Translations under genes and position numbers: made by a program
From: an uncultured virus (IMG/VR IMGVR_UViG_3300031707_000002)
Taxonomy: Duplodnaviria > Heunggongvirae > Uroviricota > Caudoviricetes
Direction: 5' to 3' (one strand)
DNA length: 64,000 nucleotides
Virus record (IMG/VR): IMGVR_UViG_3300031707_000002
In this document: positions 1 through 64,000 of the stretch, piece after piece
Layout: every line of letters begins with the position of its first letter
Position numbering within the stretch: position 1 is the first letter of the stretch
The notes under the pieces: model-generated
Told to the model about the DNA's origin: nothing
What the model saw: the letters and a program-made list of their open reading frames with translations, nothing else
The model's database searches: none

Positions 1-1667
1 GCAATCCACGCCCCATTAGGAACATCATAGTCTGACGGATAAGCACCATCACCCATACCAAGGAACATCCCCTTAGTAGGATCGGTGTACTGGAAAGCCA
101 TGACAGGAAGGCTCTCACCTTCATAGTCAACTACTTCACCAGAGTCAACTCCCATACGCTGAATTCCAGCAGAACCTTCGTCAATCTGCTCAGAAATTCC
201 AGACTTCTCCATCTTTTTCAAACAATTCGGACAAGTGACATTATCCAATGTAAGTGTAATCCCATCCTTTTCGGAGTCTCCCCCACAATAAGCGTCCAAA
301 GAAACTACTTTCGGAACCTTACCTTTTTTATAATTTTGGGCAAGATGAACTACCTGTTTAGCCTCATCAATAGGATAAACAATCTCATCTAACTCCTCAA
401 CAACCTCATCATCCTCAATTGCCTGTGTCAGTTCCTCGTAGGAAATCTCAGAATTCAAAAAACTTTCCACAGTCTTCTTGCTGACCTTACCCTGAAGCAG
501 ATCCTTAACATCCCCCTGATCGCCCTTCTCAATATCCTTGAAGAACAGCTTATCAGCCGGAAGGTAATCGTCGTGATGGTCAATAGGATTCTTTTTTGAA
601 ATTGTTGGCTCATGGGGGAACGAACCCGACGCTGCACCACCAGCCGAAACAGAGGTATCATTCCAGCCCTCAGCTACCGTGTCCTCATCTCCCTCATCCT
701 CACCCGCCATCGCATCCTTTTTCTTGTTCTTCTTAGGCAAGTAATCATCCTTATGGTCTATCGGATTCTTTTTTGAAATTGTCGGCTCATGGGGGAACGA
801 TCCGGCAGCAGCACCACCAGCCGAAACAGACGTGTCATTATACGCAGACTCCCCAACTGTCTGCTCGTCCTTCTTCGCCTTCCGCTTCCCCTTGGGCTTA
901 CTGCGAAGTTTACGAAGCCGTCCAAAAATCATCGACTTTGCTTCAGGCTCGTCTACATTGTATTCTTTTTCTGCCTTCTTCACTGCCTTTTGCAAAATTG
1001 CCTTCGCGGAACCCTTGCCCTTTGCTGCTTCCTCAAGGTCATCAAAATCAATGTCCTCAAACTCCTCAACACTCTCAAGACCAAACTCAGGAGCTATCTC
1101 ACGATCAATCAAATCATCAATACTGGACTCCCTTACAACACTCTCAGACATAGGTGACAGAAAACGTCGAAGAATACCAAGTGCCGTGTTGGTATCACCA
1201 GACTGCTCCCGCGTCAGGTCAACAGCACGACGAACCATGCTCTCGACCTTTTCATACGAAAGGTTATTCCCAAACACCCTCTTACCCTGCTCAGTAGCAT
1301 AACGGATCAAAGAGGTCTTATCAATCTTATGCTCTGCCCGTGCTTCTAACATATCATACCCCTTTGACTTGTATCCTGTCGCCTGATTGAAGTCATGGAA
1401 ATCAACATTACCACCACCGGCCATACTCAACATCAAGTTGGCCGCACCAGAGTAATCTTTCTTTGCAATTTTCTCACTAACCAAATCCCGGTCAGGAAGA
1501 CCAGCATTGTAGTACATCCCAAAGGCTTTTTCAATCATGTCCTTATGGTCATCAATATTGCCCGTCCAATTCCTTACAAATCCCAACTTGTCCTTCACAA
1601 ACTCGTACACCTGTGTAGGTGATACTTCGTTTACAGCATTAAACATGTCTTTCTGAGAGAATCGCAT
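1..1667 (-). CDS. Large acidic modular protein, truncated at window edge; probable head-internal protein
   Basis: Not in the ORF track (no stop in window). Hand translation from ATG at 1667 (AGGAG upstream) appears open to position 3: MRFSQKDMFNAVNEVSP...DYDVPNGAWI. Contains a duplicated ~34-aa block and a CxxC. Confidence 0.8.
   Translation of the reverse strand, partial: MRFSQKDMFNAVNEVSPTQVYEFVKDKLGFVRNWTGNIDDHKDMIEKAFGMYYNAGLPDRDLVSEKIAKKDYSGAANLMLSMAGGGNVDFHDFNQATGYKSKGYDMLEARAEHKIDKTSLIRYATEQGKRVFGNNLSYEKVESMVRRAVDLTREQSGDTNTALGILRRFLSPMSESVVRESSIDDLIDREIAPEFGLESVEEFEDIDFDDLEEAAKGKGSAKAILQKAVKKAEKEYNVDEPEAKSMIFGRLRKLRSKPKGKRKAKKDEQTVGESAYNDTSVSAGGAAAGSFPHEPTISKKNPIDHKDDYLPKKNKKKDAMAGEDEGDEDTVAEGWNDTSVSAGGAASGSFPHEPTISKKNPIDHHDDYLPADKLFFKDIEKGDQGDVKDLLQGKVSKKTVESFLNSEISYEELTQAIEDDEVVEELDEIVYPIDEAKQVVHLAQNYKKGKVPKVVSLDAYCGGDSEKDGITLTLDNVTCPNCLKKMEKSGISEQIDEGSAGIQRMGVDSGEVVDYEGESLPVMAFQYTDPTKGMFLGMGDGAYPSDYDVPNGAWI
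561..840 (-). repeat. Two diverged ~100-bp copies encoding NDTSVSAGGAAxGSFPHEPTISKKNPIDHxDDYLP
   Basis: Copies at about 561-662 and 738-840, differing mostly at synonymous positions. Confidence 0.85.
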
Positions 1668-1724
1668 AAATCATGCTCCTATTAAGTGTCTACACCCGCT
1701 ACTAATGAGTATATCTACAAACCA

Positions 1725-2297
1725 CTATGATCCGGGTTGTTTGGATTTCGCCGTGACAGAAGAATACAGAAAATAGTCTGTATTAAACCAACGCCCTGTC
1801 AACTCGTATGTCTCTACTTCGTAAATATTATCTCTCCAAACAAACCTATCTTGTGGCTTTATCTTCAATCGGTACATCTCAAACTGATAATTCAAAAACA
1901 CAAATCTTGGAGCATGTACATCATCAATCCCCTGCTTTACAAGATTCTTCTCTGACTTCTCCCAAACAAGATTTACATTCACATCACAAGGAGAAGCAAA
2001 CTTATCGTATTTAGTAGAGTCTATTGCAGGATTAGCATGTGGTTGTTCAAAACCACCTGCTAACTCTACCGGAACTGTCTCACCCCACAAATCATCAACA
2101 ATAGACTTTGTAGTATCTGTTGTTATCTCACCTGATGCTGCTTGCTGTGGTAAAAGAAACGAAAGATACTTTACTTCTGGAAACCTTCTCTTATACTTCT
2201 CAAGAGCCATCCTCTTATAAGCAATTAGATCCTGAGTCTCTTTCTTAGCGAGTTGTGTGGTAAAATCATAATGAGTATCGGGATTGATAATGGGCAT
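1725..2297 (-). CDS. Putative neck/head-closure protein (T4 gp14-like position)
   Basis: 190 aa, directly downstream of the gp13-like gene; beta-rich C-terminus (KIKPQDRFVWRDNIYEV) typical of head-closure proteins. Confidence 0.5.
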   Translation of the reverse strand: MPIINPDTHYDFTTQLAKKETQDLIAYKRMALEKYKRRFPEVKYLSFLLPQQAASGEITTDTTKSIVDDLWGETVPVELAGGFEQPHANPAIDSTKYDKFASPCDVNVNLVWEKSEKNLVKQGIDDVHAPRFVFLNYQFEMYRLKIKPQDRFVWRDNIYEVETYELTGRWFNTDYFLYSSVTAKSKQPGS

Positions 2298-2306
2298 TAC
2301 CTACCT

Positions 2307-3017
2307 CTACAAGGATTCTACAAGCTGCAAAGAGCCTAACTGGTCCATAAGGTCAGAAAGCATAGTCTGGACAGTACCTATCATCTCATCCGCATCTGTC
2401 TCCATGTTAATATCCCCACCCTTGAACTTACCACGAATCCTCGCGGCTGCTTCCATCGACTTTGCAAGAGAAAAATCCAATACCCAAGTAATTGCCTTGT
2501 CCCAACTCATATCCTCAATCACATTTACTTTTGGAGAATAGAAAACAGTTACTCTATTTTCATAAAAATACCCAGAAACAAGAACACGGTCTTTTAGGTC
2601 TACCCACCGGATCTTATTTCCAACAAACGTACTCAACTGACTCTGAAACCCCTGATAATATGCGGCATGAGCAATGTCTGCTGTATACACCATCCTACTC
2701 TGTAAACCATAAAGGTTTGAATCTATATCAGCAGCACCAGCAGACTCTTGTTGTGTATTGTAAATATCATGTATCGTATCTACTGGTTTTGATAAAGCAG
2801 ATTTCAAAAAGAAAACACTGTTTCCTGCTGCATCTGTCTTACTGGTTCCCATAACAGGGATAGTCTCGTACACTCTTGGCTCGTGATACCAAGGTGTAAC
2901 ACGACGCACAGCCTCACGAATAAATGTAGTGATAGCGGTATCTTCTACCTCTAAGTCAACTACATTATCACCCGTAAGAGTGTGCTTAATCCACGTTACT
3001 GCATCTGCTTCAGTCAC
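2307..3017 (-). CDS. Putative neck/adaptor protein (T4 gp13-like)
   Basis: 236 aa after the capsid gene. N-terminal 'WIKHTLTGDNVVDLEVED' and C-terminal 'FSLAKSMEAAARIRGKF...INMETD' resemble the gp13 family layout. Confidence 0.6.
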   Translation of the reverse strand: MTEADAVTWIKHTLTGDNVVDLEVEDTAITTFIREAVRRVTPWYHEPRVYETIPVMGTSKTDAAGNSVFFLKSALSKPVDTIHDIYNTQQESAGAADIDSNLYGLQSRMVYTADIAHAAYYQGFQSQLSTFVGNKIRWVDLKDRVLVSGYFYENRVTVFYSPKVNVIEDMSWDKAITWVLDFSLAKSMEAAARIRGKFKGGDINMETDADEMIGTVQTMLSDLMDQLGSLQLVESL

Positions 3018-3388
3018 AAATCACTCTTTCTCTTTCGACCAAATGACCTAAGATCGTTCGGTATCTTTGCACTCTTTTCTTTCTCTGGTTTCACAGGGGC
3101 AGACTCTACTGCTGTAATTGATGAAGAGTCAGACATAGGAACAGAATCTATCATAGAAATATTTTCTGAAACTCCTGCTGACAAACTCTCACCACCAACT
3201 ACAGGTGACTCAACTACTGGAGAATCAATACTAAACTCCTCAATCAACATTGGAATGTTTTTGAGAAGTTCCATCTCTGATTTTGAAATGGTATCAATCT
3301 CAACAGGAAGAAATGGCTTAAAATAAACTTCCTTTTTGTTGACCATGATAACCAAAGAATTCTTACCAGTGTTGGTCACGAGATACAT
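3014..3388 (-). CDS. Hypothetical protein downstream of major capsid gene
   Basis: 124-aa ORF, RBS-like AAGG, overlaps the next start. Confidence 0.6.
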   Translation of the reverse strand: MYLVTNTGKNSLVIMVNKKEVYFKPFLPVEIDTISKSEMELLKNIPMLIEEFSIDSPVVESPVVGGESLSAGVSENISMIDSVPMSDSSSITAVESAPVKPEKEKSAKIPNDLRSFGRKRKSDL

Positions 3389-3411
3389 AATTTTACCTTT
3401 CTTAGAGTGTC

Positions 3412-3445
3412 AAAAGAAAAGGTGCGGGGAGATCCCCCGCACCTT
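3412..3445 (-). terminator. Rho-independent terminator after major capsid gene
   Basis: AAGGTGCGGGG/CCCCGCACCTT stem followed by a T-rich tract on the minus strand. Confidence 0.85.
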
Positions 3446-3482
3446 CCCCTAAGTAAACCAATAGACGTTTCAATCTCCCCCA

Positions 3483-4916
3483 CTACGAAATAGTGACAGG
3501 AGCGAAGAACTTCGAGTTCACGAACTTACGCCCGTAACTCTGCACCATACCGAACCGACCAACCATATCATCAAGAACGATGGTACGGGTAGTGTACAAC
3601 GGGAGGTACGGTGCCCACACGTATCCAGCCTCCAAGAACATATTGCCCTTATAACCGAGCAAATATTTCAGGGAATTGTAGTACGGGTTCTTGTAAACAC
3701 GGAAATCACCAAGAGTACCAAGATAATGCGGTCCCGGCTGAATCGTTCCTTCCCTCTTAAACAGAGGAGCAAGAGCCTCAACAACCGAAGACACATCCGT
3801 ACCAACTGCCATAAAGTTACCAACCGCACGACGAGTCGCTTGGAAGATCGCATTCGACGTAGGCAGAACGCTCTTATCATAGAACGCCCACTTGTGCTCA
3901 CTCCAAGGAACTCCCGTATCAGGGGTACGGTTGAAGGTATAACCCGTAGCAGTACCACCGGCCATAAGCTCACTCAGAATACGTCCGTCTGTCTCCTGAC
4001 GAACTTCCGCAGCAAGTGAAGCCTTCAGTTCGGTGTCAACCGAACGACCAAACGCCTGCTCCACATCCCACGCCGCATCCAGAGTATACCGAGCACGGCA
4101 CTTCTGGTTTTCAGCAGTGACAGGAATTGACGTGATGGAAATGTCAACTTCAGGAATAAGCTCTGAGTTTGTCTCAAAGTTATTGTCGTACACTGCTGAA
4201 ACCACCTCACCAGCAGCTACGTTAAACCCAAAAGTTACATCCACAACACCAGTAGTCAGAACAACACTTGACGGTGCGCCAATGTCACCAATCAAATTAC
4301 CAGTACCATCATCATGCACTGTCATAACAACACCACCAGCCTTCTTAGCGGTTATGACAAGAGTACCAGCAACAAGAGGATGAGCATTCAGAGGAGCAAT
4401 CGCAACTCCACCAGCACCATAATGGGCGTGAGCACCGTCACCAGTAGAAAGAGTCTGCACAATCTCTTTTTCATGGGTGTAGCTGATACCAGCACCGGCC
4501 TGTGCCGAACCTGCCACATCGTAAGCAAACATCTTCGTACCGGCAGCAATATCACCACGAGTCGTACCATACAGGAATTCAAGGAAGAAAATTTCTCCCT
4601 GTCGGCGTGTCATCGGCTGCACAGAAACAATCTCATTCGCAATCAGTGAAGGAAGAACAGCCGCAATCAACTCAAACCCATGCTTGATAAAAGAACCAAC
4701 ATTCACTGCCGCCGTTGTCTCGTCCATACGCTTGAAGAAACGATCAGTGTTTTCCAAGCAGATAGCCGTAGTAGCAAGCGTCAACTCACTAACTTCCGGC
4801 TTACCACGCTTCACACCCTCAAGGATGTCTGACCACTTTGACATAGCATAGTCAGCCATACCAAAAAGAGCGTCCTTCGCTTCGTTAAGAGCAACTTCAT
4901 TCAGAGCCTTCGCCAT
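3483..4916 (-). CDS. Major capsid protein, T4 gp23-like
   Basis: Motifs 'LIANEIVSVQPMT..QGEIFFL', 'RARYTLDAAWD', 'LLGYKG..FLEAGYVWAPYLPL' match the gp23 family; follows the protease gene. Confidence 0.95.
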   Translation of the reverse strand: MAKALNEVALNEAKDALFGMADYAMSKWSDILEGVKRGKPEVSELTLATTAICLENTDRFFKRMDETTAAVNVGSFIKHGFELIAAVLPSLIANEIVSVQPMTRRQGEIFFLEFLYGTTRGDIAAGTKMFAYDVAGSAQAGAGISYTHEKEIVQTLSTGDGAHAHYGAGGVAIAPLNAHPLVAGTLVITAKKAGGVVMTVHDDGTGNLIGDIGAPSSVVLTTGVVDVTFGFNVAAGEVVSAVYDNNFETNSELIPEVDISITSIPVTAENQKCRARYTLDAAWDVEQAFGRSVDTELKASLAAEVRQETDGRILSELMAGGTATGYTFNRTPDTGVPWSEHKWAFYDKSVLPTSNAIFQATRRAVGNFMAVGTDVSSVVEALAPLFKREGTIQPGPHYLGTLGDFRVYKNPYYNSLKYLLGYKGNMFLEAGYVWAPYLPLYTTRTIVLDDMVGRFGMVQSYGRKFVNSKFFAPVTIS

Positions 4917-4931
4917 GATACAACTCCCCGG

Positions 4932-6440
4932 TTAGATTTTTCGGATAAGATCACAAACAGCATCAGCCTGAGACGTTCTTTTAGCTGATTCCAAACCCTC
5001 ACTCATAACCCGAAGACCACCAACAACTGAATCCAAAGAATTTTCAAAAAGTCGTGGTCTTACTGCCTTCTGCACAAGAGGCTTTGATTCAACTTGGGGA
5101 ACAACTTCTTGAATCTTATTTTCCTCTTCGTCAAGAAGAAGCTCTTCCTCGTCTGCTGACTCCTCAGTCTCTTGAATAACCAAGTTAAGCCTAGAATACA
5201 AAGAAGCCTTTTCAGAGATGAGTTTTCGTCTCTCAACCCTAAGAGCTTCGTTACTTTTCTTCAGTTCTTCAATCTTCTTACTGAGAAGATCACCTGATTC
5301 CGTCAAAGAGGAAACTTTTCTTCCATATTGTAGAAGTTTTGCATAGAGATCCTGAAATTTATCTTCTGATACCTTGTCAACATGAGATTCAATTACCACT
5401 TGCGATTTCTTCGCTTTGGCAAGATTGATAGCCTCTTGGTAATTAGCCAAAAGAATATCATTTTCAAGTTTGACGGTATCATACAAATTCTCAAGACCCT
5501 GCATTTCCTTTTGAGAAGACTCAGGTTCCTTGGAAGCACCAACAGAAACATCAACAGACTCAACCAAAACCGATATTTTCTCTTTTAACTCTTTAACCTG
5601 AAAAACAGACTCACGTAACATAGAATCCTTAGAAATTAAAGACTCCCTAAGAGATTTCACATTCTTTCTAAGAACTTCAACCTCCTTCTTCAATTCCTCA
5701 ACTACAAGTTTATCTTTGTCAGAAGTCGTTATTTTCTTATCAGAATCCTCATTCAGTGTCGCCTTCGGCTGCTTAACTCTCTCCAAAATCAAATTACTGT
5801 TACATCCAAGTTTCTCTAAAATACCCTTGAAATATGCTGGATCTTCCTGAAAAGAATCAGGGGAAGACTCACAAATAATCTTCTCTATCTGTTCCCTTAC
5901 CGGCTTAGGATATGCGTTTTGGGCAGACGGCTCGAAAACAAAATCAAACCCACCCCACTTATACCCCTTCTCTGAAACAAAATTCTTACCTTCTTTTGCA
6001 ATTGTATTACCACCACCACGAGTAGATGCACCTAACTTCACATTTGCCTTGAATAAAGTAGAAACAATTCTACCCATCGGAGTATCAAGAACCTCCGACT
6101 CAGCCATCAATGCCTTCTTATCCTTCTCCACCCATGCCTTTGTCATTACATGGGAAACAGTAGACAACGGAGGAACAAACTTATCTGTAGGATGGTCAGC
6201 AGCACCAACTAATGCACGCTCTTTTATAGCTTCCTGAATATCATCACGACCTAATACCTTATCCCAAAACTCGTTAGTATAGACACGACCATTCCTATTT
6301 TCAGTCTCCGTGATACCGATTGGACCACGGACCTTCATAATCACACCGGGACGAAGACTCTCCTTCTCCGTAACTAACTCAAAAGATTGAGAGTCTGTCT
6401 CAGGATAATAATCATCTATCAGGATATTTTCGTTTTCCAT
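4932..6440 (-). CDS. Prohead protease (T4 gp21-like) fused to a coiled-coil scaffold region
   Basis: 'ENRNGRVY', 'DHP', 'VSH', 'LDTPMGRIV', 'GASTRGGG', 'FDFVFEPS..NAYP' motifs; C-terminal half is E/K-rich and coiled-coil-like. Confidence 0.9.
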   Translation of the reverse strand: MENENILIDDYYPETDSQSFELVTEKESLRPGVIMKVRGPIGITETENRNGRVYTNEFWDKVLGRDDIQEAIKERALVGAADHPTDKFVPPLSTVSHVMTKAWVEKDKKALMAESEVLDTPMGRIVSTLFKANVKLGASTRGGGNTIAKEGKNFVSEKGYKWGGFDFVFEPSAQNAYPKPVREQIEKIICESSPDSFQEDPAYFKGILEKLGCNSNLILERVKQPKATLNEDSDKKITTSDKDKLVVEELKKEVEVLRKNVKSLRESLISKDSMLRESVFQVKELKEKISVLVESVDVSVGASKEPESSQKEMQGLENLYDTVKLENDILLANYQEAINLAKAKKSQVVIESHVDKVSEDKFQDLYAKLLQYGRKVSSLTESGDLLSKKIEELKKSNEALRVERRKLISEKASLYSRLNLVIQETEESADEEELLLDEEENKIQEVVPQVESKPLVQKAVRPRLFENSLDSVVGGLRVMSEGLESAKRTSQADAVCDLIRKI

Positions 6441-6480
6441 TTACCATCCCTCATTACTCTAAGTTTATCACGGAAAGACA

Positions 6481-9400
6481 TCAAGGAGCAACGTCACCTA
6501 TTGGATATATGACAAGCCTCTGTTTTGCTAAAGGATCAATATGAAGGATTATCTGTATTCCGGCCATAGTCGTTTTTGGAACAACCCAAACAGTTCTTTG
6601 CTTTATTCGGGATGTCCAAACAGCAGGAAACTTAGGGTGAATTTCCTTGTTAACCACATCCGTAAATTCTCCATCTGTAAGCTGAATAATCATATCGGGG
6701 TTATGACACTTTGCAATTGCATCCATAAAGTTATGTGAAAAATATGTCAAATCACCCTTAAAAGAATTACCTAACATAGCCTTCAGATGACTTGAGTTAA
6801 AGCTGGCATATCTAACATATTGGTTAGTTTTACGACTCCCCCAATACATTACATGAACAACAGTATTTCCCAAAATATCCCGATAAGTGTCAAAGAAATC
6901 TTTAAGAGCCATCAATGCGGGCTTATATTTCTGCATTGACTCAAAAGACTGTGACCTATCACACATAATAAGAATACTATCAATAGCAGGAACCTCAATG
7001 TCTCTACCTGTCCACCCCTCAATCCTTCTTGATGGAGCATTAGGATCACGGCCTTCACCAACCCCAAGTATATTTGCCATAATCTTCTGCATTATTGTAC
7101 GCCATCTACGAGCAGACCCCAAACTCTTAACAGCGGAAATCTTGGAAATATCAAGCACACCTTTACCAAACTCAGCATCAATAGCTGCCTGAAGATCAGG
7201 GTCATCACCGGCAAAGTCTTTTCCAACAAGAGACTTTAGATCCCTTGCGGTTTTATTAACAGCGTCTCCAAGAAGTTTGTCAAGTGCAGCATCCATCTTG
7301 GAAAGTCCGGGCTTAACCTCACCATTCACAGAGTCATAAGGGTCAATATTAGAAATAATACCATTATCCTTGTCCTCTTTATCCTGCTTTTCATTCTCTT
7401 TGTCTGTCTTCTCTGCATCAGCTAAAACATCATCAAATTCCTTCTCAATATCGGATCTATCATCTGCTGGTTTTTCACCAGACTTTTCACCTTTTTTACC
7501 CTTCTTACCAGGCTCTCCCTTTGCACCCTTGTCATCGCCACTGTCATCACCCGAATCCCCGCTATCGTCCCCCGAATCATCCCCCTTTTTGCCTTTTTTA
7601 CCACCCGCATCATCCCCTGAATCATCTCCAGAATCATCCCCCTCGTCATCACCAGGCTCACCACTATCATCACCCTTCTTACCCTTTTTACCTTTCTTAC
7701 CCCCCTCATCGTCTCCCGAATCGTCTCCCGAATCGTCTCCCGAATCGTCTCCCGAATCATCTCCCGAATCATCTCCCGAATCATCTCCCGAATCATCTCC
7801 CGAATCATCTCCCGGTTCGCCCTTCTTTCCTTTCTTACCTTTCTTACCACCCGGATCATCCTCATCCCCACTTAAAGGCTCTATATCATCCTCAGTAACA
7901 TCATAAGTATCATTGGCAGACTCTATCTTGGATGAAAATACTTTTCCAAGGTCTATCTTGGTTTTACTTAACTTAGACTTGATTACCTTTCCGACAACTT
8001 CAGGTAATACTGTTATGGTGATCTTTCTTTTCCCATTCTTATCAACATCCCCTACCTTTACAATCTGAGCAACCTCTCCGGTCGCCTTAACAGTACAAGA
8101 GTCACCAACTGACCACCCACCCTCACTATCCCCCTCATCATCCCCTTTATCGTCACCCTTCTTTCCCTTTTTACCTTTCTCGTCACCATCGTCATCACCC
8201 TTCTCATCGCCCTTTTCATCCCCCTCATCATCCCCCTTTTCTCCACCTTTCTTACCCTTTTTACCTTTCTCATCCCCCTCATCATCCCCCGAATCATCTC
8301 CCTCATCATCCCCCGAATCATCTCCCGAATCATCCCCCGAATCATCCCCTCCGGGCTGTGACTTACCCTCATCATCGCCTTCGTCATCACCCTCATCATC
8401 CCCAGAATCATCCCCTCCGGGCTGTGGCTCTCCTCCGGGCTGTGGCTCTCCTCCAGGCTGTGGCTCTCCTCCGGGCTGTTCTGGTTCCTCTGACGGCTCC
8501 GGCTCTTTAGAAGGTTCACTAACTGTCCCATGAACAATCAGATCATCAATATCAAATTCCTTCATTGATAGAAACTTATCAGGAATAACACCTTTACCAG
8601 TAAGAATATCTGCTAAATCACGCTTATCAACAATTCCAACTCCTGCCTTATTTGTATCTGGAGAAACAGAGTTTACAACCCCCCACTCTCCGGTAGATTT
8701 ACTTTCAACAATATCCCCAACACGAACTCTCGGCCTCTCCTTCTGTTGTTTTGGATCTTTCCTAACAGGATTCTTCTTTGCTTGTGCCTTTGTCTTGTCA
8801 GTATTAAACAATCTAAAGTGGAAGTAATCTTTCAATATTCCATAGAGTTGCATAATCTGGGCCGTAGAAACATTTTCCATACCATCCTGAATAACTGCTG
8901 GATTCATACTTAACACAATAGGATACTTCTCTTTATCTTTAATCTTACCAAAGAAACTACTAATTTCAGAGGTAGAGGCTTTAGTGGTCGTAATATAACC
9001 AATTTTTCCTATATCAACCATCTTTGCAGATCCAAAAGCAGTTAGCTTAGAACCCTCAACAACAGCATGGGATACTAACAACCTTCCCATTCCGTTTATA
9101 GGCAAAAGATCCCTGTCCGGTCCTAATTCATCCTCATAACGTTTCGGATGTTTCCCCGGAACTTTTCTTGTTAAGTTGTAGTTAATGATACAATCTGCCC
9201 AAATATTATTCTCACCAAAATTGAAACCCTGAACCACATTAAATCCACGCTTATGAGCATGTAAATTATTAACGTGGTCCACCTCATGCCTCAAAGCATA
9301 CGCAACAATATGAGCTATTTTTGAAGACATGTCAAGTTTGCCTTCTTGTCCCATGTCCATTCGCGTACTTGTAGTACCCGTAGAACCCATCACCAAATAC

Positions 9401-9954
9401 TGAGCAACAAACTTAACAAGAAACTCTCGGTTAATTGAAAGTGTAAAAGCCTCTAAAATCTCATTATACCCAACACCAAGAGTAAGAACCTTGGGATTAT
9501 CATACACCTTCTTCATAGTCTGGTATACGTTACTATATGTATGAGTAGTAGCAAGAACCTTCTCACCAGCAGCTAAAAGCTCAGAAGAAAGACTATCAAT
9601 ATTGATTTTGCTTGATCTAAGAGCATCTGCAAAATTAGTATCAAACTTCTGTACCATCCCTTGATACTTCTTTGTCACCTCAAAAAACTTCTTCGTATCA
9701 CAAAAACCATAAGAAATAGCTCTTCCGTGCTGTGGAAAAGTCAAAGTTAAACCAGTAGGAATCCCTCTAACAGCTACAATAGCCTGATAATTTATAGCAT
9801 TCAACTCTTCATAGGTAAGATAAGTTTCTTCAGTCGCCCTACTCGAACTATCTATATACCACTGTATAAATTTAGCATAATCATCAATAGTATTTATAGG
9901 CTCAGAATAAACACCCTTAACAACAACACCAGATTGTTCGTATAACTTACGCAT
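6481..9954 (-). CDS. HExxH metallopeptidase-like plus VWA domain protein with long D/G/K low-complexity linker (DUF2201-like)
   Basis: 'LRHEVDH...N.WAD', MIDAS-like 'DRSQS' and 'LTDG'; two SH3/KOW-like segments (VRVGDIVESKSTGEWGVV, WSVGDSCTVKATGEVAQIV). Confidence 0.8.
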   Translation of the reverse strand: MRKLYEQSGVVVKGVYSEPINTIDDYAKFIQWYIDSSSRATEETYLTYEELNAINYQAIVAVRGIPTGLTLTFPQHGRAISYGFCDTKKFFEVTKKYQGMVQKFDTNFADALRSSKINIDSLSSELLAAGEKVLATTHTYSNVYQTMKKVYDNPKVLTLGVGYNEILEAFTLSINREFLVKFVAQYLVMGSTGTTSTRMDMGQEGKLDMSSKIAHIVAYALRHEVDHVNNLHAHKRGFNVVQGFNFGENNIWADCIINYNLTRKVPGKHPKRYEDELGPDRDLLPINGMGRLLVSHAVVEGSKLTAFGSAKMVDIGKIGYITTTKASTSEISSFFGKIKDKEKYPIVLSMNPAVIQDGMENVSTAQIMQLYGILKDYFHFRLFNTDKTKAQAKKNPVRKDPKQQKERPRVRVGDIVESKSTGEWGVVNSVSPDTNKAGVGIVDKRDLADILTGKGVIPDKFLSMKEFDIDDLIVHGTVSEPSKEPEPSEEPEQPGGEPQPGGEPQPGGEPQPGGDDSGDDEGDDEGDDEGKSQPGGDDSGDDSGDDSGDDEGDDSGDDEGDEKGKKGKKGGEKGDDEGDEKGDEKGDDDGDEKGKKGKKGDDKGDDEGDSEGGWSVGDSCTVKATGEVAQIVKVGDVDKNGKRKITITVLPEVVGKVIKSKLSKTKIDLGKVFSSKIESANDTYDVTEDDIEPLSGDEDDPGGKKGKKGKKGEPGDDSGDDSGDDSGDDSGDDSGDDSGDDSGDDSGDDEGGKKGKKGKKGDDSGEPGDDEGDDSGDDSGDDAGGKKGKKGDDSGDDSGDSGDDSGDDKGAKGEPGKKGKKGEKSGEKPADDRSDIEKEFDDVLADAEKTDKENEKQDKEDKDNGIISNIDPYDSVNGEVKPGLSKMDAALDKLLGDAVNKTARDLKSLVGKDFAGDDPDLQAAIDAEFGKGVLDISKISAVKSLGSARRWRTIMQKIMANILGVGEGRDPNAPSRRIEGWTGRDIEVPAIDSILIMCDRSQSFESMQKYKPALMALKDFFDTYRDILGNTVVHVMYWGSRKTNQYVRYASFNSSHLKAMLGNSFKGDLTYFSHNFMDAIAKCHNPDMIIQLTDGEFTDVVNKEIHPKFPAVWTSRIKQRTVWVVPKTTMAGIQIILHIDPLAKQRLVIYPIGDVAP
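7530..8480 (-). repeat. Coding tandem repeats (12-bp DDSG/DDEG units; 18-bp PQPGGE units)
   Basis: TCATCTCCCGAA-type run at about 7706-7812; GGCTGTGGCTCTCCTCC(G/A) units at about 8420-8478. Confidence 0.9.
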
Positions 9955-10423
9955 TACTTAGTGCCCCCATAGAGTCTACGATTTTCATTTTCCGGTCATC
10001 CCGCATAGTGTTCATCAAGTCTTCTACAGTCACAAAATTCCGTGTTACTCCGTCAAAACCTGTATAAACGTAAGTAGTAGCCTTTATATACACCATACTC
10101 AAAAAACCCTTGGAAAATACAAAATGTACAAAAGCCCGAATCTTGTACCTCTGACCCTTTACCCAAACAGTTGAAAGGTATATCAGAATCTCATTCTTCT
10201 GCATAATCATCTTATCTGCATACAAAGACCTGCTTATCTTTTCAAGGGTATTAAAATAAGAAGGATATTCTAACAACCTACAAGAAACAATATCCCCTTC
10301 TCCGGGAAGGTACTCTTGACAAGAAATACCCACTGTATCCATGACATCACTCAGCTTATCTTGAAGTTCGATCATACTACTTTCCCCGTCCAGACTTTTG
10401 TTTGTTATAGGTAAGAACAGCAT
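9947..10423 (-). CDS. Hypothetical protein between AAA+ ATPase and VWA genes
   Basis: ORF coupled to both neighbours; true start may be the downstream Met near 10378. Confidence 0.6.
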   Translation of the reverse strand: MLFLPITNKSLDGESSMIELQDKLSDVMDTVGISCQEYLPGEGDIVSCRLLEYPSYFNTLEKISRSLYADKMIMQKNEILIYLSTVWVKGQRYKIRAFVHFVFSKGFLSMVYIKATTYVYTGFDGVTRNFVTVEDLMNTMRDDRKMKIVDSMGALSNA

Positions 10424-13400
10424 TCACCATGTCTGGATCTTTCATTCCAAACTTCGCCATAACATAAGTAGCAAAGGTATTATCCAAAAACAACCTGTTA
10501 AACCACTCATAAAAATCATTGTTACCCTCAGCAGAAATTACCAAATTAAAAAAGAAATCTACGGCATGTCGCTCATCCACAACAACATCAACAATACCAC
10601 GGAAGAAATTTTGCTGATTTAACACATTTGTTTTGAAAATATCCGCGTGCGCTACCGCATCACTGGCAATCTTCTCAGTAACTTTCAATTGATCTGTCTG
10701 CAAGGAAAACAACTTCCTGATGTACTTAACAGCAGTCGCCTCGTCAATAACGTCTGACAACTCCAACGAACTTCTCCCCATTGCTTCATTGAAGAAGGTA
10801 AGAAATTCAGGGGCATACTTCTCTCCGAGAATCGAAGTAATACCTTTAGTTCTGAAAATCTTAACTTGATTATCAATACTTAATAACTTTCCAAAACAAT
10901 ACCCAAGATTCTTTCTTAAATTATCCATAGAATTATCATAATCTCCCTTTACAGCAGCATCCAAAGTATCATACATGCTCTGCACAAAATCCTTGACAGA
11001 ATACTTAACACCTCCGTACTCCACAGGATCTATAGTTGGGTCATACCCCGCCCAATTCTTAGGAACAAGCTCAAGTAAAACCTTCACCCTATCAAGAAAC
11101 CCGTCCTTATCCCTTGGAAATGGTTGAATCATCCTCGACTCAATTGACCCATCATAATCAAGAACAGAACCACAAAATGAAATATTGTCCATGTGCTTAA
11201 TCGACTTGTTCAACGTGCTCCAACCTCGAAATGTCGGAGCACCATGACCAAATCCTACATCATCAGATTCTCCTATAGGATCTTCTACATGCATAAACAT
11301 CTTAACAAGTTCATCTGGGGTCTTACTTGCCAAGTAGTCAAGAATGACAGAGGAATACCCCTCTGACTTTATACCTGACAAATAATCCGTAGCATCCTTA
11401 TCAGTATAACTAAGTTTTACATACATAGCAGAACGGCCAGAGAAAGCAGAATCAATAGTGTTTGCTCCCTCATATCTATCACCATAATTCATAGCCTGAA
11501 GTACAACTACCTGTCCGGGTTCAAATTGGACGCCAAAGAGGCGGCAATCGCTGATTGCTTCAAAAACTGAGGACATCGCTGTTTGTTTTGCCCTATTCAA
11601 CTCATCAAAAAACACAACCAACTTCTGTCCCTTCTTGAGCTTCCTAATTCTTTTTGTAAACTCAATATCAGGAGCAAAAACAGTTACCTCTTCCGGTAGA
11701 CTAAGCTGCCCCAAAATTGCCGGATCTTTCAACTGAGCATACAAAGGATGAGTTTCTGGTAACTTCCCTTTAAGATCCTCTAACGCATAGTCAATAGTGT
11801 TAATGGTCTTCGGTGCCCCCATTACGTCAACTCTGTCTTTTTGAGACATATTGATAACAAATGGAGCATCCAAACCCATCTCTATACACACTTTATTAAC
11901 ACGATCTGTCTTGCCGTATGATGTCGGGGTAATCATCATCATAGCATTACCACTACCAACACAATTTCTTATACCCTTCTTAAATTCATCTTGTTCTTTA
12001 CCTGGGGAATCATCTACATGCTTGACTATACTCTTATAATTAGTCTTGAGATACTTCAAATATTCTGAAGATACATCATTCTCCCCTATCAAGTTAGTAA
12101 TAAAGACAGGGTTAAAAAAGTCTTTCTTTGCTTCCACAGCATTAACATGATTACTTACAAATTCCCAAGACCTGTAATGAGGAAATGGATCTAATGCTGC
12201 CCTTTTCTCCTGACCATCACCGTACTTCTTGTAGATGTCAGCCAAGACATCAATACTATACGCCTTTTCGGGAGTATCTACAAAATCAACAACAGATTTA
12301 TGCCATCCTGCACCCTGAATATATTTCTTCCACCTACCATAAACATCTTTAGGATTAACATTTATAGACTCAAACCTTTGCGCTGCTGCCGGATCATTGA
12401 TCATAGTAGTTGCATATATATCATGTATCGAAGGATCTAACCCTATAGGGGCATTAGCAGCACACACTATACTACACTGCTTCATCGAATGATTATTATA
12501 TATCTTCTGATTAAGAATAGCAGTAAGTGTTGCAATAACAGACTGAGGTGCCCGATTTATCTCATCAAGAAACAACAATACTGGCTTTTTCCATTCTTCA
12601 AACTTCTTCCTAAGAGCCTCTATAGTATCCTTTTCATCTTTAGGAATATCTGGGGTATCTGTAAGATACTTCTCAATCTGAACATACTTCTGAGTCGCAA
12701 ATTCCTGAAAATCATCCGTCGCCGTTATCATCTTGTCCATTGAAGCAGAATAAGACATCATCCTCTGTGTCTCATCATCAGTAGCAAACTTCTTCATACC
12801 TTCAAAGTCACTTCTTTCAACAAATGCACAGTTTCTCACGAAAACACCAGAACTAAGAGCGAAATTATGGTATTCAGGGACATTCAAACAATACGCATTA
12901 GAAATTTCCTCAACTACCCAAGCAGACACAACCTTACAGTCCCTATTTTCTCTGCCTGACATTAACAAAATTCCAGAAATTAGGTCTTTTGCCTCACACT
13001 CAGAACCATCTCGAAGAATAAATTTGTGGTCCGGCGTTACCCTTACCTTTTCTCCGTTATCAATCTCAACTTCAACAAAAGAAGCATTCTCTCTTGTTAC
13101 TCCAAGTGCTGTGGCAAGAGCAGGAAAAATAGTCCCATCTTTCTTACATGAATAAACCCACACCTTATCACCAGCAGGAATATCTTTGATCTTTTTAGAA
13201 GTACCGTCAATCAACTTTATTTCTGTGTCCCCGTGTAAGCACCTGAAGTCCACAAGTCTATACCCAAGCTCTTTTGCTAATTTCTTTACAAGTGCAGATT
13301 TAGCTACGGCAGTAGGCCCAATAAGTGTAGCAACTTGCTTCGCATCATCAGACCTTTTCAACAAATACTGTCTTAGCCACGTCTCAACAGGATCAAGTGT

Positions 13401-14123
13401 TCCTCCTGAAATACCTGGGGAAGCCCCACTACCGGCATTCGGAAGAGGAGCCTCGTACAACTCTTCACCCTGTCCTCGAAACTTCCGTAGCTGCTCTGTA
13501 AACTGCCCGATAGCCTCAGTAGTTGGAGTAGGAATAGCAGGGGTAGGAACAGTGGCATCCTTAGCTTCTGGATTCACAGGGGCAATTACAGGGGACACTC
13601 CCGGTCCATGATACTCAAGACCAGCCTTATCTCTCTCAGCAAAAGCACCCAAAACACTTGCAGTAAGCAACGAGTTTACAAGTCCTTTTATCTCATCTGA
13701 ACTCTTCGTATACCACAAAGAAACAATCTCACCAGCCTCTTTCACAATGGAAATAGAATCTGAAAAGTCTGAAATATTGAGTTTCGCCATCAGATTGTCT
13801 TCATCCAACGTGACATACCTTAATATCTCGGCATAGTCAACAACATCAATCAAAGCCTCTATCTTAGAACCCTCAGAATAAAGCTGCCTATTCAGTTCCT
13901 TAACATCATACAAATTCTCCTCTGCAAACACATACAAATTCAAAGGGTGTAGCTTGTAGAAACGAAAAGAAGCCTTTGCCGGAAAACCCCCAAATACAGG
14001 GTAAGTATCATACCCATAAAAAGGAGCAATCAACTCCTTCTTTGACAACATCCGGGTATAACTTCCTGTGAATCTTTGGGCAGAACGAACAAAAGGGAAG
14101 ATACTCTCAATGTCCAAAAGCAT
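10377..14123 (-). CDS. Tandem MoxR-like AAA+ ATPase with intein
   Basis: Module 1: GPTAVAKS / LLFLDEINRA / CAAN / DPAAAQRF. Module 2: TPTSYGKT / VVFFDELNRA / QAMN / DSAFSGR. Confidence 0.85.
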   Translation of the reverse strand: MLLDIESIFPFVRSAQRFTGSYTRMLSKKELIAPFYGYDTYPVFGGFPAKASFRFYKLHPLNLYVFAEENLYDVKELNRQLYSEGSKIEALIDVVDYAEILRYVTLDEDNLMAKLNISDFSDSISIVKEAGEIVSLWYTKSSDEIKGLVNSLLTASVLGAFAERDKAGLEYHGPGVSPVIAPVNPEAKDATVPTPAIPTPTTEAIGQFTEQLRKFRGQGEELYEAPLPNAGSGASPGISGGTLDPVETWLRQYLLKRSDDAKQVATLIGPTAVAKSALVKKLAKELGYRLVDFRCLHGDTEIKLIDGTSKKIKDIPAGDKVWVYSCKKDGTIFPALATALGVTRENASFVEVEIDNGEKVRVTPDHKFILRDGSECEAKDLISGILLMSGRENRDCKVVSAWVVEEISNAYCLNVPEYHNFALSSGVFVRNCAFVERSDFEGMKKFATDDETQRMMSYSASMDKMITATDDFQEFATQKYVQIEKYLTDTPDIPKDEKDTIEALRKKFEEWKKPVLLFLDEINRAPQSVIATLTAILNQKIYNNHSMKQCSIVCAANAPIGLDPSIHDIYATTMINDPAAAQRFESINVNPKDVYGRWKKYIQGAGWHKSVVDFVDTPEKAYSIDVLADIYKKYGDGQEKRAALDPFPHYRSWEFVSNHVNAVEAKKDFFNPVFITNLIGENDVSSEYLKYLKTNYKSIVKHVDDSPGKEQDEFKKGIRNCVGSGNAMMMITPTSYGKTDRVNKVCIEMGLDAPFVINMSQKDRVDVMGAPKTINTIDYALEDLKGKLPETHPLYAQLKDPAILGQLSLPEEVTVFAPDIEFTKRIRKLKKGQKLVVFFDELNRAKQTAMSSVFEAISDCRLFGVQFEPGQVVVLQAMNYGDRYEGANTIDSAFSGRSAMYVKLSYTDKDATDYLSGIKSEGYSSVILDYLASKTPDELVKMFMHVEDPIGESDDVGFGHGAPTFRGWSTLNKSIKHMDNISFCGSVLDYDGSIESRMIQPFPRDKDGFLDRVKVLLELVPKNWAGYDPTIDPVEYGGVKYSVKDFVQSMYDTLDAAVKGDYDNSMDNLRKNLGYCFGKLLSIDNQVKIFRTKGITSILGEKYAPEFLTFFNEAMGRSSLELSDVIDEATAVKYIRKLFSLQTDQLKVTEKIASDAVAHADIFKTNVLNQQNFFRGIVDVVVDERHAVDFFFNLVISAEGNNDFYEWFNRLFLDNTFATYVMAKFGMKDPDMVNAVLTYNKQKSGRGK
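12831..13241 (-). mobile_element. Mini-intein (137 aa) in AAA+ ATPase
   Basis: Starts CLHGDTEI, block B 'VTPDHKF', ends 'YHNFALSSGVFVRN' followed by Cys; exteins rejoin as YRLVDFR|CAFVERSD. Confidence 0.9.
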
Positions 14124-14132
14124 TTCAGACTC

Positions 14133-15317
14133 CTATAACTTTGCAGCCTTGACCAACATAATACGAATAATAACGTCGAGGTACTTGATATTTCTTGATT
14201 CTTCCACATTAGGCATCTTATCTGACTCTTTTGCAACCCTACCAATAAGGGCATCAAGCTGTCCTGAAGTCATCCCTCTCAATGTCGCGCCCTTCATAAG
14301 AACCTGCACAGAACCCGAACTAATAGAAGACAGGTTATTGTAAGTATCATTCATAATAGCTGTATGCATACTCCACAACTCTGCTTCCTTTACTTTCCCC
14401 TCATACATACCCTCTAAAGTAGTAGGATCAACAACAGACACAAAATCAGGGTCGCCATCCATTATATCCGTAACAACTCTTCTGTAAAAATCCGGCTCTG
14501 TTGCTACCTGCGGGAAACTCTCGTGATAACTTGCATTATACTGAGCACTTGTAGCAATCAAAATACTGGCTACATCATAACCTCTTCCCGTATTCATTCC
14601 TGGTGTTAGCTTTCTTACATTCTTACTAGTCTTATCATACGCCTCTTCTATAGAATCATGCATCTCTTTACCGGAAATAATCTTTGACTCTTTACTTAAT
14701 GCAAAAGTAGAGGTAACAAAACTATTCCCCTGAGTATCACTTAGGTTAATCTCCCACTTTCCTTTCGCAAACTGATAAACAATAGAACTCTCCTGCTCAA
14801 CAAGCATCTTCATGTATCTGTCAAAATCTGCTCCAAGATCCTTCTTGCCCGAAGGATCACTAAACTTGTTAACAAACATAAGAAAAAGAGGGTGTTTTGC
14901 ATACTCTACAGCAGTGTTTCCACCCAAATTCCAATTCATGACCATTTTCCCTGCCAAAACCCCTTTAAGTCCCTCAGATACTCTTTCCCTTCCCTCTTTA
15001 GTAGGAAGTAACTCTGCAAAGTCAAAAGCAACAAGTCCAAGCCGAGGATTCCCACAAAAACAAAAACAAAGACAAGCCTCATCCTCAAACCACCGCAAGC
15101 TACCAAAAGGAACCGTTCTACCACTGGCAGTCAAAGCTGAACAGGTATACCTCTCGATAGGATAACCAGACGGTAATGAGTCTATCCCTTGATAAGCAAA
15201 CGTAGTAAACTGGTCAAGCTCCACTTCAGGAGATAACCACGTATCAAACCTTTTGTCAGGGTCACTTCTTGTATATACTGATACAACTTTTCTCATTATC
15301 AAAAACCTATCTATCAA
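14133..15317 (-). CDS. Hypothetical protein
   Basis: 394-aa ORF in an operon-like arrangement; no recognised motif. Confidence 0.7.
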   Translation of the reverse strand: MIDRFLIMRKVVSVYTRSDPDKRFDTWLSPEVELDQFTTFAYQGIDSLPSGYPIERYTCSALTASGRTVPFGSLRWFEDEACLCFCFCGNPRLGLVAFDFAELLPTKEGRERVSEGLKGVLAGKMVMNWNLGGNTAVEYAKHPLFLMFVNKFSDPSGKKDLGADFDRYMKMLVEQESSIVYQFAKGKWEINLSDTQGNSFVTSTFALSKESKIISGKEMHDSIEEAYDKTSKNVRKLTPGMNTGRGYDVASILIATSAQYNASYHESFPQVATEPDFYRRVVTDIMDGDPDFVSVVDPTTLEGMYEGKVKEAELWSMHTAIMNDTYNNLSSISSGSVQVLMKGATLRGMTSGQLDALIGRVAKESDKMPNVEESRNIKYLDVIIRIMLVKAAKL

Positions 15318-16063
15318 GAAGACATGTTGTTTATACCACGAACAATAGTAGAGAAAGACAGAAATAACTTATTTGAATCAGTGTCTTCAAATGAGTTTAC
15401 AAACTCATCAAACTTCTTCTTATCTTTCAACTTAGTAAACAACGCCTTATATAACCTCGATGTTTTTACTCTAATGTCAGCACAAGAGTAAAGCTCCGCA
15501 GCTAGGTTTTCTTTTGTAACAAAACCAGAAAACCCACCAACTCTTGTCTTATTATAGTTGTAACTCACAGCCAAAGGAAATGCTAAATAATAAGAGTATA
15601 CAAAGCTCTTTAAGACATTACCAACCTTACTTCCCGGCTTCATCACAGAAGGGTCCGCATCAACCATATCCTCAAGATGCACCCTGATTCCTGACCTGTC
15701 TGAAAGCAACCTATTCTTCACAAATAAGGTATTATTAGTAAAAACATCATTCAATGTAGTAACAAGACTATCAATAGTTGCTTCAAGAGTACCACCATAA
15801 AGTTTTGGTAACTCAACCTTATTCAACAACTCAAATGTTGTTCGCACACTTGCCCAAGTGGTATCAAAATTAACCCCAGAACTACCAAATCCGGCATCAA
15901 ATATAATCCTATGTGTTATAGGATCTTGCTTCTTCCATGTAGCAAAAAACGACCTAACAGGTGTAATGGCTACCCACTGCCCCAAAACATCATAAAAAGA
16001 CTTTATAGCAACAGTATCATAACTTAGCATTTTTTGCCTCGTAGATTCTTCTAAGGATTCCAA
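15314..16063 (-). CDS. Hypothetical protein
   Basis: 249-aa ORF, 4-nt overlap with next gene. Confidence 0.7.
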   Translation of the reverse strand: MESLEESTRQKMLSYDTVAIKSFYDVLGQWVAITPVRSFFATWKKQDPITHRIIFDAGFGSSGVNFDTTWASVRTTFELLNKVELPKLYGGTLEATIDSLVTTLNDVFTNNTLFVKNRLLSDRSGIRVHLEDMVDADPSVMKPGSKVGNVLKSFVYSYYLAFPLAVSYNYNKTRVGGFSGFVTKENLAAELYSCADIRVKTSRLYKALFTKLKDKKKFDEFVNSFEDTDSNKLFLSFSTIVRGINNMSS

Positions 16064-16265
16064 ACTCCGAAGATTCCCGTAAAAGTAAAGTGTCCCTCAA
16101 CGACCTCTGCTCCTTAACAACACCCGAAACCCCTCCCAAAGACTTCTTGTAAGCCAACATACAAAGCTGACTCCACTTATCAGAGTTCTCCTCAATGTCA
16201 GGATAATCTCTTCCAACTGAAGCCTTCGCCTCTTCCCATGCTTTTTTCTTATTCACGTCGCCCAT
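16017..16265 (-). CDS. Small hypothetical protein carrying an ILRRIYE motif
   Basis: 82 aa, starts 1 nt after the upstream gene's stop. Confidence 0.55.
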   Translation of the reverse strand: MGDVNKKKAWEEAKASVGRDYPDIEENSDKWSQLCMLAYKKSLGGVSGVVKEQRSLRDTLLLRESSEFGILRRIYEAKNAKL

Positions 16266-16266
16266 G

Positions 16267-18096
16267 CTATGCTATTGCTTCTTTAGAGATATTCCCATTA
16301 ACATCCACAGTCGTATTTACAGTAACTTGATTCCCACCAGTACCCATCAAAATTGTCTTTGGTTTCTGGTTGGTATGCCTGTCAGTAACCTCTCGACTAT
16401 AGATAACATCCTTCATAAACGTCTTTGAATTAGCACTTATATCAACTGTCTCACCATCAAGAGTTGACTTAACATCACTCCCTGTAAAGTTTAGTAAGTC
16501 TGTCTTTGCCTTAATATCAACAGTATTTGAAAGTATGTTATGAATATCAACCGCATCAGCCTCAGTTATCTTCTCAGAAGACCGCACCTGCTGAACTGAA
16601 ACTGCACTCAACAAATAATCAAAAAACACATTTATTGAGGCCTTTGCATCGGTACTAAGAACAGAATAGATGTACACATACCTACCAACACCTGTCCTTG
16701 TCATAGGACTTGATGGAATAAGAACAGTTCCAGTAGAAGTTATTATTGTTATATGGACATTATTCGCATCCGGGTCCATAGGCAATCCTGTAAGATCAAA
16801 CAACCTAACATAAACATTGTAGGTATTAGATCCAGCATCAGGAATAATCATAGGACTATCAACAATACCTACAAAATTCGTACTATTCTGAATATTGGAA
16901 ATTGCATTCAGAATAACAGACTGTGAAGCAGGATCAGAGGGAAGATTGGTTGTCTTTGTACCAATACCACCAAGAAGATCATCCACGGAACCAGAAACAG
17001 GAGCACCAACAGAAGGAGCAAGTTTCATTGCGTCCCTTACCTGCTGCTGATTTATAGAAGATGATGAAACAGTAGCATCGACAGGAAAACGGTAAGGTAA
17101 ACAACCAACTGCCTCTACAACACACTGATACAGAACAGGCTGTTCAAATTCAGGATTACCAAACTGAATCCAATAATTGCCCTTACCAGACTCCTGTAAG
17201 TCGCATTGCCAATCCTGAAGATTTAACCTTGGAATCATAACCTCAGTCAAAGACAACCTACCCCAAATATACTGCTTAGATAAATATGCAGATACACAAT
17301 ACTGAGAATAAGGAGAATAAGGACTACTTGGAGGTGTAAACCCAGAAACCCACCGAGCATACCTATCAACATGGACCTCATCAATCCAACCATCAAAGCC
17401 AACAGGACTGCCAGACCCATAAGCACCGAAAAACAAATGTGTGGTAACAGAATAAAAGTTCAAATACCCACTTCCAGAAGAACAGGCTAAAACATCACTC
17501 CCAACCAATGTTCCGTCTCTGAAAAAATAATGTGTTGTTCCACTCTTAACATAAGCTACATGATACCAAACTCCAGTATTAACAACAAAACCAGAATCAT
17601 TTATGTTTATAGAACTACCACCCATCATCCCTAGCACAGACAAATTAAGATGCCCAGAAGCATCTACAGTTATTGATATAATACGGTCACTAATAATAGC
17701 AGTTCCAGCAAGATGCCTTATTGCAGAAGGAACCGTATCAAACATTATCCAAAAATCAAGAGTAAAATCATACTGTATTGCATTTGCTTGGGGCTTTGTT
17801 TTATTCCCAAGCTCCCAATCAATCGAAACTGGATAAACAAAATATTTATTGTTCATCCTCAAAGAGGAGGAACCAAACTTATATTGGGCAGTATCAATAG
17901 TCGGGGAATTTGAAGCATATACAACATTACTTCTTAAAGAGGAATCAGTAATATTTGTACTTCCGAGAATATCCTCGAAATGAAGAAGCAGTCTTGTCTC
18001 CAAAGGAAACAACCCTAGCACAGAAGTCTTAAAATCTGTTTCATCAATAAGAGCTACAGGGAAAAACTGGTCTACTCCAACTTCGCCTTTGAACAT
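16267..18096 (-). CDS. Virion protein with LamG/concanavalin-A-like domain
   Basis: 'AQYKFGSSSL', 'DFTLDFW', 'WYHVAYV', 'FDGWIDEVHV...ARW..FTPP' are typical phage LamG motifs. Confidence 0.8.
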   Translation of the reverse strand: MFKGEVGVDQFFPVALIDETDFKTSVLGLFPLETRLLLHFEDILGSTNITDSSLRSNVVYASNSPTIDTAQYKFGSSSLRMNNKYFVYPVSIDWELGNKTKPQANAIQYDFTLDFWIMFDTVPSAIRHLAGTAIISDRIISITVDASGHLNLSVLGMMGGSSININDSGFVVNTGVWYHVAYVKSGTTHYFFRDGTLVGSDVLACSSGSGYLNFYSVTTHLFFGAYGSGSPVGFDGWIDEVHVDRYARWVSGFTPPSSPYSPYSQYCVSAYLSKQYIWGRLSLTEVMIPRLNLQDWQCDLQESGKGNYWIQFGNPEFEQPVLYQCVVEAVGCLPYRFPVDATVSSSSINQQQVRDAMKLAPSVGAPVSGSVDDLLGGIGTKTTNLPSDPASQSVILNAISNIQNSTNFVGIVDSPMIIPDAGSNTYNVYVRLFDLTGLPMDPDANNVHITIITSTGTVLIPSSPMTRTGVGRYVYIYSVLSTDAKASINVFFDYLLSAVSVQQVRSSEKITEADAVDIHNILSNTVDIKAKTDLLNFTGSDVKSTLDGETVDISANSKTFMKDVIYSREVTDRHTNQKPKTILMGTGGNQVTVNTTVDVNGNISKEAIA

Positions 18097-18123
18097 ACTC
18101 TATCCCCTAAGTATGATTTCCTA

Positions 18124-18456
18124 CTAATAGTTAGGACACTTGAACTTCACCCTACCACAAACAATCGTGTGCTTCTTATTGATAGGATCACCACCATTCT
18201 CAACCCAAAGACTAAATTTCTGACTTGAAATAAAAGTCAGGGTATCCTCTTTCAGAAGATGTAATATACCCTTACCATTCATGGTATCAGTTATATCTAC
18301 CTGAGTAGGATCATAAGAAGACTTAGAAACACTTCCGCTGGAAAACATCACAGTCCACCCATTCAAGTCAAAAGGATTCCCAGAAGAATCAAGGACAGAA
18401 AATGATACGTCCGAAGAATCTCCTTTAATAACAACTAAATCTCGCGCTATAGACAT
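18124..18456 (-). CDS. Small Ig-like/BppU-N-like structural protein
   Basis: 'GDSSDVSFSVLDSSGNPFDLNGW...TDTMNGKGILHL...DT'. Confidence 0.55.
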   Translation of the reverse strand: MSIARDLVVIKGDSSDVSFSVLDSSGNPFDLNGWTVMFSSGSVSKSSYDPTQVDITDTMNGKGILHLLKEDTLTFISSQKFSLWVENGGDPINKKHTIVCGRVKFKCPNY

Positions 18457-18483
18457 CGCACATACCTCTATAATACAAGTATA

Positions 18484-21400
18484 TTAAGTACAAATATCGT
18501 GGACCTCACCAAAGATGCTTACAGCATCAACAGAACTCTTCCACTCTGTTTTATCCACGTCAGCCCCGTCAAAGGACAGGCTATCAATTGTTCCTGAGAA
18601 ACAAAACGCTTCTTTTCGTACTTCCGCTCTTGAAAACTCATCAACAAATATAGAGTCTTCTGCGAACGGATTAAGAACTGGACCGAACCCTTTTACAAAT
18701 TCCTGCACCAAGACATCATCGAACACAGAGACATTAAATGTCAAGTAGACATCAGAAGAATCAGACAGACTAATTATCTCAAACACCGAAGTATTTATTG
18801 ACAAACTAACAAACAAGTTATCTTGTGTAGATATATCATCAAATACTGATATATCACCAGTTGTCATTAACGAAGTAAGCAACTCAAAGACTGAAACTCT
18901 CTCATAGACAACACCAGCAAGAGGAACTTCTACATTATCCTGATCGGTAATAGTAACTATATCAGAAACAAATATAGCAGGCAAGCGAATCCGTGAATTA
19001 CAGTAATCATTAACTGAAATATCTTCATAAGAAAATACTGTAGGTAAAGGATTACTTACTGAAATATAATCTCTTACAAGAACACTATCACGAACACTAA
19101 CTTTACCAAGAAGAATTTCTGCCTCAACAAACTCCGAAAGGTAAACATCATCCGTAACAAACACCGAAGGAAGCACGCACCGAGTTAGTAATAACTCCCC
19201 AATATGTACTGCATCAAATACGCTTACCCCACTCAACGGATTCTTAGCAGATACAACTTCTGAAACATAAACAAAATCAAAAACAAACACACTAGGCAAA
19301 GGCAACTGCATTCCAACAAACTCAATAACAGACACATCATCTATAACATAAGCACCACTCAACGGATTCTTAATAGAAACAACTTCCGAAACATGAATAA
19401 TATCAAAGACAAACACACTTTGCAAAGGAGCATCAACATTCACATACTCATGTACAGAAACAACATCAAAAACACTTACACCATATAAGGGCAGATTAGA
19501 GAACACAGACTCTTGAACAGTAATAGAGTCGGCGGAATTTGCGGGGAGTACAATTGGGTTTACAGTAAGTAAATCGGAGACATGAACAATATCAAAAACA
19601 CTAACACCGGGAATTAGATTATCAACATATATCTGATCAAAAACCCCAACAAAATCAACTACAGCCACTCCGGGCAACAAAGACTTCGCATCCACAAACT
19701 CCATCAAAGAAACATCATCAAAAACCACTCCCAAAGACAAAAGAATCTTAGCAGAAATAAAATCAATCACATGAACAGCATCAAAGACACTAATCCCATG
19801 CAAAGGACTGTCAACAAACAAACTCTCACTTACAGCCATATAATCAGATGTACTTATACCAACCAGCGGTAACTCATGCTGTATGTACTCGTAAAAGAAA
19901 ATAACATCAAAAACAGACATGTAAATAAAAGGATTAGAACAAACAGCATTATCAATCAAACTCACAGAGTCGCTAACATAAATATTAACAGAAACATAAA
20001 CATCAACAGCATCTACCACAGAAATAGTATCTTGAATAATAACAGGGGGAATCTCGATAATTACAAAAGAAACATCTCCAACACCTACATTATCAATTAC
20101 TATCCCTCCTACAGCAACACTAGTCATCTCCGTCACTAAAATACCATCAAAGACACTTACTAATCCAAGCTCTTCTTCTAAAAACAAAATTTCTGAATGG
20201 TGTATCTCATCAAATACCAACACACTTCCAAGGTCTTCTCGTACATCTGAAAATTCATCAACAAATACAGAGTCGGATATGTTAATCTTTCCAAGATTTT
20301 CTATGTTTGTTATCTGTTCGCCTACAAAAACACCATCATAAACAAAAATATCGCCCAAACTCTCCGTCAAATTCAAAAATTCTTCTACTAACACAACATC
20401 AAAAATATCAACAAACCCAAGATGCTCCTGAACACTTACAAACTCACTCACATAAACAAAATCAAATACGCTAATCTCTCCAAGGTCTTCTATAACGTCT
20501 GCATATTCATCAGTATTTAGTATCTCAAATATTGAAATATCACCAAGATTTTCTTCCACATCCAAAAACTCACCAACAAACACAGAATCAAGTATCTCAA
20601 CATACCCAAGATCCTCATTTGCCTCCAACAACTCCATCACAGAAATATCATCAGAAACAGATATATAACCAAGACCCTCTACTACATCCGAAAACTCATA
20701 GACTAACACATTATCAAATACTGAAACATCTCCAAGATTTTCTGCCAAGTCAAGAACTTCAGACACATAAACACTATCAAAAATACTAACGTAACCAAGT
20801 TCTTCTTCTGCTACTAACGACTCGTCTACAGATAAATCATCATAAACAAAAATATCCCCAAGATCCAAAACACCTACTACAACTAACTCAGAAGAATACA
20901 CCAAATCAAAGACAGACACATCACCGAGATTTTCTTTTACTTCCAATAACTCAAACAGGTCAACCAAATCAAATATTGAAATATTTCCAAGGTCTTCTCT
21001 TACTGACAATTCCTCATAAATGGTAATATCATCAAAAACAAAAATACCCTCGGTAGACTCTATGCCATACAAACTCTCTGCCAAATGAACACCATCACTT
21101 ACAGAAACATCTCCAAGATTTTCAACAAGAGACAGAAACTCTTCTGCGGCAATAGAGTCATTAACCGATATAACACCTAAACTCTCAACCACAGATAAAG
21201 CATCGCCTACAAACACCGAATCGGTTACACTTACTCCTAAATTCTCCTTGCCTAAAACAAACTCATTAACAAAAACAGAATCAGAAGCAGCTACATCTCC
21301 CAGATTTTCAACAACACTTAGAACCTCACTAACAAGAACTTGATCAAAAACACTCACAAATCCAAGGTTTTCTTGGACAGTCAACTGCTCAAACGTGGTA

Positions 21401-22815
21401 ACTGTATCAAAGATCGAAACATTTCCAAGATTCTCTTGAACTGATAGCTGCTCAAAAGTGGTAACTGTATCAAAGATCGAAACATTTCCAAGATTCTCTT
21501 GAACTGATAGCTGCTCAAAAGTGGTAACTGTATCAAAGATCGAAACATTTCCAAGATTCTCTTGAACTGATAGCTGCTCAAAAGTGGTAACACCATCGAA
21601 TACTACTATTGAAGTTGGAGGTATATCTACATCTGTATTCTCCAAAACATGTACTAACTCATAAACAACAACAGTGATATTTTCAGATTCTTCAACCACA
21701 TCAAAGACAGAAACAGTATCAACTACAGATATGTAAATAACAGGATTAGAGACACTTAGATTTTCAGAAACATTGACATCCTCAGATATACCTATTCTTC
21801 CTAAATCCTCACGGGCATCTATATTTTCAAAAACAGACACAGCCTCAGATACCGAAACACCCCCAAGACTCTCAAACAAAGTCAACAATTCCGACACAGC
21901 TATAGAATCAGAAACAGAGATACTCCCAAGATTAAGAACAGAAACACTAACAGCATCAAATACAGAAACAGAGTCATTTATGCTTATAGAACCAAGATCC
22001 TCCTGCACACTCAAAACATCAAAAACAGATACCGAGTCAGATACACCTATACTTCCAAGATTAAGAACACTTAAACTCACTACATCAGAAACAGTAATAG
22101 TATCACTTACACTAACTGCCCCAAGGTCTTCCTTTACAGACAATACCTCAGAAACACTTACTGTCTCAGAGACAGAGACAGAAGGCAATGGAGAACTAAC
22201 ACTAAGAAGCTCAGAAGAAGTTACCGTATCAGAAACTAAGATATTACCAAGAGTTTCTTGCCCGATCAACAATTCAGATGTGGTAACTATGTCAGAGACA
22301 GAAATACTACCAAGAACCTCTTGGACTGTTACCAATTCAGAAGAAGTTACCGTATCTGAAATTGAAATTAAACCAAGACTCTCCTGAACTATCAACTGCT
22401 CAAAGGCAGCCACAGTATCAAAAATCGAAATATTACCAAGAGTTTCTTGTACTGATACTAACTCAGAAACAGTAACTGCGTCTGAAACAGAAATATTTCC
22501 AAGATTCTCTTGAATTGTCACCAATTCAGACGTAGTAACTGTGTCAGAAACAGACAAAAGAATTGGATTAAGACTAATAGACAGTGTTTCGTTAGTAGCA
22601 ATAGCATCAGATATGCTTATTGCACCAAGGTCTTCTCTTACCGTCAATAATTCTGAAGTTGAAACAGTGTCAGAAACTGACACCAAAAGGGGAATTGAAA
22701 CAGACAAAGACTCTGTTAGGGAAACAGAGTCAGAAATAGAAACACGTCTTGAAGGACGTAAACCAACAAAGGGTACGCCAAGTACCGTTACTTTTGTAAC
22801 GGCAGTAGAACCCAT
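18484..22815 (-). CDS. 1443-aa acidic repeat protein (~20-21-aa period), probable fibre or surface protein
   Basis: Repeat of type 'LGxISVxDxVxVxExLxVxE' over almost the whole length; rich in V/S/D/E, poor in K/R. Confidence 0.8.
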   Translation of the reverse strand: MGSTAVTKVTVLGVPFVGLRPSRRVSISDSVSLTESLSVSIPLLVSVSDTVSTSELLTVREDLGAISISDAIATNETLSISLNPILLSVSDTVTTSELVTIQENLGNISVSDAVTVSELVSVQETLGNISIFDTVAAFEQLIVQESLGLISISDTVTSSELVTVQEVLGSISVSDIVTTSELLIGQETLGNILVSDTVTSSELLSVSSPLPSVSVSETVSVSEVLSVKEDLGAVSVSDTITVSDVVSLSVLNLGSIGVSDSVSVFDVLSVQEDLGSISINDSVSVFDAVSVSVLNLGSISVSDSIAVSELLTLFESLGGVSVSEAVSVFENIDAREDLGRIGISEDVNVSENLSVSNPVIYISVVDTVSVFDVVEESENITVVVYELVHVLENTDVDIPPTSIVVFDGVTTFEQLSVQENLGNVSIFDTVTTFEQLSVQENLGNVSIFDTVTTFEQLSVQENLGNVSIFDTVTTFEQLTVQENLGFVSVFDQVLVSEVLSVVENLGDVAASDSVFVNEFVLGKENLGVSVTDSVFVGDALSVVESLGVISVNDSIAAEEFLSLVENLGDVSVSDGVHLAESLYGIESTEGIFVFDDITIYEELSVREDLGNISIFDLVDLFELLEVKENLGDVSVFDLVYSSELVVVGVLDLGDIFVYDDLSVDESLVAEEELGYVSIFDSVYVSEVLDLAENLGDVSVFDNVLVYEFSDVVEGLGYISVSDDISVMELLEANEDLGYVEILDSVFVGEFLDVEENLGDISIFEILNTDEYADVIEDLGEISVFDFVYVSEFVSVQEHLGFVDIFDVVLVEEFLNLTESLGDIFVYDGVFVGEQITNIENLGKINISDSVFVDEFSDVREDLGSVLVFDEIHHSEILFLEEELGLVSVFDGILVTEMTSVAVGGIVIDNVGVGDVSFVIIEIPPVIIQDTISVVDAVDVYVSVNIYVSDSVSLIDNAVCSNPFIYMSVFDVIFFYEYIQHELPLVGISTSDYMAVSESLFVDSPLHGISVFDAVHVIDFISAKILLSLGVVFDDVSLMEFVDAKSLLPGVAVVDFVGVFDQIYVDNLIPGVSVFDIVHVSDLLTVNPIVLPANSADSITVQESVFSNLPLYGVSVFDVVSVHEYVNVDAPLQSVFVFDIIHVSEVVSIKNPLSGAYVIDDVSVIEFVGMQLPLPSVFVFDFVYVSEVVSAKNPLSGVSVFDAVHIGELLLTRCVLPSVFVTDDVYLSEFVEAEILLGKVSVRDSVLVRDYISVSNPLPTVFSYEDISVNDYCNSRIRLPAIFVSDIVTITDQDNVEVPLAGVVYERVSVFELLTSLMTTGDISVFDDISTQDNLFVSLSINTSVFEIISLSDSSDVYLTFNVSVFDDVLVQEFVKGFGPVLNPFAEDSIFVDEFSRAEVRKEAFCFSGTIDSLSFDGADVDKTEWKSSVDAVSIFGEVHDICT
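21395..21591 (-). repeat. About three exact 63-bp tandem copies (FEQLSVQENLGNVSIFDTVTT)
   Basis: Identical nucleotide units inside the 1443-aa gene. Confidence 0.9.
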
Positions 22816-25800
22816 TTACACTACCTCAAAAGCATCAGTATTAGCAGGAGCACCTGTGAATGCGTCGCAAGTAAAATGGCCTCTACCTCCTGTAAGACTA
22901 TAAGCAGTAATAGCCTTTGCCTGACCTGAGAGATTACCGCTCCTCCAAACTATTGTTCTATCTTTCCAATAATTTGCAGTTGCATTTGTCAAACTCGAAG
23001 TCTCAAACTCAGTAGAAGTAGGTGAAAATCCGGCTGTGTCAACTGTACCTGCTTGCATAGTTGCTGCTGATTCAGATAACCTACTTGCGGCAGTAGCACT
23101 TCCTGCTATTTGATCCGTATTAGCAGTGACACGAGCCGTCACTGAACCAACTGCCTGAGACACATTGTATCTCGCGGTCTGTGTGAGTGTTCCTGCAAAT
23201 CCACCCCCTACATTGTCAATATAATCCATACACCCTCTGAGCTTAATTGACCCTCCGGTACAATTTGAATCAACAATAACTCTACAATTACCCTCAACAA
23301 TGGTATAATTACCAGTAGCCATAGAGTTAAGATTTACTCCACCATGCCAATCCCTGAATCCAATCCTTGCTGAAGCAGCATAGACAAATACAGGATTTGT
23401 GTCTGTAGGATCGCCATCACTGCAATCCAAAGGCCAATAAGTTGCAGAAGCAATCATGGTAAAGGTTCCGGTAAAGCTACACCGGAAGAACCATGCACTA
23501 TCCATCGTACATGTGCCTACCAATGAGTCATAAATGTTGGCTCCTGTTCCAGAACTTACTCCTGTGATACTCGAAGACCCGTAAATTGCAATATTGGAAA
23601 TACTCTGTCCATTCAAGTCAATAGTATAGTTATCCCCTTTTATAGTGTAATTAGCAGAAGAAGCTGTCAGTTGAATAGCTGACCCATTTGCTATTCTAAA
23701 GTTCTTGATATTTAATGCAGCAGCAAGGGTTAAGGCACTAGACCAGAGATTAGTAGGTTTATCTACTGTACCATGCACATAAGATGTAGAACCTGCGATA
23801 CCATTAACAGTATCTACCCAAATACATCCGTCTTGGTATCCTGCTGCAAGCTGTGAGTAAGGTGTGGCACACTTCAAGTCAAATCCAGTAGAGCCTTTTG
23901 TAAGAAGCATACCATTTCCAGCACCGGCACCAGTGGCATTTATACCGTGACCGGCAGTGCCTCCTGTAGCAGTAAGCCCATCCCCTGAAGTTGACGTACC
24001 AGATATACCAGATCCAGATGTTGCGCCGCCTACACAAGATACTCCGATACCAGTTGCTCCACCTGTAGATAAGATACCGGCACCAGAGCCATTACCAGCA
24101 AGTGACATCCCCACACCATTACCACCACCGGCAGATACGGTTATTCCATTGCCTGAAGTTGTACTTACATACAATCCTGCTCCAGAAGTTGAACCACCTG
24201 AAATAAGCATACCGTAAGTAGCATTTGTAGCACCTCCAACTGCCGCTATTCCTGCTGTGGATGCTGTAGTTCCAGAAGTACCTACTATCCCATGCCCACC
24301 AGTACCAACACCAGTTGCTGAAATTCCTGCTCCCGCTGTACCGGCTGTAAAGGTTGCAGCAGATCCAGAAGTTGCAGATACAACAAGTCCCGTACCTGAA
24401 GTAGATCCACCTGCTATAGTCATTCCATTAGTCGCGTTTGTAGCACCACCAATTGCATAAATTCCAGCGGTTGATGCTGTGGTTCCAGAAATTGCATAAA
24501 TTCCATGCCCACCGGCACCAACTCCTGTACAAGATAGACCTGCACCAGATGTAGCACCAGCAGTAATTTTCATCCCTCCACCAGTAGTACCACCGATGCT
24601 ATACACCCCCGAACCTGCTACGTTACCTACAGTGTAGATACCATGAGCGCCAGAGGCACCTCCACTGCATATCAATCCGGCTGTTGTTGATGAATTACCA
24701 CCAGTAGCCGCTATACCACCTCCGGCAGTATTCCCAAGTGCATATATTCCGTTTGCTAAAGCTGCTCCACCAGCCGCATAAATACCTCCAGTTATAGCAC
24801 TGTTTCCACCAACTGCCTTTATTCCGTTACCTGCACCATTACCAGTACAGATAAGCCCCTGCCCACCTGTCCCTCCTAATGCAGCTATACCACCAGAGGC
24901 TACGTTGGCACCTCCAGTAGCACTAACACCATGACCAGTACCAGTACCAAGGGCAAGGATAGCACTTGAGTTAGTTGCTGATGTAGATGCACTAATTCCC
25001 GAAGCTCCATCTGTCGCACCACCAACCGCAGATATACCATGACCCGCTGTATTTCCAAGTGCATAAATTCCACAAGCTAGTGTAGTACCTCCAGTACATT
25101 TTAGACCTGCTGTGGTTGCTGAATTTCCTCCTGTTGCAATAATCCCATTACCTGCGGCTGCTCCTGTAGCTGACAACCCATGACCGGCAGTACCACCTGT
25201 CAAAGTCATTCCATTACCAGAAGTTGACGTTGCTTTTATACCATCACCTGAAGTCCCTCCACCAATTGCGAGAATACCGTTTCCGGTTGTTGCTGATCCT
25301 ACTGCATAAATACCATTATAAGAAGTACCTACTCCTGTTACACTAATCCCATGACCTGAAGTAGCTCCAGCAGATATAGTCTCTCCATTGCCTGTAGCTC
25401 CTCCCGTTATCTTAAATCCTGCTCCTGTACCGTTTCCGGTAGCATTCAATCCATTACCATTCGATCCAGATGATGTAAGTACAAGTGCATCCCCACCCGA
25501 ATTACTTATAGTCATCTGTTTAAGGGTAGCCGATCCCGCAGCACCGTCCGCAAGTAGATTACACTGTACCTCAAAATCTGCTTGAGCTAAATTTGTAGCC
25601 CCAGATACTGATATGAGAAGTGAGTTTGTTGAAGCAAATCGAGCATCTGCAATATGAATCTCATACACACCTTTATGATTGGTTGCATCTACTTCTTTGA
25701 ATCTGCATTTGGTAGCAGTTGGAGCAGCATAAGTTCCAAGAGTTGCAATTGTTTCTATTGTAGATCCTGCTTGCGTATAGGTTGTGGCAGACGCTTCAGC

Positions 25801-25941
25801 TATCTGAATTGTACTAATTATTAGTCCGGCTGAGGAACTTGACAATCCCGTAAGACCTGCACCTGTAGATACTGAAGAGTCCATTAACTTGACTCTTAAT
25901 ACTACACTCGTAGGTGATACACCATAACAGAGCTTTGCCAT
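22816..25941 (-). CDS. Gly/Ala/Thr-rich repeat virion protein (fibre/adhesin-like)
   Basis: About 550 aa of 'GxGIxAxGG'-type repeats followed by a beta-helix-like region. Confidence 0.75.
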   Translation of the reverse strand: MAKLCYGVSPTSVVLRVKLMDSSVSTGAGLTGLSSSSAGLIISTIQIAEASATTYTQAGSTIETIATLGTYAAPTATKCRFKEVDATNHKGVYEIHIADARFASTNSLLISVSGATNLAQADFEVQCNLLADGAAGSATLKQMTISNSGGDALVLTSSGSNGNGLNATGNGTGAGFKITGGATGNGETISAGATSGHGISVTGVGTSYNGIYAVGSATTGNGILAIGGGTSGDGIKATSTSGNGMTLTGGTAGHGLSATGAAAGNGIIATGGNSATTAGLKCTGGTTLACGIYALGNTAGHGISAVGGATDGASGISASTSATNSSAILALGTGTGHGVSATGGANVASGGIAALGGTGGQGLICTGNGAGNGIKAVGGNSAITGGIYAAGGAALANGIYALGNTAGGGIAATGGNSSTTAGLICSGGASGAHGIYTVGNVAGSGVYSIGGTTGGGMKITAGATSGAGLSCTGVGAGGHGIYAISGTTASTAGIYAIGGATNATNGMTIAGGSTSGTGLVVSATSGSAATFTAGTAGAGISATGVGTGGHGIVGTSGTTASTAGIAAVGGATNATYGMLISGGSTSGAGLYVSTTSGNGITVSAGGGNGVGMSLAGNGSGAGILSTGGATGIGVSCVGGATSGSGISGTSTSGDGLTATGGTAGHGINATGAGAGNGMLLTKGSTGFDLKCATPYSQLAAGYQDGCIWVDTVNGIAGSTSYVHGTVDKPTNLWSSALTLAAALNIKNFRIANGSAIQLTASSANYTIKGDNYTIDLNGQSISNIAIYGSSSITGVSSGTGANIYDSLVGTCTMDSAWFFRCSFTGTFTMIASATYWPLDCSDGDPTDTNPVFVYAASARIGFRDWHGGVNLNSMATGNYTIVEGNCRVIVDSNCTGGSIKLRGCMDYIDNVGGGFAGTLTQTARYNVSQAVGSVTARVTANTDQIAGSATAASRLSESAATMQAGTVDTAGFSPTSTEFETSSLTNATANYWKDRTIVWRSGNLSGQAKAITAYSLTGGRGHFTCDAFTGAPANTDAFEVV

Positions 25942-25945
25942 AAGT

Positions 25946-27064
25946 TCACCTCAATCCTGTTGTTCCTGTAGGATATGCTAATTCATTTCTCATCTGCAAT
26001 AAAGGCCATTTAGCAGAACTTGCGGGGACAGGTGTACCCACAGTAATAAAAGTGGAAGGAGAATCTTGTGAGTTGTATGATGTACTTATCCAACTAGCGG
26101 ATCTGACTACTGAGGATACCCTGTGCTCATCAATTCTTCCCGGCCAACCTGTATCAAAACCATCTACAGATTGTTTCCACGCATAACGATTCTGTGTAAT
26201 GTCCCTTGACCAAGAAGTATCCTGGGCGACATACGCCCCATTTCCGTATGATTTTATGGTAGTTGACGCATTATCATACGATACAGTTATATGTCCCCAA
26301 TTGGACGATGATGTATAAAACACCCCCGTATTAAATGAAGTAATATTGCTGTCGCCATTGACCTTGAACTGATCATCATCCCCGTTACCCCAGAGAACAA
26401 AATCACAGCTATATCCGGCAGTGCCACCACCCACAAGTCCACGTTGAGTATCATAGTATGTAATGCTTTGCCATACTTCAACGGTTATTGTAGAAGGATT
26501 TGCAAAGGAATTACTCGCAAACCCAGAATTGTAAAAATATGTTGTAGTATTCTGACATTTACCTATTTTGCCATCTTCTTCAGTTGACCCCGTTCCAAAC
26601 TCAGTTCCTGTATGTCCATTGCCTGTTGCATCGGTTAATGTCGTTGTACCGTCCCCATGCCATACCAGCATGAAACTATTTGACCATACGGCATTCCTTC
26701 CATATGTGTCAGTGACAGCAGGCATTGATGCTGAGGAATTATTGTACCAAACGTAGATGACAGTATCTACAGTTGAAGATACTGAAGTTACCTTAACCCA
26801 AATTTCAGCTAAACCATTGGCGGGATTATTGTCTCGTGTGAACGAGACTACTTCCACGGGGAGTTGAGTAGCGCCAGCGGAATCTGAGGAAAACCTAATA
26901 TCCCCGCCGTCTGAATTGGCAGGGTAGCTGCCATCAGCATCGAACATCTCGGAGGGAAGATTACCTACAGTAAATAAAACAGGGAAGTTAGATTGATCTG
27001 CACTTACTTTAGTGTGATCAATTGTTAATGAACATCTGCGGTTCCATCCTGAAGGGAAAGCCAT
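25946..27064 (-). CDS. DUF2341-like plus LamG domain virion protein
   Basis: 'TIDHTKVSADQSNFPVL', 'DGGDIRFS', 'EIWVKV', 'IYVWYNN', 'GRIDEHRVS..VRSASWI'. Confidence 0.8.
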   Translation of the reverse strand: MAFPSGWNRRCSLTIDHTKVSADQSNFPVLFTVGNLPSEMFDADGSYPANSDGGDIRFSSDSAGATQLPVEVVSFTRDNNPANGLAEIWVKVTSVSSTVDTVIYVWYNNSSASMPAVTDTYGRNAVWSNSFMLVWHGDGTTTLTDATGNGHTGTEFGTGSTEEDGKIGKCQNTTTYFYNSGFASNSFANPSTITVEVWQSITYYDTQRGLVGGGTAGYSCDFVLWGNGDDDQFKVNGDSNITSFNTGVFYTSSSNWGHITVSYDNASTTIKSYGNGAYVAQDTSWSRDITQNRYAWKQSVDGFDTGWPGRIDEHRVSSVVRSASWISTSYNSQDSPSTFITVGTPVPASSAKWPLLQMRNELAYPTGTTGLR

Positions 27065-27071
27065 GTCTTAC

Positions 27072-27641
27072 TCATGCTGTAAATAAAGTTGTAGCCAGCC
27101 AATCAATATTTGAATTTACAAGATTCTGCACTACAGAATCCGCTACAGCGCCTCCGGTAGATTGAATGGTAGAGTCCTGACTTATCAAAGCCATAAAGTA
27201 GCCAATATAATCATCAAGGCTATTAGCTAGGTCTGAAGCAAGTTTTGATCTTTGACTATGATATGTGGTATCTGCTGACTCATTGCGAATATCGTATGAA
27301 GCCTTCAGCATAGCCCCTTTTGTCCGATCACGCAATGGTCCTGAATTGTAAAGTTTGGAAATGTTAGATAGTGTTGAGGTTATTACTAGTGAATGATCTG
27401 CTTCAGGGGTTTCCACCGTCCGCATGTAATATGCGGCTTCATCTCCAAGTCCCTCATGATAAACATAAAAACCAACACTATTCCAGAGTCCTGTTGGCCT
27501 AGATTCATCAGAATCTTTCCCAACCTCAAAGAAACTAACCCGATACCAAGTGACTCCATCCGTTTCCACTTGCTGCACTTCAGGAGTGCGGACTACAAGA
27601 TATTTTCCAGATAGTTGAGCCAGCAGTGCAGCCTTATTCAT
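27072..27641 (-). CDS. Hypothetical protein (virion cluster)
   Basis: 189-aa ORF with an RBS-like sequence upstream. Confidence 0.65.
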   Translation of the reverse strand: MNKAALLAQLSGKYLVVRTPEVQQVETDGVTWYRVSFFEVGKDSDESRPTGLWNSVGFYVYHEGLGDEAAYYMRTVETPEADHSLVITSTLSNISKLYNSGPLRDRTKGAMLKASYDIRNESADTTYHSQRSKLASDLANSLDDYIGYFMALISQDSTIQSTGGAVADSVVQNLVNSNIDWLATTLFTA

Positions 27642-27656
27642 ACATTTTCCCTCTCA

Positions 27657-29105
27657 TTAAATTTTTGAGATAAGTTCAGCAGTCACCCAATCGCACGTAA
27701 ACACATCAGAATCTGTAGTCAAATCCACTTGTAACGTGAGAGCTTGATCTTTATTTGTAGCCAGTGATCCTCCCGACCCATAGGCGCGGTCAGCATCGTG
27801 CCATAGATACCCATCTATATTTGTACCAGCAAGATAAATATGGCCACAAAGAACTATTGGTGTATTACCCGTTGCTGCAAGTGCTACTACAGATGTACCG
27901 TTCCAGCACAACCTAAAAGTTCCGTTCGCACTACCTGTTGTCCTTCTAACACCGGCCTGTAACCTCAGTATCCTATTATCTACTAAGGTATAAGCTGGAA
28001 CAGTTATTGTTTTCAGTATTTGAAATCCAGCACCAGTTGCAGTTGAAGCTGTAGTAGAAACCGCTATCGCCTGTACAACCTCTTTGTAGTTTATTTTCCA
28101 AGTTTGCGCGCTTGCCGTAAAATCAAGAACAAATTCAAAACGATCCGTAACTCTGTGGTACAGGTTAGTATTGGTCACATCATTTATTACTGACGGTGAT
28201 AAGGACCAACACGCCTCTGTGTTCAACTTCAATCTTTTCCACCTATTGACTGAAGCACCAGATCCATAATTTTCGTCGGAGGTTCCCCAAGCATCCAATG
28301 ACCACATCAAGGAAGATAGATACCCAAAGTTAGATAGCTCTTGTCCTACAACACTAGCATTGGCTATAACTCCACCGCCTGCTACATTTATCGGATATGA
28401 ACGCCTAAGACTAACAGCCTTCGCCCCGCGAGCATACCAGTCAGTCTTAGTCTCGTATCCCCCAGAACCAGAATAAGCTGCTGTGTTTATTGCAAAACTT
28501 TCCAAAAGAATCCAATCAATTGATCTCAAATGTGAGGAAACTAATGTTGGATTATAAGTAGAGTTTGGATAGCTTACATCGTTTGCTATGCCTAACAAGT
28601 GATCGGTGTTCCAAGCGTTAGCAAATGCCAACTTTGAGTATGTCCGACTATGCACATAGTCCAACATAGTATTAAACTGCGCCCTGGTTACAGTATAGTC
28701 ATATCCTGACTCATCCATGAACACACCATCAACTTGTAGTGTATTCCACTGATCTACTTTTGTCTGAAAATTTACCAAAGTTTGGTTCGCAATGACATAA
28801 CCAAAAATCAAGCATTTTGGATTAAGAACTTTGATTCTGGGTATTATTATCTGGGTATTGACATAATCAGGATGTGTAGGGGATTGTATAGTGTCACCAA
28901 AAACAATAAGATCATACTTAGCAAAATCCTGTGCCACAGCTTCATTATACCAAGCATTTTGAGCACTATTAAAACTATTTAGATAGCCATAGTAAATCAA
29001 AAGATTCTTAGGTGAAACCTCTTGTTTTTCCAGAGTATTTACCAAGTTAGATATAGTTTGTATATCTTGACTCATCTGTCTATTTAGATACTTTTCACTT
29101 GGCAT
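27657..29105 (-). CDS. Putative TIM-barrel glycoside hydrolase (spherulin-4/GH114-like) with C-terminal structural domain
   Basis: 'LLIYYG', 'YDLIVF', 'IFGYV', 'VDGVFMDESGYDY', 'WILLES' pattern. Confidence 0.55.
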   Translation of the reverse strand: MPSEKYLNRQMSQDIQTISNLVNTLEKQEVSPKNLLIYYGYLNSFNSAQNAWYNEAVAQDFAKYDLIVFGDTIQSPTHPDYVNTQIIIPRIKVLNPKCLIFGYVIANQTLVNFQTKVDQWNTLQVDGVFMDESGYDYTVTRAQFNTMLDYVHSRTYSKLAFANAWNTDHLLGIANDVSYPNSTYNPTLVSSHLRSIDWILLESFAINTAAYSGSGGYETKTDWYARGAKAVSLRRSYPINVAGGGVIANASVVGQELSNFGYLSSLMWSLDAWGTSDENYGSGASVNRWKRLKLNTEACWSLSPSVINDVTNTNLYHRVTDRFEFVLDFTASAQTWKINYKEVVQAIAVSTTASTATGAGFQILKTITVPAYTLVDNRILRLQAGVRRTTGSANGTFRLCWNGTSVVALAATGNTPIVLCGHIYLAGTNIDGYLWHDADRAYGSGGSLATNKDQALTLQVDLTTDSDVFTCDWVTAELISKI

Positions 29106-29114
29106 AGAATTCCT

Positions 29115-29318
29115 CTACTTAACTGTTCTTCTCTTCGATTTAAGATCAGAAATATCCCACACTCTCATACAAATAACCTTTCCCCCATGATCACCTGCAT
29201 ACCAACAATCTCGAAGCTCTAAATCACAGTTCCCGTACTCTACATTATGCTTTTTCTTATGATAACATTCTGTCTTATCTGTGCATTTCTTATAATAAGA
29301 ACAACGAAACTTTGTCAT
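29115..29318 (-). CDS. Small Cys/His-rich protein
   Basis: 67 aa, CxxxxxC...CYH..H pattern, GAGG RBS. Confidence 0.55.
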   Translation of the reverse strand: MTKFRCSYYKKCTDKTECYHKKKHNVEYGNCDLELRDCWYAGDHGGKVICMRVWDISDLKSKRRTVK

Positions 29319-29321
29319 TCA

Positions 29322-30101
29322 CTATGGATACTGCCTTCCAGTTTGCCTATCAATATGTCTACAAAAGATAGAAGTATCACAAAGAAACGGATGCTCCCGT
29401 TTTGCAACTTTCTTCCACCCTGTTTTTTCAAGAACCTTGTTCTCAAGTAACTGATCAAAGAAGTAAAGATCCTGAGTCCCGGCTTTTCTAGAAAAAGACA
29501 TACTCTCGGGGTCTAAGAATACCTGCTGAGGTGTCTCAAACACCTTATGAAGCACGGTTCCATCACACGCCTTATACTCAGCCGTATGCTCCCACATCCA
29601 CTTCAAAATCGAAGTATGAATGAGCAAACAACCCATTGGAAGACCATCACACCAAACTTTATCCCCTATCTTCCAATCCGTATATGACCCATTACCCCGA
29701 CCCCTAAAAGTCAAAGGAAGTGTAGGTGAAGCCTTCAAGTAATACAAACCAGAGACTACCGGGATAGTCTCTTTCTTAGTATATTCAAAAAACCTTAAAA
29801 AAAGATCGGGCGGTATTAGTACATCATCTTCAATAGTTATCAGCCAATCAACCCCTAATTCCAAGGCTTTCTTAGTGATGCAATTGTAGGCATCAGCAAT
29901 GTTATACCCTATAGCCGTATATGCCAAATCAAACCCAGACGCTTCCCAATTCATCGGAATGATCTGGGCAAATCTGTTGTGACACCACTCGTAACGCACC
30001 CATCCTTCAGTGGGAGTAGCTATAAGAGTCCTTTTCTTCCACTTCTTCTTGCAATATGACAGAATCTCTCTTGTCCCGGTTGTCTTTTTTGTCTCTTTCA
30101 T
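29322..30101 (-). CDS. Glycosyltransferase (GT-A/GT2-like)
   Basis: 'WLITIEDDV', 'VVSGLY', 'GLPMGCLLI', 'QDLYF', 'DTSIFCRHID'. Confidence 0.75.
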   Translation of the reverse strand: MKETKKTTGTREILSYCKKKWKKRTLIATPTEGWVRYEWCHNRFAQIIPMNWEASGFDLAYTAIGYNIADAYNCITKKALELGVDWLITIEDDVLIPPDLFLRFFEYTKKETIPVVSGLYYLKASPTLPLTFRGRGNGSYTDWKIGDKVWCDGLPMGCLLIHTSILKWMWEHTAEYKACDGTVLHKVFETPQQVFLDPESMSFSRKAGTQDLYFFDQLLENKVLEKTGWKKVAKREHPFLCDTSIFCRHIDRQTGRQYP

Positions 30102-30252
30102 CCCTAGTTATCCTTCCGATAGCTAATAAAACTACCTGCTCAAGCAATGGATTCTTGCTTAAACAGGATGAACAAGTGTAAACAGAATTCACTAACACCG
30201 GACCAACATCAACACTCTTTCTACAAAACTGACATTTAATACTTGGCATATC

Positions 30253-30738
30253 CTACTCCTCAATCTTGCGAAGTGCAATCTCAAGGGTCGCGTGCTTATC
30301 CCACGAAACCTTCTCACCCTTCCAAGGCTTAGGTCTATAAATCTGATAAAGAGGTTGATCTTTTATGAAATATGTAGGTGTAGCTTCATTCCAGGGAGAA
30401 ATATGAGTTGGGTCTTGATAATACCCAAAACTTGTTGCATAAGGGGTCGCTATCATTAACAACCCGTCAGGAACAAGAACCCTCCAACACTCATTCATTA
30501 AGTCAATCTGAAGCCACGGTTTAATGTGCTCCACCAAATGACTCATCACAACAACAGCACAACTACAATCTGGCAAAGGCCACGGAAATACCTCTGCATC
30601 ATGCACTATGTCAACACCATCAACCTTACGCTTGTCCATCCCTGTGAATCCTTTTTGCTTATTGAATCCACAGCCAACATCAAGACGTAACTTCTGCTTA
30701 ACTAAGAGTTTCCTTAGTCCTGATTTTTTCGCAGACAT
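30253..30738 (-). CDS. Class I SAM-dependent methyltransferase (Methyltransf_11-like)
   Basis: 'LDVGCG', 'SHLVEH', 'ECWRVLVPDG', 'QDPTH'. Confidence 0.85.
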   Translation of the reverse strand: MSAKKSGLRKLLVKQKLRLDVGCGFNKQKGFTGMDKRKVDGVDIVHDAEVFPWPLPDCSCAVVVMSHLVEHIKPWLQIDLMNECWRVLVPDGLLMIATPYATSFGYYQDPTHISPWNEATPTYFIKDQPLYQIYRPKPWKGEKVSWDKHATLEIALRKIEE

Positions 30739-30997
30739 TGATACTTAGCCCTCCAGACGAATCAGACTGTTTAGAGACTTCTTCCTGCACAGGGTACTGC
30801 ACAGGTCCACCTGTCCCTATATTATACGCTTCATTCATCATTTCTGTAAAGACAAACGTATCTTTACTTGACAAACAAAATTTTCTTCCCCAAGGCTTAC
30901 CCTTATAGGTAAACTGCTTGATAGGAGAAAACGGACTTTCTAAAAAAGAAAATGGAGATTGCTCTCCATTCTCTCGAACATCCAAATTGTCAGCCAT
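30698..30997 (-). CDS. Hypothetical protein
   Basis: 99-aa ORF with GGAAGG RBS. Confidence 0.5.
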   Translation of the reverse strand: MADNLDVRENGEQSPFSFLESPFSPIKQFTYKGKPWGRKFCLSSKDTFVFTEMMNEAYNIGTGGPVQYPVQEEVSKQSDSSGGLSINVCEKIRTKETLS

Positions 30998-31009
30998 AAC
31001 CTTCCAATC

Positions 31010-31492
31010 TTATGAAAACCTCAACTGGTAAGTCGCACTGATAGCTTGGTTACTATTCCATGCACTTGAGTTGAACGTCTGACCACACGCCAAAGTTCCA
31101 CCAGAACTCGTGTTGAACAATCCAAGATTCTGAACACTCGGAGTACCACCGGGATTATCACCACTTGCCCATGAAGCAGTACACTGAAGCGTACCAGTCG
31201 ATACAAGAGAATTGGAAGTAGTCTTACGTGTTCCCGTCTCACCCTGCAAGGAAGTATGCGAGGCGTTAGGGGCAGTACCGGTTCCAATACCCATGTAACT
31301 GATCTGCTTACTTCCACCAAGACCACCAACCGAACCTACGATGTAATTCTGAAATCCATCATTGACAACTTGGTTCTCTTGCCAACCAGAGTCACCAACA
31401 ACCACAGTTTTTCCACCCCTAACCTCACCAATAGCAACACGGAAAAAACCATGTACCTGGATGTTAGAACTTACACTTCTCTTCTTTGCCAT
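31010..31492 (-). CDS. Putative structural protein (tail-collar-like)
   Basis: 'NQVVNDG', 'YMGIGTGTAP...TSLQGE', 'LGLFN..SGGTL' recur in phage fibre-associated proteins. Confidence 0.6.
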   Translation of the reverse strand: MAKKRSVSSNIQVHGFFRVAIGEVRGGKTVVVGDSGWQENQVVNDGFQNYIVGSVGGLGGSKQISYMGIGTGTAPNASHTSLQGETGTRKTTSNSLVSTGTLQCTASWASGDNPGGTPSVQNLGLFNTSSGGTLACGQTFNSSAWNSNQAISATYQLRFS

Positions 31493-31559
31493 ACTAACTC
31501 CTTCAAAAAAATGTGTCTGTCAATATCGGATACTGTTTACAGATTTACCATCTGCTAAA

Positions 31560-32528
31560 CTAACTCAACATCGAATTTGAAACCACATTCAACTCAAGCT
31601 CGGCAGGTGTAGTAGCTGCAAGAGCCGAAATCCGAAGAGTACCAAAAACCCGACCATCAATAGACACATTCTTTTCACCTTCACTCTGAACAGAAACTCC
31701 AGAAGAAACAAGAACACCAGCATCCGCACCACCCACAAAATTATCAAGAGCACTGATAGCAGCATTAACAACACCAGCCGAAACATCAGTAAGAGCAGCA
31801 GAAGCCGCCTTACCAACAGTACCCCACGCTGTCCCTGACGCTACACCAGCAATCACTTGAGCCACTGTTGACGTAGCAGCCTTGGAAATAGTCACACTAT
31901 TCTTAGCCCACGCAATTGTCTCAGAACCCGCTGCAACTGTGTTCTGCATAACCACAGTATACTCATTGTAAACTTGACCACCAAGAAGAGCAGTAACCGA
32001 AACTTTGTTCTTCTCACCATAAGCCTTAGAAGGATTGAAATTGTTATTGCTTTGAGCAAGAACAAGAGAAACAACACCACCAAAAAGATGCTTAAACATC
32101 AGGACAGGATTTACAGGAAAACCCTTTCCACCCTCTTTTTCAAGATTAAGGTCAATCGAAGAAGGGGCAACACCAACAACCGCATCCGGCATCATACGGA
32201 TAGCAGTCAAAGCCTGAGCAACAACAGCAGTACCACCAGCAGCAATAGCAGCAATAGTTCCCCAAGGAGTTCCAGTTACAGTAGCAGCAAGAACCTGAGT
32301 AATCGTTGACACACCACCCTGCACATTGATCGTGCAACGATTCGGTGTCCAAACAATCGTCTCATGTGTCGCTACTACTGAATTAAGAACCTCCACACCA
32401 AAGTCATTCTGCACCTCACCAACATCAATAGCAGTAATGCTCATAATGTTGACCACAGGAAACTCACCATACGCCTTAACACCAGTAACCACAGGAGCCT
32501 GAATAATCTTGCGAATAACGGATACCAT
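31560..32528 (-). CDS. Ala/Val-rich structural protein with internal duplication
   Basis: Two related halves ('ETIVW.PN..TI...ST.TQV.A...GTPWGT' and 'ETIAWAKN..TI...ST.AQV.A...GTAWGT'). Confidence 0.65.
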   Translation of the reverse strand: MVSVIRKIIQAPVVTGVKAYGEFPVVNIMSITAIDVGEVQNDFGVEVLNSVVATHETIVWTPNRCTINVQGGVSTITQVLAATVTGTPWGTIAAIAAGGTAVVAQALTAIRMMPDAVVGVAPSSIDLNLEKEGGKGFPVNPVLMFKHLFGGVVSLVLAQSNNNFNPSKAYGEKNKVSVTALLGGQVYNEYTVVMQNTVAAGSETIAWAKNSVTISKAATSTVAQVIAGVASGTAWGTVGKAASAALTDVSAGVVNAAISALDNFVGGADAGVLVSSGVSVQSEGEKNVSIDGRVFGTLRISALAATTPAELELNVVSNSMLS

Positions 32529-32549
32529 ACCTGCCTCCTAAAAGTTAAG

Positions 32550-33035
32550 TTATTTCAGTGCTTTAACTACACTCGAAACTATGAAAGGCAACGTATACAA
32601 AGCATTATCAAGATGCTTGCAAACCGTTCCTTCAAGATTCGGATTTCTTATCTTGGGTATTCTCTTTTCTTTCTTACCAACCACCGAATCAAGCTGAGTC
32701 AAGATATATCTGTACCCGTAATAGAGAAATGAAGGACAACCACAATCTACTTTCAAGTCCCCGTATATTGCCAACCTCACCCGATCAATCAACTTCAACT
32801 TATCATCTGGTATATCTAAAGCAACCTGCAAATCAACCAGTTTTATCTTCTGTTTCCACTTTAATCCAGTACCCGGATAGGTCTGGGACTCAGTAGAAAA
32901 AATCAAAGAACTACTCTTCTTATCAAACTTTACAAACTTAGTTCCCGAAGGCAACTTCTTAGATCGTGCTCGTATCTTAGGCTGAACTGCACCCCTCAAA
33001 TCCCCGTAAGTAAATTCCAGCAAAGACCCGCTCAT
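32550..33035 (-). CDS. SWIM-type zinc-finger protein of large phages
   Basis: 'LKVDCGCPSFLYYG...RNP...VCKHL'. Confidence 0.7.
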   Translation of the reverse strand: MSGSLLEFTYGDLRGAVQPKIRARSKKLPSGTKFVKFDKKSSSLIFSTESQTYPGTGLKWKQKIKLVDLQVALDIPDDKLKLIDRVRLAIYGDLKVDCGCPSFLYYGYRYILTQLDSVVGKKEKRIPKIRNPNLEGTVCKHLDNALYTLPFIVSSVVKALK

Positions 33036-33076
33036 TCAAATTGACCTTCATAGTAGTTTATCACATTAACACATCA

Positions 33077-33388
33077 CTACGACTTATTTATCAACTCATC
33101 CAGCTTCTTAATCACCGCCCCAAACCCTTCCTCATCTTGCTTTCTTCGCTCATTATCTTCTATTTTTTCACGTATCCACTTCACATCTGTTGTAACAACA
33201 GTAATACTCTCAACAAGTGCTGCATGGGAACCACACACAAAACCATTCGTCTTCTTACTTGGCTTTTCAGAAGAATCTTCTCTTTTACCTTTCTTAAAAG
33301 CCTCAATAATCTTCACAGTACCTATTCCTCCTCCAGCAAGTAAAGCACCAATTCCGGCACCTACTTGCCCAAGATATGATGCATCCAT
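33077..33388 (-). CDS. Small membrane-anchored protein (holin-like, tentative)
   Basis: One Gly-rich hydrophobic N-terminal segment followed by a charged tail. Confidence 0.4.
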   Translation of the reverse strand: MDASYLGQVGAGIGALLAGGGIGTVKIIEAFKKGKREDSSEKPSKKTNGFVCGSHAALVESITVVTTDVKWIREKIEDNERRKQDEEGFGAVIKKLDELINKS

Positions 33389-33443
33389 AATATTCCTCTT
33401 AGATGTAATCCCGAAGATGCTGTATCAAATCTAAATACGCAAA

Positions 33444-33833
33444 TCACGGAGTAGCATCACGACCAACAAAAATAGTCACAATCGCATCAACAGATATGTG
33501 GCTATTTGAAAAGAATAACTTATCAGGATCGGCACCAAGAAGTCCAACCTCCCCGGCACCAACAAGCAACTGCATAGAATCAAGAACAATCGGAGAACCA
33601 CCAGCAGTATGCGCTTTATAAGAAAGACCTGCGGGATACTGATTAGCCTTGATAGCAAGAACATGAACAGCAGTAACAAGACCTGTAAAAAGATCCACTT
33701 CCATGTCAGAACTTCCGTGAGGAACTGACACCTCAACCTTGTCAATAGCCTCACATGTAATGTTCTTCTGTTCCGAAAGAGAAGAATCTCCGAGAATCTG
33801 CGTGTTCTGAGAAACAACTATAGTATTTGGCAT
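33444..33833 (-). CDS. Hypothetical protein, probably structural
   Basis: 129 aa, AGGAGG RBS. Confidence 0.6.
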   Translation of the reverse strand: MPNTIVVSQNTQILGDSSLSEQKNITCEAIDKVEVSVPHGSSDMEVDLFTGLVTAVHVLAIKANQYPAGLSYKAHTAGGSPIVLDSMQLLVGAGEVGLLGADPDKLFFSNSHISVDAIVTIFVGRDATP

Positions 33834-33848
33834 AAGTCCTCCTATTTG

Positions 33849-35165
33849 TTAAAACTCAATTCCATTTTTACGGGCATTTTCTACTACTTCCAAAATCTCG
33901 TCCACAGAGTCTATGTTTGACCCAACACGGTAACCTTTAACCAAACCACTATTTTCTTTTATCTTACTAATACATTCCTCAACAGTATCACCTAAAACAA
34001 TCATAAACCCAACAGGATCAGTTGGTCCTGTCCCAGGTATCACATAATCAAGTCCGTTTACCCGACACCTCATCTTCAATTTAACAATTTTTCTTATTGT
34101 CTCATCTTCAAAGTATATAGGATTCCAAACAAGCTCAGAGGAATTAGTAAATACTGCTACCTGCATGGCATATTTACTTCTGTACTTTGGCTCTGTAACA
34201 ATTCCCTTTGAACCATACCAAATAATCTCCGCAAGGTTCTCCACCCACTCACACTGAATCTCAGAATTTGGAGAACCACAACGACAAGTACAATCTATCA
34301 GGTAATTATTTCCATCTTCACCCATTCTAACCTCAGTAGCAAACCACCCCCTATACCCATAATCGGAAAAGACAGGCTTCAACTTGTCCATACTTTCCTT
34401 CATGGACTCATGCAGCTTATCATAAGAAACATGCGTCGTTATGTAAGCCTTATCCTTTATCTCAAAACCCATACCCATCTGTGAAGCATACTCACCATCT
34501 ACCACAAAAGCATCAACACCACACTCAACTTTTGACTTTATAGGAGACTCAAGTATGTAATCAACCTTACCATCTAACTTACGAGCAACCCCAAGATCAG
34601 ACGCAACTTTCAATAAGAAATCCTCTGACTTTTTATGACTCTCTATGTGGTGTGTCTCAAAAAGACCCCTCCACCACGACACCTTCAAGTATAGGTCTGA
34701 ATTTCCATTCTTTATATGGTCAACAACATCGTCAAAATTAGTAAAATACTCTGCTTCAGATACAGGCAACCCTATTTTCTTGAATACCTGTTCTCTTGTC
34801 TCTATTCGGAGTAGTTCTAACTTCTCTCCATCACGACTCCCCCAAACCCGCTTCCCAAGGGAAATAAGATGTTCCTGCAAATCCCCCATATACACATCTG
34901 GAAAAACAAACAAATCTACCTCATTAAAGTCATACCCCTTATCTGGACACTTGTAAAACATCTGATCAATAACAGTAATTCCAGACAACCCCTCTCCAAT
35001 CATCGACTTTTTAACATCTGGAAATGAGGAGTAATTAGGAACCCAATAAAACACCTTACCAAAATCCCTCGCCAACCTTTCAGCAACAAATGTAAAAACC
35101 CCTGTATCTACTACAAGAACTTTTTTGTCTTTAAGATTGTCCACCACTAAATCCTTATGTAACAA
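33849..35165 (-). CDS. ATP-grasp ligase, PurD-like
   Basis: 'KRVWGS...EKLE..R', 'YLKVS', 'ILESPI..KVECGVD', 'GFE.K', 'YRGWFATE', 'IDCTCRCGSP'. Confidence 0.75.
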   Translation of the reverse strand: MLHKDLVVDNLKDKKVLVVDTGVFTFVAERLARDFGKVFYWVPNYSSFPDVKKSMIGEGLSGITVIDQMFYKCPDKGYDFNEVDLFVFPDVYMGDLQEHLISLGKRVWGSRDGEKLELLRIETREQVFKKIGLPVSEAEYFTNFDDVVDHIKNGNSDLYLKVSWWRGLFETHHIESHKKSEDFLLKVASDLGVARKLDGKVDYILESPIKSKVECGVDAFVVDGEYASQMGMGFEIKDKAYITTHVSYDKLHESMKESMDKLKPVFSDYGYRGWFATEVRMGEDGNNYLIDCTCRCGSPNSEIQCEWVENLAEIIWYGSKGIVTEPKYRSKYAMQVAVFTNSSELVWNPIYFEDETIRKIVKLKMRCRVNGLDYVIPGTGPTDPVGFMIVLGDTVEECISKIKENSGLVKGYRVGSNIDSVDEILEVVENARKNGIEF

Positions 35166-35715
35166 AGTAAGTAATTATCCTTTTCAATGCCTCACGAACC
35201 TTAACCAAACTCTCCATATCTAAGTTTATGTTGGCGTGATACTTGCCAACAACCGGAATACACAAACTAAAAACCCTACACCCTCTTTTACTCCAAACAC
35301 ACGACTCATCATCATCCACCGCTACAGGCTTATACTCGTACTGTAAATCCTCAGAATCCAAAAAATCACAAAACTGCTTTATCGAAAGCTCATCCCAATT
35401 GTAGAAATTCTCAATAGAAAAGTCTTTTCCGTCTGACCTGCCCAAATCAATAACTATAACAACGTCATTCTTAGAAACAGAAGGAAGATCATCAACCCCA
35501 AACTCTTCGCCCTGAGAATGCACAACCTTCAAAGACCCACTCTTACACAACAACCTCAAAGCAGGATTATCATACACCGTCAAGTACGAAACCAAAACCC
35601 CAAGAAAATTATCCAAAAGACCTTGATGTACGCCGCCCTCAAACGTCAAATTTCCGTCATTACGAACCTTATCCAAATGAGCACTAAGAATAACCATAGA
35701 TACCTCCCATAACAT
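35155..35715 (-). CDS. Putative M28/M20-like Zn peptidase (compact)
   Basis: 'ILSAHLD', 'LDNFLG', 'GEE', 'VIDL', C-terminal 'YH'. Confidence 0.6.
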   Translation of the reverse strand: MLWEVSMVILSAHLDKVRNDGNLTFEGGVHQGLLDNFLGVLVSYLTVYDNPALRLLCKSGSLKVVHSQGEEFGVDDLPSVSKNDVVIVIDLGRSDGKDFSIENFYNWDELSIKQFCDFLDSEDLQYEYKPVAVDDDESCVWSKRGCRVFSLCIPVVGKYHANINLDMESLVKVREALKRIITYFVT

Positions 35716-35724
35716 TAGAAACTA

Positions 35725-35907
35725 TTAAGACTTATGAAGACCTTTAACAATCTTCAAAGACCCTGCTGGCAAAGACTTTACTGGATCAGAAGCAACAACA
35801 TCCTTTTTATCTTTCTTTTCTTCCGCAACAACCTCTTTAAGTACAACTACAGGGGGTTGTTGCTCCTCTGGTAGACTCTTCTCGTATATCCTTGATAAGA
35901 GATTCAT
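35725..35907 (-). CDS. Small protein with N-terminal LLxxIYE motif
   Basis: Starts MNLLSRIYE; GGAG RBS. Confidence 0.7.
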   Translation of the reverse strand: MNLLSRIYEKSLPEEQQPPVVVLKEVVAEEKKDKKDVVASDPVKSLPAGSLKIVKGLHKS

Positions 35908-35921
35908 AGACTAAACTCCCA

Positions 35922-36455
35922 CTACTTCGAGTAGTAATCAGTTGCCCCTGTCCGCGTAGACTCCTTCTTACTCAACTCAAGACTCTTCACAACACCCATA
36001 GCCACATCATCACTCTCTGTCGTGAAAACTGCTCCCTCTTTATCGGCCCCACGCTTCCAGAGAGCATCTATACCCTTCGCTTCCATCTTAGCTTCAACAT
36101 TAGTCAACCCTCGAAGATACCACACCTTATCCTGCTTGTAGACCTCAACAGGATTATTGCCTTGCTCATTGACCTGCTCTTTAGGCTTCTCCTTTGACTC
36201 CTCGTACATCTTAACCATCAAAACCCCCTTGAAAGATTCTGTCTTAGTTGGCATTGCCGCCGCCCCCAAAGACTTTTTCAAAACAGCAAGCGTCTTAGGA
36301 TCTTCCTTATCCGGCTGCTCCAACTTTGTCATTATATTGGAAAGCAACTCAAAAGGAATACTATCATCTGCCCTCTTCTGGGTCATTCTCTCAGTAACAA
36401 CACTAAGCAACGTGTGAAGTACGTTATTCTCTTTTGGGGTCAGGGACACATTCAT
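35922..36455 (-). CDS. Hypothetical protein with internal LMVKMYE motif
   Basis: 177-aa ORF coupled to the upstream gene. Confidence 0.7.
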   Translation of the reverse strand: MNVSLTPKENNVLHTLLSVVTERMTQKRADDSIPFELLSNIMTKLEQPDKEDPKTLAVLKKSLGAAAMPTKTESFKGVLMVKMYEESKEKPKEQVNEQGNNPVEVYKQDKVWYLRGLTNVEAKMEAKGIDALWKRGADKEGAVFTTESDDVAMGVVKSLELSKKESTRTGATDYYSK

Positions 36456-36832
36456 TAGAAACCTCCGGGGTTATGTGATGCAGCATACGCCGCTGACGAC
36501 CTCTTTGGTGACTGATCTAAGTTAGTATAGTCAAATTGAATATCCGGCTTCTTCTTTAGAATCTTCTTACTTTCTTTGGAATCATAAAACTCACCTGTGT
36601 CCGGCTGAGTGTCGTACATCTTCTGAAGCAACGACACGTCAACACCTTCGTTCTCAGACTTGTACGCCAAGTTTGCTATTCGTATTTTCAGAATGTTCTT
36701 TCCATTTACTATAGGCTGTCCATGCACATCCTTACCAATTTCCTTAACAGTAACACGACGATTTTTGAACTTTCCAGTAAAAATCGTATCCCCTACCTCA
36801 ATTGGAATAACTATGCTCATAACTACTTCCAC
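36455..36832 (-). CDS. Hypothetical protein with internal LLQKMYD motif
   Basis: N-terminal 'IEVGDTIFTGKFKNRRVTVKEIGKD.HGQP..NG' SH3-like module. Confidence 0.7.
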   Translation of the reverse strand: MEVVMSIVIPIEVGDTIFTGKFKNRRVTVKEIGKDVHGQPIVNGKNILKIRIANLAYKSENEGVDVSLLQKMYDTQPDTGEFYDSKESKKILKKKPDIQFDYTNLDQSPKRSSAAYAASHNPGGF

Positions 36833-36981
36833 ACTTACTGTTTTAGTTCTTGTGTAATATCAGAGTATCCATCTGATATTTTCCTCATACACTTAGCCAA
36901 TGCCTTACTCTCCACACCTCTCTGATCTTCCCCCTCAGCAATCACCTTTACTTGAGGTGTGTACCCTATCCGGCCAAATGC

Positions 36982-38082
36982 CTATCCTCCACAGTTTATA
37001 GTGGACAGACTTTTCTGGCAGGGTTCTTTAGCCGCCCTGTGCAAAATGTTAATGGCTGCGTTATAATCCGCGTCCATCTCCACTTTACAATCAATACACT
37101 TGTACCGCTCGCCCACACGAGACTCCTTGTGTATTGATCCACACACTGAACAAGTCTGGGAAGTGTAAGCTGGATTGACCTTTGTAAGAAGAACACCGTT
37201 CTCCTCACAAGTTCTCACCAGCTTACCTATTGCCGATAAATAGACCCAATACTGCAACTTGTTCATAAACTTTGTCGAAATTCGATGATCCTTCTTAGAA
37301 TTTCTTTTGACGTTCTTTAGGTCTTCTATAGCAAGACTGTTTACGTTTGACAGGTCTAACTCGTTCACAACTCGGTTAATTTCATTGTCCCGGAATCTCA
37401 AACTCTGCTTAAAATTCTTAGAGTTCCTTACCTTCTTTGATATGTCTGTACAAACTTGCTCAATATCGGTCCCTAAAAACTGACCATCGGAAGTTGAAAG
37501 CAATTTCTTGTAGCCAATATCAACTCCCAAAGACTTACCTGTAGATTTTATTACAGGTGCCTCTTTCTCAAAAGTCAAAAACACAAAATACTTGCCGGAT
37601 TCGTCTTTGGTTAATTTGATGTTCTTCTTACGCTTCCAATCAGCATACTTCAAATAATGCTTGTGATACTTGATTGGTAAGTTTATTGTGACTGCTCGAT
37701 GCTTACCATCCTGAAAATAGGGCAATCGAATATGAATAAACTCATCAAAATGACCATCTTCTTGTACTTCAATATCAAACATCCGGTCATCCAACGAGAT
37801 TGAAGTATTTTGTATCTCTGGCTTTGATTTTTTCTGTTTCTTCTGATTGGACCTGATAATCTCAGATGCTTGCTTATATAAAATTTGTTTCCAAGCAGAA
37901 TAAGTAAAAAGATTTGAAGGACAATCCTTAGAACTGAGAAACTTCTTCAGTGGAAGTTTCTTATCCCAAATTTGATCTATATAAAACTGTAAGTCAACCT
38001 TATAGTCTTGAAATAACTGGTCTAATTGCTTAGACTTAGTACCAGTTTGATACTTCAAAATGTGTTTGGTTGATCTTAACAT
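36982..38082 (-). CDS. tnpB: IS200/IS605-family RNA-guided nuclease TnpB (solo, no tnpA in window)
   Basis: RuvC-I 'LGVDIG', RuvC-II 'LAIEDL', 'VNPAYTSQTCSVCG', 'CIDC', RuvC-III 'DADYNAAINI'. Confidence 0.92.
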   Translation of the reverse strand: MLRSTKHILKYQTGTKSKQLDQLFQDYKVDLQFYIDQIWDKKLPLKKFLSSKDCPSNLFTYSAWKQILYKQASEIIRSNQKKQKKSKPEIQNTSISLDDRMFDIEVQEDGHFDEFIHIRLPYFQDGKHRAVTINLPIKYHKHYLKYADWKRKKNIKLTKDESGKYFVFLTFEKEAPVIKSTGKSLGVDIGYKKLLSTSDGQFLGTDIEQVCTDISKKVRNSKNFKQSLRFRDNEINRVVNELDLSNVNSLAIEDLKNVKRNSKKDHRISTKFMNKLQYWVYLSAIGKLVRTCEENGVLLTKVNPAYTSQTCSVCGSIHKESRVGERYKCIDCKVEMDADYNAAINILHRAAKEPCQKSLSTINCGG

Positions 38083-38119
38083 AATTATCTATGTATAATT
38101 TATCACAACACCCCTTACT

Positions 38120-38704
38120 TTAGTCCTTCAGCAAATCCTGAATTTCATCCTGAGAATGTCCAGCAGCCTTCATGTAATCCTGAATCTTCTTCTCAGACCA
38201 ACCACCCTTATTCAACATGAACAAGTAAGCAGCCTTCAAGTCCATCCCACCCATAATATTCGCCGCCATCTTACTCATCTTCAAAGTCTTGAGCGCAATC
38301 TTCTTTTAATGCCCTTCAGGAACACCCTCTTCTACTTTACCTTCGGTAATCTTCAACTCTTTAAGAACTTTTGTCAAAATCTCCTGATACGCCTTCATTA
38401 AAGCCTTTGCCTGCGGCCCACCCTTCTTCATTATCTTATAAACTTCCATTGTAAATCTTAATTCTACATTTGCACCTCTACGCACACAATCAACTCTTGC
38501 ATCACCAACCTTACTAAACAGCTTATCATATTTTGGCTCTTGTTGCTCATAATTTACATTATACGCAATATCATCTTGAGGATTTACTTCTTCTGGTACA
38601 CCTCTAATAACAGCACCAGCAAATCCCCAATCCGATTTCTTTACTTCTATTCCTTCACTTACCTTCCTGTTTTCATACATCTCTTCAAGTAAGCTCATAA
38701 ACAC
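38120..38704 (-). pseudogene. LLxxMYE-family gene with an in-frame TAA at 38306-38308
   Basis: The 132-aa ORF continues in frame for 61 more codons after the stop (EGH*KKIALKTLKMSKMAANIMGGMD...LLKD*). Confidence 0.55.
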
Positions 38705-38708
38705 ACTC

Positions 38709-38966
38709 CTACATGTAAAGATGACCTAATAACTTCTTTGATTTCAATTCATAAATCCCAACAAACCCTGTGTCCATTCCTTGAATATACTTAGCAAACT
38801 TCGTTATAAGATCATCAAAACTATCTGTAAAATCCCTTGTATGACCACGCTTTTCTTTGAACTCCTTTTCATCGTCAGGATCGTGTACTTCTTGTGATGC
38901 ACCAATAAGAGCATACTTCTTCTTAGAAATTTCCTTCTCGTACATCTTGGTAAAAAGACTATCCAT
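38709..38966 (-). CDS. Small protein, N-terminal LFTKMYE motif
   Basis: 85 aa, GGAG RBS. Confidence 0.7.
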   Translation of the reverse strand: MDSLFTKMYEKEISKKKYALIGASQEVHDPDDEKEFKEKRGHTRDFTDSFDDLITKFAKYIQGMDTGFVGIYELKSKKLLGHLYM

Positions 38967-38974
38967 AACAACTC

Positions 38975-39376
38975 CTATGACAAGTATGAATTTAATTCAT
39001 AAGGCTTAGGTGCCTGACTGTTCTTGTAAATATCAAGAACCAAAACACTATTCTTAATCTCTGCACAAGTAGGCGCATCCTTCCAAAGCCGCCGCACTAA
39101 GTCAATCCGCAACCGTACCGTTTCACCAGAAGACATCGCCCCATTAAACGTCCCTACCCACTTCTCATCACCAACCACAGGAACAAGACCCAACTCCTCT
39201 AACGCTGCCAACACAGTAGTCGTAATATCGCCCAAAGACTTATAATAAGACTCTTTTACAAGATTAGAATACTGCCTACGAATCCGAGACGGAAGAGACT
39301 CAGACCCCTCTATATGGACAGTCTCACCACTGCCCATCAAGGACATGCCCTCGTACATTCGTGTAAGAAGACTCAC
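38975..39376 (-). CDS. Small protein, N-terminal LLTRMYE motif
   Basis: Likely GTG start at 39376 overlapping the upstream stop. Confidence 0.7.
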   Translation of the reverse strand: MSLLTRMYEGMSLMGSGETVHIEGSESLPSRIRRQYSNLVKESYYKSLGDITTTVLAALEELGLVPVVGDEKWVGTFNGAMSSGETVRLRIDLVRRLWKDAPTCAEIKNSVLVLDIYKNSQAPKPYELNSYLS

Positions 39377-39699
39377 TCTAAAACCTCTTTCCATTCAGAG
39401 TAAAGTAATGTTACCCCACTCTTCTCAACAGCACCAAAATCAATATCATCCCAATTCCGAATATTAGCGTTTGGCCTTACTTTTTTAATAATCAACTTCC
39501 TTAACTCATTAGGAACCCCTCCTTGATTATTAAAAATTCGTATGTAAGGATCGGTTGTTATACTTCCAGAAATTTGTGCGGACCAAGAGTAACCACCAAA
39601 ATTCTTCTTTAACCACTGCTTCAACTCCTTAGAAAAGTCAGTATAAACCTTCTTTTCTTTTGAAGAAACTTCCTCATACATCTGCTGAAGCAAGCTCAT
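39373..39699 (-). CDS. Small protein, N-terminal LLQQMYE motif
   Basis: ATG at 39699 preceded by GGAG. Confidence 0.7.
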   Translation of the reverse strand: MSLLQQMYEEVSSKEKKVYTDFSKELKQWLKKNFGGYSWSAQISGSITTDPYIRIFNNQGGVPNELRKLIIKKVRPNANIRNWDDIDFGAVEKSGVTLLYSEWKEVLE

Positions 39700-39700
39700 A

Positions 39701-39982
39701 TTATCTCCCGAAAACATTTTTACCCTTATACTGAAAGAACACTTCCATCTTATCTGTCAAGGTCTTGATATTGTCCTTGATTCTATCCTCTAAGTCTTTG
39801 GCAACAACCTTGGGATCTTCCTTTTGACGCTCAACACGATCCACAAACTCCTTCTCCCAATCCTTAGAGTTAGACGCTATTTTCTTTGAAATAGAAGCAC
39901 CCGAAGGAAGCTCCAACACAACAACTGCCTTGTCCCTCTTAGGGAATGTGCTTACCTCATACATCCTTTTCAAAAGAGCCAT
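39701..39982 (-). CDS. Small protein, N-terminal LLKRMYE motif
   Basis: 93-aa ORF. Confidence 0.7.
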   Translation of the reverse strand: MALLKRMYEVSTFPKRDKAVVVLELPSGASISKKIASNSKDWEKEFVDRVERQKEDPKVVAKDLEDRIKDNIKTLTDKMEVFFQYKGKNVFGR

Positions 39983-39984
39983 GA

Positions 39985-40536
39985 CTACACCTTACTTCTC
40001 TGAATCTTATTCAACCTATCATTCGACTTCTTAACCCTTTCAGCATCCCCGGACATCCTCGCCTTCACCACAGAAGCCCTCGCACGAGCAACTTTTTCAG
40101 ATTTACTACTCACGGCTTCAATAACCCTACCACCCTTACCACGCTTCTTTTTCTTATACTCGGGGTCAATAGAATCTGTTGAAGGGTAATAAAACTGCTT
40201 TCCAGCAGAACCAACTGACCCCGCAGTAGTCAACTCATACATCGCCACAATCAATGGGAAAATGGATCTTTCGTTCTTTTCTCCTCTTGCCTTCTCAAAA
40301 GCAACCGGAGAGTAATCATGTGTCTTGAGCCATGACTTAGCCTCTGCCGGAGTAAACTTGTCTGCTGAGAACCTAATAGACGCTACCGTTGTCCTCCCAC
40401 CCTTCTCACCCTTCTTTGCCCTTAGACCATACAGCACACTTATCCCCGGCTTAAAAGCATCCGTCTTCCAACGATAGCCCTTAAACTTCGTGTTATCTAT
40501 CGTTGCTGAATGATAATTTACAAAACCACGAGGCAT
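39985..40536 (-). CDS. Basic protein with internal LIVAMYE motif
   Basis: 183 aa, AGGAG RBS; 'SIRFSADKFTPAEAKSWLKTH' module. Confidence 0.7.
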   Translation of the reverse strand: MPRGFVNYHSATIDNTKFKGYRWKTDAFKPGISVLYGLRAKKGEKGGRTTVASIRFSADKFTPAEAKSWLKTHDYSPVAFEKARGEKNERSIFPLIVAMYELTTAGSVGSAGKQFYYPSTDSIDPEYKKKKRGKGGRVIEAVSSKSEKVARARASVVKARMSGDAERVKKSNDRLNKIQRSKV

Positions 40537-40548
40537 GAAAACTCCTTC

Positions 40549-40854
40549 TTATGCGGGTATGATATACCCTACCTTCTTCTTATCATCCCAAACTGCAACC
40601 TTCTCACCCACATTTGAAAGCATATAACACTTTTCCTCAGACTTTATTTCACCCTTATGAAACCGATCTAAGTCTTTCTTGGAATAAAAGCAATGTGACT
40701 CAGAAGCAGAGAAATACTTCTGCTTTTCAAGAAAGTCGTCAAACTTCTTTCTATCTGTAAACTTCACTACCTTAGAATTAGCTGAAAGAAGTTTTACAAC
40801 ATCAGGAATAATTGGATCAATGTAATCCTCATAAATCTTCACAAGTAAACCCAT
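40549..40854 (-). CDS. Small protein, N-terminal LLVKIYE motif
   Basis: 101 aa, AGGAG RBS. Confidence 0.7.
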   Translation of the reverse strand: MGLLVKIYEDYIDPIIPDVVKLLSANSKVVKFTDRKKFDDFLEKQKYFSASESHCFYSKKDLDRFHKGEIKSEEKCYMLSNVGEKVAVWDDKKKVGYIIPA

Positions 40855-40866
40855 AACAACTCCTTC

Positions 40867-41319
40867 TTATTTCTCAATTATCTCGTACTTTCCAGACTTC
40901 TTCTCTTGATCCAACTTGTCTTTTGTAATAACCTTCTTAATTGACTTACCAGAAATCGGAAACACATAAGTCACAGCATATTTACCGTCACTACGAGGTA
41001 AACTACTCACATAAAGAGTAGACTTCCCTGTAGGAACATCACCAAAACCTTCGTACATCTTGACAAGTAATCCAGTATCAACTGCCTCTACCTTTTGAAC
41101 TCTTGAATTCCAAAGCCTCAACTCGGACATTGGATTTTTAGGAATCTCTTTGAAAATATAATACCACTCGGAACCAATCGCATCTGTTGTTACTCTGTCA
41201 ACAGTAACAGGGGATTTATCCACAGCACGGGGAAATACTAACTTATCACCTTTCTTATACAACGGCTTCCCTTTTGGGGCTTCAACCATATTACCCCAAA
41301 TATCCTTAATCTTCATCAA
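40867..41319 (-). CDS. Two-module protein with internal LLVKMYE motif
   Basis: 150-aa ORF. Confidence 0.7.
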   Translation of the reverse strand: MMKIKDIWGNMVEAPKGKPLYKKGDKLVFPRAVDKSPVTVDRVTTDAIGSEWYYIFKEIPKNPMSELRLWNSRVQKVEAVDTGLLVKMYEGFGDVPTGKSTLYVSSLPRSDGKYAVTYVFPISGKSIKKVITKDKLDQEKKSGKYEIIEK

Positions 41320-41660
41320 AACGCCCCGTGAATCTTAGCATAATCCTCTGGGGACAAAATCTTCTTTGCCTGATCCATTGCAACTATCATAAACTCTTCT
41401 CTGGCTCTTTTTGCACCCTCAGACAAGTGACCAAAATAATCAGAAATTGTCTCTATTGCGTCAAGAGCCTTCACCATCTTAGTATCTTTCAGGATCTCTT
41501 TTGCGAGAATCTTCAAGCTCTCGGTGTGCATATTCTGATCCGTTGCCTTCGCAATCTTTTTCACAATAGCATCAAGATCCATGACCTTAGAACCAGACTT
41601 CACAGTCTCATCAACTACTTTCTTACTCTTTGTGTACATTTCTGCAAAAAGACCTGACAT
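41316..41660 (-). CDS. Small protein, N-terminal LFAEMY motif variant
   Basis: 114 aa, AGGAG RBS. Confidence 0.7.
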   Translation of the reverse strand: MSGLFAEMYTKSKKVVDETVKSGSKVMDLDAIVKKIAKATDQNMHTESLKILAKEILKDTKMVKALDAIETISDYFGHLSEGAKRAREEFMIVAMDQAKKILSPEDYAKIHGAF

Positions 41661-41685
41661 AGTTACTCCTTTACTTATCCTTTTG

Positions 41686-42282
41686 TTATGCTATGGCAAG
41701 ACCCCTTCGTGCCTGTCCATCTGCAAAAGCCTGTCGCATTTTTTCCAGTTTTCTCTTAGCATCCTCATAAGTCTTAGCCGCAAACGTAGACCTTGTTTTC
41801 TTATCTGTAAATGCAAATTCCTTTAGGTCTTCCCACCAACCATTAAACAAAACCCCAAGCCTATCAGCTATACTCTGACCTTCTTTTTTCAAGTCATCAG
41901 GTAGCTGTTCTTCTGTGATAAAATGACAAGACTCAACTGTTGTCTTCCCGTAAGGTGCGTAAGCAGAAGACCCAACCCCTGACGCTGTAGGACTTGTACC
42001 TACAAAACCTCTCCGGTCACTCGTAGCACCTGAATAATCAAATCCAGCAACACTACCCTTCATCTGAAATCGTTTACCATCCCTGTAAGCCGATACTATC
42101 TTACCCTCTTTACCTTTTGCCGAAGACACCACATAAGTCCCATCTTGAAACTCATAAGTATACACATCCTTAACAAATCCTGTACTTGACTCTTTTGCCT
42201 TAGCATCAGCATCCACTTTTCTCTTGAACCCTGTCAAGAAAAGTTCAGAACCAGATTCGTATATGTCAACAAGTAAAGTCAT
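41686..42282 (-). CDS. Protein with N-terminal LLVDIYE motif
   Basis: Likely start MTLLVDIYE just after the upstream stop. Confidence 0.7.
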   Translation of the reverse strand: MTLLVDIYESGSELFLTGFKRKVDADAKAKESSTGFVKDVYTYEFQDGTYVVSSAKGKEGKIVSAYRDGKRFQMKGSVAGFDYSGATSDRRGFVGTSPTASGVGSSAYAPYGKTTVESCHFITEEQLPDDLKKEGQSIADRLGVLFNGWWEDLKEFAFTDKKTRSTFAAKTYEDAKRKLEKMRQAFADGQARRGLAIA

Positions 42283-42283
42283 T

Positions 42284-42538
42284 TCAATTCTCATAAATAC
42301 TAACCAAAAGACTTACAAAAGACTCGTCTTTTGGACCGTACATATTTCCATACAAAATCTTGTTGATTTCCCACCTCACAGCCTGTCCCCCCATACTACC
42401 AAGATCACCCTTGTCTGGTGCCTCCCCTTTTCTTCCTAACTTTTCCCACTGCCATCTTCGGGTTGCATAATCCTTTTTAGCAACATTTTTGATCCTACTA
42501 ATGTACTTCAACATCTCTTTTTCTTTAGGCTCATGCAT
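42284..42538 (-). CDS. Small protein with C-terminal LLVSIYE motif
   Basis: 84 aa, GAGG RBS. Confidence 0.65.
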   Translation of the reverse strand: MHEPKEKEMLKYISRIKNVAKKDYATRRWQWEKLGRKGEAPDKGDLGSMGGQAVRWEINKILYGNMYGPKDESFVSLLVSIYEN

Positions 42539-42598
42539 ACATCACCTCAACTTTTGAAAAGATGGGGGCACTTTCGTACCCCCCCACCCCCACCCAAC

Positions 42599-42802
42599 CT
42601 AATTGATCTTGACAACACTCTGCACAGCAAGAGCCGCCTGAAGTGTGTTCAAAGCACTCGAAACATCAGATGCCAAAGTCTGTACCCCACCAAGAGTAAG
42701 CGTGCTGATCGTAATTGACACAGCATCAACACCCACCGCTCCGGCATTCAGAATTTGAGGAACATGTGCCTCTAAATCCTTACGCGATTCATACAAACTC
42801 AT
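42599..42802 (-). CDS. Small protein starting MSLYE
   Basis: GGAGG precedes ATG at 42802. Confidence 0.6.
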   Translation of the reverse strand: MSLYESRKDLEAHVPQILNAGAVGVDAVSITISTLTLGGVQTLASDVSSALNTLQAALAVQSVVKIN

Positions 42803-42842
42803 AACTACCTCCAAATTTGAAATTATTCCAGACACGAGAACA

Positions 42843-43250
42843 CTAAGAGGCAGGTATCTCTCCCCACTCTTTTGACTTCATCAAAGCATCCATAACAGAA
42901 CGGGCCTTCTGGGAAAGTTCCGGGTTTTGCCTGGAATTCCAGCGTTCTATGTTGGAGATCGCTCTTGTCATTGCCGGTTTACCCTTTTTCTTTGCTATCT
43001 TGATAAAATGAGAAACAAGGTCTTTAACCGGCCACTCAGACCAAGAGTTTGCTGGCAACTTCGTGATACCCGGAAACTTCGCCTTCACCATAACCTTTTC
43101 AGAAAGAGTTAGCTCCTCAGAGACTTCAAACTGACCCCAAGCATCAACGAAGTCGTTAGCCGCTTCAAGAAGTTTCTTGATATAGCCTGACCCACAAGAC
43201 TCTATCGCCTTTGATCTTTTTGAAAAATTCACCATAACTATTCTCTCCAA
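42843..43250 (-). CDS. Hypothetical protein
   Basis: 135-aa ORF; likely start at the second Met after GGAG. Confidence 0.6.
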   Translation of the reverse strand: MERIVMVNFSKRSKAIESCGSGYIKKLLEAANDFVDAWGQFEVSEELTLSEKVMVKAKFPGITKLPANSWSEWPVKDLVSHFIKIAKKKGKPAMTRAISNIERWNSRQNPELSQKARSVMDALMKSKEWGEIPAS

Positions 43251-43254
43251 CTTG

Positions 43255-43298
43255 AAAAAAGGCTGTCAAGGAATATTCCCAAACCCTGACAGCCTTTT
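43255..43298 (-). terminator. Rho-independent terminator (possibly bidirectional)
   Basis: AAAAGGCTGTCA...TGACAGCCTTTT inverted repeat with T tracts on both strands. Confidence 0.75.
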
Positions 43299-43322
43299 CC
43301 AAGCACCCACCCCTTGTATCAC

Positions 43323-43856
43323 TTACTCGTCACCCTCATCATCGCCCTCATCATCACCCTCATCATCTTCCGCTTCAGCATCAGAAGTCCACTCAACGTA
43401 CTTATCCATCATCTCCACAAGAGCCTCTTCCGCTTCCTCTGTAGACTCCACAGTCACACCCTCGTCAACGTCATCACCATTGTTTGCATCAACGGCATAG
43501 ACATCCATCGCACCATCATACGCCTCAATGATGATAGACACGTCTTCAGATTCATCAGAAGAAAGAACAAGAAAAGGCTCATCACTGTCATCACGGTCTG
43601 ACACTGACCAGCCACTTTCCTTCGCCAAAGACTCAACAGTATCAAACCAAGCAGTCACGTCATCAGTCTCAAGCTGCTCACAAGCAGATGCAGTATCGCC
43701 CGATCCATCACCAGAATCATCACCAGAGTCATCACCACTTCCGGGGTCATCACCAGAAGGGTCTTCTACACCCTTCTTCTTTTTTCCTTTTGCTTCATCG
43801 AGGACAGCAACACCGCCTTGCTTTATGTCCTCATATATATCAATAAATACTGACAT
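43323..43856 (-). CDS. Very acidic protein, N-terminal VFIDIYE motif
   Basis: 177 aa, GGAGG RBS, DDSG/DDEG repeats. Confidence 0.75.
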   Translation of the reverse strand: MSVFIDIYEDIKQGGVAVLDEAKGKKKKGVEDPSGDDPGSGDDSGDDSGDGSGDTASACEQLETDDVTAWFDTVESLAKESGWSVSDRDDSDEPFLVLSSDESEDVSIIIEAYDGAMDVYAVDANNGDDVDEGVTVESTEEAEEALVEMMDKYVEWTSDAEAEDDEGDDEGDDEGDE

Positions 43857-43881
43857 AGTGCCTCCAAGATACAGGTACGAG

Positions 43882-44040
43882 TTACTTTGTGGTACTCACT
43901 TTGTCTGCTCCTGATTTAGCGTGCAAAGAGACAGAAGCAGAAGGAGACTTCTTTTCTCCCATAATCCACGAATCTTCGTCTGACTTGGGATTACCCTTCC
44001 GGCTTGCAATAATCTTTGCACGTTTTGTTAAAAAACTCAC
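43882..44040 (-). CDS. Small basic protein (52 aa), not in ORF track
   Basis: GGAGA RBS then GTG: MSFLTKRAKIIASRKGNPK...VSTTK*. Confidence 0.45.
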   Translation of the reverse strand: MSFLTKRAKIIASRKGNPKSDEDSWIMGEKKSPSASVSLHAKSGADKVSTTK

Positions 44041-44057
44041 GCAATCTCCCTACAAGC

Positions 44058-44100
44058 AAAAAAGGGAAGGCTTGGGCTTATTAAAACCCAAAACCTTCCC
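44058..44100 (-). terminator. Putative terminator after prohead core-like gene
   Basis: GGGAAGG..TTGGG / CCCAA..CCTTCCC stem followed by T6 on the minus strand. Confidence 0.65.
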
Positions 44101-44110
44101 TAATACCCGA

Positions 44111-44776
44111 CTACTGCTTGTCTTCAGTACCCTCAGTACCCTCGTCACCTTCACCCTCAAGGTCTTCCGAAACCTCATCAAGATACTCACAATACGAATC
44201 AAGGTACTCCTGATCCCGTTCGTCAATCTTACCCTCATGTGCTATCACAGACTCAACAACCTGCATCACAGGAGCAATGTCGTTGAGAACAATCGAATAC
44301 AGTTCGTCATTCTCAAGACCCTCTGCCACACACTCATTCAGATGTGTCATCAGAGATTCCTTAATCTCCTCATAACTCTCGTCTGTGAGCTTCGGATTCT
44401 TCTCATCAGAGAGAACCGTCTCAAGAACTGCACGAACATTATCAATAGCACTCTCACCATACCGACGCTTACGGGTCTTCAGAGCACGCTTCGCACGAAG
44501 ACGAAGTTTCGACTTCGGAGTACGCCGCATTGCCTTCTTCATAGCACGGGCAAGAGCACGACTCTTGTACACACCATGCGAACGACGACGAGCCGCAAGA
44601 CGACGCTTCCGACGCTCCGACGCAGTAGGCTTACGCGAAGCCTCATCAAGCCCATCACTACCCTCAAGAACAGGTTCCGGGGCAGCAGGAGCAGCAGGCT
44701 TTGACCCTCGACCCGCCATGATCGACTCAAGGATCGCCGCTTCGGTAGACTTTCCACTCATAACAGTACCCTCCAT
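44111..44776 (-). CDS. Prohead core protein-like (T4 gp67/gp68 character)
   Basis: Arg/Lys-rich block bounded by 'LDE|A' and 'YGE|S', then an acidic helical tail; located shortly after the portal gene. Confidence 0.5.
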   Translation of the reverse strand: MEGTVMSGKSTEAAILESIMAGRGSKPAAPAAPEPVLEGSDGLDEASRKPTASERRKRRLAARRRSHGVYKSRALARAMKKAMRRTPKSKLRLRAKRALKTRKRRYGESAIDNVRAVLETVLSDEKNPKLTDESYEEIKESLMTHLNECVAEGLENDELYSIVLNDIAPVMQVVESVIAHEGKIDERDQEYLDSYCEYLDEVSEDLEGEGDEGTEGTEDKQ

Positions 44777-44793
44777 GTAAAAAGTTTTGAAAA

Positions 44794-47784
44794 TTACTTT
44801 CGATCTTCAGGAGACAAGAACACACCCTTCAAGAAATTCACAGCACTTACCTTCTTTCCTTCAAAAAGATTACCCATCTTCTCATAGGTTAGTGACCTGA
44901 AAACATTGAGAGACGGAACCCTTCTGAGGTCATTCTCTTTGACCACCCTACTGAGGCAGGAACTAAAAGCAAGAACCGCTTTGTTGAAGTCCATATTTTC
45001 CGGCAAAAGTTTTCGGATATTTCTATGCAAATCAGTCCGCTTCAAAACCTCCGCTCGAAGATTACCCAAGATTTCCTCAGACAAAACCTTCTTTGCCACA
45101 CCCTCATAATACTCTGGTGTTGCCTTCTCATAAGCATCAATTGGTGTCAAACTTCGATCATACATCTCAGTCATAAAAGCAGAAATCTCTTCGTGATCCT
45201 TATGAGACAGGGACAAATTCTTTGCCCTCATCACATTCAAAGCAGAATAGAACTCGGGGTAAATTTCAACAAACCGATCATACAAACCCTCACAAACCTT
45301 GCTGTCTGTCAACTTATCAAACTCAACAAGCAACGGGCTTATAGCACAAAGAGTAGCATCATCAAGTTTTGAAAACTCCTGCAAAGCATCTGTATCAACC
45401 TCTAAGTTTTCTGAATACTTTTTGATGTTTGCTACAATCACACCTTTATCTGCATCCCCAAACTTATACACAAGAACATTCTCTACAATAGCAGGAATAT
45501 TAGAGTTTCCTAACAAAGAATCCGCTATCTCTATACCCCTAAACTCAACACCAAAACGCTTACAAGATTCAGTCAGCTTCTCAATTCGCTTCTCTTGATT
45601 ATCCTCGTTTATATGGGAGTTGTTCAAAAGATGAAAAACTTCCACAATTGCGGAATCATAAGACAAGCTCTCTTCCACTTCCAAAGCAGAGAAACCGCAT
45701 CGGCCACACTTACCACCAAACCCTTCACAAGCACACCTTGGGCAAATCATACTCTTTACCCCCACCCCAGAGGAAAGAACCTGCTCAAGATCGTACCCAC
45801 AATCCGTACAGTGCTTTGGATAACGCCCACGATACTTCGGAATCAACATCCCGCACGAAGGACACTGGCCCTTGTACTTGATCTTGTCAAAAGCAGTCTG
45901 CATCCCCGGAGTCATGCCTTGCTCATTTGTCTGCTCATCCGTCTGCTCCCCAAATCTCTTAGCAACCTTTTCTATTGCATTCAACATCCTCTCTTCTTTC
46001 TTTGCACACTCAGCACAGAAAAGACCAAACGCCTTATTAGAAAGTTCACCTTCTTTACCACACCTCGCACATTTACCTGTTTTCTTAGAAGATCCTTCTT
46101 CTATCTGCTCCCAATTCATATTATTTGCGAGATACTGAGCATGAAGATCATTTACTACCTTCATATCCTTAATACCAAACTGTTGTGAAAACTGAGTAAG
46201 AGTCTTACCAGTATCTTTCAAGTCAGAATGATCCTTAAACCAATCAAACATCTTTCGTGTGATATTCACACCAGACTCATTTACCTGCTCATTCTGGTCA
46301 ATAACACTGCCTTTCTTATGAAAAGGAGGATACGTCACCAGAGCATCACCTTCTTTGTTGACCATGTAATAACCAGCCAACGTACTATCTTTTACCCTAC
46401 TCTCATATCCCATCTTCTTAGCAAGTGCATCAAACTCTTTCAAAGTAATATCTGAGGCAATTACCTTCGCTTTTCCAGTATCAGTTGTTTCCTTGTTTAC
46501 CAAAGCAACTGACACTTTAAGAGTTACTTCTACTACCTGCTCATCAAACTTTTTATCCATCGGTATAGCTGCATCAGTCCTTACCCCGGAAGGGGGCTTT
46601 TCTCTTTTCGATATAAACCAACTATCTCTGTCCTTCCCCTGCCACGCAATAACACCCTTTGGCAATTTACCAGCATACGATTTTACAGCCTTGTATGTCA
46701 CCAAATATGTCCCACCATCCATGATATTCTTTATCATCTTCTCTAAATCATCTGTATCCTCAATTATTACATCCTCTTTTATCTCTGACATCTTCTTTAC
46801 ATTCGTAGCCCAATCAGGCAACTCACCTCTCACCAAATACCAAGTCTTATCCCCGTTCTTTTCTTGAAACGCATGAGTATCTTGGGGAACCTTACCAATA
46901 AACTGTTTCAGGTCTTTCTCACTTCCGATCTTAACAATAGCACTCTCTAAAGACACCAAAATACCTTGCAAGTCTGTACTAGCTACCCGCTCTACCACTA
47001 CCTGCTCACTAACTCCCTCTTTCTTAGTCTGTGATTTAAGCACGTCTTTCAAAAAATCTATAGCCTTAACAGCATACCCATCAAATATCTTTCTTGTTCC
47101 TTTGAAAAGAGCTACCTTTCCAACCTTATCAATATTGCTTCTCTCAAGAGTAGCCTTGAAAGCTGTATTGTACTCAGTAATGTACTTATCAAGCTCTTCC
47201 TCGTCTACCTTACTCTCACCCACCACAGAAGCCTCCGGCTGTACCAAGTGCTCCCCACACTCAGGACAAAACTTAGGATACCTGCCTGGGTAAGTAGGAA
47301 CCACAAACCCGCAACTGTCACACTTCTTCCAAACATTACCCTTAGAAACACTTCCGTAAACAGCCTTTCCCATACCCGGAGTCATCTGCTCATTCAATTT
47401 ATCCAAAACAACACTGGCAACAGTACAGATTGTTGCTGCTTCCTTTGTTGTAATTACTGATTCCATGTACTTACGAAAAAGAGAATCAAGAAATATTCCC
47501 AAATCAGAAATTCCTGATATGGAATCCTTATCTACACCCTTGACTTTTTTCATTAAGTCAAGTATACTCTTAGAAACTTCTTTTGCTTGGGATTTTACAT
47601 CGGAAGGGAAGTCAACAACAAAATCTCCAAGAGCCTTCAGGAACTCGGCTCCCTTTTCGAGATCAGAAATTGACTTCACATACTGCGAAGGAACCGACTT
47701 AGAAACGGCATCTTCAAATGCATTCTGTTGACCTAACATGGAGTAATTTTGCCCTTTCCTGTATTGCAGGAACTCGAAGGTCAC
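44794..47784 (-). CDS. 996-aa modular protein with multiple zinc ribbons
   Basis: Two 'MTPGM...CxSCG..P.Y.GRYPK.CxxCG' modules plus two further CxxC..CxxC sets. Confidence 0.75.
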   Translation of the reverse strand: MTFEFLQYRKGQNYSMLGQQNAFEDAVSKSVPSQYVKSISDLEKGAEFLKALGDFVVDFPSDVKSQAKEVSKSILDLMKKVKGVDKDSISGISDLGIFLDSLFRKYMESVITTKEAATICTVASVVLDKLNEQMTPGMGKAVYGSVSKGNVWKKCDSCGFVVPTYPGRYPKFCPECGEHLVQPEASVVGESKVDEEELDKYITEYNTAFKATLERSNIDKVGKVALFKGTRKIFDGYAVKAIDFLKDVLKSQTKKEGVSEQVVVERVASTDLQGILVSLESAIVKIGSEKDLKQFIGKVPQDTHAFQEKNGDKTWYLVRGELPDWATNVKKMSEIKEDVIIEDTDDLEKMIKNIMDGGTYLVTYKAVKSYAGKLPKGVIAWQGKDRDSWFISKREKPPSGVRTDAAIPMDKKFDEQVVEVTLKVSVALVNKETTDTGKAKVIASDITLKEFDALAKKMGYESRVKDSTLAGYYMVNKEGDALVTYPPFHKKGSVIDQNEQVNESGVNITRKMFDWFKDHSDLKDTGKTLTQFSQQFGIKDMKVVNDLHAQYLANNMNWEQIEEGSSKKTGKCARCGKEGELSNKAFGLFCAECAKKEERMLNAIEKVAKRFGEQTDEQTNEQGMTPGMQTAFDKIKYKGQCPSCGMLIPKYRGRYPKHCTDCGYDLEQVLSSGVGVKSMICPRCACEGFGGKCGRCGFSALEVEESLSYDSAIVEVFHLLNNSHINEDNQEKRIEKLTESCKRFGVEFRGIEIADSLLGNSNIPAIVENVLVYKFGDADKGVIVANIKKYSENLEVDTDALQEFSKLDDATLCAISPLLVEFDKLTDSKVCEGLYDRFVEIYPEFYSALNVMRAKNLSLSHKDHEEISAFMTEMYDRSLTPIDAYEKATPEYYEGVAKKVLSEEILGNLRAEVLKRTDLHRNIRKLLPENMDFNKAVLAFSSCLSRVVKENDLRRVPSLNVFRSLTYEKMGNLFEGKKVSAVNFLKGVFLSPEDRK

Positions 47785-50700
47785 TGTGAGAAGGTTTATT
47801 GACCCTCTCTTTAATCCAAAACCCAGAACCCACTAAATTTCGGATTTTTTCGGCTCTTACTTTGGTAGTACCGCTACCGTTGGAGCCATCACCTTCTTCT
47901 TGAAGTATATCAAGTTCTGACTCAACACCCTCTTCTTCACCTTCACCCTCCTCGCCACTCCCACCTTTTCCTCCACCCTTACCCTCCTCATCCCCTTCAT
48001 CATCGCCGCTTGGCTTTCCCTTCCTTCTTGGAACCGGAACAGAACCACGAGAACCAAGAGCATCAGACTTCGAGGAAGAAGACTTATTTCCTAACAACTT
48101 ATCAATATCAAGATCGGGAAATGCAAATATCTGCTTGAATATGTACTCAACATACATCTTCTTGTTGATAATTCCTTCCATCTCCCCAGACAAACCAAGC
48201 ATAGACGTAGCAATACCAATCTTTCTTTCCGTGTACTCCAAACGAGAATCTTCCTCTGCCGAAGAAATTGGAACCATCCCAATAGACAAATCTTCAACAC
48301 TTATATCCTGACTGTACTTGTAAGACAGGTGAATTTGAAATAGCCGATACATCCCCTCAATAAGTGCCCTCTGCACCTTCTTGACCATACGAGCATATCG
48401 AATATCCAAACGAGTAAGAGTCTGTGAACCAGAAAACCCCGGTATACTTTCAGAATTGTGAACAAACACACCACAAGAGAGAGAGAAGTTGTGGTTGTCA
48501 CTTTCAACAGTTAAATCATAAGCATCTTCAACAACATCAAGATATTCTACATTTACAACTCTATGATTGTAACAATTTGCTGCCATCTTCCTTTCAGAAA
48601 TCATCTTACTATTTGCTTTAGCTCGACAAACCCTCTGGCATCTAACACAGCAAAACCTTGGTGTCTGTAAGTATGAAGAAATGTCGTTGTAAGGAACCTT
48701 CTTCATAAACATCTTCCCACACTCATCACAACAAATCTCAAACTCCTGTGGGTGATAATCACCCCACCTACCCTGAACCATCTTACCCTTCCAAGAAGCA
48801 AACTCAGGACTATCAGGGGAAATAGTCTTCATATAATTAAAGGATTTTCTTCTCCCCTCCTGAATAGCCTTAATTATTCCCTGCCTTGCTTTCTCTCTAT
48901 ACTCAGGATTAGCCATCGGGTTATTCTCACCCTTCTGGTAATCCCTGTTAATACCCATCAAAGACTTTGATACTTTTGCACCAAACCCATCCGGCTTCTT
49001 TCTCCCTTTTCCCAAAACAGACATTCTTTTGGAATACTCAAGCCTCTCCTCTGAAGACATAGCCTCCCGTCTCTTCCTTGCTGAAACACTTCCCAAAGAC
49101 CTGCCCATATCTAAAACACTTGCCATCTCTGGATGATACTTAACAAAATGCTCTCGCCTATTCTCACAAATTGCCAGATTTAAGGCATCATTATTACTCT
49201 TGACTTTATCTCTATGATGAACAACTTGCTCAGAAGATAGAACCTTCCCACCATTCAACAAATCTTCTGCAACAAGACGGTGTACCCGAACATAATGCCG
49301 ATCCTTATTATCAATAATTCCATAATATCCCTTCTCTGCCCCAGACAACTCAAAGTAATATAGAGGCATTAAAGATTCCCCAGAGACAAGTTTCTCTGCC
49401 TCTTTGTAAGACCCATCTCTTAACATACACCTATGGTCAGGGGTAACGTCAAAATATTCTCCGTTATCAAGATGCACCCTAACATACTTCGCATTAAGTC
49501 GCGTCTTGTTAATATCAGAGATATTCGTGGCGTGAACCCTGCCATCCTTATCACTTGTAAAAATTGTCTTGCCCCTGAAATATTCCTTATTCTCAAACAT
49601 CTCCCTAATAGTAGGTGTAGTTCCATCACATAACCGAATACCAGTGTTTCCTCTCAAACACATTCCTAAAAATGCGCCGGGGATGCGGATAGCTGCAAGT
49701 AGCTTATCCCGAATATACTCAATATCAACTATGTCTTTTATGTTTACATCACCACCAACCGTCTCAACTCGCATATCCCCTTTTGTACCTGTATAGGGAA
49801 TAAAAACCTCGTCATTATACTGCAAAGGATTGTACTTCATACGATAGAAATTCACAGGAATATCTATTGCCTTCTTCTGCATAAATTTCTGCTCAAGATC
49901 CTGAATCAAATCCCTACGCTCATCCTTTGTCATACCCTCAGTATTTACATAAAACACACGTATAAGGGGAGATCGGGCAAGACGAGCAAGAGCAAGAGAG
50001 ACTTCAAGCAAATTCAGGATACGATAAATCAATCTTGCGTTCTGCAAAATTGACGTACCATACATCGAAGTAAGAATCTTTTCAACTAACTTACGCTCAC
50101 CCTTCGGAACATCCCCACGTCTATTTGCATCAATCATCCTACGGGAAGGAGATTTCTGAGGATCACCGCTATCAACATCCCAAGTTGACTTATCAAAAGG
50201 TTTTGTATCCTTTGTCTTATCTCCATACTCAGCAGGCTCATCCTCGGCCTCCCCTGTCTTATCCTCCCCCTCCACAGACTTTTGCATTTCATCTTCCCAC
50301 ATCTTGACCTTTACAGACTCAAAATTGGGTTTGAAGTTGTTGATGAAATGCACATACCCTGAAGAGTCCATTATCTCTTCCTTACGGGCAGAAATATCCT
50401 TCTTGATAAAACAAGCAAGTTTTCCGTCTATGTCAATACGATAAACACTTTTTGGATGTTCCGACTCACGAATATTAGTGATCCCTTCACCCTTCTTAGG
50501 GTAAACCCTTAACATGAAATCACCATACTTCGCAATATTATAGGTCCACCCCCAAACCTTATTCTCAAAATCAATTGTTGAAAGAAACTCTTGAAGTTCG
50601 TGGCCGTACTTATGCTTTCCACCAATCCATAAAGTACCATTCATTTCATGGGAGTATTGTGTAGCATCATCAACAACTAACTCCAAAGCAGATGAAATAA

Positions 50701-50947
50701 TTGGATCTTCTTCCATCTGATCATAATCAGAATACCGAGATTCACGATCTTTTTCCAGTTTCGTAGCAGCAGAAAACAACTCCCAAACACGACCCTCATT
50801 CATCAAAACTTTTACAGTATTCGTTGCCTTATCATCAACAACATACACCTCATTTGACTGACCATTTTTTGCATCAGCCTGAAGAGCCTCAAGAACAATA
50901 TTCTCGTTGACTCTTAACCCACCCTTTTCAAACAGACGAACAGACAT
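47714..50947 (-). CDS. Portal protein, T4 gp20-like, with intein
   Basis: 'YDQMEEDPIISSALELVVDDA', 'LLEVSLALARLARSP..RVFYVNT', 'DIVDIEYIRDKLLAAIRIP', 'LTRLDIRYARMVKKVQ'. Confidence 0.9.
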   Translation of the reverse strand: MSVRLFEKGGLRVNENIVLEALQADAKNGQSNEVYVVDDKATNTVKVLMNEGRVWELFSAATKLEKDRESRYSDYDQMEEDPIISSALELVVDDATQYSHEMNGTLWIGGKHKYGHELQEFLSTIDFENKVWGWTYNIAKYGDFMLRVYPKKGEGITNIRESEHPKSVYRIDIDGKLACFIKKDISARKEEIMDSSGYVHFINNFKPNFESVKVKMWEDEMQKSVEGEDKTGEAEDEPAEYGDKTKDTKPFDKSTWDVDSGDPQKSPSRRMIDANRRGDVPKGERKLVEKILTSMYGTSILQNARLIYRILNLLEVSLALARLARSPLIRVFYVNTEGMTKDERRDLIQDLEQKFMQKKAIDIPVNFYRMKYNPLQYNDEVFIPYTGTKGDMRVETVGGDVNIKDIVDIEYIRDKLLAAIRIPGAFLGMCLRGNTGIRLCDGTTPTIREMFENKEYFRGKTIFTSDKDGRVHATNISDINKTRLNAKYVRVHLDNGEYFDVTPDHRCMLRDGSYKEAEKLVSGESLMPLYYFELSGAEKGYYGIIDNKDRHYVRVHRLVAEDLLNGGKVLSSEQVVHHRDKVKSNNDALNLAICENRREHFVKYHPEMASVLDMGRSLGSVSARKRREAMSSEERLEYSKRMSVLGKGRKKPDGFGAKVSKSLMGINRDYQKGENNPMANPEYREKARQGIIKAIQEGRRKSFNYMKTISPDSPEFASWKGKMVQGRWGDYHPQEFEICCDECGKMFMKKVPYNDISSYLQTPRFCCVRCQRVCRAKANSKMISERKMAANCYNHRVVNVEYLDVVEDAYDLTVESDNHNFSLSCGVFVHNSESIPGFSGSQTLTRLDIRYARMVKKVQRALIEGMYRLFQIHLSYKYSQDISVEDLSIGMVPISSAEEDSRLEYTERKIGIATSMLGLSGEMEGIINKKMYVEYIFKQIFAFPDLDIDKLLGNKSSSSKSDALGSRGSVPVPRRKGKPSGDDEGDEEGKGGGKGGSGEEGEGEEEGVESELDILQEEGDGSNGSGTTKVRAEKIRNLVGSGFWIKERVNKPSHSDLRVPAIQERAKLLHVRSTECI
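48455..49660 (-). mobile_element. Intein (402 aa) with HNH homing endonuclease region in portal
   Basis: Starts CLRGNTGI, 'VTPDH', HNH 'VHRLVAE...VVHHRDKVKSNN..LNL', ends 'HNFSLSCGVFVHN' followed by Ser. Confidence 0.92.
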
Positions 50948-50992
50948 AGAATTCCCTTTTTGTTAATTAACACTTACAAGAGACAACCACTG

Positions 50993-51226
50993 TCACAGAG
51001 GACTAAGATTCACACTCAACTGAGTATCAAGATAATTCAACAGCTTTAACATGTTATCCTTATTTGAAAACACAAAAGTATTCGCTATACCACTAACACT
51101 AACGATCTTTAGACTAAGCCCGTCCAAGACCTTGTAATCATCAATCCCGTCTATGTCAAATCTGACTCCTGCTGTAATATCTTGAGCACTTTGATTATCT
51201 GTAACAATCCTTACATAACGTGACAT
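50993..51226 (-). CDS. Hypothetical protein between terminase and portal
   Basis: 77 aa, GAGGAG RBS. Confidence 0.65.
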   Translation of the reverse strand: MSRYVRIVTDNQSAQDITAGVRFDIDGIDDYKVLDGLSLKIVSVSGIANTFVFSNKDNMLKLLNYLDTQLSVNLSPL

Positions 51227-51236
51227 AAAAACTCCT

Positions 51237-53762
51237 CTATATAGAAGAAAACAAACCGTGGTCTATCCCACCATAATCACCCGACTCTAAAACCTTCACC
51301 AACTTCAACTCTTTCCCTGTCTTTGGATCAATCCTCTTAGGCATAACCCAACTATCATCAGACTGAGCTTCCTGTCTCAACCCAAGTGTAAACACTATAT
51401 CCCCAACAACCTCAGCATTAGTACGGCCAGCAAAATAAGAAGGATCAGCTTCAACAGCGTTCGCACAAGCGGCAACAAGAGCATCACTACAACCCTTGTC
51501 CCCTCTTGTACCATCATCATTTACATCAGGGTGATCTACCTTCTTAGATTCTACGAAATGATTAAGGTTAAAAAACTCCCGCTCCAAAATGGAGTAGTTG
51601 TACATAATAAGTCTATCTTCATAGATCAAATCCACTACTTGAAGATAAGCAGAGTCATCCTTATCAACAGACCTTCTCGCAGCATTAAAAGAGTTTGCTG
51701 TAAATATCTGAATTGTATCTTCTGATTGGTACTGATCTAACGAAATCTTCCCAAACCTCATACCCATCTGCCGAAGTTCAAAGATAAACTTACGGATTTT
51801 AGTGAATGAAATCCTATCAGGACTCTTGGGGGCCATCACAGACAAAACAATATCAGTCTCCAATTTTGGTATTCTCAACATCGTATTCGGGTCTTCGATC
51901 ATCTCCGCTATGTGAACAATAGCAAGACCCAAAGTATCATGTGTTGTTGCATAGTCAAGGTGAACATACCTCAATGCTTCATGGTGACGTATTAGCCCCT
52001 TGTAACTCGCCTTCCCACTCTCAATCACTTTGTTAAACATCAATTCTGGTAGAAAATAATCTATAAGATGCTGTGTTGTTTTCAGGGATATTGTAAAAGT
52101 CTCTTTTGTAAAAGGATGTCTTATCTCTGAAGAAATACACTTCTGCCAAGCATACTTCGAGGAAAACAACTTACCAGACGGTGATATAGACACACCAGCA
52201 ATATTCCTCAAAGCTCCATACACATCATCTATAAAGTTTTGCTTAAAGTCCATCGGAACTGCTACGAAATTATCTATAAACTTAGCTGGTAACTTTACCA
52301 TAACATCAGACACAGCTTTATCCGTGTCCACACTCTTACCATCTGCAATCATCTTATCCCTAATATCAATAATCTTGGCTCTTATAGCATCAGAACTCAT
52401 AGGAATAAGACCATTTACAGACGTAACAATAAAAGCATCTTCATTTTCAGAACCCTGAAATACAAAGAACCTATCATTAGAGTAGTTCCCCGGCTTAACA
52501 TCCCAAAGAGTCGTAATAAAAATCGTCGCTGAGTTGTACTGTCTGGCTTGCCTAATTCGAGAAGAAACAAATGAAGACTGAATTGAAGCAGACGAAATAA
52601 TAGCAGAAAATCCAGGGTCATAACCCTTCATCATAAACCGAGACATACGACGGTCTGTAACTTCCCTGTAAATCTTAGCCGCCTTTGCAGCATCACCAAC
52701 TGAGGCACCTGAACCACCCCTACGGTAGAAGTCAGCCTCATCCATAATACACCCAAACAAGTTCGTTGATATAACAGAGAGATTATCAGAACCCGGAAGG
52801 ATTGCTATACGTTGAGGAAATTTGAGGATGGACTTGTATGTTCGGTCACGCGGGAACTCTTTTCGGAAGTACGGTATTGAATCCACCATCGACCTAAACT
52901 GCCCAAACCCAACTCTCTCCGCATGTGTCATGTTAATTGACAAATATGCAAACACTATGTCCGTCATGTCAGACAAACCAAACAATCTCTGAGGATAGTC
53001 ATAACAAGACAATTCATAAAGTTTTCTAAGCCAACACACGAAAGCGAAGGTAGTCTTACCTGCACCTATTGAATTATGAACAAAAACACCAGAGGAAAGA
53101 GCAAAGTTATGGTATTTCTCTACCTCAAAATCATACACATCCTCTTTTTCCTCCAACTTTCTAACCACCACTACTCTTACAGGACAGGTTAAAAAACTCA
53201 TCAAACCATCACCCGCCAAAAGCTCTTCCGCACTTCTATAAGAACCATCATCCAACATCCACAAATGATCAGGAGTACATCGTTCTTTACCTCCATTACT
53301 AAGAACTACCTCTACAATATCTTTTTGCAAACCTGTTTTTCTACATCTACTTGCAACACCAATGCCATAATGACCATCCAAAGAACAAGATACTACATCA
53401 AAAACATGACCAGATTCAGCTAACTCTTTTATTGTTCTATCCCGAAGGTCATATAACCGTATCTTAGTAGAACCAACAAAACATCCAGTAATTATAGTTT
53501 CAGGTTTTTTAGAGTCTATATAAGTTGGTAATGCTTCCTTCCAGTACGGATACAAGTCTTTCGCAAGTGATCCCAAATAATATGTGTAATTTACCCACTT
53601 ATTAACAGGTACAATCTCTTTTACCTGAGTAGCTTTTAATACACCAGTCTCTTCAGAGATTGCACGACCCAACAAGCTCTCAATAGCGGAAAATTGAGAA
53701 TCACCTATACCCTCAAAGAACTTTAGGGTTTCAGGAGAGATTTTTTCTGGGATCTCTGACAT
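51237..53762 (-). CDS. terL: Terminase large subunit with intein
   Basis: Spliced Walker A G|SIGAGKT, Walker B 'CIMDEAD', nuclease 'YVHLDYA..HD', 'LDQYQS', 'KVDHP...KGCSDA'. Confidence 0.88.
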   Translation of the reverse strand: MSEIPEKISPETLKFFEGIGDSQFSAIESLLGRAISEETGVLKATQVKEIVPVNKWVNYTYYLGSLAKDLYPYWKEALPTYIDSKKPETIITGCFVGSTKIRLYDLRDRTIKELAESGHVFDVVSCSLDGHYGIGVASRCRKTGLQKDIVEVVLSNGGKERCTPDHLWMLDDGSYRSAEELLAGDGLMSFLTCPVRVVVVRKLEEKEDVYDFEVEKYHNFALSSGVFVHNSIGAGKTTFAFVCWLRKLYELSCYDYPQRLFGLSDMTDIVFAYLSINMTHAERVGFGQFRSMVDSIPYFRKEFPRDRTYKSILKFPQRIAILPGSDNLSVISTNLFGCIMDEADFYRRGGSGASVGDAAKAAKIYREVTDRRMSRFMMKGYDPGFSAIISSASIQSSFVSSRIRQARQYNSATIFITTLWDVKPGNYSNDRFFVFQGSENEDAFIVTSVNGLIPMSSDAIRAKIIDIRDKMIADGKSVDTDKAVSDVMVKLPAKFIDNFVAVPMDFKQNFIDDVYGALRNIAGVSISPSGKLFSSKYAWQKCISSEIRHPFTKETFTISLKTTQHLIDYFLPELMFNKVIESGKASYKGLIRHHEALRYVHLDYATTHDTLGLAIVHIAEMIEDPNTMLRIPKLETDIVLSVMAPKSPDRISFTKIRKFIFELRQMGMRFGKISLDQYQSEDTIQIFTANSFNAARRSVDKDDSAYLQVVDLIYEDRLIMYNYSILEREFFNLNHFVESKKVDHPDVNDDGTRGDKGCSDALVAACANAVEADPSYFAGRTNAEVVGDIVFTLGLRQEAQSDDSWVMPKRIDPKTGKELKLVKVLESGDYGGIDHGLFSSI
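53073..53483 (-). mobile_element. Mini-intein (137 aa) in terminase Walker A
   Basis: Starts CFVGSTKI, 'CTPDH', ends 'YHNFALSSGVFVHN' followed by Ser. Confidence 0.92.
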
Positions 53763-54393
53763 CTTTGTAGTTCTCTACTGCGTCAAGAAACTTGTTTATA
53801 TCTGTCTGAAGCATCAACGGAAGAAACTTTTTGATTTTCTTCTCCGACCAATCCCACCACTTAACCTGAAGAAGCCTCTCAATAATCTTCTCATCAAACC
53901 GCATCCGAATTACCTTTGCAGGATTACCACCCACAATTGCATACGATGGAACATCTTTGGTAACAACTGAGTTTGCTCCTACAGCCGCACCATCACCTAC
54001 TGTAACACCGGGAAGTATAGTCACCGAGTCACATATCCAGACATCATTTCCGATAACCACCGGACCCTTCACCCGACCGTGCCCACTAACCCCTTCTGCC
54101 GCATCCCAAAGAACAGGGAAAGGGTAGGTAGTCACCCAATCAGTTCTATGATCTCCACCAATCATCACAGTTAAACAATCAGAAATAGAACAAAAAGAAC
54201 CTATGGTCAAGCTACCGCCGTACTCCAGCCTACCCAAGATACTCGTGCGTCCAATATATGTGTGTCTCCCCACAGAAACCCAAGGACACCGTTGTTTGAA
54301 AACATCTGTAAAAAGCACAGCATCACGACGGCACTCTATGTTGAACTTCTGCCGATCCTTCTTGTCCATTCTATCAATCTCAATAGACATCAC
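53731..54393 (-). CDS. Hexapeptide-repeat O-acetyltransferase (CatB/Vat-related family)
   Basis: 'IGSFCSIS', 'HRTDWVTTYPF', 'IGNDVWI', 'VVTKDVPSYAIVGGNPAKVIR.RF', 'KWWDW'. Confidence 0.9.
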   Translation of the reverse strand: MMSIEIDRMDKKDRQKFNIECRRDAVLFTDVFKQRCPWVSVGRHTYIGRTSILGRLEYGGSLTIGSFCSISDCLTVMIGGDHRTDWVTTYPFPVLWDAAEGVSGHGRVKGPVVIGNDVWICDSVTILPGVTVGDGAAVGANSVVTKDVPSYAIVGGNPAKVIRMRFDEKIIERLLQVKWWDWSEKKIKKFLPLMLQTDINKFLDAVENYKDVRDPRKNLS

Positions 54394-54395
54394 CT

Positions 54396-54578
54396 TTACC
54401 TCTTAATTCCGCGCAGCTTATCCACCAGTGCCAGCATCTCCTCACTCGGCCTCTGTACCTCTCCTACCTGCACATCCTCAACTAGAGGCTTCCTACGAGG
54501 CTTATCCCCGCAACACCCTACTGGCCCCTGCTTCGCAAACCCACCCCCATGAGTCCTCAAAGGATTGTCTCTGTTCAT
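54396..54578 (-). CDS. Small hypothetical protein
   Basis: 60 aa, AGGAG RBS. Confidence 0.5.
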   Translation of the reverse strand: MNRDNPLRTHGGGFAKQGPVGCCGDKPRRKPLVEDVQVGEVQRPSEEMLALVDKLRGIKR

Positions 54579-54606
54579 ACTACTAACTCCTTGTTTTCCC
54601 TCACAA

Positions 54607-54909
54607 TTACATCACCTCATCAGTATCTCTCTGCACGTCTTCTACCTTTTCATAAGTAGCTAAAAATATGTCATTTCGGCAAGGATAAAATTCTCCTTTT
54701 ACATCACGAATAATGTAATCACCAATATTAGCTACAAAAACACCTTCAAGTGTAGTTATTTTGAATTGACCGTCTGTTGGATCAATACCATAACCGCAAT
54801 CCAAAAAACTTCCCTTATTCGTTATACCAAGAAACTCGTATAACTCATCAAGACTATATTGTGTTAGCTGAACCGCCTCAATAATAACTGGCTTTTTTCG
54901 ATACTTCAT
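54607..54909 (-). CDS. Conserved phage protein (KKPV...GDYII...GEFYPC type)
   Basis: 'MKYRKKPVIIEAVQ...TLEG...GDYII...GEFYPC..DIF..TYE'. Confidence 0.8.
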   Translation of the reverse strand: MKYRKKPVIIEAVQLTQYSLDELYEFLGITNKGSFLDCGYGIDPTDGQFKITTLEGVFVANIGDYIIRDVKGEFYPCRNDIFLATYEKVEDVQRDTDEVM

Positions 54910-54927
54910 TTACATTTTTACCTTTCT

Positions 54928-54992
54928 TGGTTTCAGTTTACTAACTCTTCGGTTTTCAGGATCAATGCTGTAAACCACTCGACCAACTCTCC
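54928..54992 (-). pseudogene. Degenerate, truncated tRNA-Ser-like sequence
   Basis: 5' half GGAGAGTTGGTCGAGTGGTTTA...CTGAAAACC resembles tRNA-Ser(TGA); anticodon stem is mismatched and no T-arm is visible. Confidence 0.5.
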
Positions 54993-54999
54993 AAGTAAA

Positions 55000-55087
55000 T
55001 ACGGGGGATGGGACTCGAACCCACAGGCTCCCTTTCGGGAAAAGCGAATTTTAAGTTCGCCGTCTATGCCAATTCGACTACCCCCGC
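55000..55087 (-). tRNA. tRNA-Leu(TAA)
   Basis: Anticodon arm GCGAA-CTTAAAA-TTCGC, long variable arm, T-loop GGTTCGAGTCC, paired acceptor stem; CCA not encoded. Confidence 0.92.
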
Positions 55088-55092
55088 AAAAA

Positions 55093-55172
55093 TACGGGTG
55101 AAGGGACTCGAACCCCCACGCTTTCGCATCAGATTTTGAATCTGAGATGTCTACCAATTCCATCACACCCGC
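55093..55172 (-). tRNA. tRNA-Leu(CAA)
   Basis: Anticodon arm TCAGA-TTCAAAA-TCTGA, variable arm GCGAAAGC, T-loop GGTTCGAGTCC; CCA not encoded. Confidence 0.92.
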
Positions 55173-55177
55173 AAGTA

Positions 55178-55573
55178 TTACTCATAAACTCTCTTTTTTC
55201 CCACCCACGGAATCCCACCCGCCTTTACAAACTTCTTAGTAGACACCTCAGAGTCAAGTGTTTCCCTGACTCTTGGAACCCAAGCCTCGCCAGACCGCAA
55301 CTTCATATCCCCGTCTGTCCAACGGATCATAGGAACTTTTCTAACCGGATGCAATTGCTTCTCATCCATCTCCCCACAACGTATCAACCTACCATGCCTG
55401 TCATACACCCGAAAACAAAGGTCTTTTTGTGCAGAACTCCATTTGAAAATCTTTGCCCTCGCCACACACTCTTCACATCCCCGCTCAGATGCCGAACGGT
55501 AGATTGTAGTCCAAACACCACTCCTATCCAAAACATCAAGAGACCACCTCCTTCTCAGTTTTTTGACATACAT
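55178..55573 (-). CDS. Hypothetical protein
   Basis: 131-aa ORF. Confidence 0.5.
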   Translation of the reverse strand: MYVKKLRRRWSLDVLDRSGVWTTIYRSASERGCEECVARAKIFKWSSAQKDLCFRVYDRHGRLIRCGEMDEKQLHPVRKVPMIRWTDGDMKLRSGEAWVPRVRETLDSEVSTKKFVKAGGIPWVGKKRVYE

Positions 55574-55745
55574 AAGAGCACTCCGGTAATCTTACCAATT
55601 TAGGGTAGTATGTTCCGTGACTTACAGGCTTACCATATTTCAAACAAATATGAAGACTCTTGTTCTTTGGAAACCTCTCTCTGCCACTCTCTTCAGGTGA
55701 CACATAACCACAAAACTCGTCACAAAAACACGCAGTCGATGTCAT
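55536..55745 (-). CDS. Small Cys-rich hypothetical protein
   Basis: 69 aa, overlaps lipase stop. Confidence 0.45.
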   Translation of the reverse strand: MTSTACFCDEFCGYVSPEESGRERFPKNKSLHICLKYGKPVSHGTYYPKLVRLPECSYVCQKTEKEVVS

Positions 55746-56578
55746 ACCGTCACCCGACTTCTCACAATCCCCATAAAATGCACACCCTCACCATCCTTGA
55801 TTGACTTACAATACTTTATCCAAGCATCAGTTGTTGTACTGTAAAAATGATCCTTAATCTTGTTAAACATAATATGAAAAAAAGGCTCCTCAAGTTTCAT
55901 AGGCTTGCCAGCATGTTGAAACCCTGCAAACTCTGGTGGAAGATACTGTGTAAACTCATACCCATGATGAATATTGATGTAGTTTATGGGAAGACCGTCT
56001 ACTTCATCACAAAATTCCTTAGTACCAACACGAGGAGCACCATGAGCTACACAAACACAAGGAAGTCCCAGATTCTTAGCCTTATCCCTTGCTGACAAAA
56101 TAGTAAGTGCTCCACCCCGCGAATGTCCAGTATCGAGAATTGGAGGAAGATTATTTTCTCTCCAAATCTCCCCAAGACGTGTCTTCTTGTCTGCCATCAT
56201 GTGCGTCTTATCATAAGCATATTTTTGAAGATACTCTTGAAAGGTCTGCTTATAGTACAGCCAAGACTTGTAAAAATCACAGTGAATATAGCCAGCCTTC
56301 GTACTACCATCACCAACATACACCAAATATTTCTCTGGACTTGGATCTTGTAGAGGGAACGCATCAAAATCACCTATCCACGCAGCAAGATCCTTTGTTC
56401 CTCGAAAAGAGAAAACTATCTTATCTGGAAACTCCGCTATGTATGCAAAATCTTTATCATTCTCCAACGCCGTGTAGATTGAATTTTCAAATTCTGGAAA
56501 CTTGTCAATAGGAGGACGCTCGTGCATCCCATGACTTGCTGCCTCTGCATACATCCACGACTTTGCAAAACTATCCAT
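55742..56578 (-). CDS. Class 3 lipase / alpha-beta hydrolase
   Basis: 'VFSFRGT', 'TGHSRGGAL', 'GAPRVG', C-terminal 'DH'. Confidence 0.88.
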   Translation of the reverse strand: MDSFAKSWMYAEAASHGMHERPPIDKFPEFENSIYTALENDKDFAYIAEFPDKIVFSFRGTKDLAAWIGDFDAFPLQDPSPEKYLVYVGDGSTKAGYIHCDFYKSWLYYKQTFQEYLQKYAYDKTHMMADKKTRLGEIWRENNLPPILDTGHSRGGALTILSARDKAKNLGLPCVCVAHGAPRVGTKEFCDEVDGLPINYINIHHGYEFTQYLPPEFAGFQHAGKPMKLEEPFFHIMFNKIKDHFYSTTTDAWIKYCKSIKDGEGVHFMGIVRSRVTV

Positions 56579-56589
56579 AAATCCTCCTG

Positions 56590-57246
56590 TTACCTTTTGA
56601 CAAGTCCAAGAAACTTCTCTAACAACTCCTTCTTGGCTTCTCCTTGTATCCCGTAAGGATGAATTATGAAAGCATTATCCAAAACATCACCATCATAATC
56701 CCTTGAATGTTTATTAAAAATATCGTTCTTCCACACACAAACATGACTCTTATTTTCTTCTTGATTACAAAAAAAGTCTATGGCTCTCTGCTCACAGCCA
56801 TCATGTAAGTAAGAACAACCCGGACATCTTAACTTACATGGATCAGAATAACCAACCTTCCCATAAACATCCCTCAAAAAAGACTCTGACCAAGAACAAC
56901 TCTTTACAAAGAAAACCCCTGCATTAACACTGCCATTATCAGCCCTTACTCTACTATCACGATCTCTTGTAATAACAAAATCATTTTCAAAAAACTGCTC
57001 CAACCTCATACCCATATCAACAATCACCGCATCAGCGTCAATCCACACTATACCATCGTATATTGGGGTATAAGTTTGTATAAGTCGTATTTTACTCCAA
57101 ACCAAAGGTCTATCGGTAACTACACTACTACCGACAGATATTAGTTTATATTTATTCCTTTCACAATACTCAAACTTATTCCCAAGAGTCTGCAATGCGT
57201 AATCACTAATCTCATGTGTATGCATCGTCAAAACAGCAATTTTCAT
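56590..57246 (-). CDS. Glycosyltransferase, GT34/galactosyltransferase-like
   Basis: 'NKFEYC', 'WSKI', 'VWIDADA', 'NAGVFFVK', 'EQRA', 'FIIH'. Confidence 0.82.
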   Translation of the reverse strand: MKIAVLTMHTHEISDYALQTLGNKFEYCERNKYKLISVGSSVVTDRPLVWSKIRLIQTYTPIYDGIVWIDADAVIVDMGMRLEQFFENDFVITRDRDSRVRADNGSVNAGVFFVKSCSWSESFLRDVYGKVGYSDPCKLRCPGCSYLHDGCEQRAIDFFCNQEENKSHVCVWKNDIFNKHSRDYDGDVLDNAFIIHPYGIQGEAKKELLEKFLGLVKR

Positions 57247-57914
57247 CGTATGTACGGAATCCTGTGGTAAGGTGCGGGTATTCTTTCCGGTCCTATCAAA
57301 GAATATCTTCGTAGGTTCGACAAATGGTAATGATACAACAGCACTTTATCACAAGGGTTCTTTACAGTATACCCGACCTTTACAAACTCATAAGCAAGTC
57401 TTAGATCACACCCAAATATCCCTTGAGTAAAGTCACAAAACAAATTCTTCTCATCCTTCAAAAAATTCCCTCTGAAAATCCAACAATCCTGCCTGTCCGT
57501 CATAATATCACCAGCAATAAACGGAACAACACTCAAAACATCCCTTCTCGAAACACACCAAACCTCATCATAAGTGATGTTAAAAATGTAAGGCAAAGAA
57601 CTGTGTTCAAGCCAGCAATCTGAATTTATTATTACATTTATATCGTTTGGGAGAGAAACCTCTTTTATCAAGTCAAAATACTCCCTAAAAGTAGGTCTTC
57701 CGTCTATCAACTGTATTGAAGCAATATCTGGAAGACCAACCTGAGTTTGTTGGTAAGAATAAACCAACTCTGCGTCACGAACAGGGTCAGGATCAACATA
57801 CAGGTTGTAAAAAATATTGATCATGTATGGAAATCTATGGTTGATGGAATAGACATCCAATGCGTGACCTTCCATGAAGAATCGTCTTCGCGGTCCCCGC
57901 ACCAATCCGACCAC
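57243..57914 (-). CDS. Putative glycosyltransferase-like protein
   Basis: 'IINSDCW', 'SR', 'QDCWIF', 'G..GCD.RLA', 'NP', 'YHYH'; true start probably downstream of the track start. Confidence 0.55.
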   Translation of the reverse strand: MVGLVRGPRRRFFMEGHALDVYSINHRFPYMINIFYNLYVDPDPVRDAELVYSYQQTQVGLPDIASIQLIDGRPTFREYFDLIKEVSLPNDINVIINSDCWLEHSSLPYIFNITYDEVWCVSRRDVLSVVPFIAGDIMTDRQDCWIFRGNFLKDEKNLFCDFTQGIFGCDLRLAYEFVKVGYTVKNPCDKVLLYHYHLSNLRRYSLIGPERIPAPYHRIPYIR

Positions 57915-58045
57915 CCAACCTCTTTTTGATACTTGACCTGAAAAACAACCTTCTGTCGGTGTTCTGGAAGTCCAACCTCACATAATCCAAGTACCCACAC
58001 ATTATCATCTGGCAACCAACCCTCTACCTTTATCCACGTATGCAT
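57821..58045 (-). CDS. DUF551-like small phage protein
   Basis: 'WIKVE..LP...VL...VTHWM..P'. Confidence 0.7.
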   Translation of the reverse strand: MHTWIKVEGWLPDDNVWVLGLCEVGLPEHRQKVVFQVKYQKEVGWSDWCGDREDDSSWKVTHWMSIPSTIDFHT

Positions 58046-58049
58046 AATC

Positions 58050-58316
58050 TTACTTCCTACCTCTCTTGCTTTTATGAAACTTCAAAGTCGAAGAAGCATC
58101 TTTACTACTTAAAGCATACTCAGGTGGAACTTCGTTGTCGTGAAATGACCTTACAACAAATGTATAATGATTCTCTGGATCTTTAGGAACCCTGTACTTA
58201 AACCCTACAAGAGCCACATCACACTTCTTATCCTTTGGGTCTGAAATATCCGGGGTAAGTAAGAAAGATCCCCAATGATCAATCAAATCTTCAGCAACGT
58301 CAACGATAATCCTCAA
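58050..58316 (-). CDS. Hypothetical protein
   Basis: TTG start with AGGAGG RBS, just downstream of the structured RNA. Confidence 0.6.
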   Translation of the reverse strand: MRIIVDVAEDLIDHWGSFLLTPDISDPKDKKCDVALVGFKYRVPKDPENHYTFVVRSFHDNEVPPEYALSSKDASSTLKFHKSKRGRK

Positions 58317-58334
58317 TAGACACCTCCTGTAATT

Positions 58335-58436
58335 AAAAAAGCCCGTAGGATAACTGGAAGGAAAAACGAGTCCCCACTAAACTCGTACCAGAACCTTACG
58401 GCAACCGGCTTCCAGTAGATCAAACCCTACGGGCTA
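58335..58436 (-). ncRNA. Nested multi-stem structured RNA ending in a U-tract
   Basis: P1 AGCCCGTAGG/CCTACGGGCT, P2 ACTGGAAG/CTTCCAGT, hairpin with GTAA tetraloop, hairpin ACGAGT/ACTCGT. Confidence 0.7.
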
Positions 58437-58438
58437 CA

Positions 58439-58905
58439 CTACTTTCTTTTTTCAGTTTTCGTAGAACAACAACTCTTAGTTCCATCAGGGAACTCGTAAG
58501 TAAGCGTTCTTTCTAACAAATCTACCTTTAACTTCTCCCCTGTCAAATTAAAGTACATTGTCATAAGTCTTATCATGTGTAAACTCAACTCCCTTACCAA
58601 GTCACTATCCGTCGTAAGCTCAACTCCCTTACCAAGTCACTATCCGTCGTAAGATCCGAATTGATAATCTGCGTCAAAGAAACTACATCCCCGACAATTT
58701 TCTCTTGTTGCTCTCTCTGATCCCGCTGATTAACGGGTGAAGGCCGCACAAGATTTACCGTATTCAAAAAAGAAGACAATTCCACATCACTTACTTTCTT
58801 CTCTATAACTTCCTGTCCCTTATCTCTGTTCTTCCATGAAAAAACAAGCCAACGTGCAACATCAACTATACAATCAGACAAACTTATTCTCATACTCTCC
58901 TCCAA
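58439..58905 (-). pseudogene. Gene frameshifted by a 35-bp tandem duplication
   Basis: Removing one repeat copy fuses ORF 58594-58905 in frame with the downstream frame ending at TAG 58439-58441. Confidence 0.7.
58584..58653. repeat. Exact 35-bp tandem duplication
   Basis: CTCAACTCCCTTACCAAGTCACTATCCGTCGTAAG at 58584-58618 and 58619-58653. Confidence 0.95.
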
Positions 58906-58908
58906 TCA

Positions 58909-59661
58909 CTATACCATTCCAGCAATATCCGACAAATACAGCTTCCCACTCTTAGCAAGCAACTCAAGTATCCTCTTTCCTATTACGTTTCTCAAGGGTG
59001 ACTTTATAAACTTGAAAGCAACCTTAGTCATCTCTATATCAACCCTCTGCTGCTCTTTACCATCCAATTTCTTACTATTATCTACAATCAAAAAGTTTTC
59101 CCCTCCAAACAACGTCTGAAATCCTCCTATATTTCCCTGAACCTGATTCCATGCCTGTTTTACAAAATCCTCTGGAACACTTCTCTCCCTTTCTTCATTA
59201 CGCTCAATAGCTACCTCCAAAGAGGTATTTACAAAAACCATGTATGTATCATACCCTATCCTCTCCATAGTCTCTTTCTGCTTTGTAATCTTCGCTAAAT
59301 CCTTACCAGTACCGTCAATCACCAAAGGTAACATACCATTCACCCAATAACCCATACGAGTATCAGTAAGACGCTTCGCAGCCTCCCTTGCTGACAACTG
59401 CTTTGCATGAATCTCTTTGTTTGAAGGGTCTATGTCAAACGGAAGATTCTCTTTTTTCAAGTTTCTCTCAAATACAACATCAGAATTTACAAAATTAGCA
59501 AATCCAGCAAACATTTTCTTAGAGTAGAAGCTCTTGCCACTGCCCGGTCCCCCCGCCATAAACACACACTTGAACAAGTTCGCATCGTTTATGCTCTCTT
59601 TAATCTCATTATCCTTAACATCGTCTTCATACATATCTCTAAGAAGAGCTTTTACTGCCAT
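58909..59661 (-). CDS. P-loop kinase (zeta-toxin/AAA_33-like) with N-terminal LLRDMYE motif
   Basis: 'FMAGGPGSGKS', 'VNSD..FE', 'LVIDGTG', 'MVFVNTSLEVAIERN..RER.VP'. Confidence 0.85.
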   Translation of the reverse strand: MAVKALLRDMYEDDVKDNEIKESINDANLFKCVFMAGGPGSGKSFYSKKMFAGFANFVNSDVVFERNLKKENLPFDIDPSNKEIHAKQLSAREAAKRLTDTRMGYWVNGMLPLVIDGTGKDLAKITKQKETMERIGYDTYMVFVNTSLEVAIERNEERERSVPEDFVKQAWNQVQGNIGGFQTLFGGENFLIVDNSKKLDGKEQQRVDIEMTKVAFKFIKSPLRNVIGKRILELLAKSGKLYLSDIAGMV

Positions 59662-59676
59662 AAGTTTCTCCTGTGT

Positions 59677-59877
59677 TTAATTGATTTCTGAAAGTAACAC
59701 CTTCATCTTCTCTTGCTTACCCTGCATTAACTTCTCATAACAATCATCACACACCACGTCACACTCCTCTACAGGCTTATCAAATTCTTGCTTCATCTCG
59801 GCAATCGCCTCTTCGTCAGACCACGCTTTTTCAAAAGTACCTCCGCAGACACAACACTTGAAAGTATTGTCAGGCAT
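59677..59877 (-). CDS. Small zinc-finger protein
   Basis: CxxC ... CDDC. Confidence 0.6.
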   Translation of the reverse strand: MPDNTFKCCVCGGTFEKAWSDEEAIAEMKQEFDKPVEECDVVCDDCYEKLMQGKQEKMKVLLSEIN

Positions 59878-59879
59878 AA

Positions 59880-60167
59880 TTACTTCTCCACTCTTACGCT
59901 CAAGTTACCATTACACTTAGGACATTGAACCACAAACTCTCTTGTGTCTGGCTTATCAACATGATTGACGTTATAGATACCAAACTCGAAGACAAGAACA
60001 TTCAGGACAATCAAACGTGCGGATATATGAGGATTATGGTCACTTTTGTAAAGATCAATCTGAGATTCAAAGTTTACAAAATTGATCCCATCCTTAAACT
60101 TACGAATAACATAGAAAAACGCAAGCTCCCAAGCATAGTTCTTAGATATTTTCGTTCCTATGACCAC
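59880..60167 (-). CDS. Hypothetical protein with C-terminal CPKC
   Basis: 95-aa ORF. Confidence 0.5.
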   Translation of the reverse strand: MVIGTKISKNYAWELAFFYVIRKFKDGINFVNFESQIDLYKSDHNPHISARLIVLNVLVFEFGIYNVNHVDKPDTREFVVQCPKCNGNLSVRVEK

Positions 60168-60193
60168 CGTTCTTTCCTTCCTTATTCTTGTTC

Positions 60194-60385
60194 TTATCTC
60201 TTCATCAACGAATGGTCAAGGCAATATTTCTTCCTTCGTACAACACGAAATTCAGCGGTGCATCCTTCCCACTGACACCGCCTCATAGAAGTATATCGTC
60301 TTTTGCTCTGTATTTTAGTTTCTTCTATGTAATACTTATCTATGTACTGATGTCCTTTACTTACTATCTCATCAATCCTTGACAT
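60194..60385 (-). CDS. Small Cys-containing protein
   Basis: 'RCQWEGC...KYCLDH'; likely start at MSRIDE. Confidence 0.45.
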   Translation of the reverse strand: MSRIDEIVSKGHQYIDKYYIEETKIQSKRRYTSMRRCQWEGCTAEFRVVRRKKYCLDHSLMKR

Positions 60386-60655
60386 GACACACCACTTACT
60401 CAAACACCACAAGAAAGCATGTTACATAGCTTTGATCTTCTACTTTTCTCTCTGCTTCCAAACAAGCCTCGCAACGCATTATCCACCCGTTTATCTGAAT
60501 CAACTCGGTGTAAGATTTTTCTTCAAAAGGGAAAAGTCGGCACACAGAAACTGTCCAAAAGTCTTAGTCCCAAAAAATTTGCAAAACTTGTTAGGCTCAC
60601 TGACGTTAAAGCACCACAATTAAGATCAAACCGTACTTCTATCATAGAAATCCCC

Positions 60656-60976
60656 TTACTTTGATCCCACTCTCTGCTTTCCGCACATAGGACAGAATTT
60701 TACACCGTTATCTGTTGCTGTACCTTCAGAAAAACACCACTTATCCCCACACTCCGTATCATAAGAGTCTGTTGTAGAGTCGTATATCCAATGACAAGTC
60801 TTCTTTGGCTTCGCACACACCTCTCCTTCCACTATGATCTCACCTCTTGGACGAACTGGAGGTGGAGGAGGTGGAGGAGGTGGAGGAGGTGGAGGAGGTG
60901 GAGGAGGTGCCGGAACTTTCTTCATTCGCTCCAATTTCTCTGGTGACGGTAAGGATCGTGGCGCGTTTGTAGTCAT
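60656..60976 (-). CDS. Poly-proline plus zinc-ribbon protein
   Basis: Long P run encoded by CCT/CCA codons; C-terminal 'TECG...FCPMCGK'. Confidence 0.65.
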   Translation of the reverse strand: MTTNAPRSLPSPEKLERMKKVPAPPPPPPPPPPPPPPPPPVRPRGEIIVEGEVCAKPKKTCHWIYDSTTDSYDTECGDKWCFSEGTATDNGVKFCPMCGKQRVGSK

Positions 60977-61413
60977 TTCTCACCCACTACCTTCAACAAA
61001 TCATCCATTGTCTCTCTGTCAGCAACAACTACAAAAAGACGCAAAAGATGGTCTACAGCATCTTTAAGTTCTACCCACTTAGCTTTGAACTTAACATAAA
61101 ACTTCTCTGGTAACTCATACTCAGAATAGTTAATCTGCTTTTGCATATCAAAAATCTTTGTCTTAACAACAGCTTCAACATCAGAAACAAGTGAAGGTGA
61201 AACTACTAAACGAACTCTTCTATTCCAATACTCTACCGCTTCCTTCTCAGAGTAAACCAACCCACCACACGTAGCTCCACAATCACACTGCACTCGAAAA
61301 TCACCAAGATCGTCAAGCTCCTCGTACATCTCAGGAGTACCGCCACAAAAAGGACAAGGCAGTAACCCCTCTACTGGATGGTCTGTCTTAACACTCATTG
61401 AAACTCCTTCCAC
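60973..61413 (-). CDS. Lar-family restriction-alleviation-like protein
   Basis: 'LLPCPFCGG...VQCDCGA...EAVEYWNRR'. Confidence 0.7.
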   Translation of the reverse strand: MEGVSMSVKTDHPVEGLLPCPFCGGTPEMYEELDDLGDFRVQCDCGATCGGLVYSEKEAVEYWNRRVRLVVSPSLVSDVEAVVKTKIFDMQKQINYSEYELPEKFYVKFKAKWVELKDAVDHLLRLFVVVADRETMDDLLKVVGEK

Positions 61414-61556
61414 ACATAACCATGATTCTCTGTGTCAGGATCTACCTTCCACTTCTCATGTTCTAACCTACCATCATCCTGGTCTTCATTCTCTCTTATA
61501 TCAGGCTCTTTACCTGCCCCATGAAGAAAATTCTCGTCATCCTCGTACCCCATATA

Positions 61557-61799
61557 CTACGTTCTTTCTCTCTCAAAGGCACACAAGCAGTTTACATAAG
61601 ACACTGAGTTATATCCTTTAGAACGAAATATCGGCCAGAACTTCTTACCATCAAACTCTGTTATCTGTTTTATCTTCTTTGGTATGTGCAACTCCCCATA
61701 CTTTTCACCTTTTGGTATAGGAACACCATTCACCTCACACTGAGTATACCTCACCGCTTTCATGTGCAAATAGCGACGTTCAAACTCCTGCTTAGGCAT
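61557..61799 (-). CDS. Hypothetical protein
   Basis: 80-aa ORF. Confidence 0.5.
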   Translation of the reverse strand: MPKQEFERRYLHMKAVRYTQCEVNGVPIPKGEKYGELHIPKKIKQITEFDGKKFWPIFRSKGYNSVSYVNCLCAFERERT

Positions 61800-61940
61800 C
61801 TAACAGCATTCTCCTCCAACGCTCAAGTGCAGCTACGAATTCCTCTTTTTTATCTTTACCTCTTCCACAAGCAACATCTGTCCCGTTAATAAAAACCACT
61901 CCCCACGGGTCAACGTCAAATAATTCCATGACTCTCTTAA

Positions 61941-62159
61941 TCAACTTTTCGGGGTCTGTTGGCAATGCTTCAAAGTATGATTATCAAACATGTACCAATA
62001 ATTTCTTTTTAGAGGACTCTTAGCCTTGCTAACCTCACGAATGAAAAACTTTGCCTGCTCAAGACCTTTAATGAAAGAGTCCTGATCAATACCCTTTGGG
62101 GCCATATTAGCTTTACACCACTCAATTTCCTTATCTACAGCATCAAGATACTCCTGCAT
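61941..62159 (-). CDS. Hypothetical protein
   Basis: 72 aa, GGAGG RBS. Confidence 0.55.
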   Translation of the reverse strand: MQEYLDAVDKEIEWCKANMAPKGIDQDSFIKGLEQAKFFIREVSKAKSPLKRNYWYMFDNHTLKHCQQTPKS

Positions 62160-62178
62160 ATTCTTCCTCCATTATTTC

Positions 62179-62382
62179 TCAACCTATAGTGTCAAGCCGT
62201 GTTTTGGGCTTTAGCTGTTGTACGAAGTGGCGCAAATTCCGCAGTGTCCGCCACGCCTTATCCAACAGCGTGTACCAATGATAAACTATGAATGCACGCG
62301 GGAATCCTGACCAGAAATGCCACTTACCGCAATACGGATAGTTACAGAACGATTTACTTTCAATAATGAAACCTCTCCACAT
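62179..62382 (-). CDS. Cassette ORF (terminal unit, half-site only)
   Basis: 67 aa, reads through GTACAAC. Confidence 0.45.
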   Translation of the reverse strand: MWRGFIIESKSFCNYPYCGKWHFWSGFPRAFIVYHWYTLLDKAWRTLRNLRHFVQQLKPKTRLDTIG

Positions 62383-62432
62383 AAACTTCTACTTTCCGGC
62401 GCGGCCTATAAATTCAGGCTTTGCGCCATTTT

Positions 62433-62556
62433 GTACAACGTCTACGCAATGGGCGATAGTTTGCCCCTACAATTACACTGGCCTACCACGACCACATGTA
62501 TGCCATCGGTGTCCTCAAAATAATGAGGGCAAATTTCGGCCCTTGCGGTGTTGGGT
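62433..62556 (-). repeat. attC-like site F
   Basis: CCCAAC-ACCGCAA-GGGCCGAAATTTGCCC ... GGGCAAACTATCGCCC-ATTGCG-TAGAC-GTTGTAC. Confidence 0.8.
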
Positions 62557-62678
62557 GCCGGTTTGTCAACCACCACGCGGTTGGCCGCGCTCCAACCGAT
62601 CTCCGCACTCACCATATCTATCTGATAATCACCAGGCCCTTGCGTCTTCCACCACTCACGGAATGTCTTCGCGGCCAT
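62442..62678 (-). CDS. Cassette ORF
   Basis: GGAGG RBS, MAAKTFREWW...; ends inside site F. Confidence 0.65.
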   Translation of the reverse strand: MAAKTFREWWKTQGPGDYQIDMVSAEIGWSAANRVVVDKPAPNTARAEICPHYFEDTDGIHVVVVGQCNCRGKLSPIA

Positions 62679-62705
62679 ATCACCTCCAAAGTTGACAAAC
62701 TGGCA

Positions 62706-62831
62706 TCCCAACGTCTTGCGAAACGTGCGCCGTGCTACAGATTATAGTGGCACACCATACACGCTTCGCCGAGCGAATACCGCCCTGCACGCTCACCACA
62801 GTTCGGACATGGCGCACTTTTGCTGTTGGTT
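62706..62831 (-). repeat. attC-like site E
   Basis: ACCAAC-AGCAAAA-GTGCGCCATG ... CACGGCGCAC-GTTTCGC-AAGAC-GTTGGGA. Confidence 0.8.
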
Positions 62832-62950
62832 GTCTGTTGAGCGAGTACAGCGGTTTTCAGAGTTTGCCATGCTTCATCCGCAAGAACGACATTACCTACA
62901 TGTATAGCACAATTTTTCTCGATAGCATCAATAGCCTCGATTGGCGTCAT
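62735..62950 (-). CDS. Cassette ORF with C-terminal zinc ribbon
   Basis: AGGAG RBS; CPNC...CMVC is encoded within site E. Confidence 0.65.
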   Translation of the reverse strand: MTPIEAIDAIEKNCAIHVGNVVLADEAWQTLKTAVLAQQTTNSKSAPCPNCGERAGRYSLGEACMVCHYNL

Positions 62951-62986
62951 GGCATACTCCTATAATAAATTTTAGAGCGAAATTGC

Positions 62987-63046
62987 AAACAACGTTCCGG
63001 CAAATTGCCGAAGTGTGCATCACATTTTGGCATTTGCCTGTTGTGT
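62987..63046 (-). repeat. attC-like site D (60 bp)
   Basis: ACACAAC-AGGCAAA-TGCCAAAATGTG-ATG-CACACTTCGGCA-ATTTGCC-GGAAC-GTTGTTT. Confidence 0.85.
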
Positions 63047-63244
63047 GCTGTTTTTTGCGCCACCGCTGCTTTCAGAGGTTGGCGGGGATGGAACGAGCAT
63101 CCAATGCGTTATTTTGCAATTATACTCGCAATGGCCAGCAATAAAATCCTGTGCGTGAATAGTCTCGATACTGCCGTTGTCAAAATGAACTAATATCGGG
63201 CCATCGTAATCCGGGACAACACCTTCACCTTTTTTGTACCACAT
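63020..63244 (-). CDS. Cassette ORF, DUF551-like
   Basis: AGGAGG RBS, MWYKKGEGVVP...ITHWMLVPSPP; ends in the loop of site D. Confidence 0.7.
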   Translation of the reverse strand: MWYKKGEGVVPDYDGPILVHFDNGSIETIHAQDFIAGHCEYNCKITHWMLVPSPPTSESSGGAKNSTQQANAKM

Positions 63245-63281
63245 AGCCAACCTCCTATAATTTGAAAGCGCAAAAAATTGC

Positions 63282-63414
63282 ATACAACGTTTTGCTCTAT
63301 TGCGACGTGCGTGACAACCACTTGTCAACCTTATTACGGTAGCACTCCGAACAACGCGGAGATTTGGTCCGCACAAAAACGCACTCTCCGCATGGCGTAA
63401 TAGCGCTGTTGGGT
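63282..63414 (-). repeat. attC-like site C
   Basis: CCCAAC-AGCGCTATT-ACGCCATGCG ... CGCACGTCGC-AATAGAGC-AAAAC-GTTGTAT. Confidence 0.75.
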
Positions 63415-63554
63415 GCCGTGGAATGAGCATCCGCCAGATAGTGGCCACAGTCGCTGCACAAAGAATAGTTGCTGTCCCGAACTATGCATACATCTCGCTT
63501 AATGCAATCAAGTTTTTTGTGGCCACCTATAACCTCCAAGCGAATGAATGGCAT
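63297..63554 (-). CDS. Cassette ORF, Cys-rich (start uncertain)
   Basis: Several CxxC pairs; the RBS-linked GTG is one base out of frame across an A6 run. Confidence 0.5.
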   Translation of the reverse strand: MPFIRLEVIGGHKKLDCIKRDVCIVRDSNYSLCSDCGHYLADAHSTAPNSAITPCGECVFVRTKSPRCSECYRNKVDKWLSRTSQ

Positions 63555-63692
63555 CCCAACGATCCGCGCTACTGGTTCCGTTGCTCGATCTCACGCAGAA
63601 AATCACAAAACCTCATTTTTTGCGCATCAGACCGAGAAGAAGACAATGCCAGTTTGCGCACGAGAGCAATGGCATCTATAGCGCTGTTGGGT
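63554..63692 (-). repeat. attC-like site B
   Basis: CCCAAC-AGCGCTA-TAGATGCCATTGCTC ... GAGCAACGGAACC-AGTAGCGC-GGATC-GTTGGGA. Confidence 0.78.
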
Positions 63693-63793
63693 GCCGTTGT
63701 TGACAATTCCTCCGGTTTGGAGGCGCAGCGATCGCACGAACCTGCCGGTATGCCGTGCTGACACCACCCGTTGAGCAATACGCTATCATTCAT
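63569..63793 (-). CDS. Cassette ORF
   Basis: GAGGAGG RBS, MNDSVLLNGWCQHG...CDRC; ends in the right arm of site B. Confidence 0.65.
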   Translation of the reverse strand: MNDSVLLNGWCQHGIPAGSCDRCASKPEELSTTAPNSAIDAIALVRKLALSSSRSDAQKMRFCDFLREIEQRNQ

Positions 63794-63832
63794 TTTGCGC
63801 CTCCTCGGCATATCGACTTGTCAACTATGGCA

Positions 63833-63960
63833 TCCCAACGTCCGAGCAATGTACGCAGTGCTACTGCTTGTGACAAATCGGAACTCCGGTACAGCAACAA
63901 CTTTTGATAGGATACTTGCAGCTCGCATACAGAGAGCATTGCGTACTTGCTTTGTTGGTG
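63833..63960 (-). repeat. attC-like site A
   Basis: ACCAAC-AAAGCAA-GTACGCAATGC ... GCACTGCGTAC-ATTGCT-CGGAC-GTTGGGA. Confidence 0.8.
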
Positions 63961-64000
63961 GATGTAAATCTTTCCACCATAGCGTTCTGTGCGGCATTCC

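Follow-up and report, generated by a model that had tools for sequence, protein, structure and literature searches.

A probable integron-like array of gene mini-cassettes in a large myovirus, with counterparts in unrelated phages

Introduction

Integrons are the textbook bacterial device for gene capture and reshuffling. They are recognized by an IntI integrase with an additional domain, encoded beside the array, and by attC sites in which an R box, RYYYAAC, is paired with GTTRRRY. Further inside, the attC hairpin has a roughly symmetric unpaired spacer (about 5 and 6), then an L box with extrahelical bases. To our knowledge, the integron components found in phages so far comprise only a few canonical attC clusters. 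A Xer-family tyrosine recombinase also acts on a hairpin of phage DNA in the CTX-phi/XerCD system, in which a whole single-stranded DNA phage enters dif by means of host enzymes. Virulent phages have been reported to carry CALINs, clusters of attC sites without an integrase, and IntI1 can recombine those sites (Qi et al. 2023, PMC9892861). In T4-type phages, PeSL cassettes are small accessory ORFs in plastic regions, accompanied by repeated composite motifs (Arbiol et al. 2010, PMC2839356; Comeau et al. 2014, PMC4122927). Each motif has a conserved sequence made up of a sigma-70 early promoter and a GC stem-loop terminator, and recombination by homology takes place in the stretch from the -10 box to the ATG.

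Here we analyze a stretch of 64,000 nucleotides from an uncultured virus (the window), the end of which had been read as a cassette array resembling an integron. Our analysis supports this cassette-capture reading, for which the term integron-like is apt and canonical integron is not. With a probability of roughly 0.6, we regard the window as containing the distal part of an eight-cassette, recombinase-less array that belongs to a phage-borne analogue of integrons.

Results

Anatomy of the Array

The window is carried by a complete 167.7-kb (167,660-bp) myovirus. Its array consists of eight tiny cassettes, all on one strand, of which the window holds the distal six and a half; the array continues beyond the window end, and past base 64000 there are two further units, at 42650 and 42988 of the complete record (G001). 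The array has about 50% GC, against 41.5% for the phage. The coordinates given in the sequence-only reading proved right when the sequence was read again: GTTG starts at 63839, 63560, 63288, 62993, 62712, and 62439, the units measure 279, 272, 295, 281, and 273 nt, and the five bases before GTT are CGGAC, GGATC, AAAAC, GGAAC, AAGAC, and TAGAC. Each unit does carry a single ORF, of 67–85 aa, with a GGAGG-like ribosome-binding site in most.

A cassette extends from G/TTG (the slash marks its boundary) to the next G. It begins with a 5′ arm, GTTG-N4-[A/C]AAT-X9, after which come a short leader with a ribosome-binding site and one small ORF. The 3′ arm, X9′-ACAN-N4′-CAAC, lies within this ORF, and its partner is the 5′ arm of its own cassette; each GTTG has an arm of 18–25 nt and a CAAC-ended partner arm 105–250 nt downstream in the same unit. 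Next is a second hairpin of 21–160 nt that contains the end of the ORF, then a spacer of 4–5 nt, usually G-R-R-A-C, and the next GTTG. The earlier view of the site as a hairpin stands, but not the extent given for it, as an 8-bp box, a 4x4 internal loop, and a 9-bp helix also lie outside the hairpin. The ORFs pass through the presumed recombination site, and in six of the eight cassettes here CAAC is in frame, with AAC read as Asn. The cassettes of the window, all on the minus strand, are as follows.

63840..64000, minus strand: 3′ part of cassette 2 of 8, which starts outside the window at G001 42650; CAAC at 63957-63954, then a coding hairpin domain of 114 nt, then spacer CGGAC.
63561..63839, minus strand: cassette 3, 279 nt; ORF 63569-63793/63811; 5′ arm 63839-63815 pairs with the CAAC-ended arm 63709-63686; second domain 125 nt, spacer GGATC.
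63289..63560, minus strand: cassette 4, 272 nt; ORF 63297-63554, with CxxC pairs and an uncertain start codon; arm pairing of just 11 nt with one bulge, GTTGGGATGCC with GGCACCCAAC at 63411-63408.
62994..63288, minus strand: cassette 5, 295 nt; ORF 63020-63241, DUF551-like (phrog_924, E 2e-6); arms 63288-63268 and 63060-63040; short hairpin of 46 nt (63039-62994), the loop of which contains the stop codon.
62713..62993, minus strand: cassette 6, 281 nt; ORF 62735-62950, with CxxC..CxxC at the C-terminus; CAAC at 62828-62825, arm pairing weak.
62440..62712, minus strand: cassette 7, 273 nt; ORF 62442-62678; arms 62712-62691 and 62570-62550; a second domain of 110 nt codes for a Cys-rich tail.
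62184..62439, minus strand: cassette 8, the last; ORF 62179-62382; arms 62444-62420 and 62236-62217; it ends in a degenerate site, with the final GTTG at 62183-62180, just ahead of a phage gene at 61941-62159.

The short hairpin of cassette 5 corresponds to a site previously described as 60 bp long; the site exists, and this length is roughly right, with 54 nt counted from CAAC to GTTG (62990-63043). Tandem Repeats Finder reported nothing in the array, and no tRNA or tmRNA genes were found in the arrays. A blastn search of the array against 50,697 GenBank phage records gave no match. A near-identical relative contig carries an identical array, and therefore the array here shows no sign of recent activity.

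Folding of the Sites

As DNA, four of the six CAAC..GTTG stretches have a minimum-energy fold that closes as one hairpin; this hairpin begins 1–2 nt past CAAC and finishes 5 nt ahead of GTTG. The sites 63285-63411 and 62709-62828 were not folded as one hairpin; the arms of cassettes 4 and 6 are weak. Across 48 distinct hairpins the same asymmetry is seen, with 1–2 nt after CAAC versus 4–5 nt before GTTG, and of 21 short hairpins, 14 have as their first irregularity a bulge confined to the 3′ side. The expectation that the sites would fold better than shuffled controls was not borne out clearly: against dinucleotide shuffles the z-scores were -1.37, -1.21, -0.75, -1.92, -0.56, and -2.60. With scores this weak (-0.6 to -2.6), folding energy alone is insufficient and we rejected it as support, which has to come from covariation and comparison. 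Folding energy also gave no signal of strand preference, with the top strand favored in 23 and the bottom strand in 25 of 48.

Covariation of the Arms

The 21 sequences compared yield 28 distinct arm pairs, each with 13 variable positions. CAAC/GTTG is invariant in all 28, the next four pairs covary, and the rest of the GTTRRRY consensus is not kept (e.g., GTTGTAT, GTTGCAC). The arms match at 11 or more of the 13 variable positions in 25 of the 28 pairs, and an arm pairs on average at 11.8/13 positions with its own partner versus 5.6/13 with the partners of others. Every variable position shows three to four Watson–Crick pair types. This heavy compensatory change agrees with the earlier proposal that the sites have geometry in common and not sequence. 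Arm pairs with at least 11/13 Watson–Crick matches number four in the 167,660-bp genome, all within the array, and none in 10 shuffles. Furthermore, in 34 adjacent cassette pairs the 5′ arm pairs with the arm of its own cassette (8.6/13) and not with that of the next (4.1/13), as expected if circular cassettes had recombined at G/TT.

Such pairings could also be RNA structures of a polycistronic early transcript that surround the individual coding segments and serve translational control or processing, with breakpoints at the edges of folding units. Under RNA parameters seven of the eight units fold into two closed domains, and GGGATGCC-type cassettes have a third helix in which the ribosome-binding site GGAGGCGC pairs with a CCTCC-containing stretch of the ORF. 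There is also a local alternative hairpin around a conserved ..ATT[A/G]TAGG motif, and the ORFs are real, as judged from the phrog_924 match and the Zn-ribbon motifs. Only 3 of 476 pairs are G.T, however, which is unusual in conserved RNA helices and points to complementarity of the DNA type. Rfam, which does not include the attC covariance model, gave no match at E<=1 to the array of the 167.7-kb phage or to that of a 48-kb phage described below, and a role in RNA leaves unexplained both the exchange of cassettes between protein-unrelated phages and the adjacency of a recombinase. We consider the RNA explanation improbable. Pairing in RNA and recombination in DNA are compatible and do not exclude one another. 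The ..ATT[A/G]TAGG motif had also raised the idea of a T7-type RNA polymerase; PF00940 had no match in either phage, nor in control genomes.

Distribution among Phages

A complete lambda-like siphovirus of 48 kb and 58% GC carries 10 or more of these cassettes, with arms of the same types, and it has no protein in common with the 167.7-kb myovirus (blastp E<1e-4). The same architecture is found in 19 metagenome contigs and in seven of eight further viral contigs. All true copies are on viral or phage-like contigs, where the neighbors include Dam, Mom, ERF, DUF5131, terminase, and polymerase genes, and the cassettes themselves carry Dam, Mom, C5-methylase, DUF551, and Zn-ribbon proteins. An 18-mer scan recovered only the near-identical relative contig. 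A 14-mer scan of IMG/VR gave more than 119 loci, nearly all of which are chance matches and were rejected; the real ones are the near-identical relative and one locus of the 48-kb phage.

The distribution bears on whether the array was taken from a host as a piece of an ordinary chromosomal integron of bacteria (CALIN) and is recognized by the integron integrase of that host. CAAC/GTTG agrees with YAAC/GTTR within the attC R-box consensus and the GC content of the array exceeds that of the phage, and the CALINs reported in PMC9892861 provide a precedent in virulent phages. We nevertheless judge such a capture very unlikely. A search of 596 Gb of prokaryote genomes for the two-arm pattern gave eight matches in eight phyla, where about eight are estimated by chance, and none had extended arms; there is thus no true bacterial copy among them, and all true copies are viral or phage-like. 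Additionally, the geometry of spacers and bulges is unlike that of canonical attC.

A Xer-Like Recombinase beside Other Arrays

The absence of an integrase from the window was confirmed and extends to the whole 167.7-kb phage, in which the tyrosine recombinase family PF00589 has no match at E<=1; the complete 48-kb phage does not encode one either (PF00589). Among 11 array-bearing records, PF00589 is present in one, as a 268-aa ORF whose stop is 6 nt before the first GTTG. In the only other IMG/VR member of its family, which is 54% identical, the stop codon overlaps a canonical arm. The recombinase therefore adjoins an array in 2/2 family loci, one of which is cut by the contig end, with about 30 further members outside this count. 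Of 78 other integrase loci from the same search, 77 are without an arm; the remaining one (L202) has a long perfect inverted repeat, which is not the cassette-arm pattern, and was rejected.

The array-adjacent recombinase is compact and Xer-like (266–293 aa). It scores 125 bits against TIGR02249, for which the cut-off is 265, and the insertion diagnostic of integron integrases is lacking, the corresponding segment being 38 residues long against 88 in IntI4. Its scores are also below the curated cut-offs for XerA (130/220), XerC (108/335), and XerD (100/330), and it can be aligned over its whole length with the XerA structure 4a8e. It belongs to the Xer/IntI superfamily but to none of the named families. 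The tyrosine recombinase that lies next to arrays in other phages is Xer-like and not an integron integrase. A tblastn search with it at E<=1e-20 gave no match in 50,697 GenBank phage records.

The array here and some others are headed instead by a conserved 95-aa coiled-coil gene and an attI-like element of about 35 nt. This conserved element, which ends in ..TTGAG-NN-A/GTTG, precedes five different first cassettes. The predicted structure of the 95-aa protein (mean pLDDT 69) has one short helix and one long helix; it has only three close relatives by word-based homology search and no PHROG match.

Breakpoints and Exchange Points

The contigs compared are metagenome assemblies throughout, in which repeats may produce chimeras; among them, 25 of 50 homology breakpoints are at most 8 nt from a catalogued GTTG junction, compared with 3.3% of random positions. 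By eye, 30 of 46 displayed junctions break at GTTG. When near-identical cassettes from different contigs were paired, 13 of 16 pairs had upstream flanks that diverge 0–6 nt from GTTG. Matches to the array here, in contigs of three other sediment runs, end at 62439/40, 62708, and 62993-6. One contig from another run matches exactly 62708-62993 (cassette 6), with flanks that differ on both sides, and another (depth 304) has the backbone and cassette 8 in common up to 62440 and is divergent beyond. Comparison of related genomes thus finds the same cassettes with changed neighbors in other phages and in metagenome contigs. Cassettes in fixed order, with breaks unrelated to G/TT, would have counted against the sequence-only reading; the gathering of breakpoints at GTTG instead favors it. 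An excised circle or an empty site was not seen.

A further 11 of the 50 breakpoints are at CAAC or the 3′ arm, which is not predicted by a single crossover point at GTT. CAAC appears, from these comparisons, to be a second, rarer exchange point beside GTTG. The exchanges at CAAC (D1/D2) are all between cassettes that have 12–25 nt of identical arm, and in the abundant GGGATGCC-type cassettes this common arm could serve ordinary homologous recombination.

This last observation fits a broader alternative, namely that the architecture is modular and tolerant of recombination without a dedicated enzyme. The junctions and arms would be homology patches for the general recombination of phages, as in PeSL, and selection would retain only those recombinants that keep the pairing of each module. 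Consistent with this, neither complete phage encodes a recombinase, and elsewhere in the genome a segment replaced relative to a relative is flanked by repeated copies of an early promoter, in a PeSL-like manner. At most GTTG breakpoints, however, only about 9–10 nt are shared, and the arms covary rather than stay conserved, which patches do not need. Nor is there an excess of promoters or terminators (sigma-70-like, 2 vs 2.5±2.1 in shuffles; terminator-like, 2 vs 2.4±1.8), and a tyrosine recombinase adjoins the array in both family loci. We regard exchange through homology patches alone as unlikely.

Discussion

The covariation of the arms, the spread across phages, and the breakpoints at the junction support the proposal of a cassette platform inside a large phage. 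We propose that in a circularized cassette the 3′ arm, hairpin, spacer, and 5′ arm would together form one long imperfect hairpin with an outer CAAC/GTTG box, that is, the layout of attC. A tyrosine recombinase may then act on the folded single strand and exchange strands at the G of GTTG or directly beside it, which would allow cassettes to excise, insert, and pass between co-infecting phages. The compact Xer-like recombinase found beside arrays in other phages is a candidate for this role. As the 167.7-kb phage has no recombinase, we infer that its array is either serviced in trans or a frozen record of past exchange.

The likeness to integrons and CALINs is considerable. In both, arrays are co-oriented with one ORF per cassette, the sites have hairpin geometry with an AAC...GTT box and a boundary at GTT, the 5′ end of a cassette can pair with the inverse-core side of the same cassette, cassette order and content differ among carriers with boundaries at the core, and some arrays lack an integrase. 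There are also clear differences. The outer box is longer here (8 bp, 4x4 loop, and 9-bp helix), the spacers are 1–2 versus 4–5 nt and not about 5 and 6, and the bulge side differs from that of canonical attC. The ORFs cross the site, often ending in its loop, and cassettes have their own ribosome-binding site; CAAC appears to be an additional exchange point; the associated recombinase is Xer-like and lacks the integron-integrase insertion that IntI has; and the pool seems confined to phages. The CTX-phi/XerCD system similarly combines a Xer-type recombinase with a folded phage strand, but here there is a gene-cassette array in double-stranded DNA phages. PeSL cassettes likewise involve accessory ORFs of large myoviruses and motifs that mark the boundaries of indels or replacements and can give mini-circles; the motifs here differ in that they covary, show no enrichment of promoter or terminator signals, and break on a 4-base core.

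A wider interpretation, which we put forward tentatively, is that phages keep an integron-like gene-capture system of their own, separate from bacterial integrons, made up of self-translating mini-cassettes of accessory genes with a possible role in anti-defence. The recombination hairpins would themselves be translated; GTTG would be the point at which entire cassettes are shuffled, and the in-frame CAAC one at which proteins trade their N-terminal and C-terminal modules. Some arrays would be headed by the Xer-like recombinase, and others by the 95-aa coiled-coil gene and the attI-like element. Our literature searches turned up no account of an arm-plus-hairpin system of this kind or of phage cassette arrays headed by a Xer-type recombinase.

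If this interpretation is true, a parallel system that differs from integrons in its Xer-type recombinase and in the geometry of its sites circulates in unrelated virulent and lambda-like phages. It would explain the trade in small accessory genes, possibly for anti-defence, across lineages that have no other sequence in common, and it would provide a natural mechanism of in-frame domain swapping. It would also represent a second, independent path from Xer recombinases to cassette capture.

Genomic setting of the array

The window matches a virus record of 167,660 bp that has terminal repeats and is rated 100% complete. It belongs to a myovirus: it encodes a T4-type portal, gp23-type capsid protein, tail sheath and family A polymerase, and all 46 of its ORFs of at least 300 aa lie on a single coding strand. 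The array comprises eight units in total, two of them past base 64000, and its GC content is about 50% compared with 41.5% for the genome. Its neighborhood consists of small early-type genes, including two that encode Lar-like restriction-alleviation proteins. Positions past the window end are given on the locus L002 and on G001, the myovirus record.

Window 60973-61413, minus strand: Lar-like restriction-alleviation zinc-ribbon protein with a CPFCGG motif, on one side of the array region
L002 3260-3511, minus strand: Lar-like restriction-alleviation zinc-ribbon protein with a CPFCGG motif, on the other side
L002 2989-3276 (G001 42988-43275), just past the window end, minus strand: conserved 95-aa gene ahead of the array, predicted to form one short and one long helix

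Several other features of this genome were recorded. An ORF at window 60656-60976, minus strand, encodes about 19 prolines in a row followed by a Cys-rich C-terminus, and paired tRNA-Leu genes with anticodons TAA and CAA stand side by side at window 54999-55173, minus strand (13535-13709 of the locus L124). The T4-type portal gene contains an intein, and a neighboring 841-aa ORF likewise contains an intein splicing domain (L124 6250-9483 and 9773-12298; G001 26250-32298). Outside the window, a 561-bp segment (L002 5050-5611; G001 45049-45610) is swapped for 882 bp of other sequence between the phage and a 99.4%-identical relative. This segment is bordered by two early-promoter copies, TTGAC-N17-TATATT and then a conserved leader, and its replacement is a modular exchange like that of the promoter/stem-loop cassettes (PeSLs) of T4-type phages.

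Two domains in each cassette

The six minus-strand GTTG starts claimed in the sequence-only reading (63839, 63560, 63288, 62993, 62712 and 62439) were found by direct reading of the sequence, as were its unit lengths, the five bases preceding each GTT and one small ORF per unit. That reading also took the CAAC..GTTG stretches for hairpins like those of integron attC sites. Folded as single-stranded DNA, four of the six fold into a single closed hairpin beginning 1-2 nt past CAAC and ending 5 nt short of GTTG, but the energies are not convincingly below those of dinucleotide shuffles (z of -0.56 to -2.60 over the six stretches). By this folding criterion taken alone, the finding would be weak.

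A repeat search brought out a different complementarity, which had gone unnoticed: the 18-25 nt from each GTTG are complementary to a CAAC-ended stretch 105-250 nt downstream, within the ORF of the same unit (pairs I1-I4). Four arm pairs of this kind exist in the whole genome, all inside the array, and they essentially never arise in shuffles. Because the GTTG-initial arm pairs with the CAAC-ended arm within the unit, each unit falls into two closed domains. The first, D1, extends from GTTG to CAAC and comprises the leader, the ribosome-binding site and the ORF's N-terminal portion; the C-terminal portion and the stop codon are in D2, which begins 1-2 nt past CAAC and ends 4-5 nt short of the following GTTG. 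This layout appears in minimum-energy folds of seven of the eight units with RNA parameters and of six with DNA parameters. The 48 distinct D2 hairpins follow one plan, in which a first helix of about 6 bp leads on to further helices; in 14 of 21 short hairpins a bulge confined to the 3' side comes after the first helix, and in the short class (42-50 nt) the stop codon lies in a conserved loop.

The cassette ORFs look real, given the match of cassette 5 to phrog_924/DUF551, the CxxC pairs in several ORF tails and an N-terminal motif common to cassettes 2 and 7. Read in frame, the core AAC is an Asn codon in 6/8 units. The stop codon is TAG in six, often as TAGC in the 3' strand of the hairpin, and TGA in the other two (window 62179-64000 and L002 2398-2937). 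All cassettes also carry a conserved ..ATT[A/G]TAGG motif 31-33 nt past each GTTG (for example, window 63255-63247 and 62960-62953), often at the loop of a local hairpin built from the inner helix of the 5' arm and bases past TAGG. This motif may serve as a promoter for the cassette, a switch or a protein site.

Covariation of the arms

The comparison covered 28 distinct arm pairs with the pattern GTTG-N4-[A/C]AAT-X9 ... X9'-ACAN-N4'-CAAC, which have 13 variable positions. An arm pairs at a mean of 11.8 of these positions with its own partner compared with 5.6 with the partners of other cassettes, and at least 11 are paired in 25 of the 28. Pairing with the arm of the following cassette is poor (4.1 of 13 over 34 adjacent pairs). 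Three or four Watson-Crick pair types occur at each variable position, and 7 of the 11 A.C mismatches adjoin the internal loop. A role of these pairings at the RNA level remains an alternative that may coexist with recombination; it is suggested by a cassette type in which the ribosome-binding site is paired, and disfavored by the near absence of G.T pairs from the arms (3/476).

The same cassettes in other phages

A chance 14-mer match led to a complete record of 48,148 bp with cassettes of the same kind. It belongs to a lambda-like siphovirus (58% GC) with a lambda-family portal, gpA terminase, DnaB and RusA, and shares no protein with the myovirus at blastp E<1e-4. Nevertheless, this siphovirus carries 10 or more units built in the same way, with arm types in common with the myovirus. 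Its array is interrupted by a lower-GC insert, bordered by cassette-type junctions, with a 452-aa ORF that contains a CxxxCxxC-like motif (43350-44900 of the siphovirus record G002; 11350-12900 of the locus L140).

In metagenomes, the two-arm pattern was found at 26 loci, of which three resemble chance matches, three belong to the two phages themselves and two fall on one contig; 19 further contigs were taken into the comparison, in which every sequence is an assembly. A D2 motif search added eight viral contigs (40-56% GC), seven of them with arrays. Genes around the arrays, like those within cassettes, are of phage type (Dam, Mom, C5-methylase, ERF, DUF5131, polymerase and terminase). The two-arm pattern gave eight matches over eight phyla in 596 Gb of prokaryote genomes, about the chance expectation, and none had extended arms. 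That the array is a captured bacterial integron is unlikely, since no bacterial copy was found in these genomes. Among 10,705 phage genomes, three integrons and 17 integrase-less attC clusters (CALINs) with canonical attC sites have been reported, and the word Xer is absent from the available portion of that text (Qi et al. 2023; PMC9892861). The literature searched contained no published description of this arm-plus-hairpin cassette system.

Breakpoints at the cassette core

The sequence-only reading had proposed comparing cassette order and breakpoints in related phage genomes, and a comparison of contigs bears it out: 25 of 50 internal homology ends between contigs fall no more than 8 nt from a catalogued GTTG junction (3.3% for random positions) and 11 no more than 13 nt from CAAC (3.4%). 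By eye, 30 of 46 distinct junctions fall at GTTG, 11 at CAAC or the 3' arm and five elsewhere. In 16 pairs of near-identical D1 modules from different contigs, the upstream flank diverges within 0-6 nt of GTTG in 13; downstream, identity continues for 60 nt or more in nine and ends directly past CAAC in five, all of one cassette family. The most closely delimited cases place the crossover at the G of GTTG. Breakpoints at cassette junctions are also seen in contigs from three other sediment runs; in one, at depth 304, the phage backbone and the last cassette continue up to 62440, where different sequence takes over, and a contig of another sediment run spans exactly 62708-62993 with unlike sequence on both flanks.

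Homology-driven shuffling, as in the portions of the T4 PeSL accounts available (PMC2839356, PMC4122927), remains a rival explanation of these exchanges. It fits the CAAC exchanges among identical-arm cassettes and the absence of an enzyme in the myovirus, but does not fit the covariation of the arms. Furthermore, the common sequence at junctions is only 9-10 nt, a poor fit, and promoter and terminator sites are not enriched in the array.

A candidate recombinase and entry site

No integrase had been seen in the window, and this extends beyond it: we found no tyrosine recombinase at E<=1 anywhere in the 167,660-bp genome, nor was one found in the siphovirus. PF00589 is present in one of 11 array-bearing records, where a 268-aa recombinase ORF inside a replication module ends 6 nt ahead of the first GTTG of an array of at least six cassettes. 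Its family comprises about 34 clusters (266-293 aa, 43-100% identity), all of which keep the catalytic residues R, K, H, R, H and Y. At the sole other family locus in IMG/VR, the recombinase stop codon overlaps a canonical arm, after which the contig ends. The arm is absent from 77 of 78 other integrase loci of the same search, and the remaining one has a long perfect inverted repeat of another kind. The array-adjacent recombinase scores under the curated cut-offs of XerA, IntI, XerC and XerD, aligns end to end with a XerA structure, and is without some 50 residues present in IntI4; it was found neither in the two complete phages nor in GenBank phages. From these two loci, it is a candidate for the array enzyme.

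In place of a recombinase, an element of about 35 nt ending in ..A|GTTG stands with the 95-aa gene upstream of the myovirus array. Homologs of this gene and the element precede arrays in four other contigs (L181, L154, L158 and L168), and a fifth (L177) starts within the element itself. The first cassette is not the same among these contigs, and the element is conserved despite a differing reading frame over it. It looks as an attI-like entry site would, and the 95-aa protein may be an accessory factor.

The integron crossover point was first deduced from the same two signatures, complementarity of a cassette's own ends and breakpoints at GTT. Together with the adjacency of a recombinase, these sequence features favor the hypothesis that the cassettes would be moved by site-specific exchange on folded DNA.

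Follow-up and report, generated by a model that had tools for sequence, protein, structure and literature searches.

The window, a 64,000-nt stretch of DNA from a large phage, carries near its end one array of eight small integron-like gene cassettes, which extends past the window end to the window-equivalent position 64452. The part beyond the window, comprising two further units, was taken from the matching 167,660-bp virus record, and the phage genome that harbors the array is complete (167.7 kb). The array sits in an accessory region of small genes, with a GC fraction of about 0.48–0.51 versus about 0.36–0.49 in the flanking phage DNA. On the plus strand, an invariant GTT opens each unit and an invariant AAC closes it, while the genes run on the minus strand (Table 1). 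Read in coding orientation, the array has no hairpin at its upstream end and a terminal hairpin at its downstream end, an architecture that fits the insertion of complete cassettes.

Table 1. Features of the cassette array in window coordinates unless indicated; units run from the start of GTT to the end of AAC, and own scores refer to head/tail complementarity.
Feature	Position	Strand	Remarks
Terminal hairpin, short, AAC...GTT, 39 nt	62181..62219	-	Last array site in coding orientation; adjoins the phage gene starting at 62159
Unit U1	62217..62439	-	Head 62217-62242, tail 62414-62439; own score 11.0, rank 1
ORF C1	62182-62382	-	5' part inside U1
Hairpin H12, attC-like	62437..62552	-	Codes the C-terminal part of ORF C2; + strand -21.1, - strand -20.9 kcal/mol
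Unit U2	62550..62712	-	ORF C2 (62445-62678, minus strand); own score 10.5, rank 1
Hairpin H23	62710..62827	-	93% identical copy in metagenome contig L022, flanked by other units (match to array positions 645-764)
Unit U3	62825..62993	-	ORF C3 (62738-62950, minus strand); weak head/tail match, own score 0.0
Hairpin H34, 52 nt	62991..63042	-	+ strand -16.1, - strand -10.9 kcal/mol
Unit U4	63040..63288	-	ORF C4 (63023-63244, minus strand), DUF551-like phage protein; own score 10.5
Hairpin H45	63286..63410	-	Fold and arm asymmetry
Unit U5	63408..63560	-	ORF C5 (63300-63554, minus strand; start codon uncertain); own score 2.5
Hairpin H56	63558..63688	-	Fold and arm asymmetry
Unit U6	63686..63839	-	ORF C6 (63572-63793, minus strand); head 63686-63709, tail 63815-63839; own score 12.5
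Hairpin H67	63837..63956	-	Fold
Unit U7, start only, cut by window end	63954..64000	-	Own score 7.0
U7, hairpin H78 and U8, continuing to window-equivalent 64452	L002 positions 1891-2389	-	Own score of U8 11.0

The cassette ORFs extend across the entire site, stop in its spacer and contain the hairpins. Every cassette carries a ribosome-binding site and a promoter-like motif of its own, a TATAGG-like motif recurring upstream of every ribosome-binding site. The cargo is of phage type: the product of C4 is DUF551-like, matching PF04448 (E=0.007) and phrog_924 (E=2.2e-6), and a cargo family also occurs as a plain phage gene. A TnpB-like gene is found elsewhere in the same phage, and another one lies beside a related array (L026). 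No match to cultured phages was obtained by blastn with window positions 56500-64000, and a search with flanking proteins together with a first pattern scan found a sister contig alone, whose array is identical to this one and hence uninformative about variation. Scanning the whole phage for further sites returned six candidates outside the array, all weak structures in coding DNA that we judged false, in a scan that recovered only four of the seven known sites and from which single extra sites could have escaped.

Eight hairpins were folded, and the seven internal ones follow a single plan: pairing of the R box, a one-sided bulge of 3-4 nt, about 6 bp, one extrahelical base and a variable loop. 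The AAC and GTT triplets lie at the inner end of the paired R box, as they do in attC sites. When the seven are considered together with 22 aligned hairpins, the 5' CAAC is invariant, as are the G and the second T of the 3' GTT, the first T being present in at least 90% of hairpins. Only these cores are invariant, the hairpin sequences being otherwise diverse (35% mean column identity), and a search of the sites against Rfam gave no match. Internal hairpins span 52-131 nt in this array, and those of relatives reach 166 nt, against an attC range of 57-141 nt.

As a classical control we used the fragment of the V. anguillarum sedentary chromosomal integron present in phage MK672802. The spacer of the phage sites is one-sided (3-5 nt against 0-1 nt), whereas that of the Vibrio control is 3x3 and an attC spacer with 5-6 unpaired nt per arm is described in PMC5027507. 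Bulge and extrahelical base occupy the 5' arm of the non-coding strand in 7/7 internal hairpins, a strand relation kept in 14 of 16 related arrays, whereas the extrahelical bases of attC sites belong to the L'' arm, that is, the 3' arm of the non-coding bottom strand. Among the 12 Vibrio sites folded, five had single-base bulges on the bottom-strand 3' arm at the 9th and 12th base pairs and a sixth at the 9th only, the remaining folds having no clear pattern. The bulged arm of the phage sites is mirrored relative to classical attC.

The initial annotation had noticed that the beginning of a unit matches the reverse complement of its own end better than that of the neighboring sequence across the hairpin, and all four pairs that it quoted are present in the sequence as written. 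Across the eight-unit array, the first ~21 nt after GTT pair with the unit's own last ~21 nt before AAC. In anchored alignments between the 23 nt that follow GTT and the reverse complement of the 23 nt that precede AAC, own pairs reached a mean score of 8.1, compared with 0.27 (sd 2.9) for permuted pairs and -0.8 for the pairs at integrated junctions; the observed sum was reached by the identity permutation alone (1/40,320). Cassette starts are thus complementary to their own rather than to the neighbor's outer R box, as in attC, and more strongly than in the Vibrio control. Six of the eight units rank first in both row and column, the exceptions being U3 and U5, the same two whose match had been described as short. 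Beyond about 10 nt, head and tail of U5 form a direct repeat instead of an inverted one, and the same holds in the relatives L012, L020 and L032.

Circularizing the cassettes in silico and folding them, the check that had been proposed, gave the same answer: 6/8 own-circularized sites rank first of eight, and in these six cassettes they are 8-16 kcal/mol more stable than the integrated junctions. The terminal hairpin, which belongs to cassette 1, goes from -3.3 kcal/mol alone to -21.1 kcal/mol with its own head and tail. The C3 and C5 circles showed no advantage over permuted pairs and lack the extended stem. For 7/8 sites the plus strand, which is non-coding, folds more stably than the minus strand. 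The further claim that the full stem forms only in a circle is wrong, since in single-stranded array DNA the two ends of a unit of 150-270 nt could also pair in this way in cis; only the contiguity of the outer stem with the hairpin needs a circle.

The own-pair rule extends to other phages. Among 42 independent metagenome cassettes, neither selected by the search pattern nor derived from this phage, own pairs scored a mean of 4.92 versus -0.49 for permuted ones, and 0/20,000 permutations reached the own value. Site calling is difficult: a simple stem-match detector overlooked most of the known sites and was abandoned, scanning by energy alone was too permissive, and an unrestricted scan of published CALIN phages returned matches scattered genome-wide (about 50 in TJE1, 10 in P12002L). 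The caller retained is crude, recovering 4/7 known sites at its strict setting, so that many of the 78 cassettes it called have wrong borders. In the position profile of these 78, own matches rise at positions 5-7 and again at 13-21, and between them drop to a trough at 10-11 (0.23 and 0.05). The stem follows one conserved layout, with an R box of 8-9 bp, a fixed 2-nt mismatch and then a cassette-specific helix of 10 bp.

The outer helix covaries. At least eight of the ten positions from 12 to 21 match in 28 of the 78 called cassettes, and these 28 represent 20 arm families. On average the families disagree at 6.5 of the 10 positions, yet 273 of 280 positions pair. Covarying variants of one cassette type also occur in contigs L023 and L026. 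Read on the non-coding strand, the mismatches are G·T rather than A·C at a ratio of 12:1, which identifies the non-coding DNA strand, and not the mRNA, as the folding molecule.

The units had also been proposed to be independently acquired modules, and the sediment metagenomes bear this out, with contigs that carry single cassettes among other neighbors. One contig of 342 nt corresponds to exactly one cassette (L002 positions 2048-2389), while H67 with U7 (X5 record 13) and H23 with U3 (X6 record 21) appear in foreign contexts. The ends of U6 are common to many relatives that differ in the interior. Many skip joints have sides below 30 nt at 85% likeness, and we read them only as other cassettes with the same ends. 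No circle junction was seen among these assembled contigs, a type of sequence that could not reveal one, and none of the joints listed leads from a single cassette back onto itself. Similarity blocks between related contigs stop at the CAAC/GTTG cores. Among 21 pairs of sites sharing a hairpin, six keep both flanks, five keep the head side only, none the tail side only and ten neither, the 5 versus 0 in favor of head-side linkage being a small count that could reflect selection for intact ORFs. Similarity ends exactly at CAAC on the non-coding strand in 5/5 informative pairs, and the ten pairs that keep neither flank make the other core of each hairpin a sharp break point as well. The breaks fall exactly at the cores, and head and tail act like a single site divided at the invariant core, in the manner of integron cassettes. 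The crossover itself, originally proposed at G|TT, cannot be placed within the invariant CAAC/GTTG, and, because the second core breaks too, the picture is not that of one single G|TT and cassettes are not the sole unit of exchange.

Which enzyme might act on these sites was addressed by profile searches. The complete phage record contains neither PF00589 nor TIGR02249, and five related phage records likewise lack PF00589; taken together, this phage and the related phage records searched yielded neither a tyrosine nor a serine recombinase, nor a Y1-HUH transposase. The metagenome loci gave no recombinase among 121 ORFs of 140 aa or longer, and the array lacks the adjacent intI gene that, with an attI site, marks a complete integron. 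These searches are compatible with an unrecognized or host-encoded enzyme. The distinct recombinase class suggested by the initial annotation gains no direct support from them, and the one structural feature that hints at a different enzyme geometry is the mirrored bulge position. The greater length of the outer stem, which had been taken to suggest that class, does hold: ~21 nt versus 8-11 nt in the Vibrio control.

It is conceivable, though we consider it unlikely, that the phage captured ordinary cassettes with classical attC sites from the integron of a bacterial host, whose IntI moves them, the long stem being a lineage-specific elaboration. The hairpins do combine AAC/GTT cores, an unpaired spacer, an extrahelical base and a variable loop, and the GC fraction of the array is set against that of its flanks. 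Clusters of attC sites without an integrase have been published in virulent phages, where the sites are substrates of the classical IntI1 (five of six tested recombined; Qi et al. 2023, PMC9892861), and IntI is described as able to insert cassettes outside att sites (bioRxiv 10.1101/2022.09.11.507474). The geometry argues otherwise, as the bulge and extra base lie by the AAC of the non-coding strand, on the arm opposite to the one near L'' that carries them in the Vibrio control and in the attC sites described in PMC5027507. Moreover, the cargo is phage-like, ORFs run through the whole site under their own expression signals, every array-bearing contig has a phage context, and the non-chance array matches all fall in phage-like contigs, with no intI gene beside any of them.

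Accessory small genes in a large phage, a recurrent TATAGG-like motif and hairpins would also suit regulatory cassettes of the PeSL kind, in which the hairpins are terminators near promoters, shuffled by homologous recombination with mini-circles as in T4-type phages; PeSL exchange is reported to yield encapsidated mini-circles (PMC2839356). We regard this as improbable. The hairpins differ in sequence between cassettes, and a common core of 3-4 nt is insufficient for exchange by homology, although the breaks are precise; they also lie inside ORFs and have no T-runs, and the 12:1 mismatch ratio favors the folding of the non-coding DNA strand over that of a transcript. Still further from the data are MITE-like miniature transposons with the head/tail match as plain terminal inverted repeats, for although units of 150-270 nt with inverted ends of ~21 nt and the two TnpB-like genes recall such elements, a transposase would need a common repeat where the 10-bp arms are cassette-specific and covarying, target-site duplications were not found at the cores, the units abut shared cores and no Y1 transposase was found in five records. 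Equally remote is an RNA pairing between the 5' untranslated start and a downstream coding stretch that controls translation or stability, since head and tail do flank, in coding sense, the ribosome-binding site and N-terminal coding part of each cassette, but the 12 G·T mismatches of the non-coding strand become A·C in the transcript, with only one the other way, and it is the non-coding strand that folds better.

The reading that we favor, and hold to be likely, is that of an integron-like array of eight mobile cassettes in a complete phage with no detectable recombinase, where head and tail are the split halves of the outer helix of one site. In coding-strand order, a cassette would begin with G|TT and one half of the R box, the fixed 2-nt mismatch and a 10-nt cassette-specific arm; continue with the promoter-like motif, the ribosome-binding site and the small ORF; and finish with the complementary 10-nt arm, the other R-box half ending in AAC and an imperfect hairpin of 39-131 nt ending in G. 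Mechanistically, head and tail would form the outer helix of one long folded recombination site, contiguous only in the circular cassette. Upon integration, strand exchange in the invariant AAC/GTT triplet would split this site, and hence each integrated junction would consist of one cassette's tail and its neighbor's head. The non-coding strand would fold as single-stranded DNA, as in integrons, with the recombinase acting in trans. From these patterns we infer the circular intermediates, the exact cleaved bond and the enzyme.

A more speculative version, which we put forward tentatively, takes the outward extension of a classical-looking hairpin by the conserved TG·TT mismatch and a 10-bp helix of free sequence, together with the mirrored bulges, as marks of a phage-specific class of structure-specific recombination site served by a recombinase other than a classical integron integrase, with both AAC triplets as live crossovers; it builds on the recombinase and Y1-HUH searches in the six carrier phages having come back empty. 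If both triplets were live, gene 'fronts' (the units) and the protein 'backs' encoded by the hairpins would reassort independently, amounting to exon shuffling at the DNA level.

The older evidence for the belief that integron cassettes move as circles is a 7-bp match of the first bases to the cassette's own attC. Here the same circle logic spans ~21 nt with covarying cassette-specific arms, which makes the split-site model readable straight from the sequence, in dozens of cassettes and several unrelated phages. Current attC detectors and models may miss an architecture that is both extended and mirrored. The outer arm, the fixed mismatch and the side of the bulge offer test objects in the search for the enzyme that would move genes among virulent phages in which no recombinase has been detected.

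Complementarity of a cassette to its own site is, reportedly since Hall, Brookes and Stokes in 1991, the classical argument for a G|TT crossover and for circular cassettes. As in integrons, the phage cassettes start with a sequence complementary to the outer part of their own site, the structure of the site is conserved when its sequence is not, and the non-coding strand is the better folder. The Vibrio control behaves likewise, with AAC...GTT sites of ~118-124 nt and own pairs above permuted ones (134/20,000 permutations reach the observed sum); unlike the phage array, its own matches cover 8-11 nt, a symmetric 3x3 loop forms its spacer, it has an intI gene next to it, and its single-base bulges mirror those of the phage sites, lying on the coding strand's 5' arm.

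Among phage systems, the PeSL of T4-type phages (Arbiol et al. 2010, PMC2839356; Comeau et al. 2014, PMC4122927) are likewise described as accessory genes in plastic regions with flanking stem-loops, for which small circular intermediates are proposed. As described there, they are conserved promoter-plus-terminator repeats that exchange by homology, whereas no such conserved sequence is repeated between the genes of this array, its hairpins being diverse, placed within ORFs and broken at cores of 3-4 nt. Nor does the array have the family-wide identical inverted repeats and target-site duplications of MITEs. Close as well are integron cassettes with their attC sites and the CALINs of phages (Qi et al. 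2023, PMC9892861), in which small co-oriented ORFs are likewise followed by imperfect AAC/GTT hairpins. Where classical integron sites have an own-pair helix of 7-11 nt and a two-sided spacer loop, the phage sites have a helix of ~21 nt, made up of 8-9 bp, a fixed 2-nt mismatch and 10 bp, and a spacer that bulges by 3-5 nt on one side. With respect to gene direction and the favored break point, their bulge and extrahelical base are found on the other arm. Unlike integron cassettes, moreover, the ORFs read through the site to stop in the spacer, both cores break and no integrase was found in any of the six phage records. Judged from sequence and predicted folds, the sites share the split-site logic of integron cassettes and have a longer outer stem than those of the classical array.

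On the plus strand of the array two kinds of segment alternate: units running from GTT to AAC (153-274 nt) and hairpins running from AAC to GTT (52-131 nt for the seven internal ones, 39 nt for the one at the left end). The complete array comprises eight units, U1 to U8, and eight hairpins, while the initial annotation took in six of the units. ORFs with ribosome-binding sites lie on the minus strand, each beginning inside a unit and crossing its far end, the AAC and most or all of the left-hand hairpin. A common architecture recurs in all seven internal hairpins when the plus, non-coding strand is read: AAC together with one more base pairs with GTT, and further inward come a 3-4-nt bulge confined to the 5' arm, about 6 bp of helix, a single unpaired base that is again on the 5' arm and, innermost, a further stem with a variable loop. 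The plus-strand fold is the more stable one in six of the seven.

The initial annotation had claimed that the head of each unit (the bases after its GTT) matches the reverse complement of the unit's own tail (the bases before its AAC) better than that of the neighbouring tail, which lies across the hairpin from it in the integrated junction. We scored the 23 nt that follow every GTT against the 23 nt that precede every AAC, the latter as reverse complement. Own pairs reached a mean of 8.1, against 0.27 (sd 2.9) for permuted pairs and -0.8 for integrated junctions, and the true assignment was the single best among all 40,320 permutations. Six of the eight units rank first both ways and two, U3 and U5, fail, so that the claim was borne out together with its stated exceptions. 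The in-silico circularisation that it proposed as a test was then run by attaching one unit's head and tail to a hairpin and comparing fold energies: for 6/8 cassettes the circularised site gains 8-16 kcal/mol in stability over the integrated junction or permuted pairs, but cassettes C3 and C5 show no gain over permuted pairs, and this outcome is unchanged whichever neighbouring hairpin is given to the unit. Beyond its first ~10 nt, the U5 head repeats part of the U5 tail in direct instead of inverted orientation, a feature that may be the remnant of an empty or fused cassette.

The match proved more general than first proposed. A metagenome scan constrained solely over the initial 10-11 nt of a single head/tail type yielded 28 stretches, two of them the array's own contig and one contig listed twice, giving 24 other contigs, four of which look like chance matches in bacterial genes and lack the extended match. 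Outside the fixed bases head and tail covary, a change in the inner arm being mirrored in the tail (loci L023 and L026). In an independent set of 42 cassettes from automatically called sites, neither selected by pattern nor taken from this phage, the own mean was 4.92 against -0.49 when permuted, and none of 20,000 permutations reached the observed sum. One hairpin family of the metagenome loci recurs in five more IMG/VR phage contigs (20-467 kb), each carrying a strand-biased array.

Many of the 78 distinct cassettes that were called have imperfect borders. Across this set, own matches rise at positions 5-7 and 13-21, with a drop at positions 10-11 (0.23 and 0.05), at which TG in the head, nearly always present, is opposed by TT in the tail. 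The 28 cassettes with clean arms fall into 20 arm families that differ on average at 6.5 of 10 positions. Because these differing families are still paired at 273 of 280 arm positions, the outer stem is a conserved structure of free sequence, in which a fixed 2-nt mismatch separates an R box of 8-9 bp from a 10-bp helix. The stem mismatches of the same 28 cassettes bear on which molecule folds. On the non-coding strand there are 12 G·T against one A·C, and the same 12 would be A·C in the transcript sense. This 12:1 ratio argues for folding of single-stranded non-coding DNA, as in integrons, and disfavours a structure in the mRNA.

We next aligned the array at 85% likeness with contigs of other sediment metagenomes, one run of which may be the source sample; being assembled, these contigs report presence and neighbours only and carry no information on circles. 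A 342-nt contig corresponds exactly to H78 (the hairpin between U7 and U8) plus U8; its depth is 740, and that of the contig with the phage left flank in the same run is 304. H67 plus U7 is embedded in a 1238-nt contig with foreign flanks, H23 plus U3 in a 548-nt contig, and U7 is followed by a U3-like head on another. BLAST blocks between the array and metagenome loci have both limits within a few bases of the CAAC/GTTG cores.

In 21 site pairs with a common hairpin at ≥90% identity, both flanks were kept in six and neither in ten, and at base level identity begins exactly at CAAC or stops exactly after GTT. Because the flank after GTT, from the unit whose ORF enters the hairpin, was kept alone in five pairs and the other flank alone in none, the favoured exchange unit is the ORF plus the hairpin after it, and the non-coding strand is broken at AAC, which corresponds to G|TT in coding sense. 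The array ends fit this unit, the last cassette being followed by a hairpin and the first having none upstream. The second core of the hairpin, however, is a true break point as well. Taken globally, the split-site signature is best explained by circular, independently acquired cassettes, as initially proposed: their presence in other contexts and the breaks at the cores support it, but no circle was seen among the assembled contigs. The hairpin that closes one related array is followed by GGT in place of GTT, and a non-canonical target in the phage backbone may have been joined there.

The window is identical letter for letter to part of a virus record of 167,660 bp that is rated complete and bears direct terminal repeats, and the window's major head protein, protease and portal genes identify a tailed phage. 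Phage-like DNA with minus-strand genes (GC fraction mostly 0.36-0.49) precedes position 62160, the GC fraction is 0.48-0.51 from 62500 onward, and AT-rich phage genes resume beyond the array in the virus record. The array is set in an anti-defence or accessory region; Lar-like restriction-alleviation proteins flank it on both sides.

Coordinates of the array and associated features (window positions unless a locus is named)
Feature	Position	Strand	Remark
Complete array	62181 to window-equivalent 64452		extends past the window end (virus record)
Cassette ORFs C1-C6	62182-63793	minus	stop codon (TAG, TAA or TGA) in unpaired spacer just before GTT; also relatives L008-L034
TATAGG-like motif	62395-62402, 62958-62965, 63258-63266, 63528-63535		equivalent place in relatives too
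U5 direct-repeat parts	63408-63433 and 63534-63560		same feature in relatives L012, L020, L032, L011
Lar-like proteins	60976-61413; L002 (virus record stretch) 2663-2911	minus	
Zeta-toxin/AAA_33-like kinase	58912-59661		
GGAGGT/GGAGGA repeat run	60843-60905		within 106-aa ORF 60656-60976 (minus); read as proline-rich stretch
Portal-like ORF	47717-50947	minus	HNH endonuclease-like insert
841-aa neighbour ORF	51240-53762	minus	intein splicing domain (PF14890, E=2.2e-11)
TnpB-like gene	36985-38082	minus	Cas12f1-like TNB domain, E=2.4e-18; 25 kb from array
TnpB/OrfB_IS605 gene	L026 3197-4303		~2 kb from related array
Related array end with GGT	L024 ~5000-5010	minus-strand sense	

The hairpin-encoded C-terminal parts of C1-C6 and their relatives form conserved peptide families common to different N-terminal parts. 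One cargo protein is DUF551-like (phrog_924, E=2.2e-6; PF04448, E=0.007, under the PF04448 cut-off). Another belongs to a small family conserved over its first ~65 residues, a 48%-identical member of which occurs as an ordinary, hairpin-free gene in an unrelated phage contig. In coding sense, each cassette has a recurrent TATAGG-like motif, often after ACCAT, placed between its outer arm and its ribosome-binding site. The motif, which also occurs directly before the phage gene at 62159, may be a promoter carried by the cassettes.

In the complete phage record neither a tyrosine recombinase nor an integron integrase was detected, and PF00589 was absent from five related phage records (three ≥96% complete) and from 121 ORFs of ≥140 aa in the metagenome loci. 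Serine recombinases and Y1 transposases were likewise absent from this phage and four of those five records. The TnpB-like gene is not a recombinase, and no TnpA was found. The array recombinase presumably acts in trans. Support for the distinct recombinase class suggested at the outset is purely structural (longer helix, fixed mismatch, mirrored bulges), and the phage records searched gave no recombinase to match.

In the classical argument, reportedly that of Hall, Brookes and Stokes in 1991, the first bases of a cassette belong to its own site. As a control we took a Vibrio anguillarum chromosomal integron fragment, including its intI gene, carried in phage MK672802. Its own head/tail matches span just 8-11 nt, with a mean of 2.5 against -0.17 permuted, 134 of 20,000 permutations reaching the own score and 2/11 cassette borders mis-set by the border rule. 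Integrase-less attC clusters have been published for virulent phages, and IntI1 recombined 5/6 of the tested sites (Qi et al. 2023, PMC9892861). PeSL cassettes of T4-type phages are described as forming mini-circles via exchange between conserved promoter/terminator motifs (PMC2839356). Neither an extended cassette-specific outer helix nor a mirrored bulge layout was found in the literature searched, which does not prove absence. The control sites have a 3x3 spacer and, in the coding (top) strand, single-base bulges on the 5' arm, equivalent to the 3' arm of the bottom strand. This agrees with the published attC description, where the bottom strand is cleaved at the AAC of R' and the extrahelical bases lie near L'' (PMC5027507). 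In the phage sites, by contrast, it is the non-coding strand whose 5' arm is bulged, beside the favoured break, as a mirror image of classical attC, and in 14/16 related arrays the coding strand is opposite to the strand with the bulged 5' arm.
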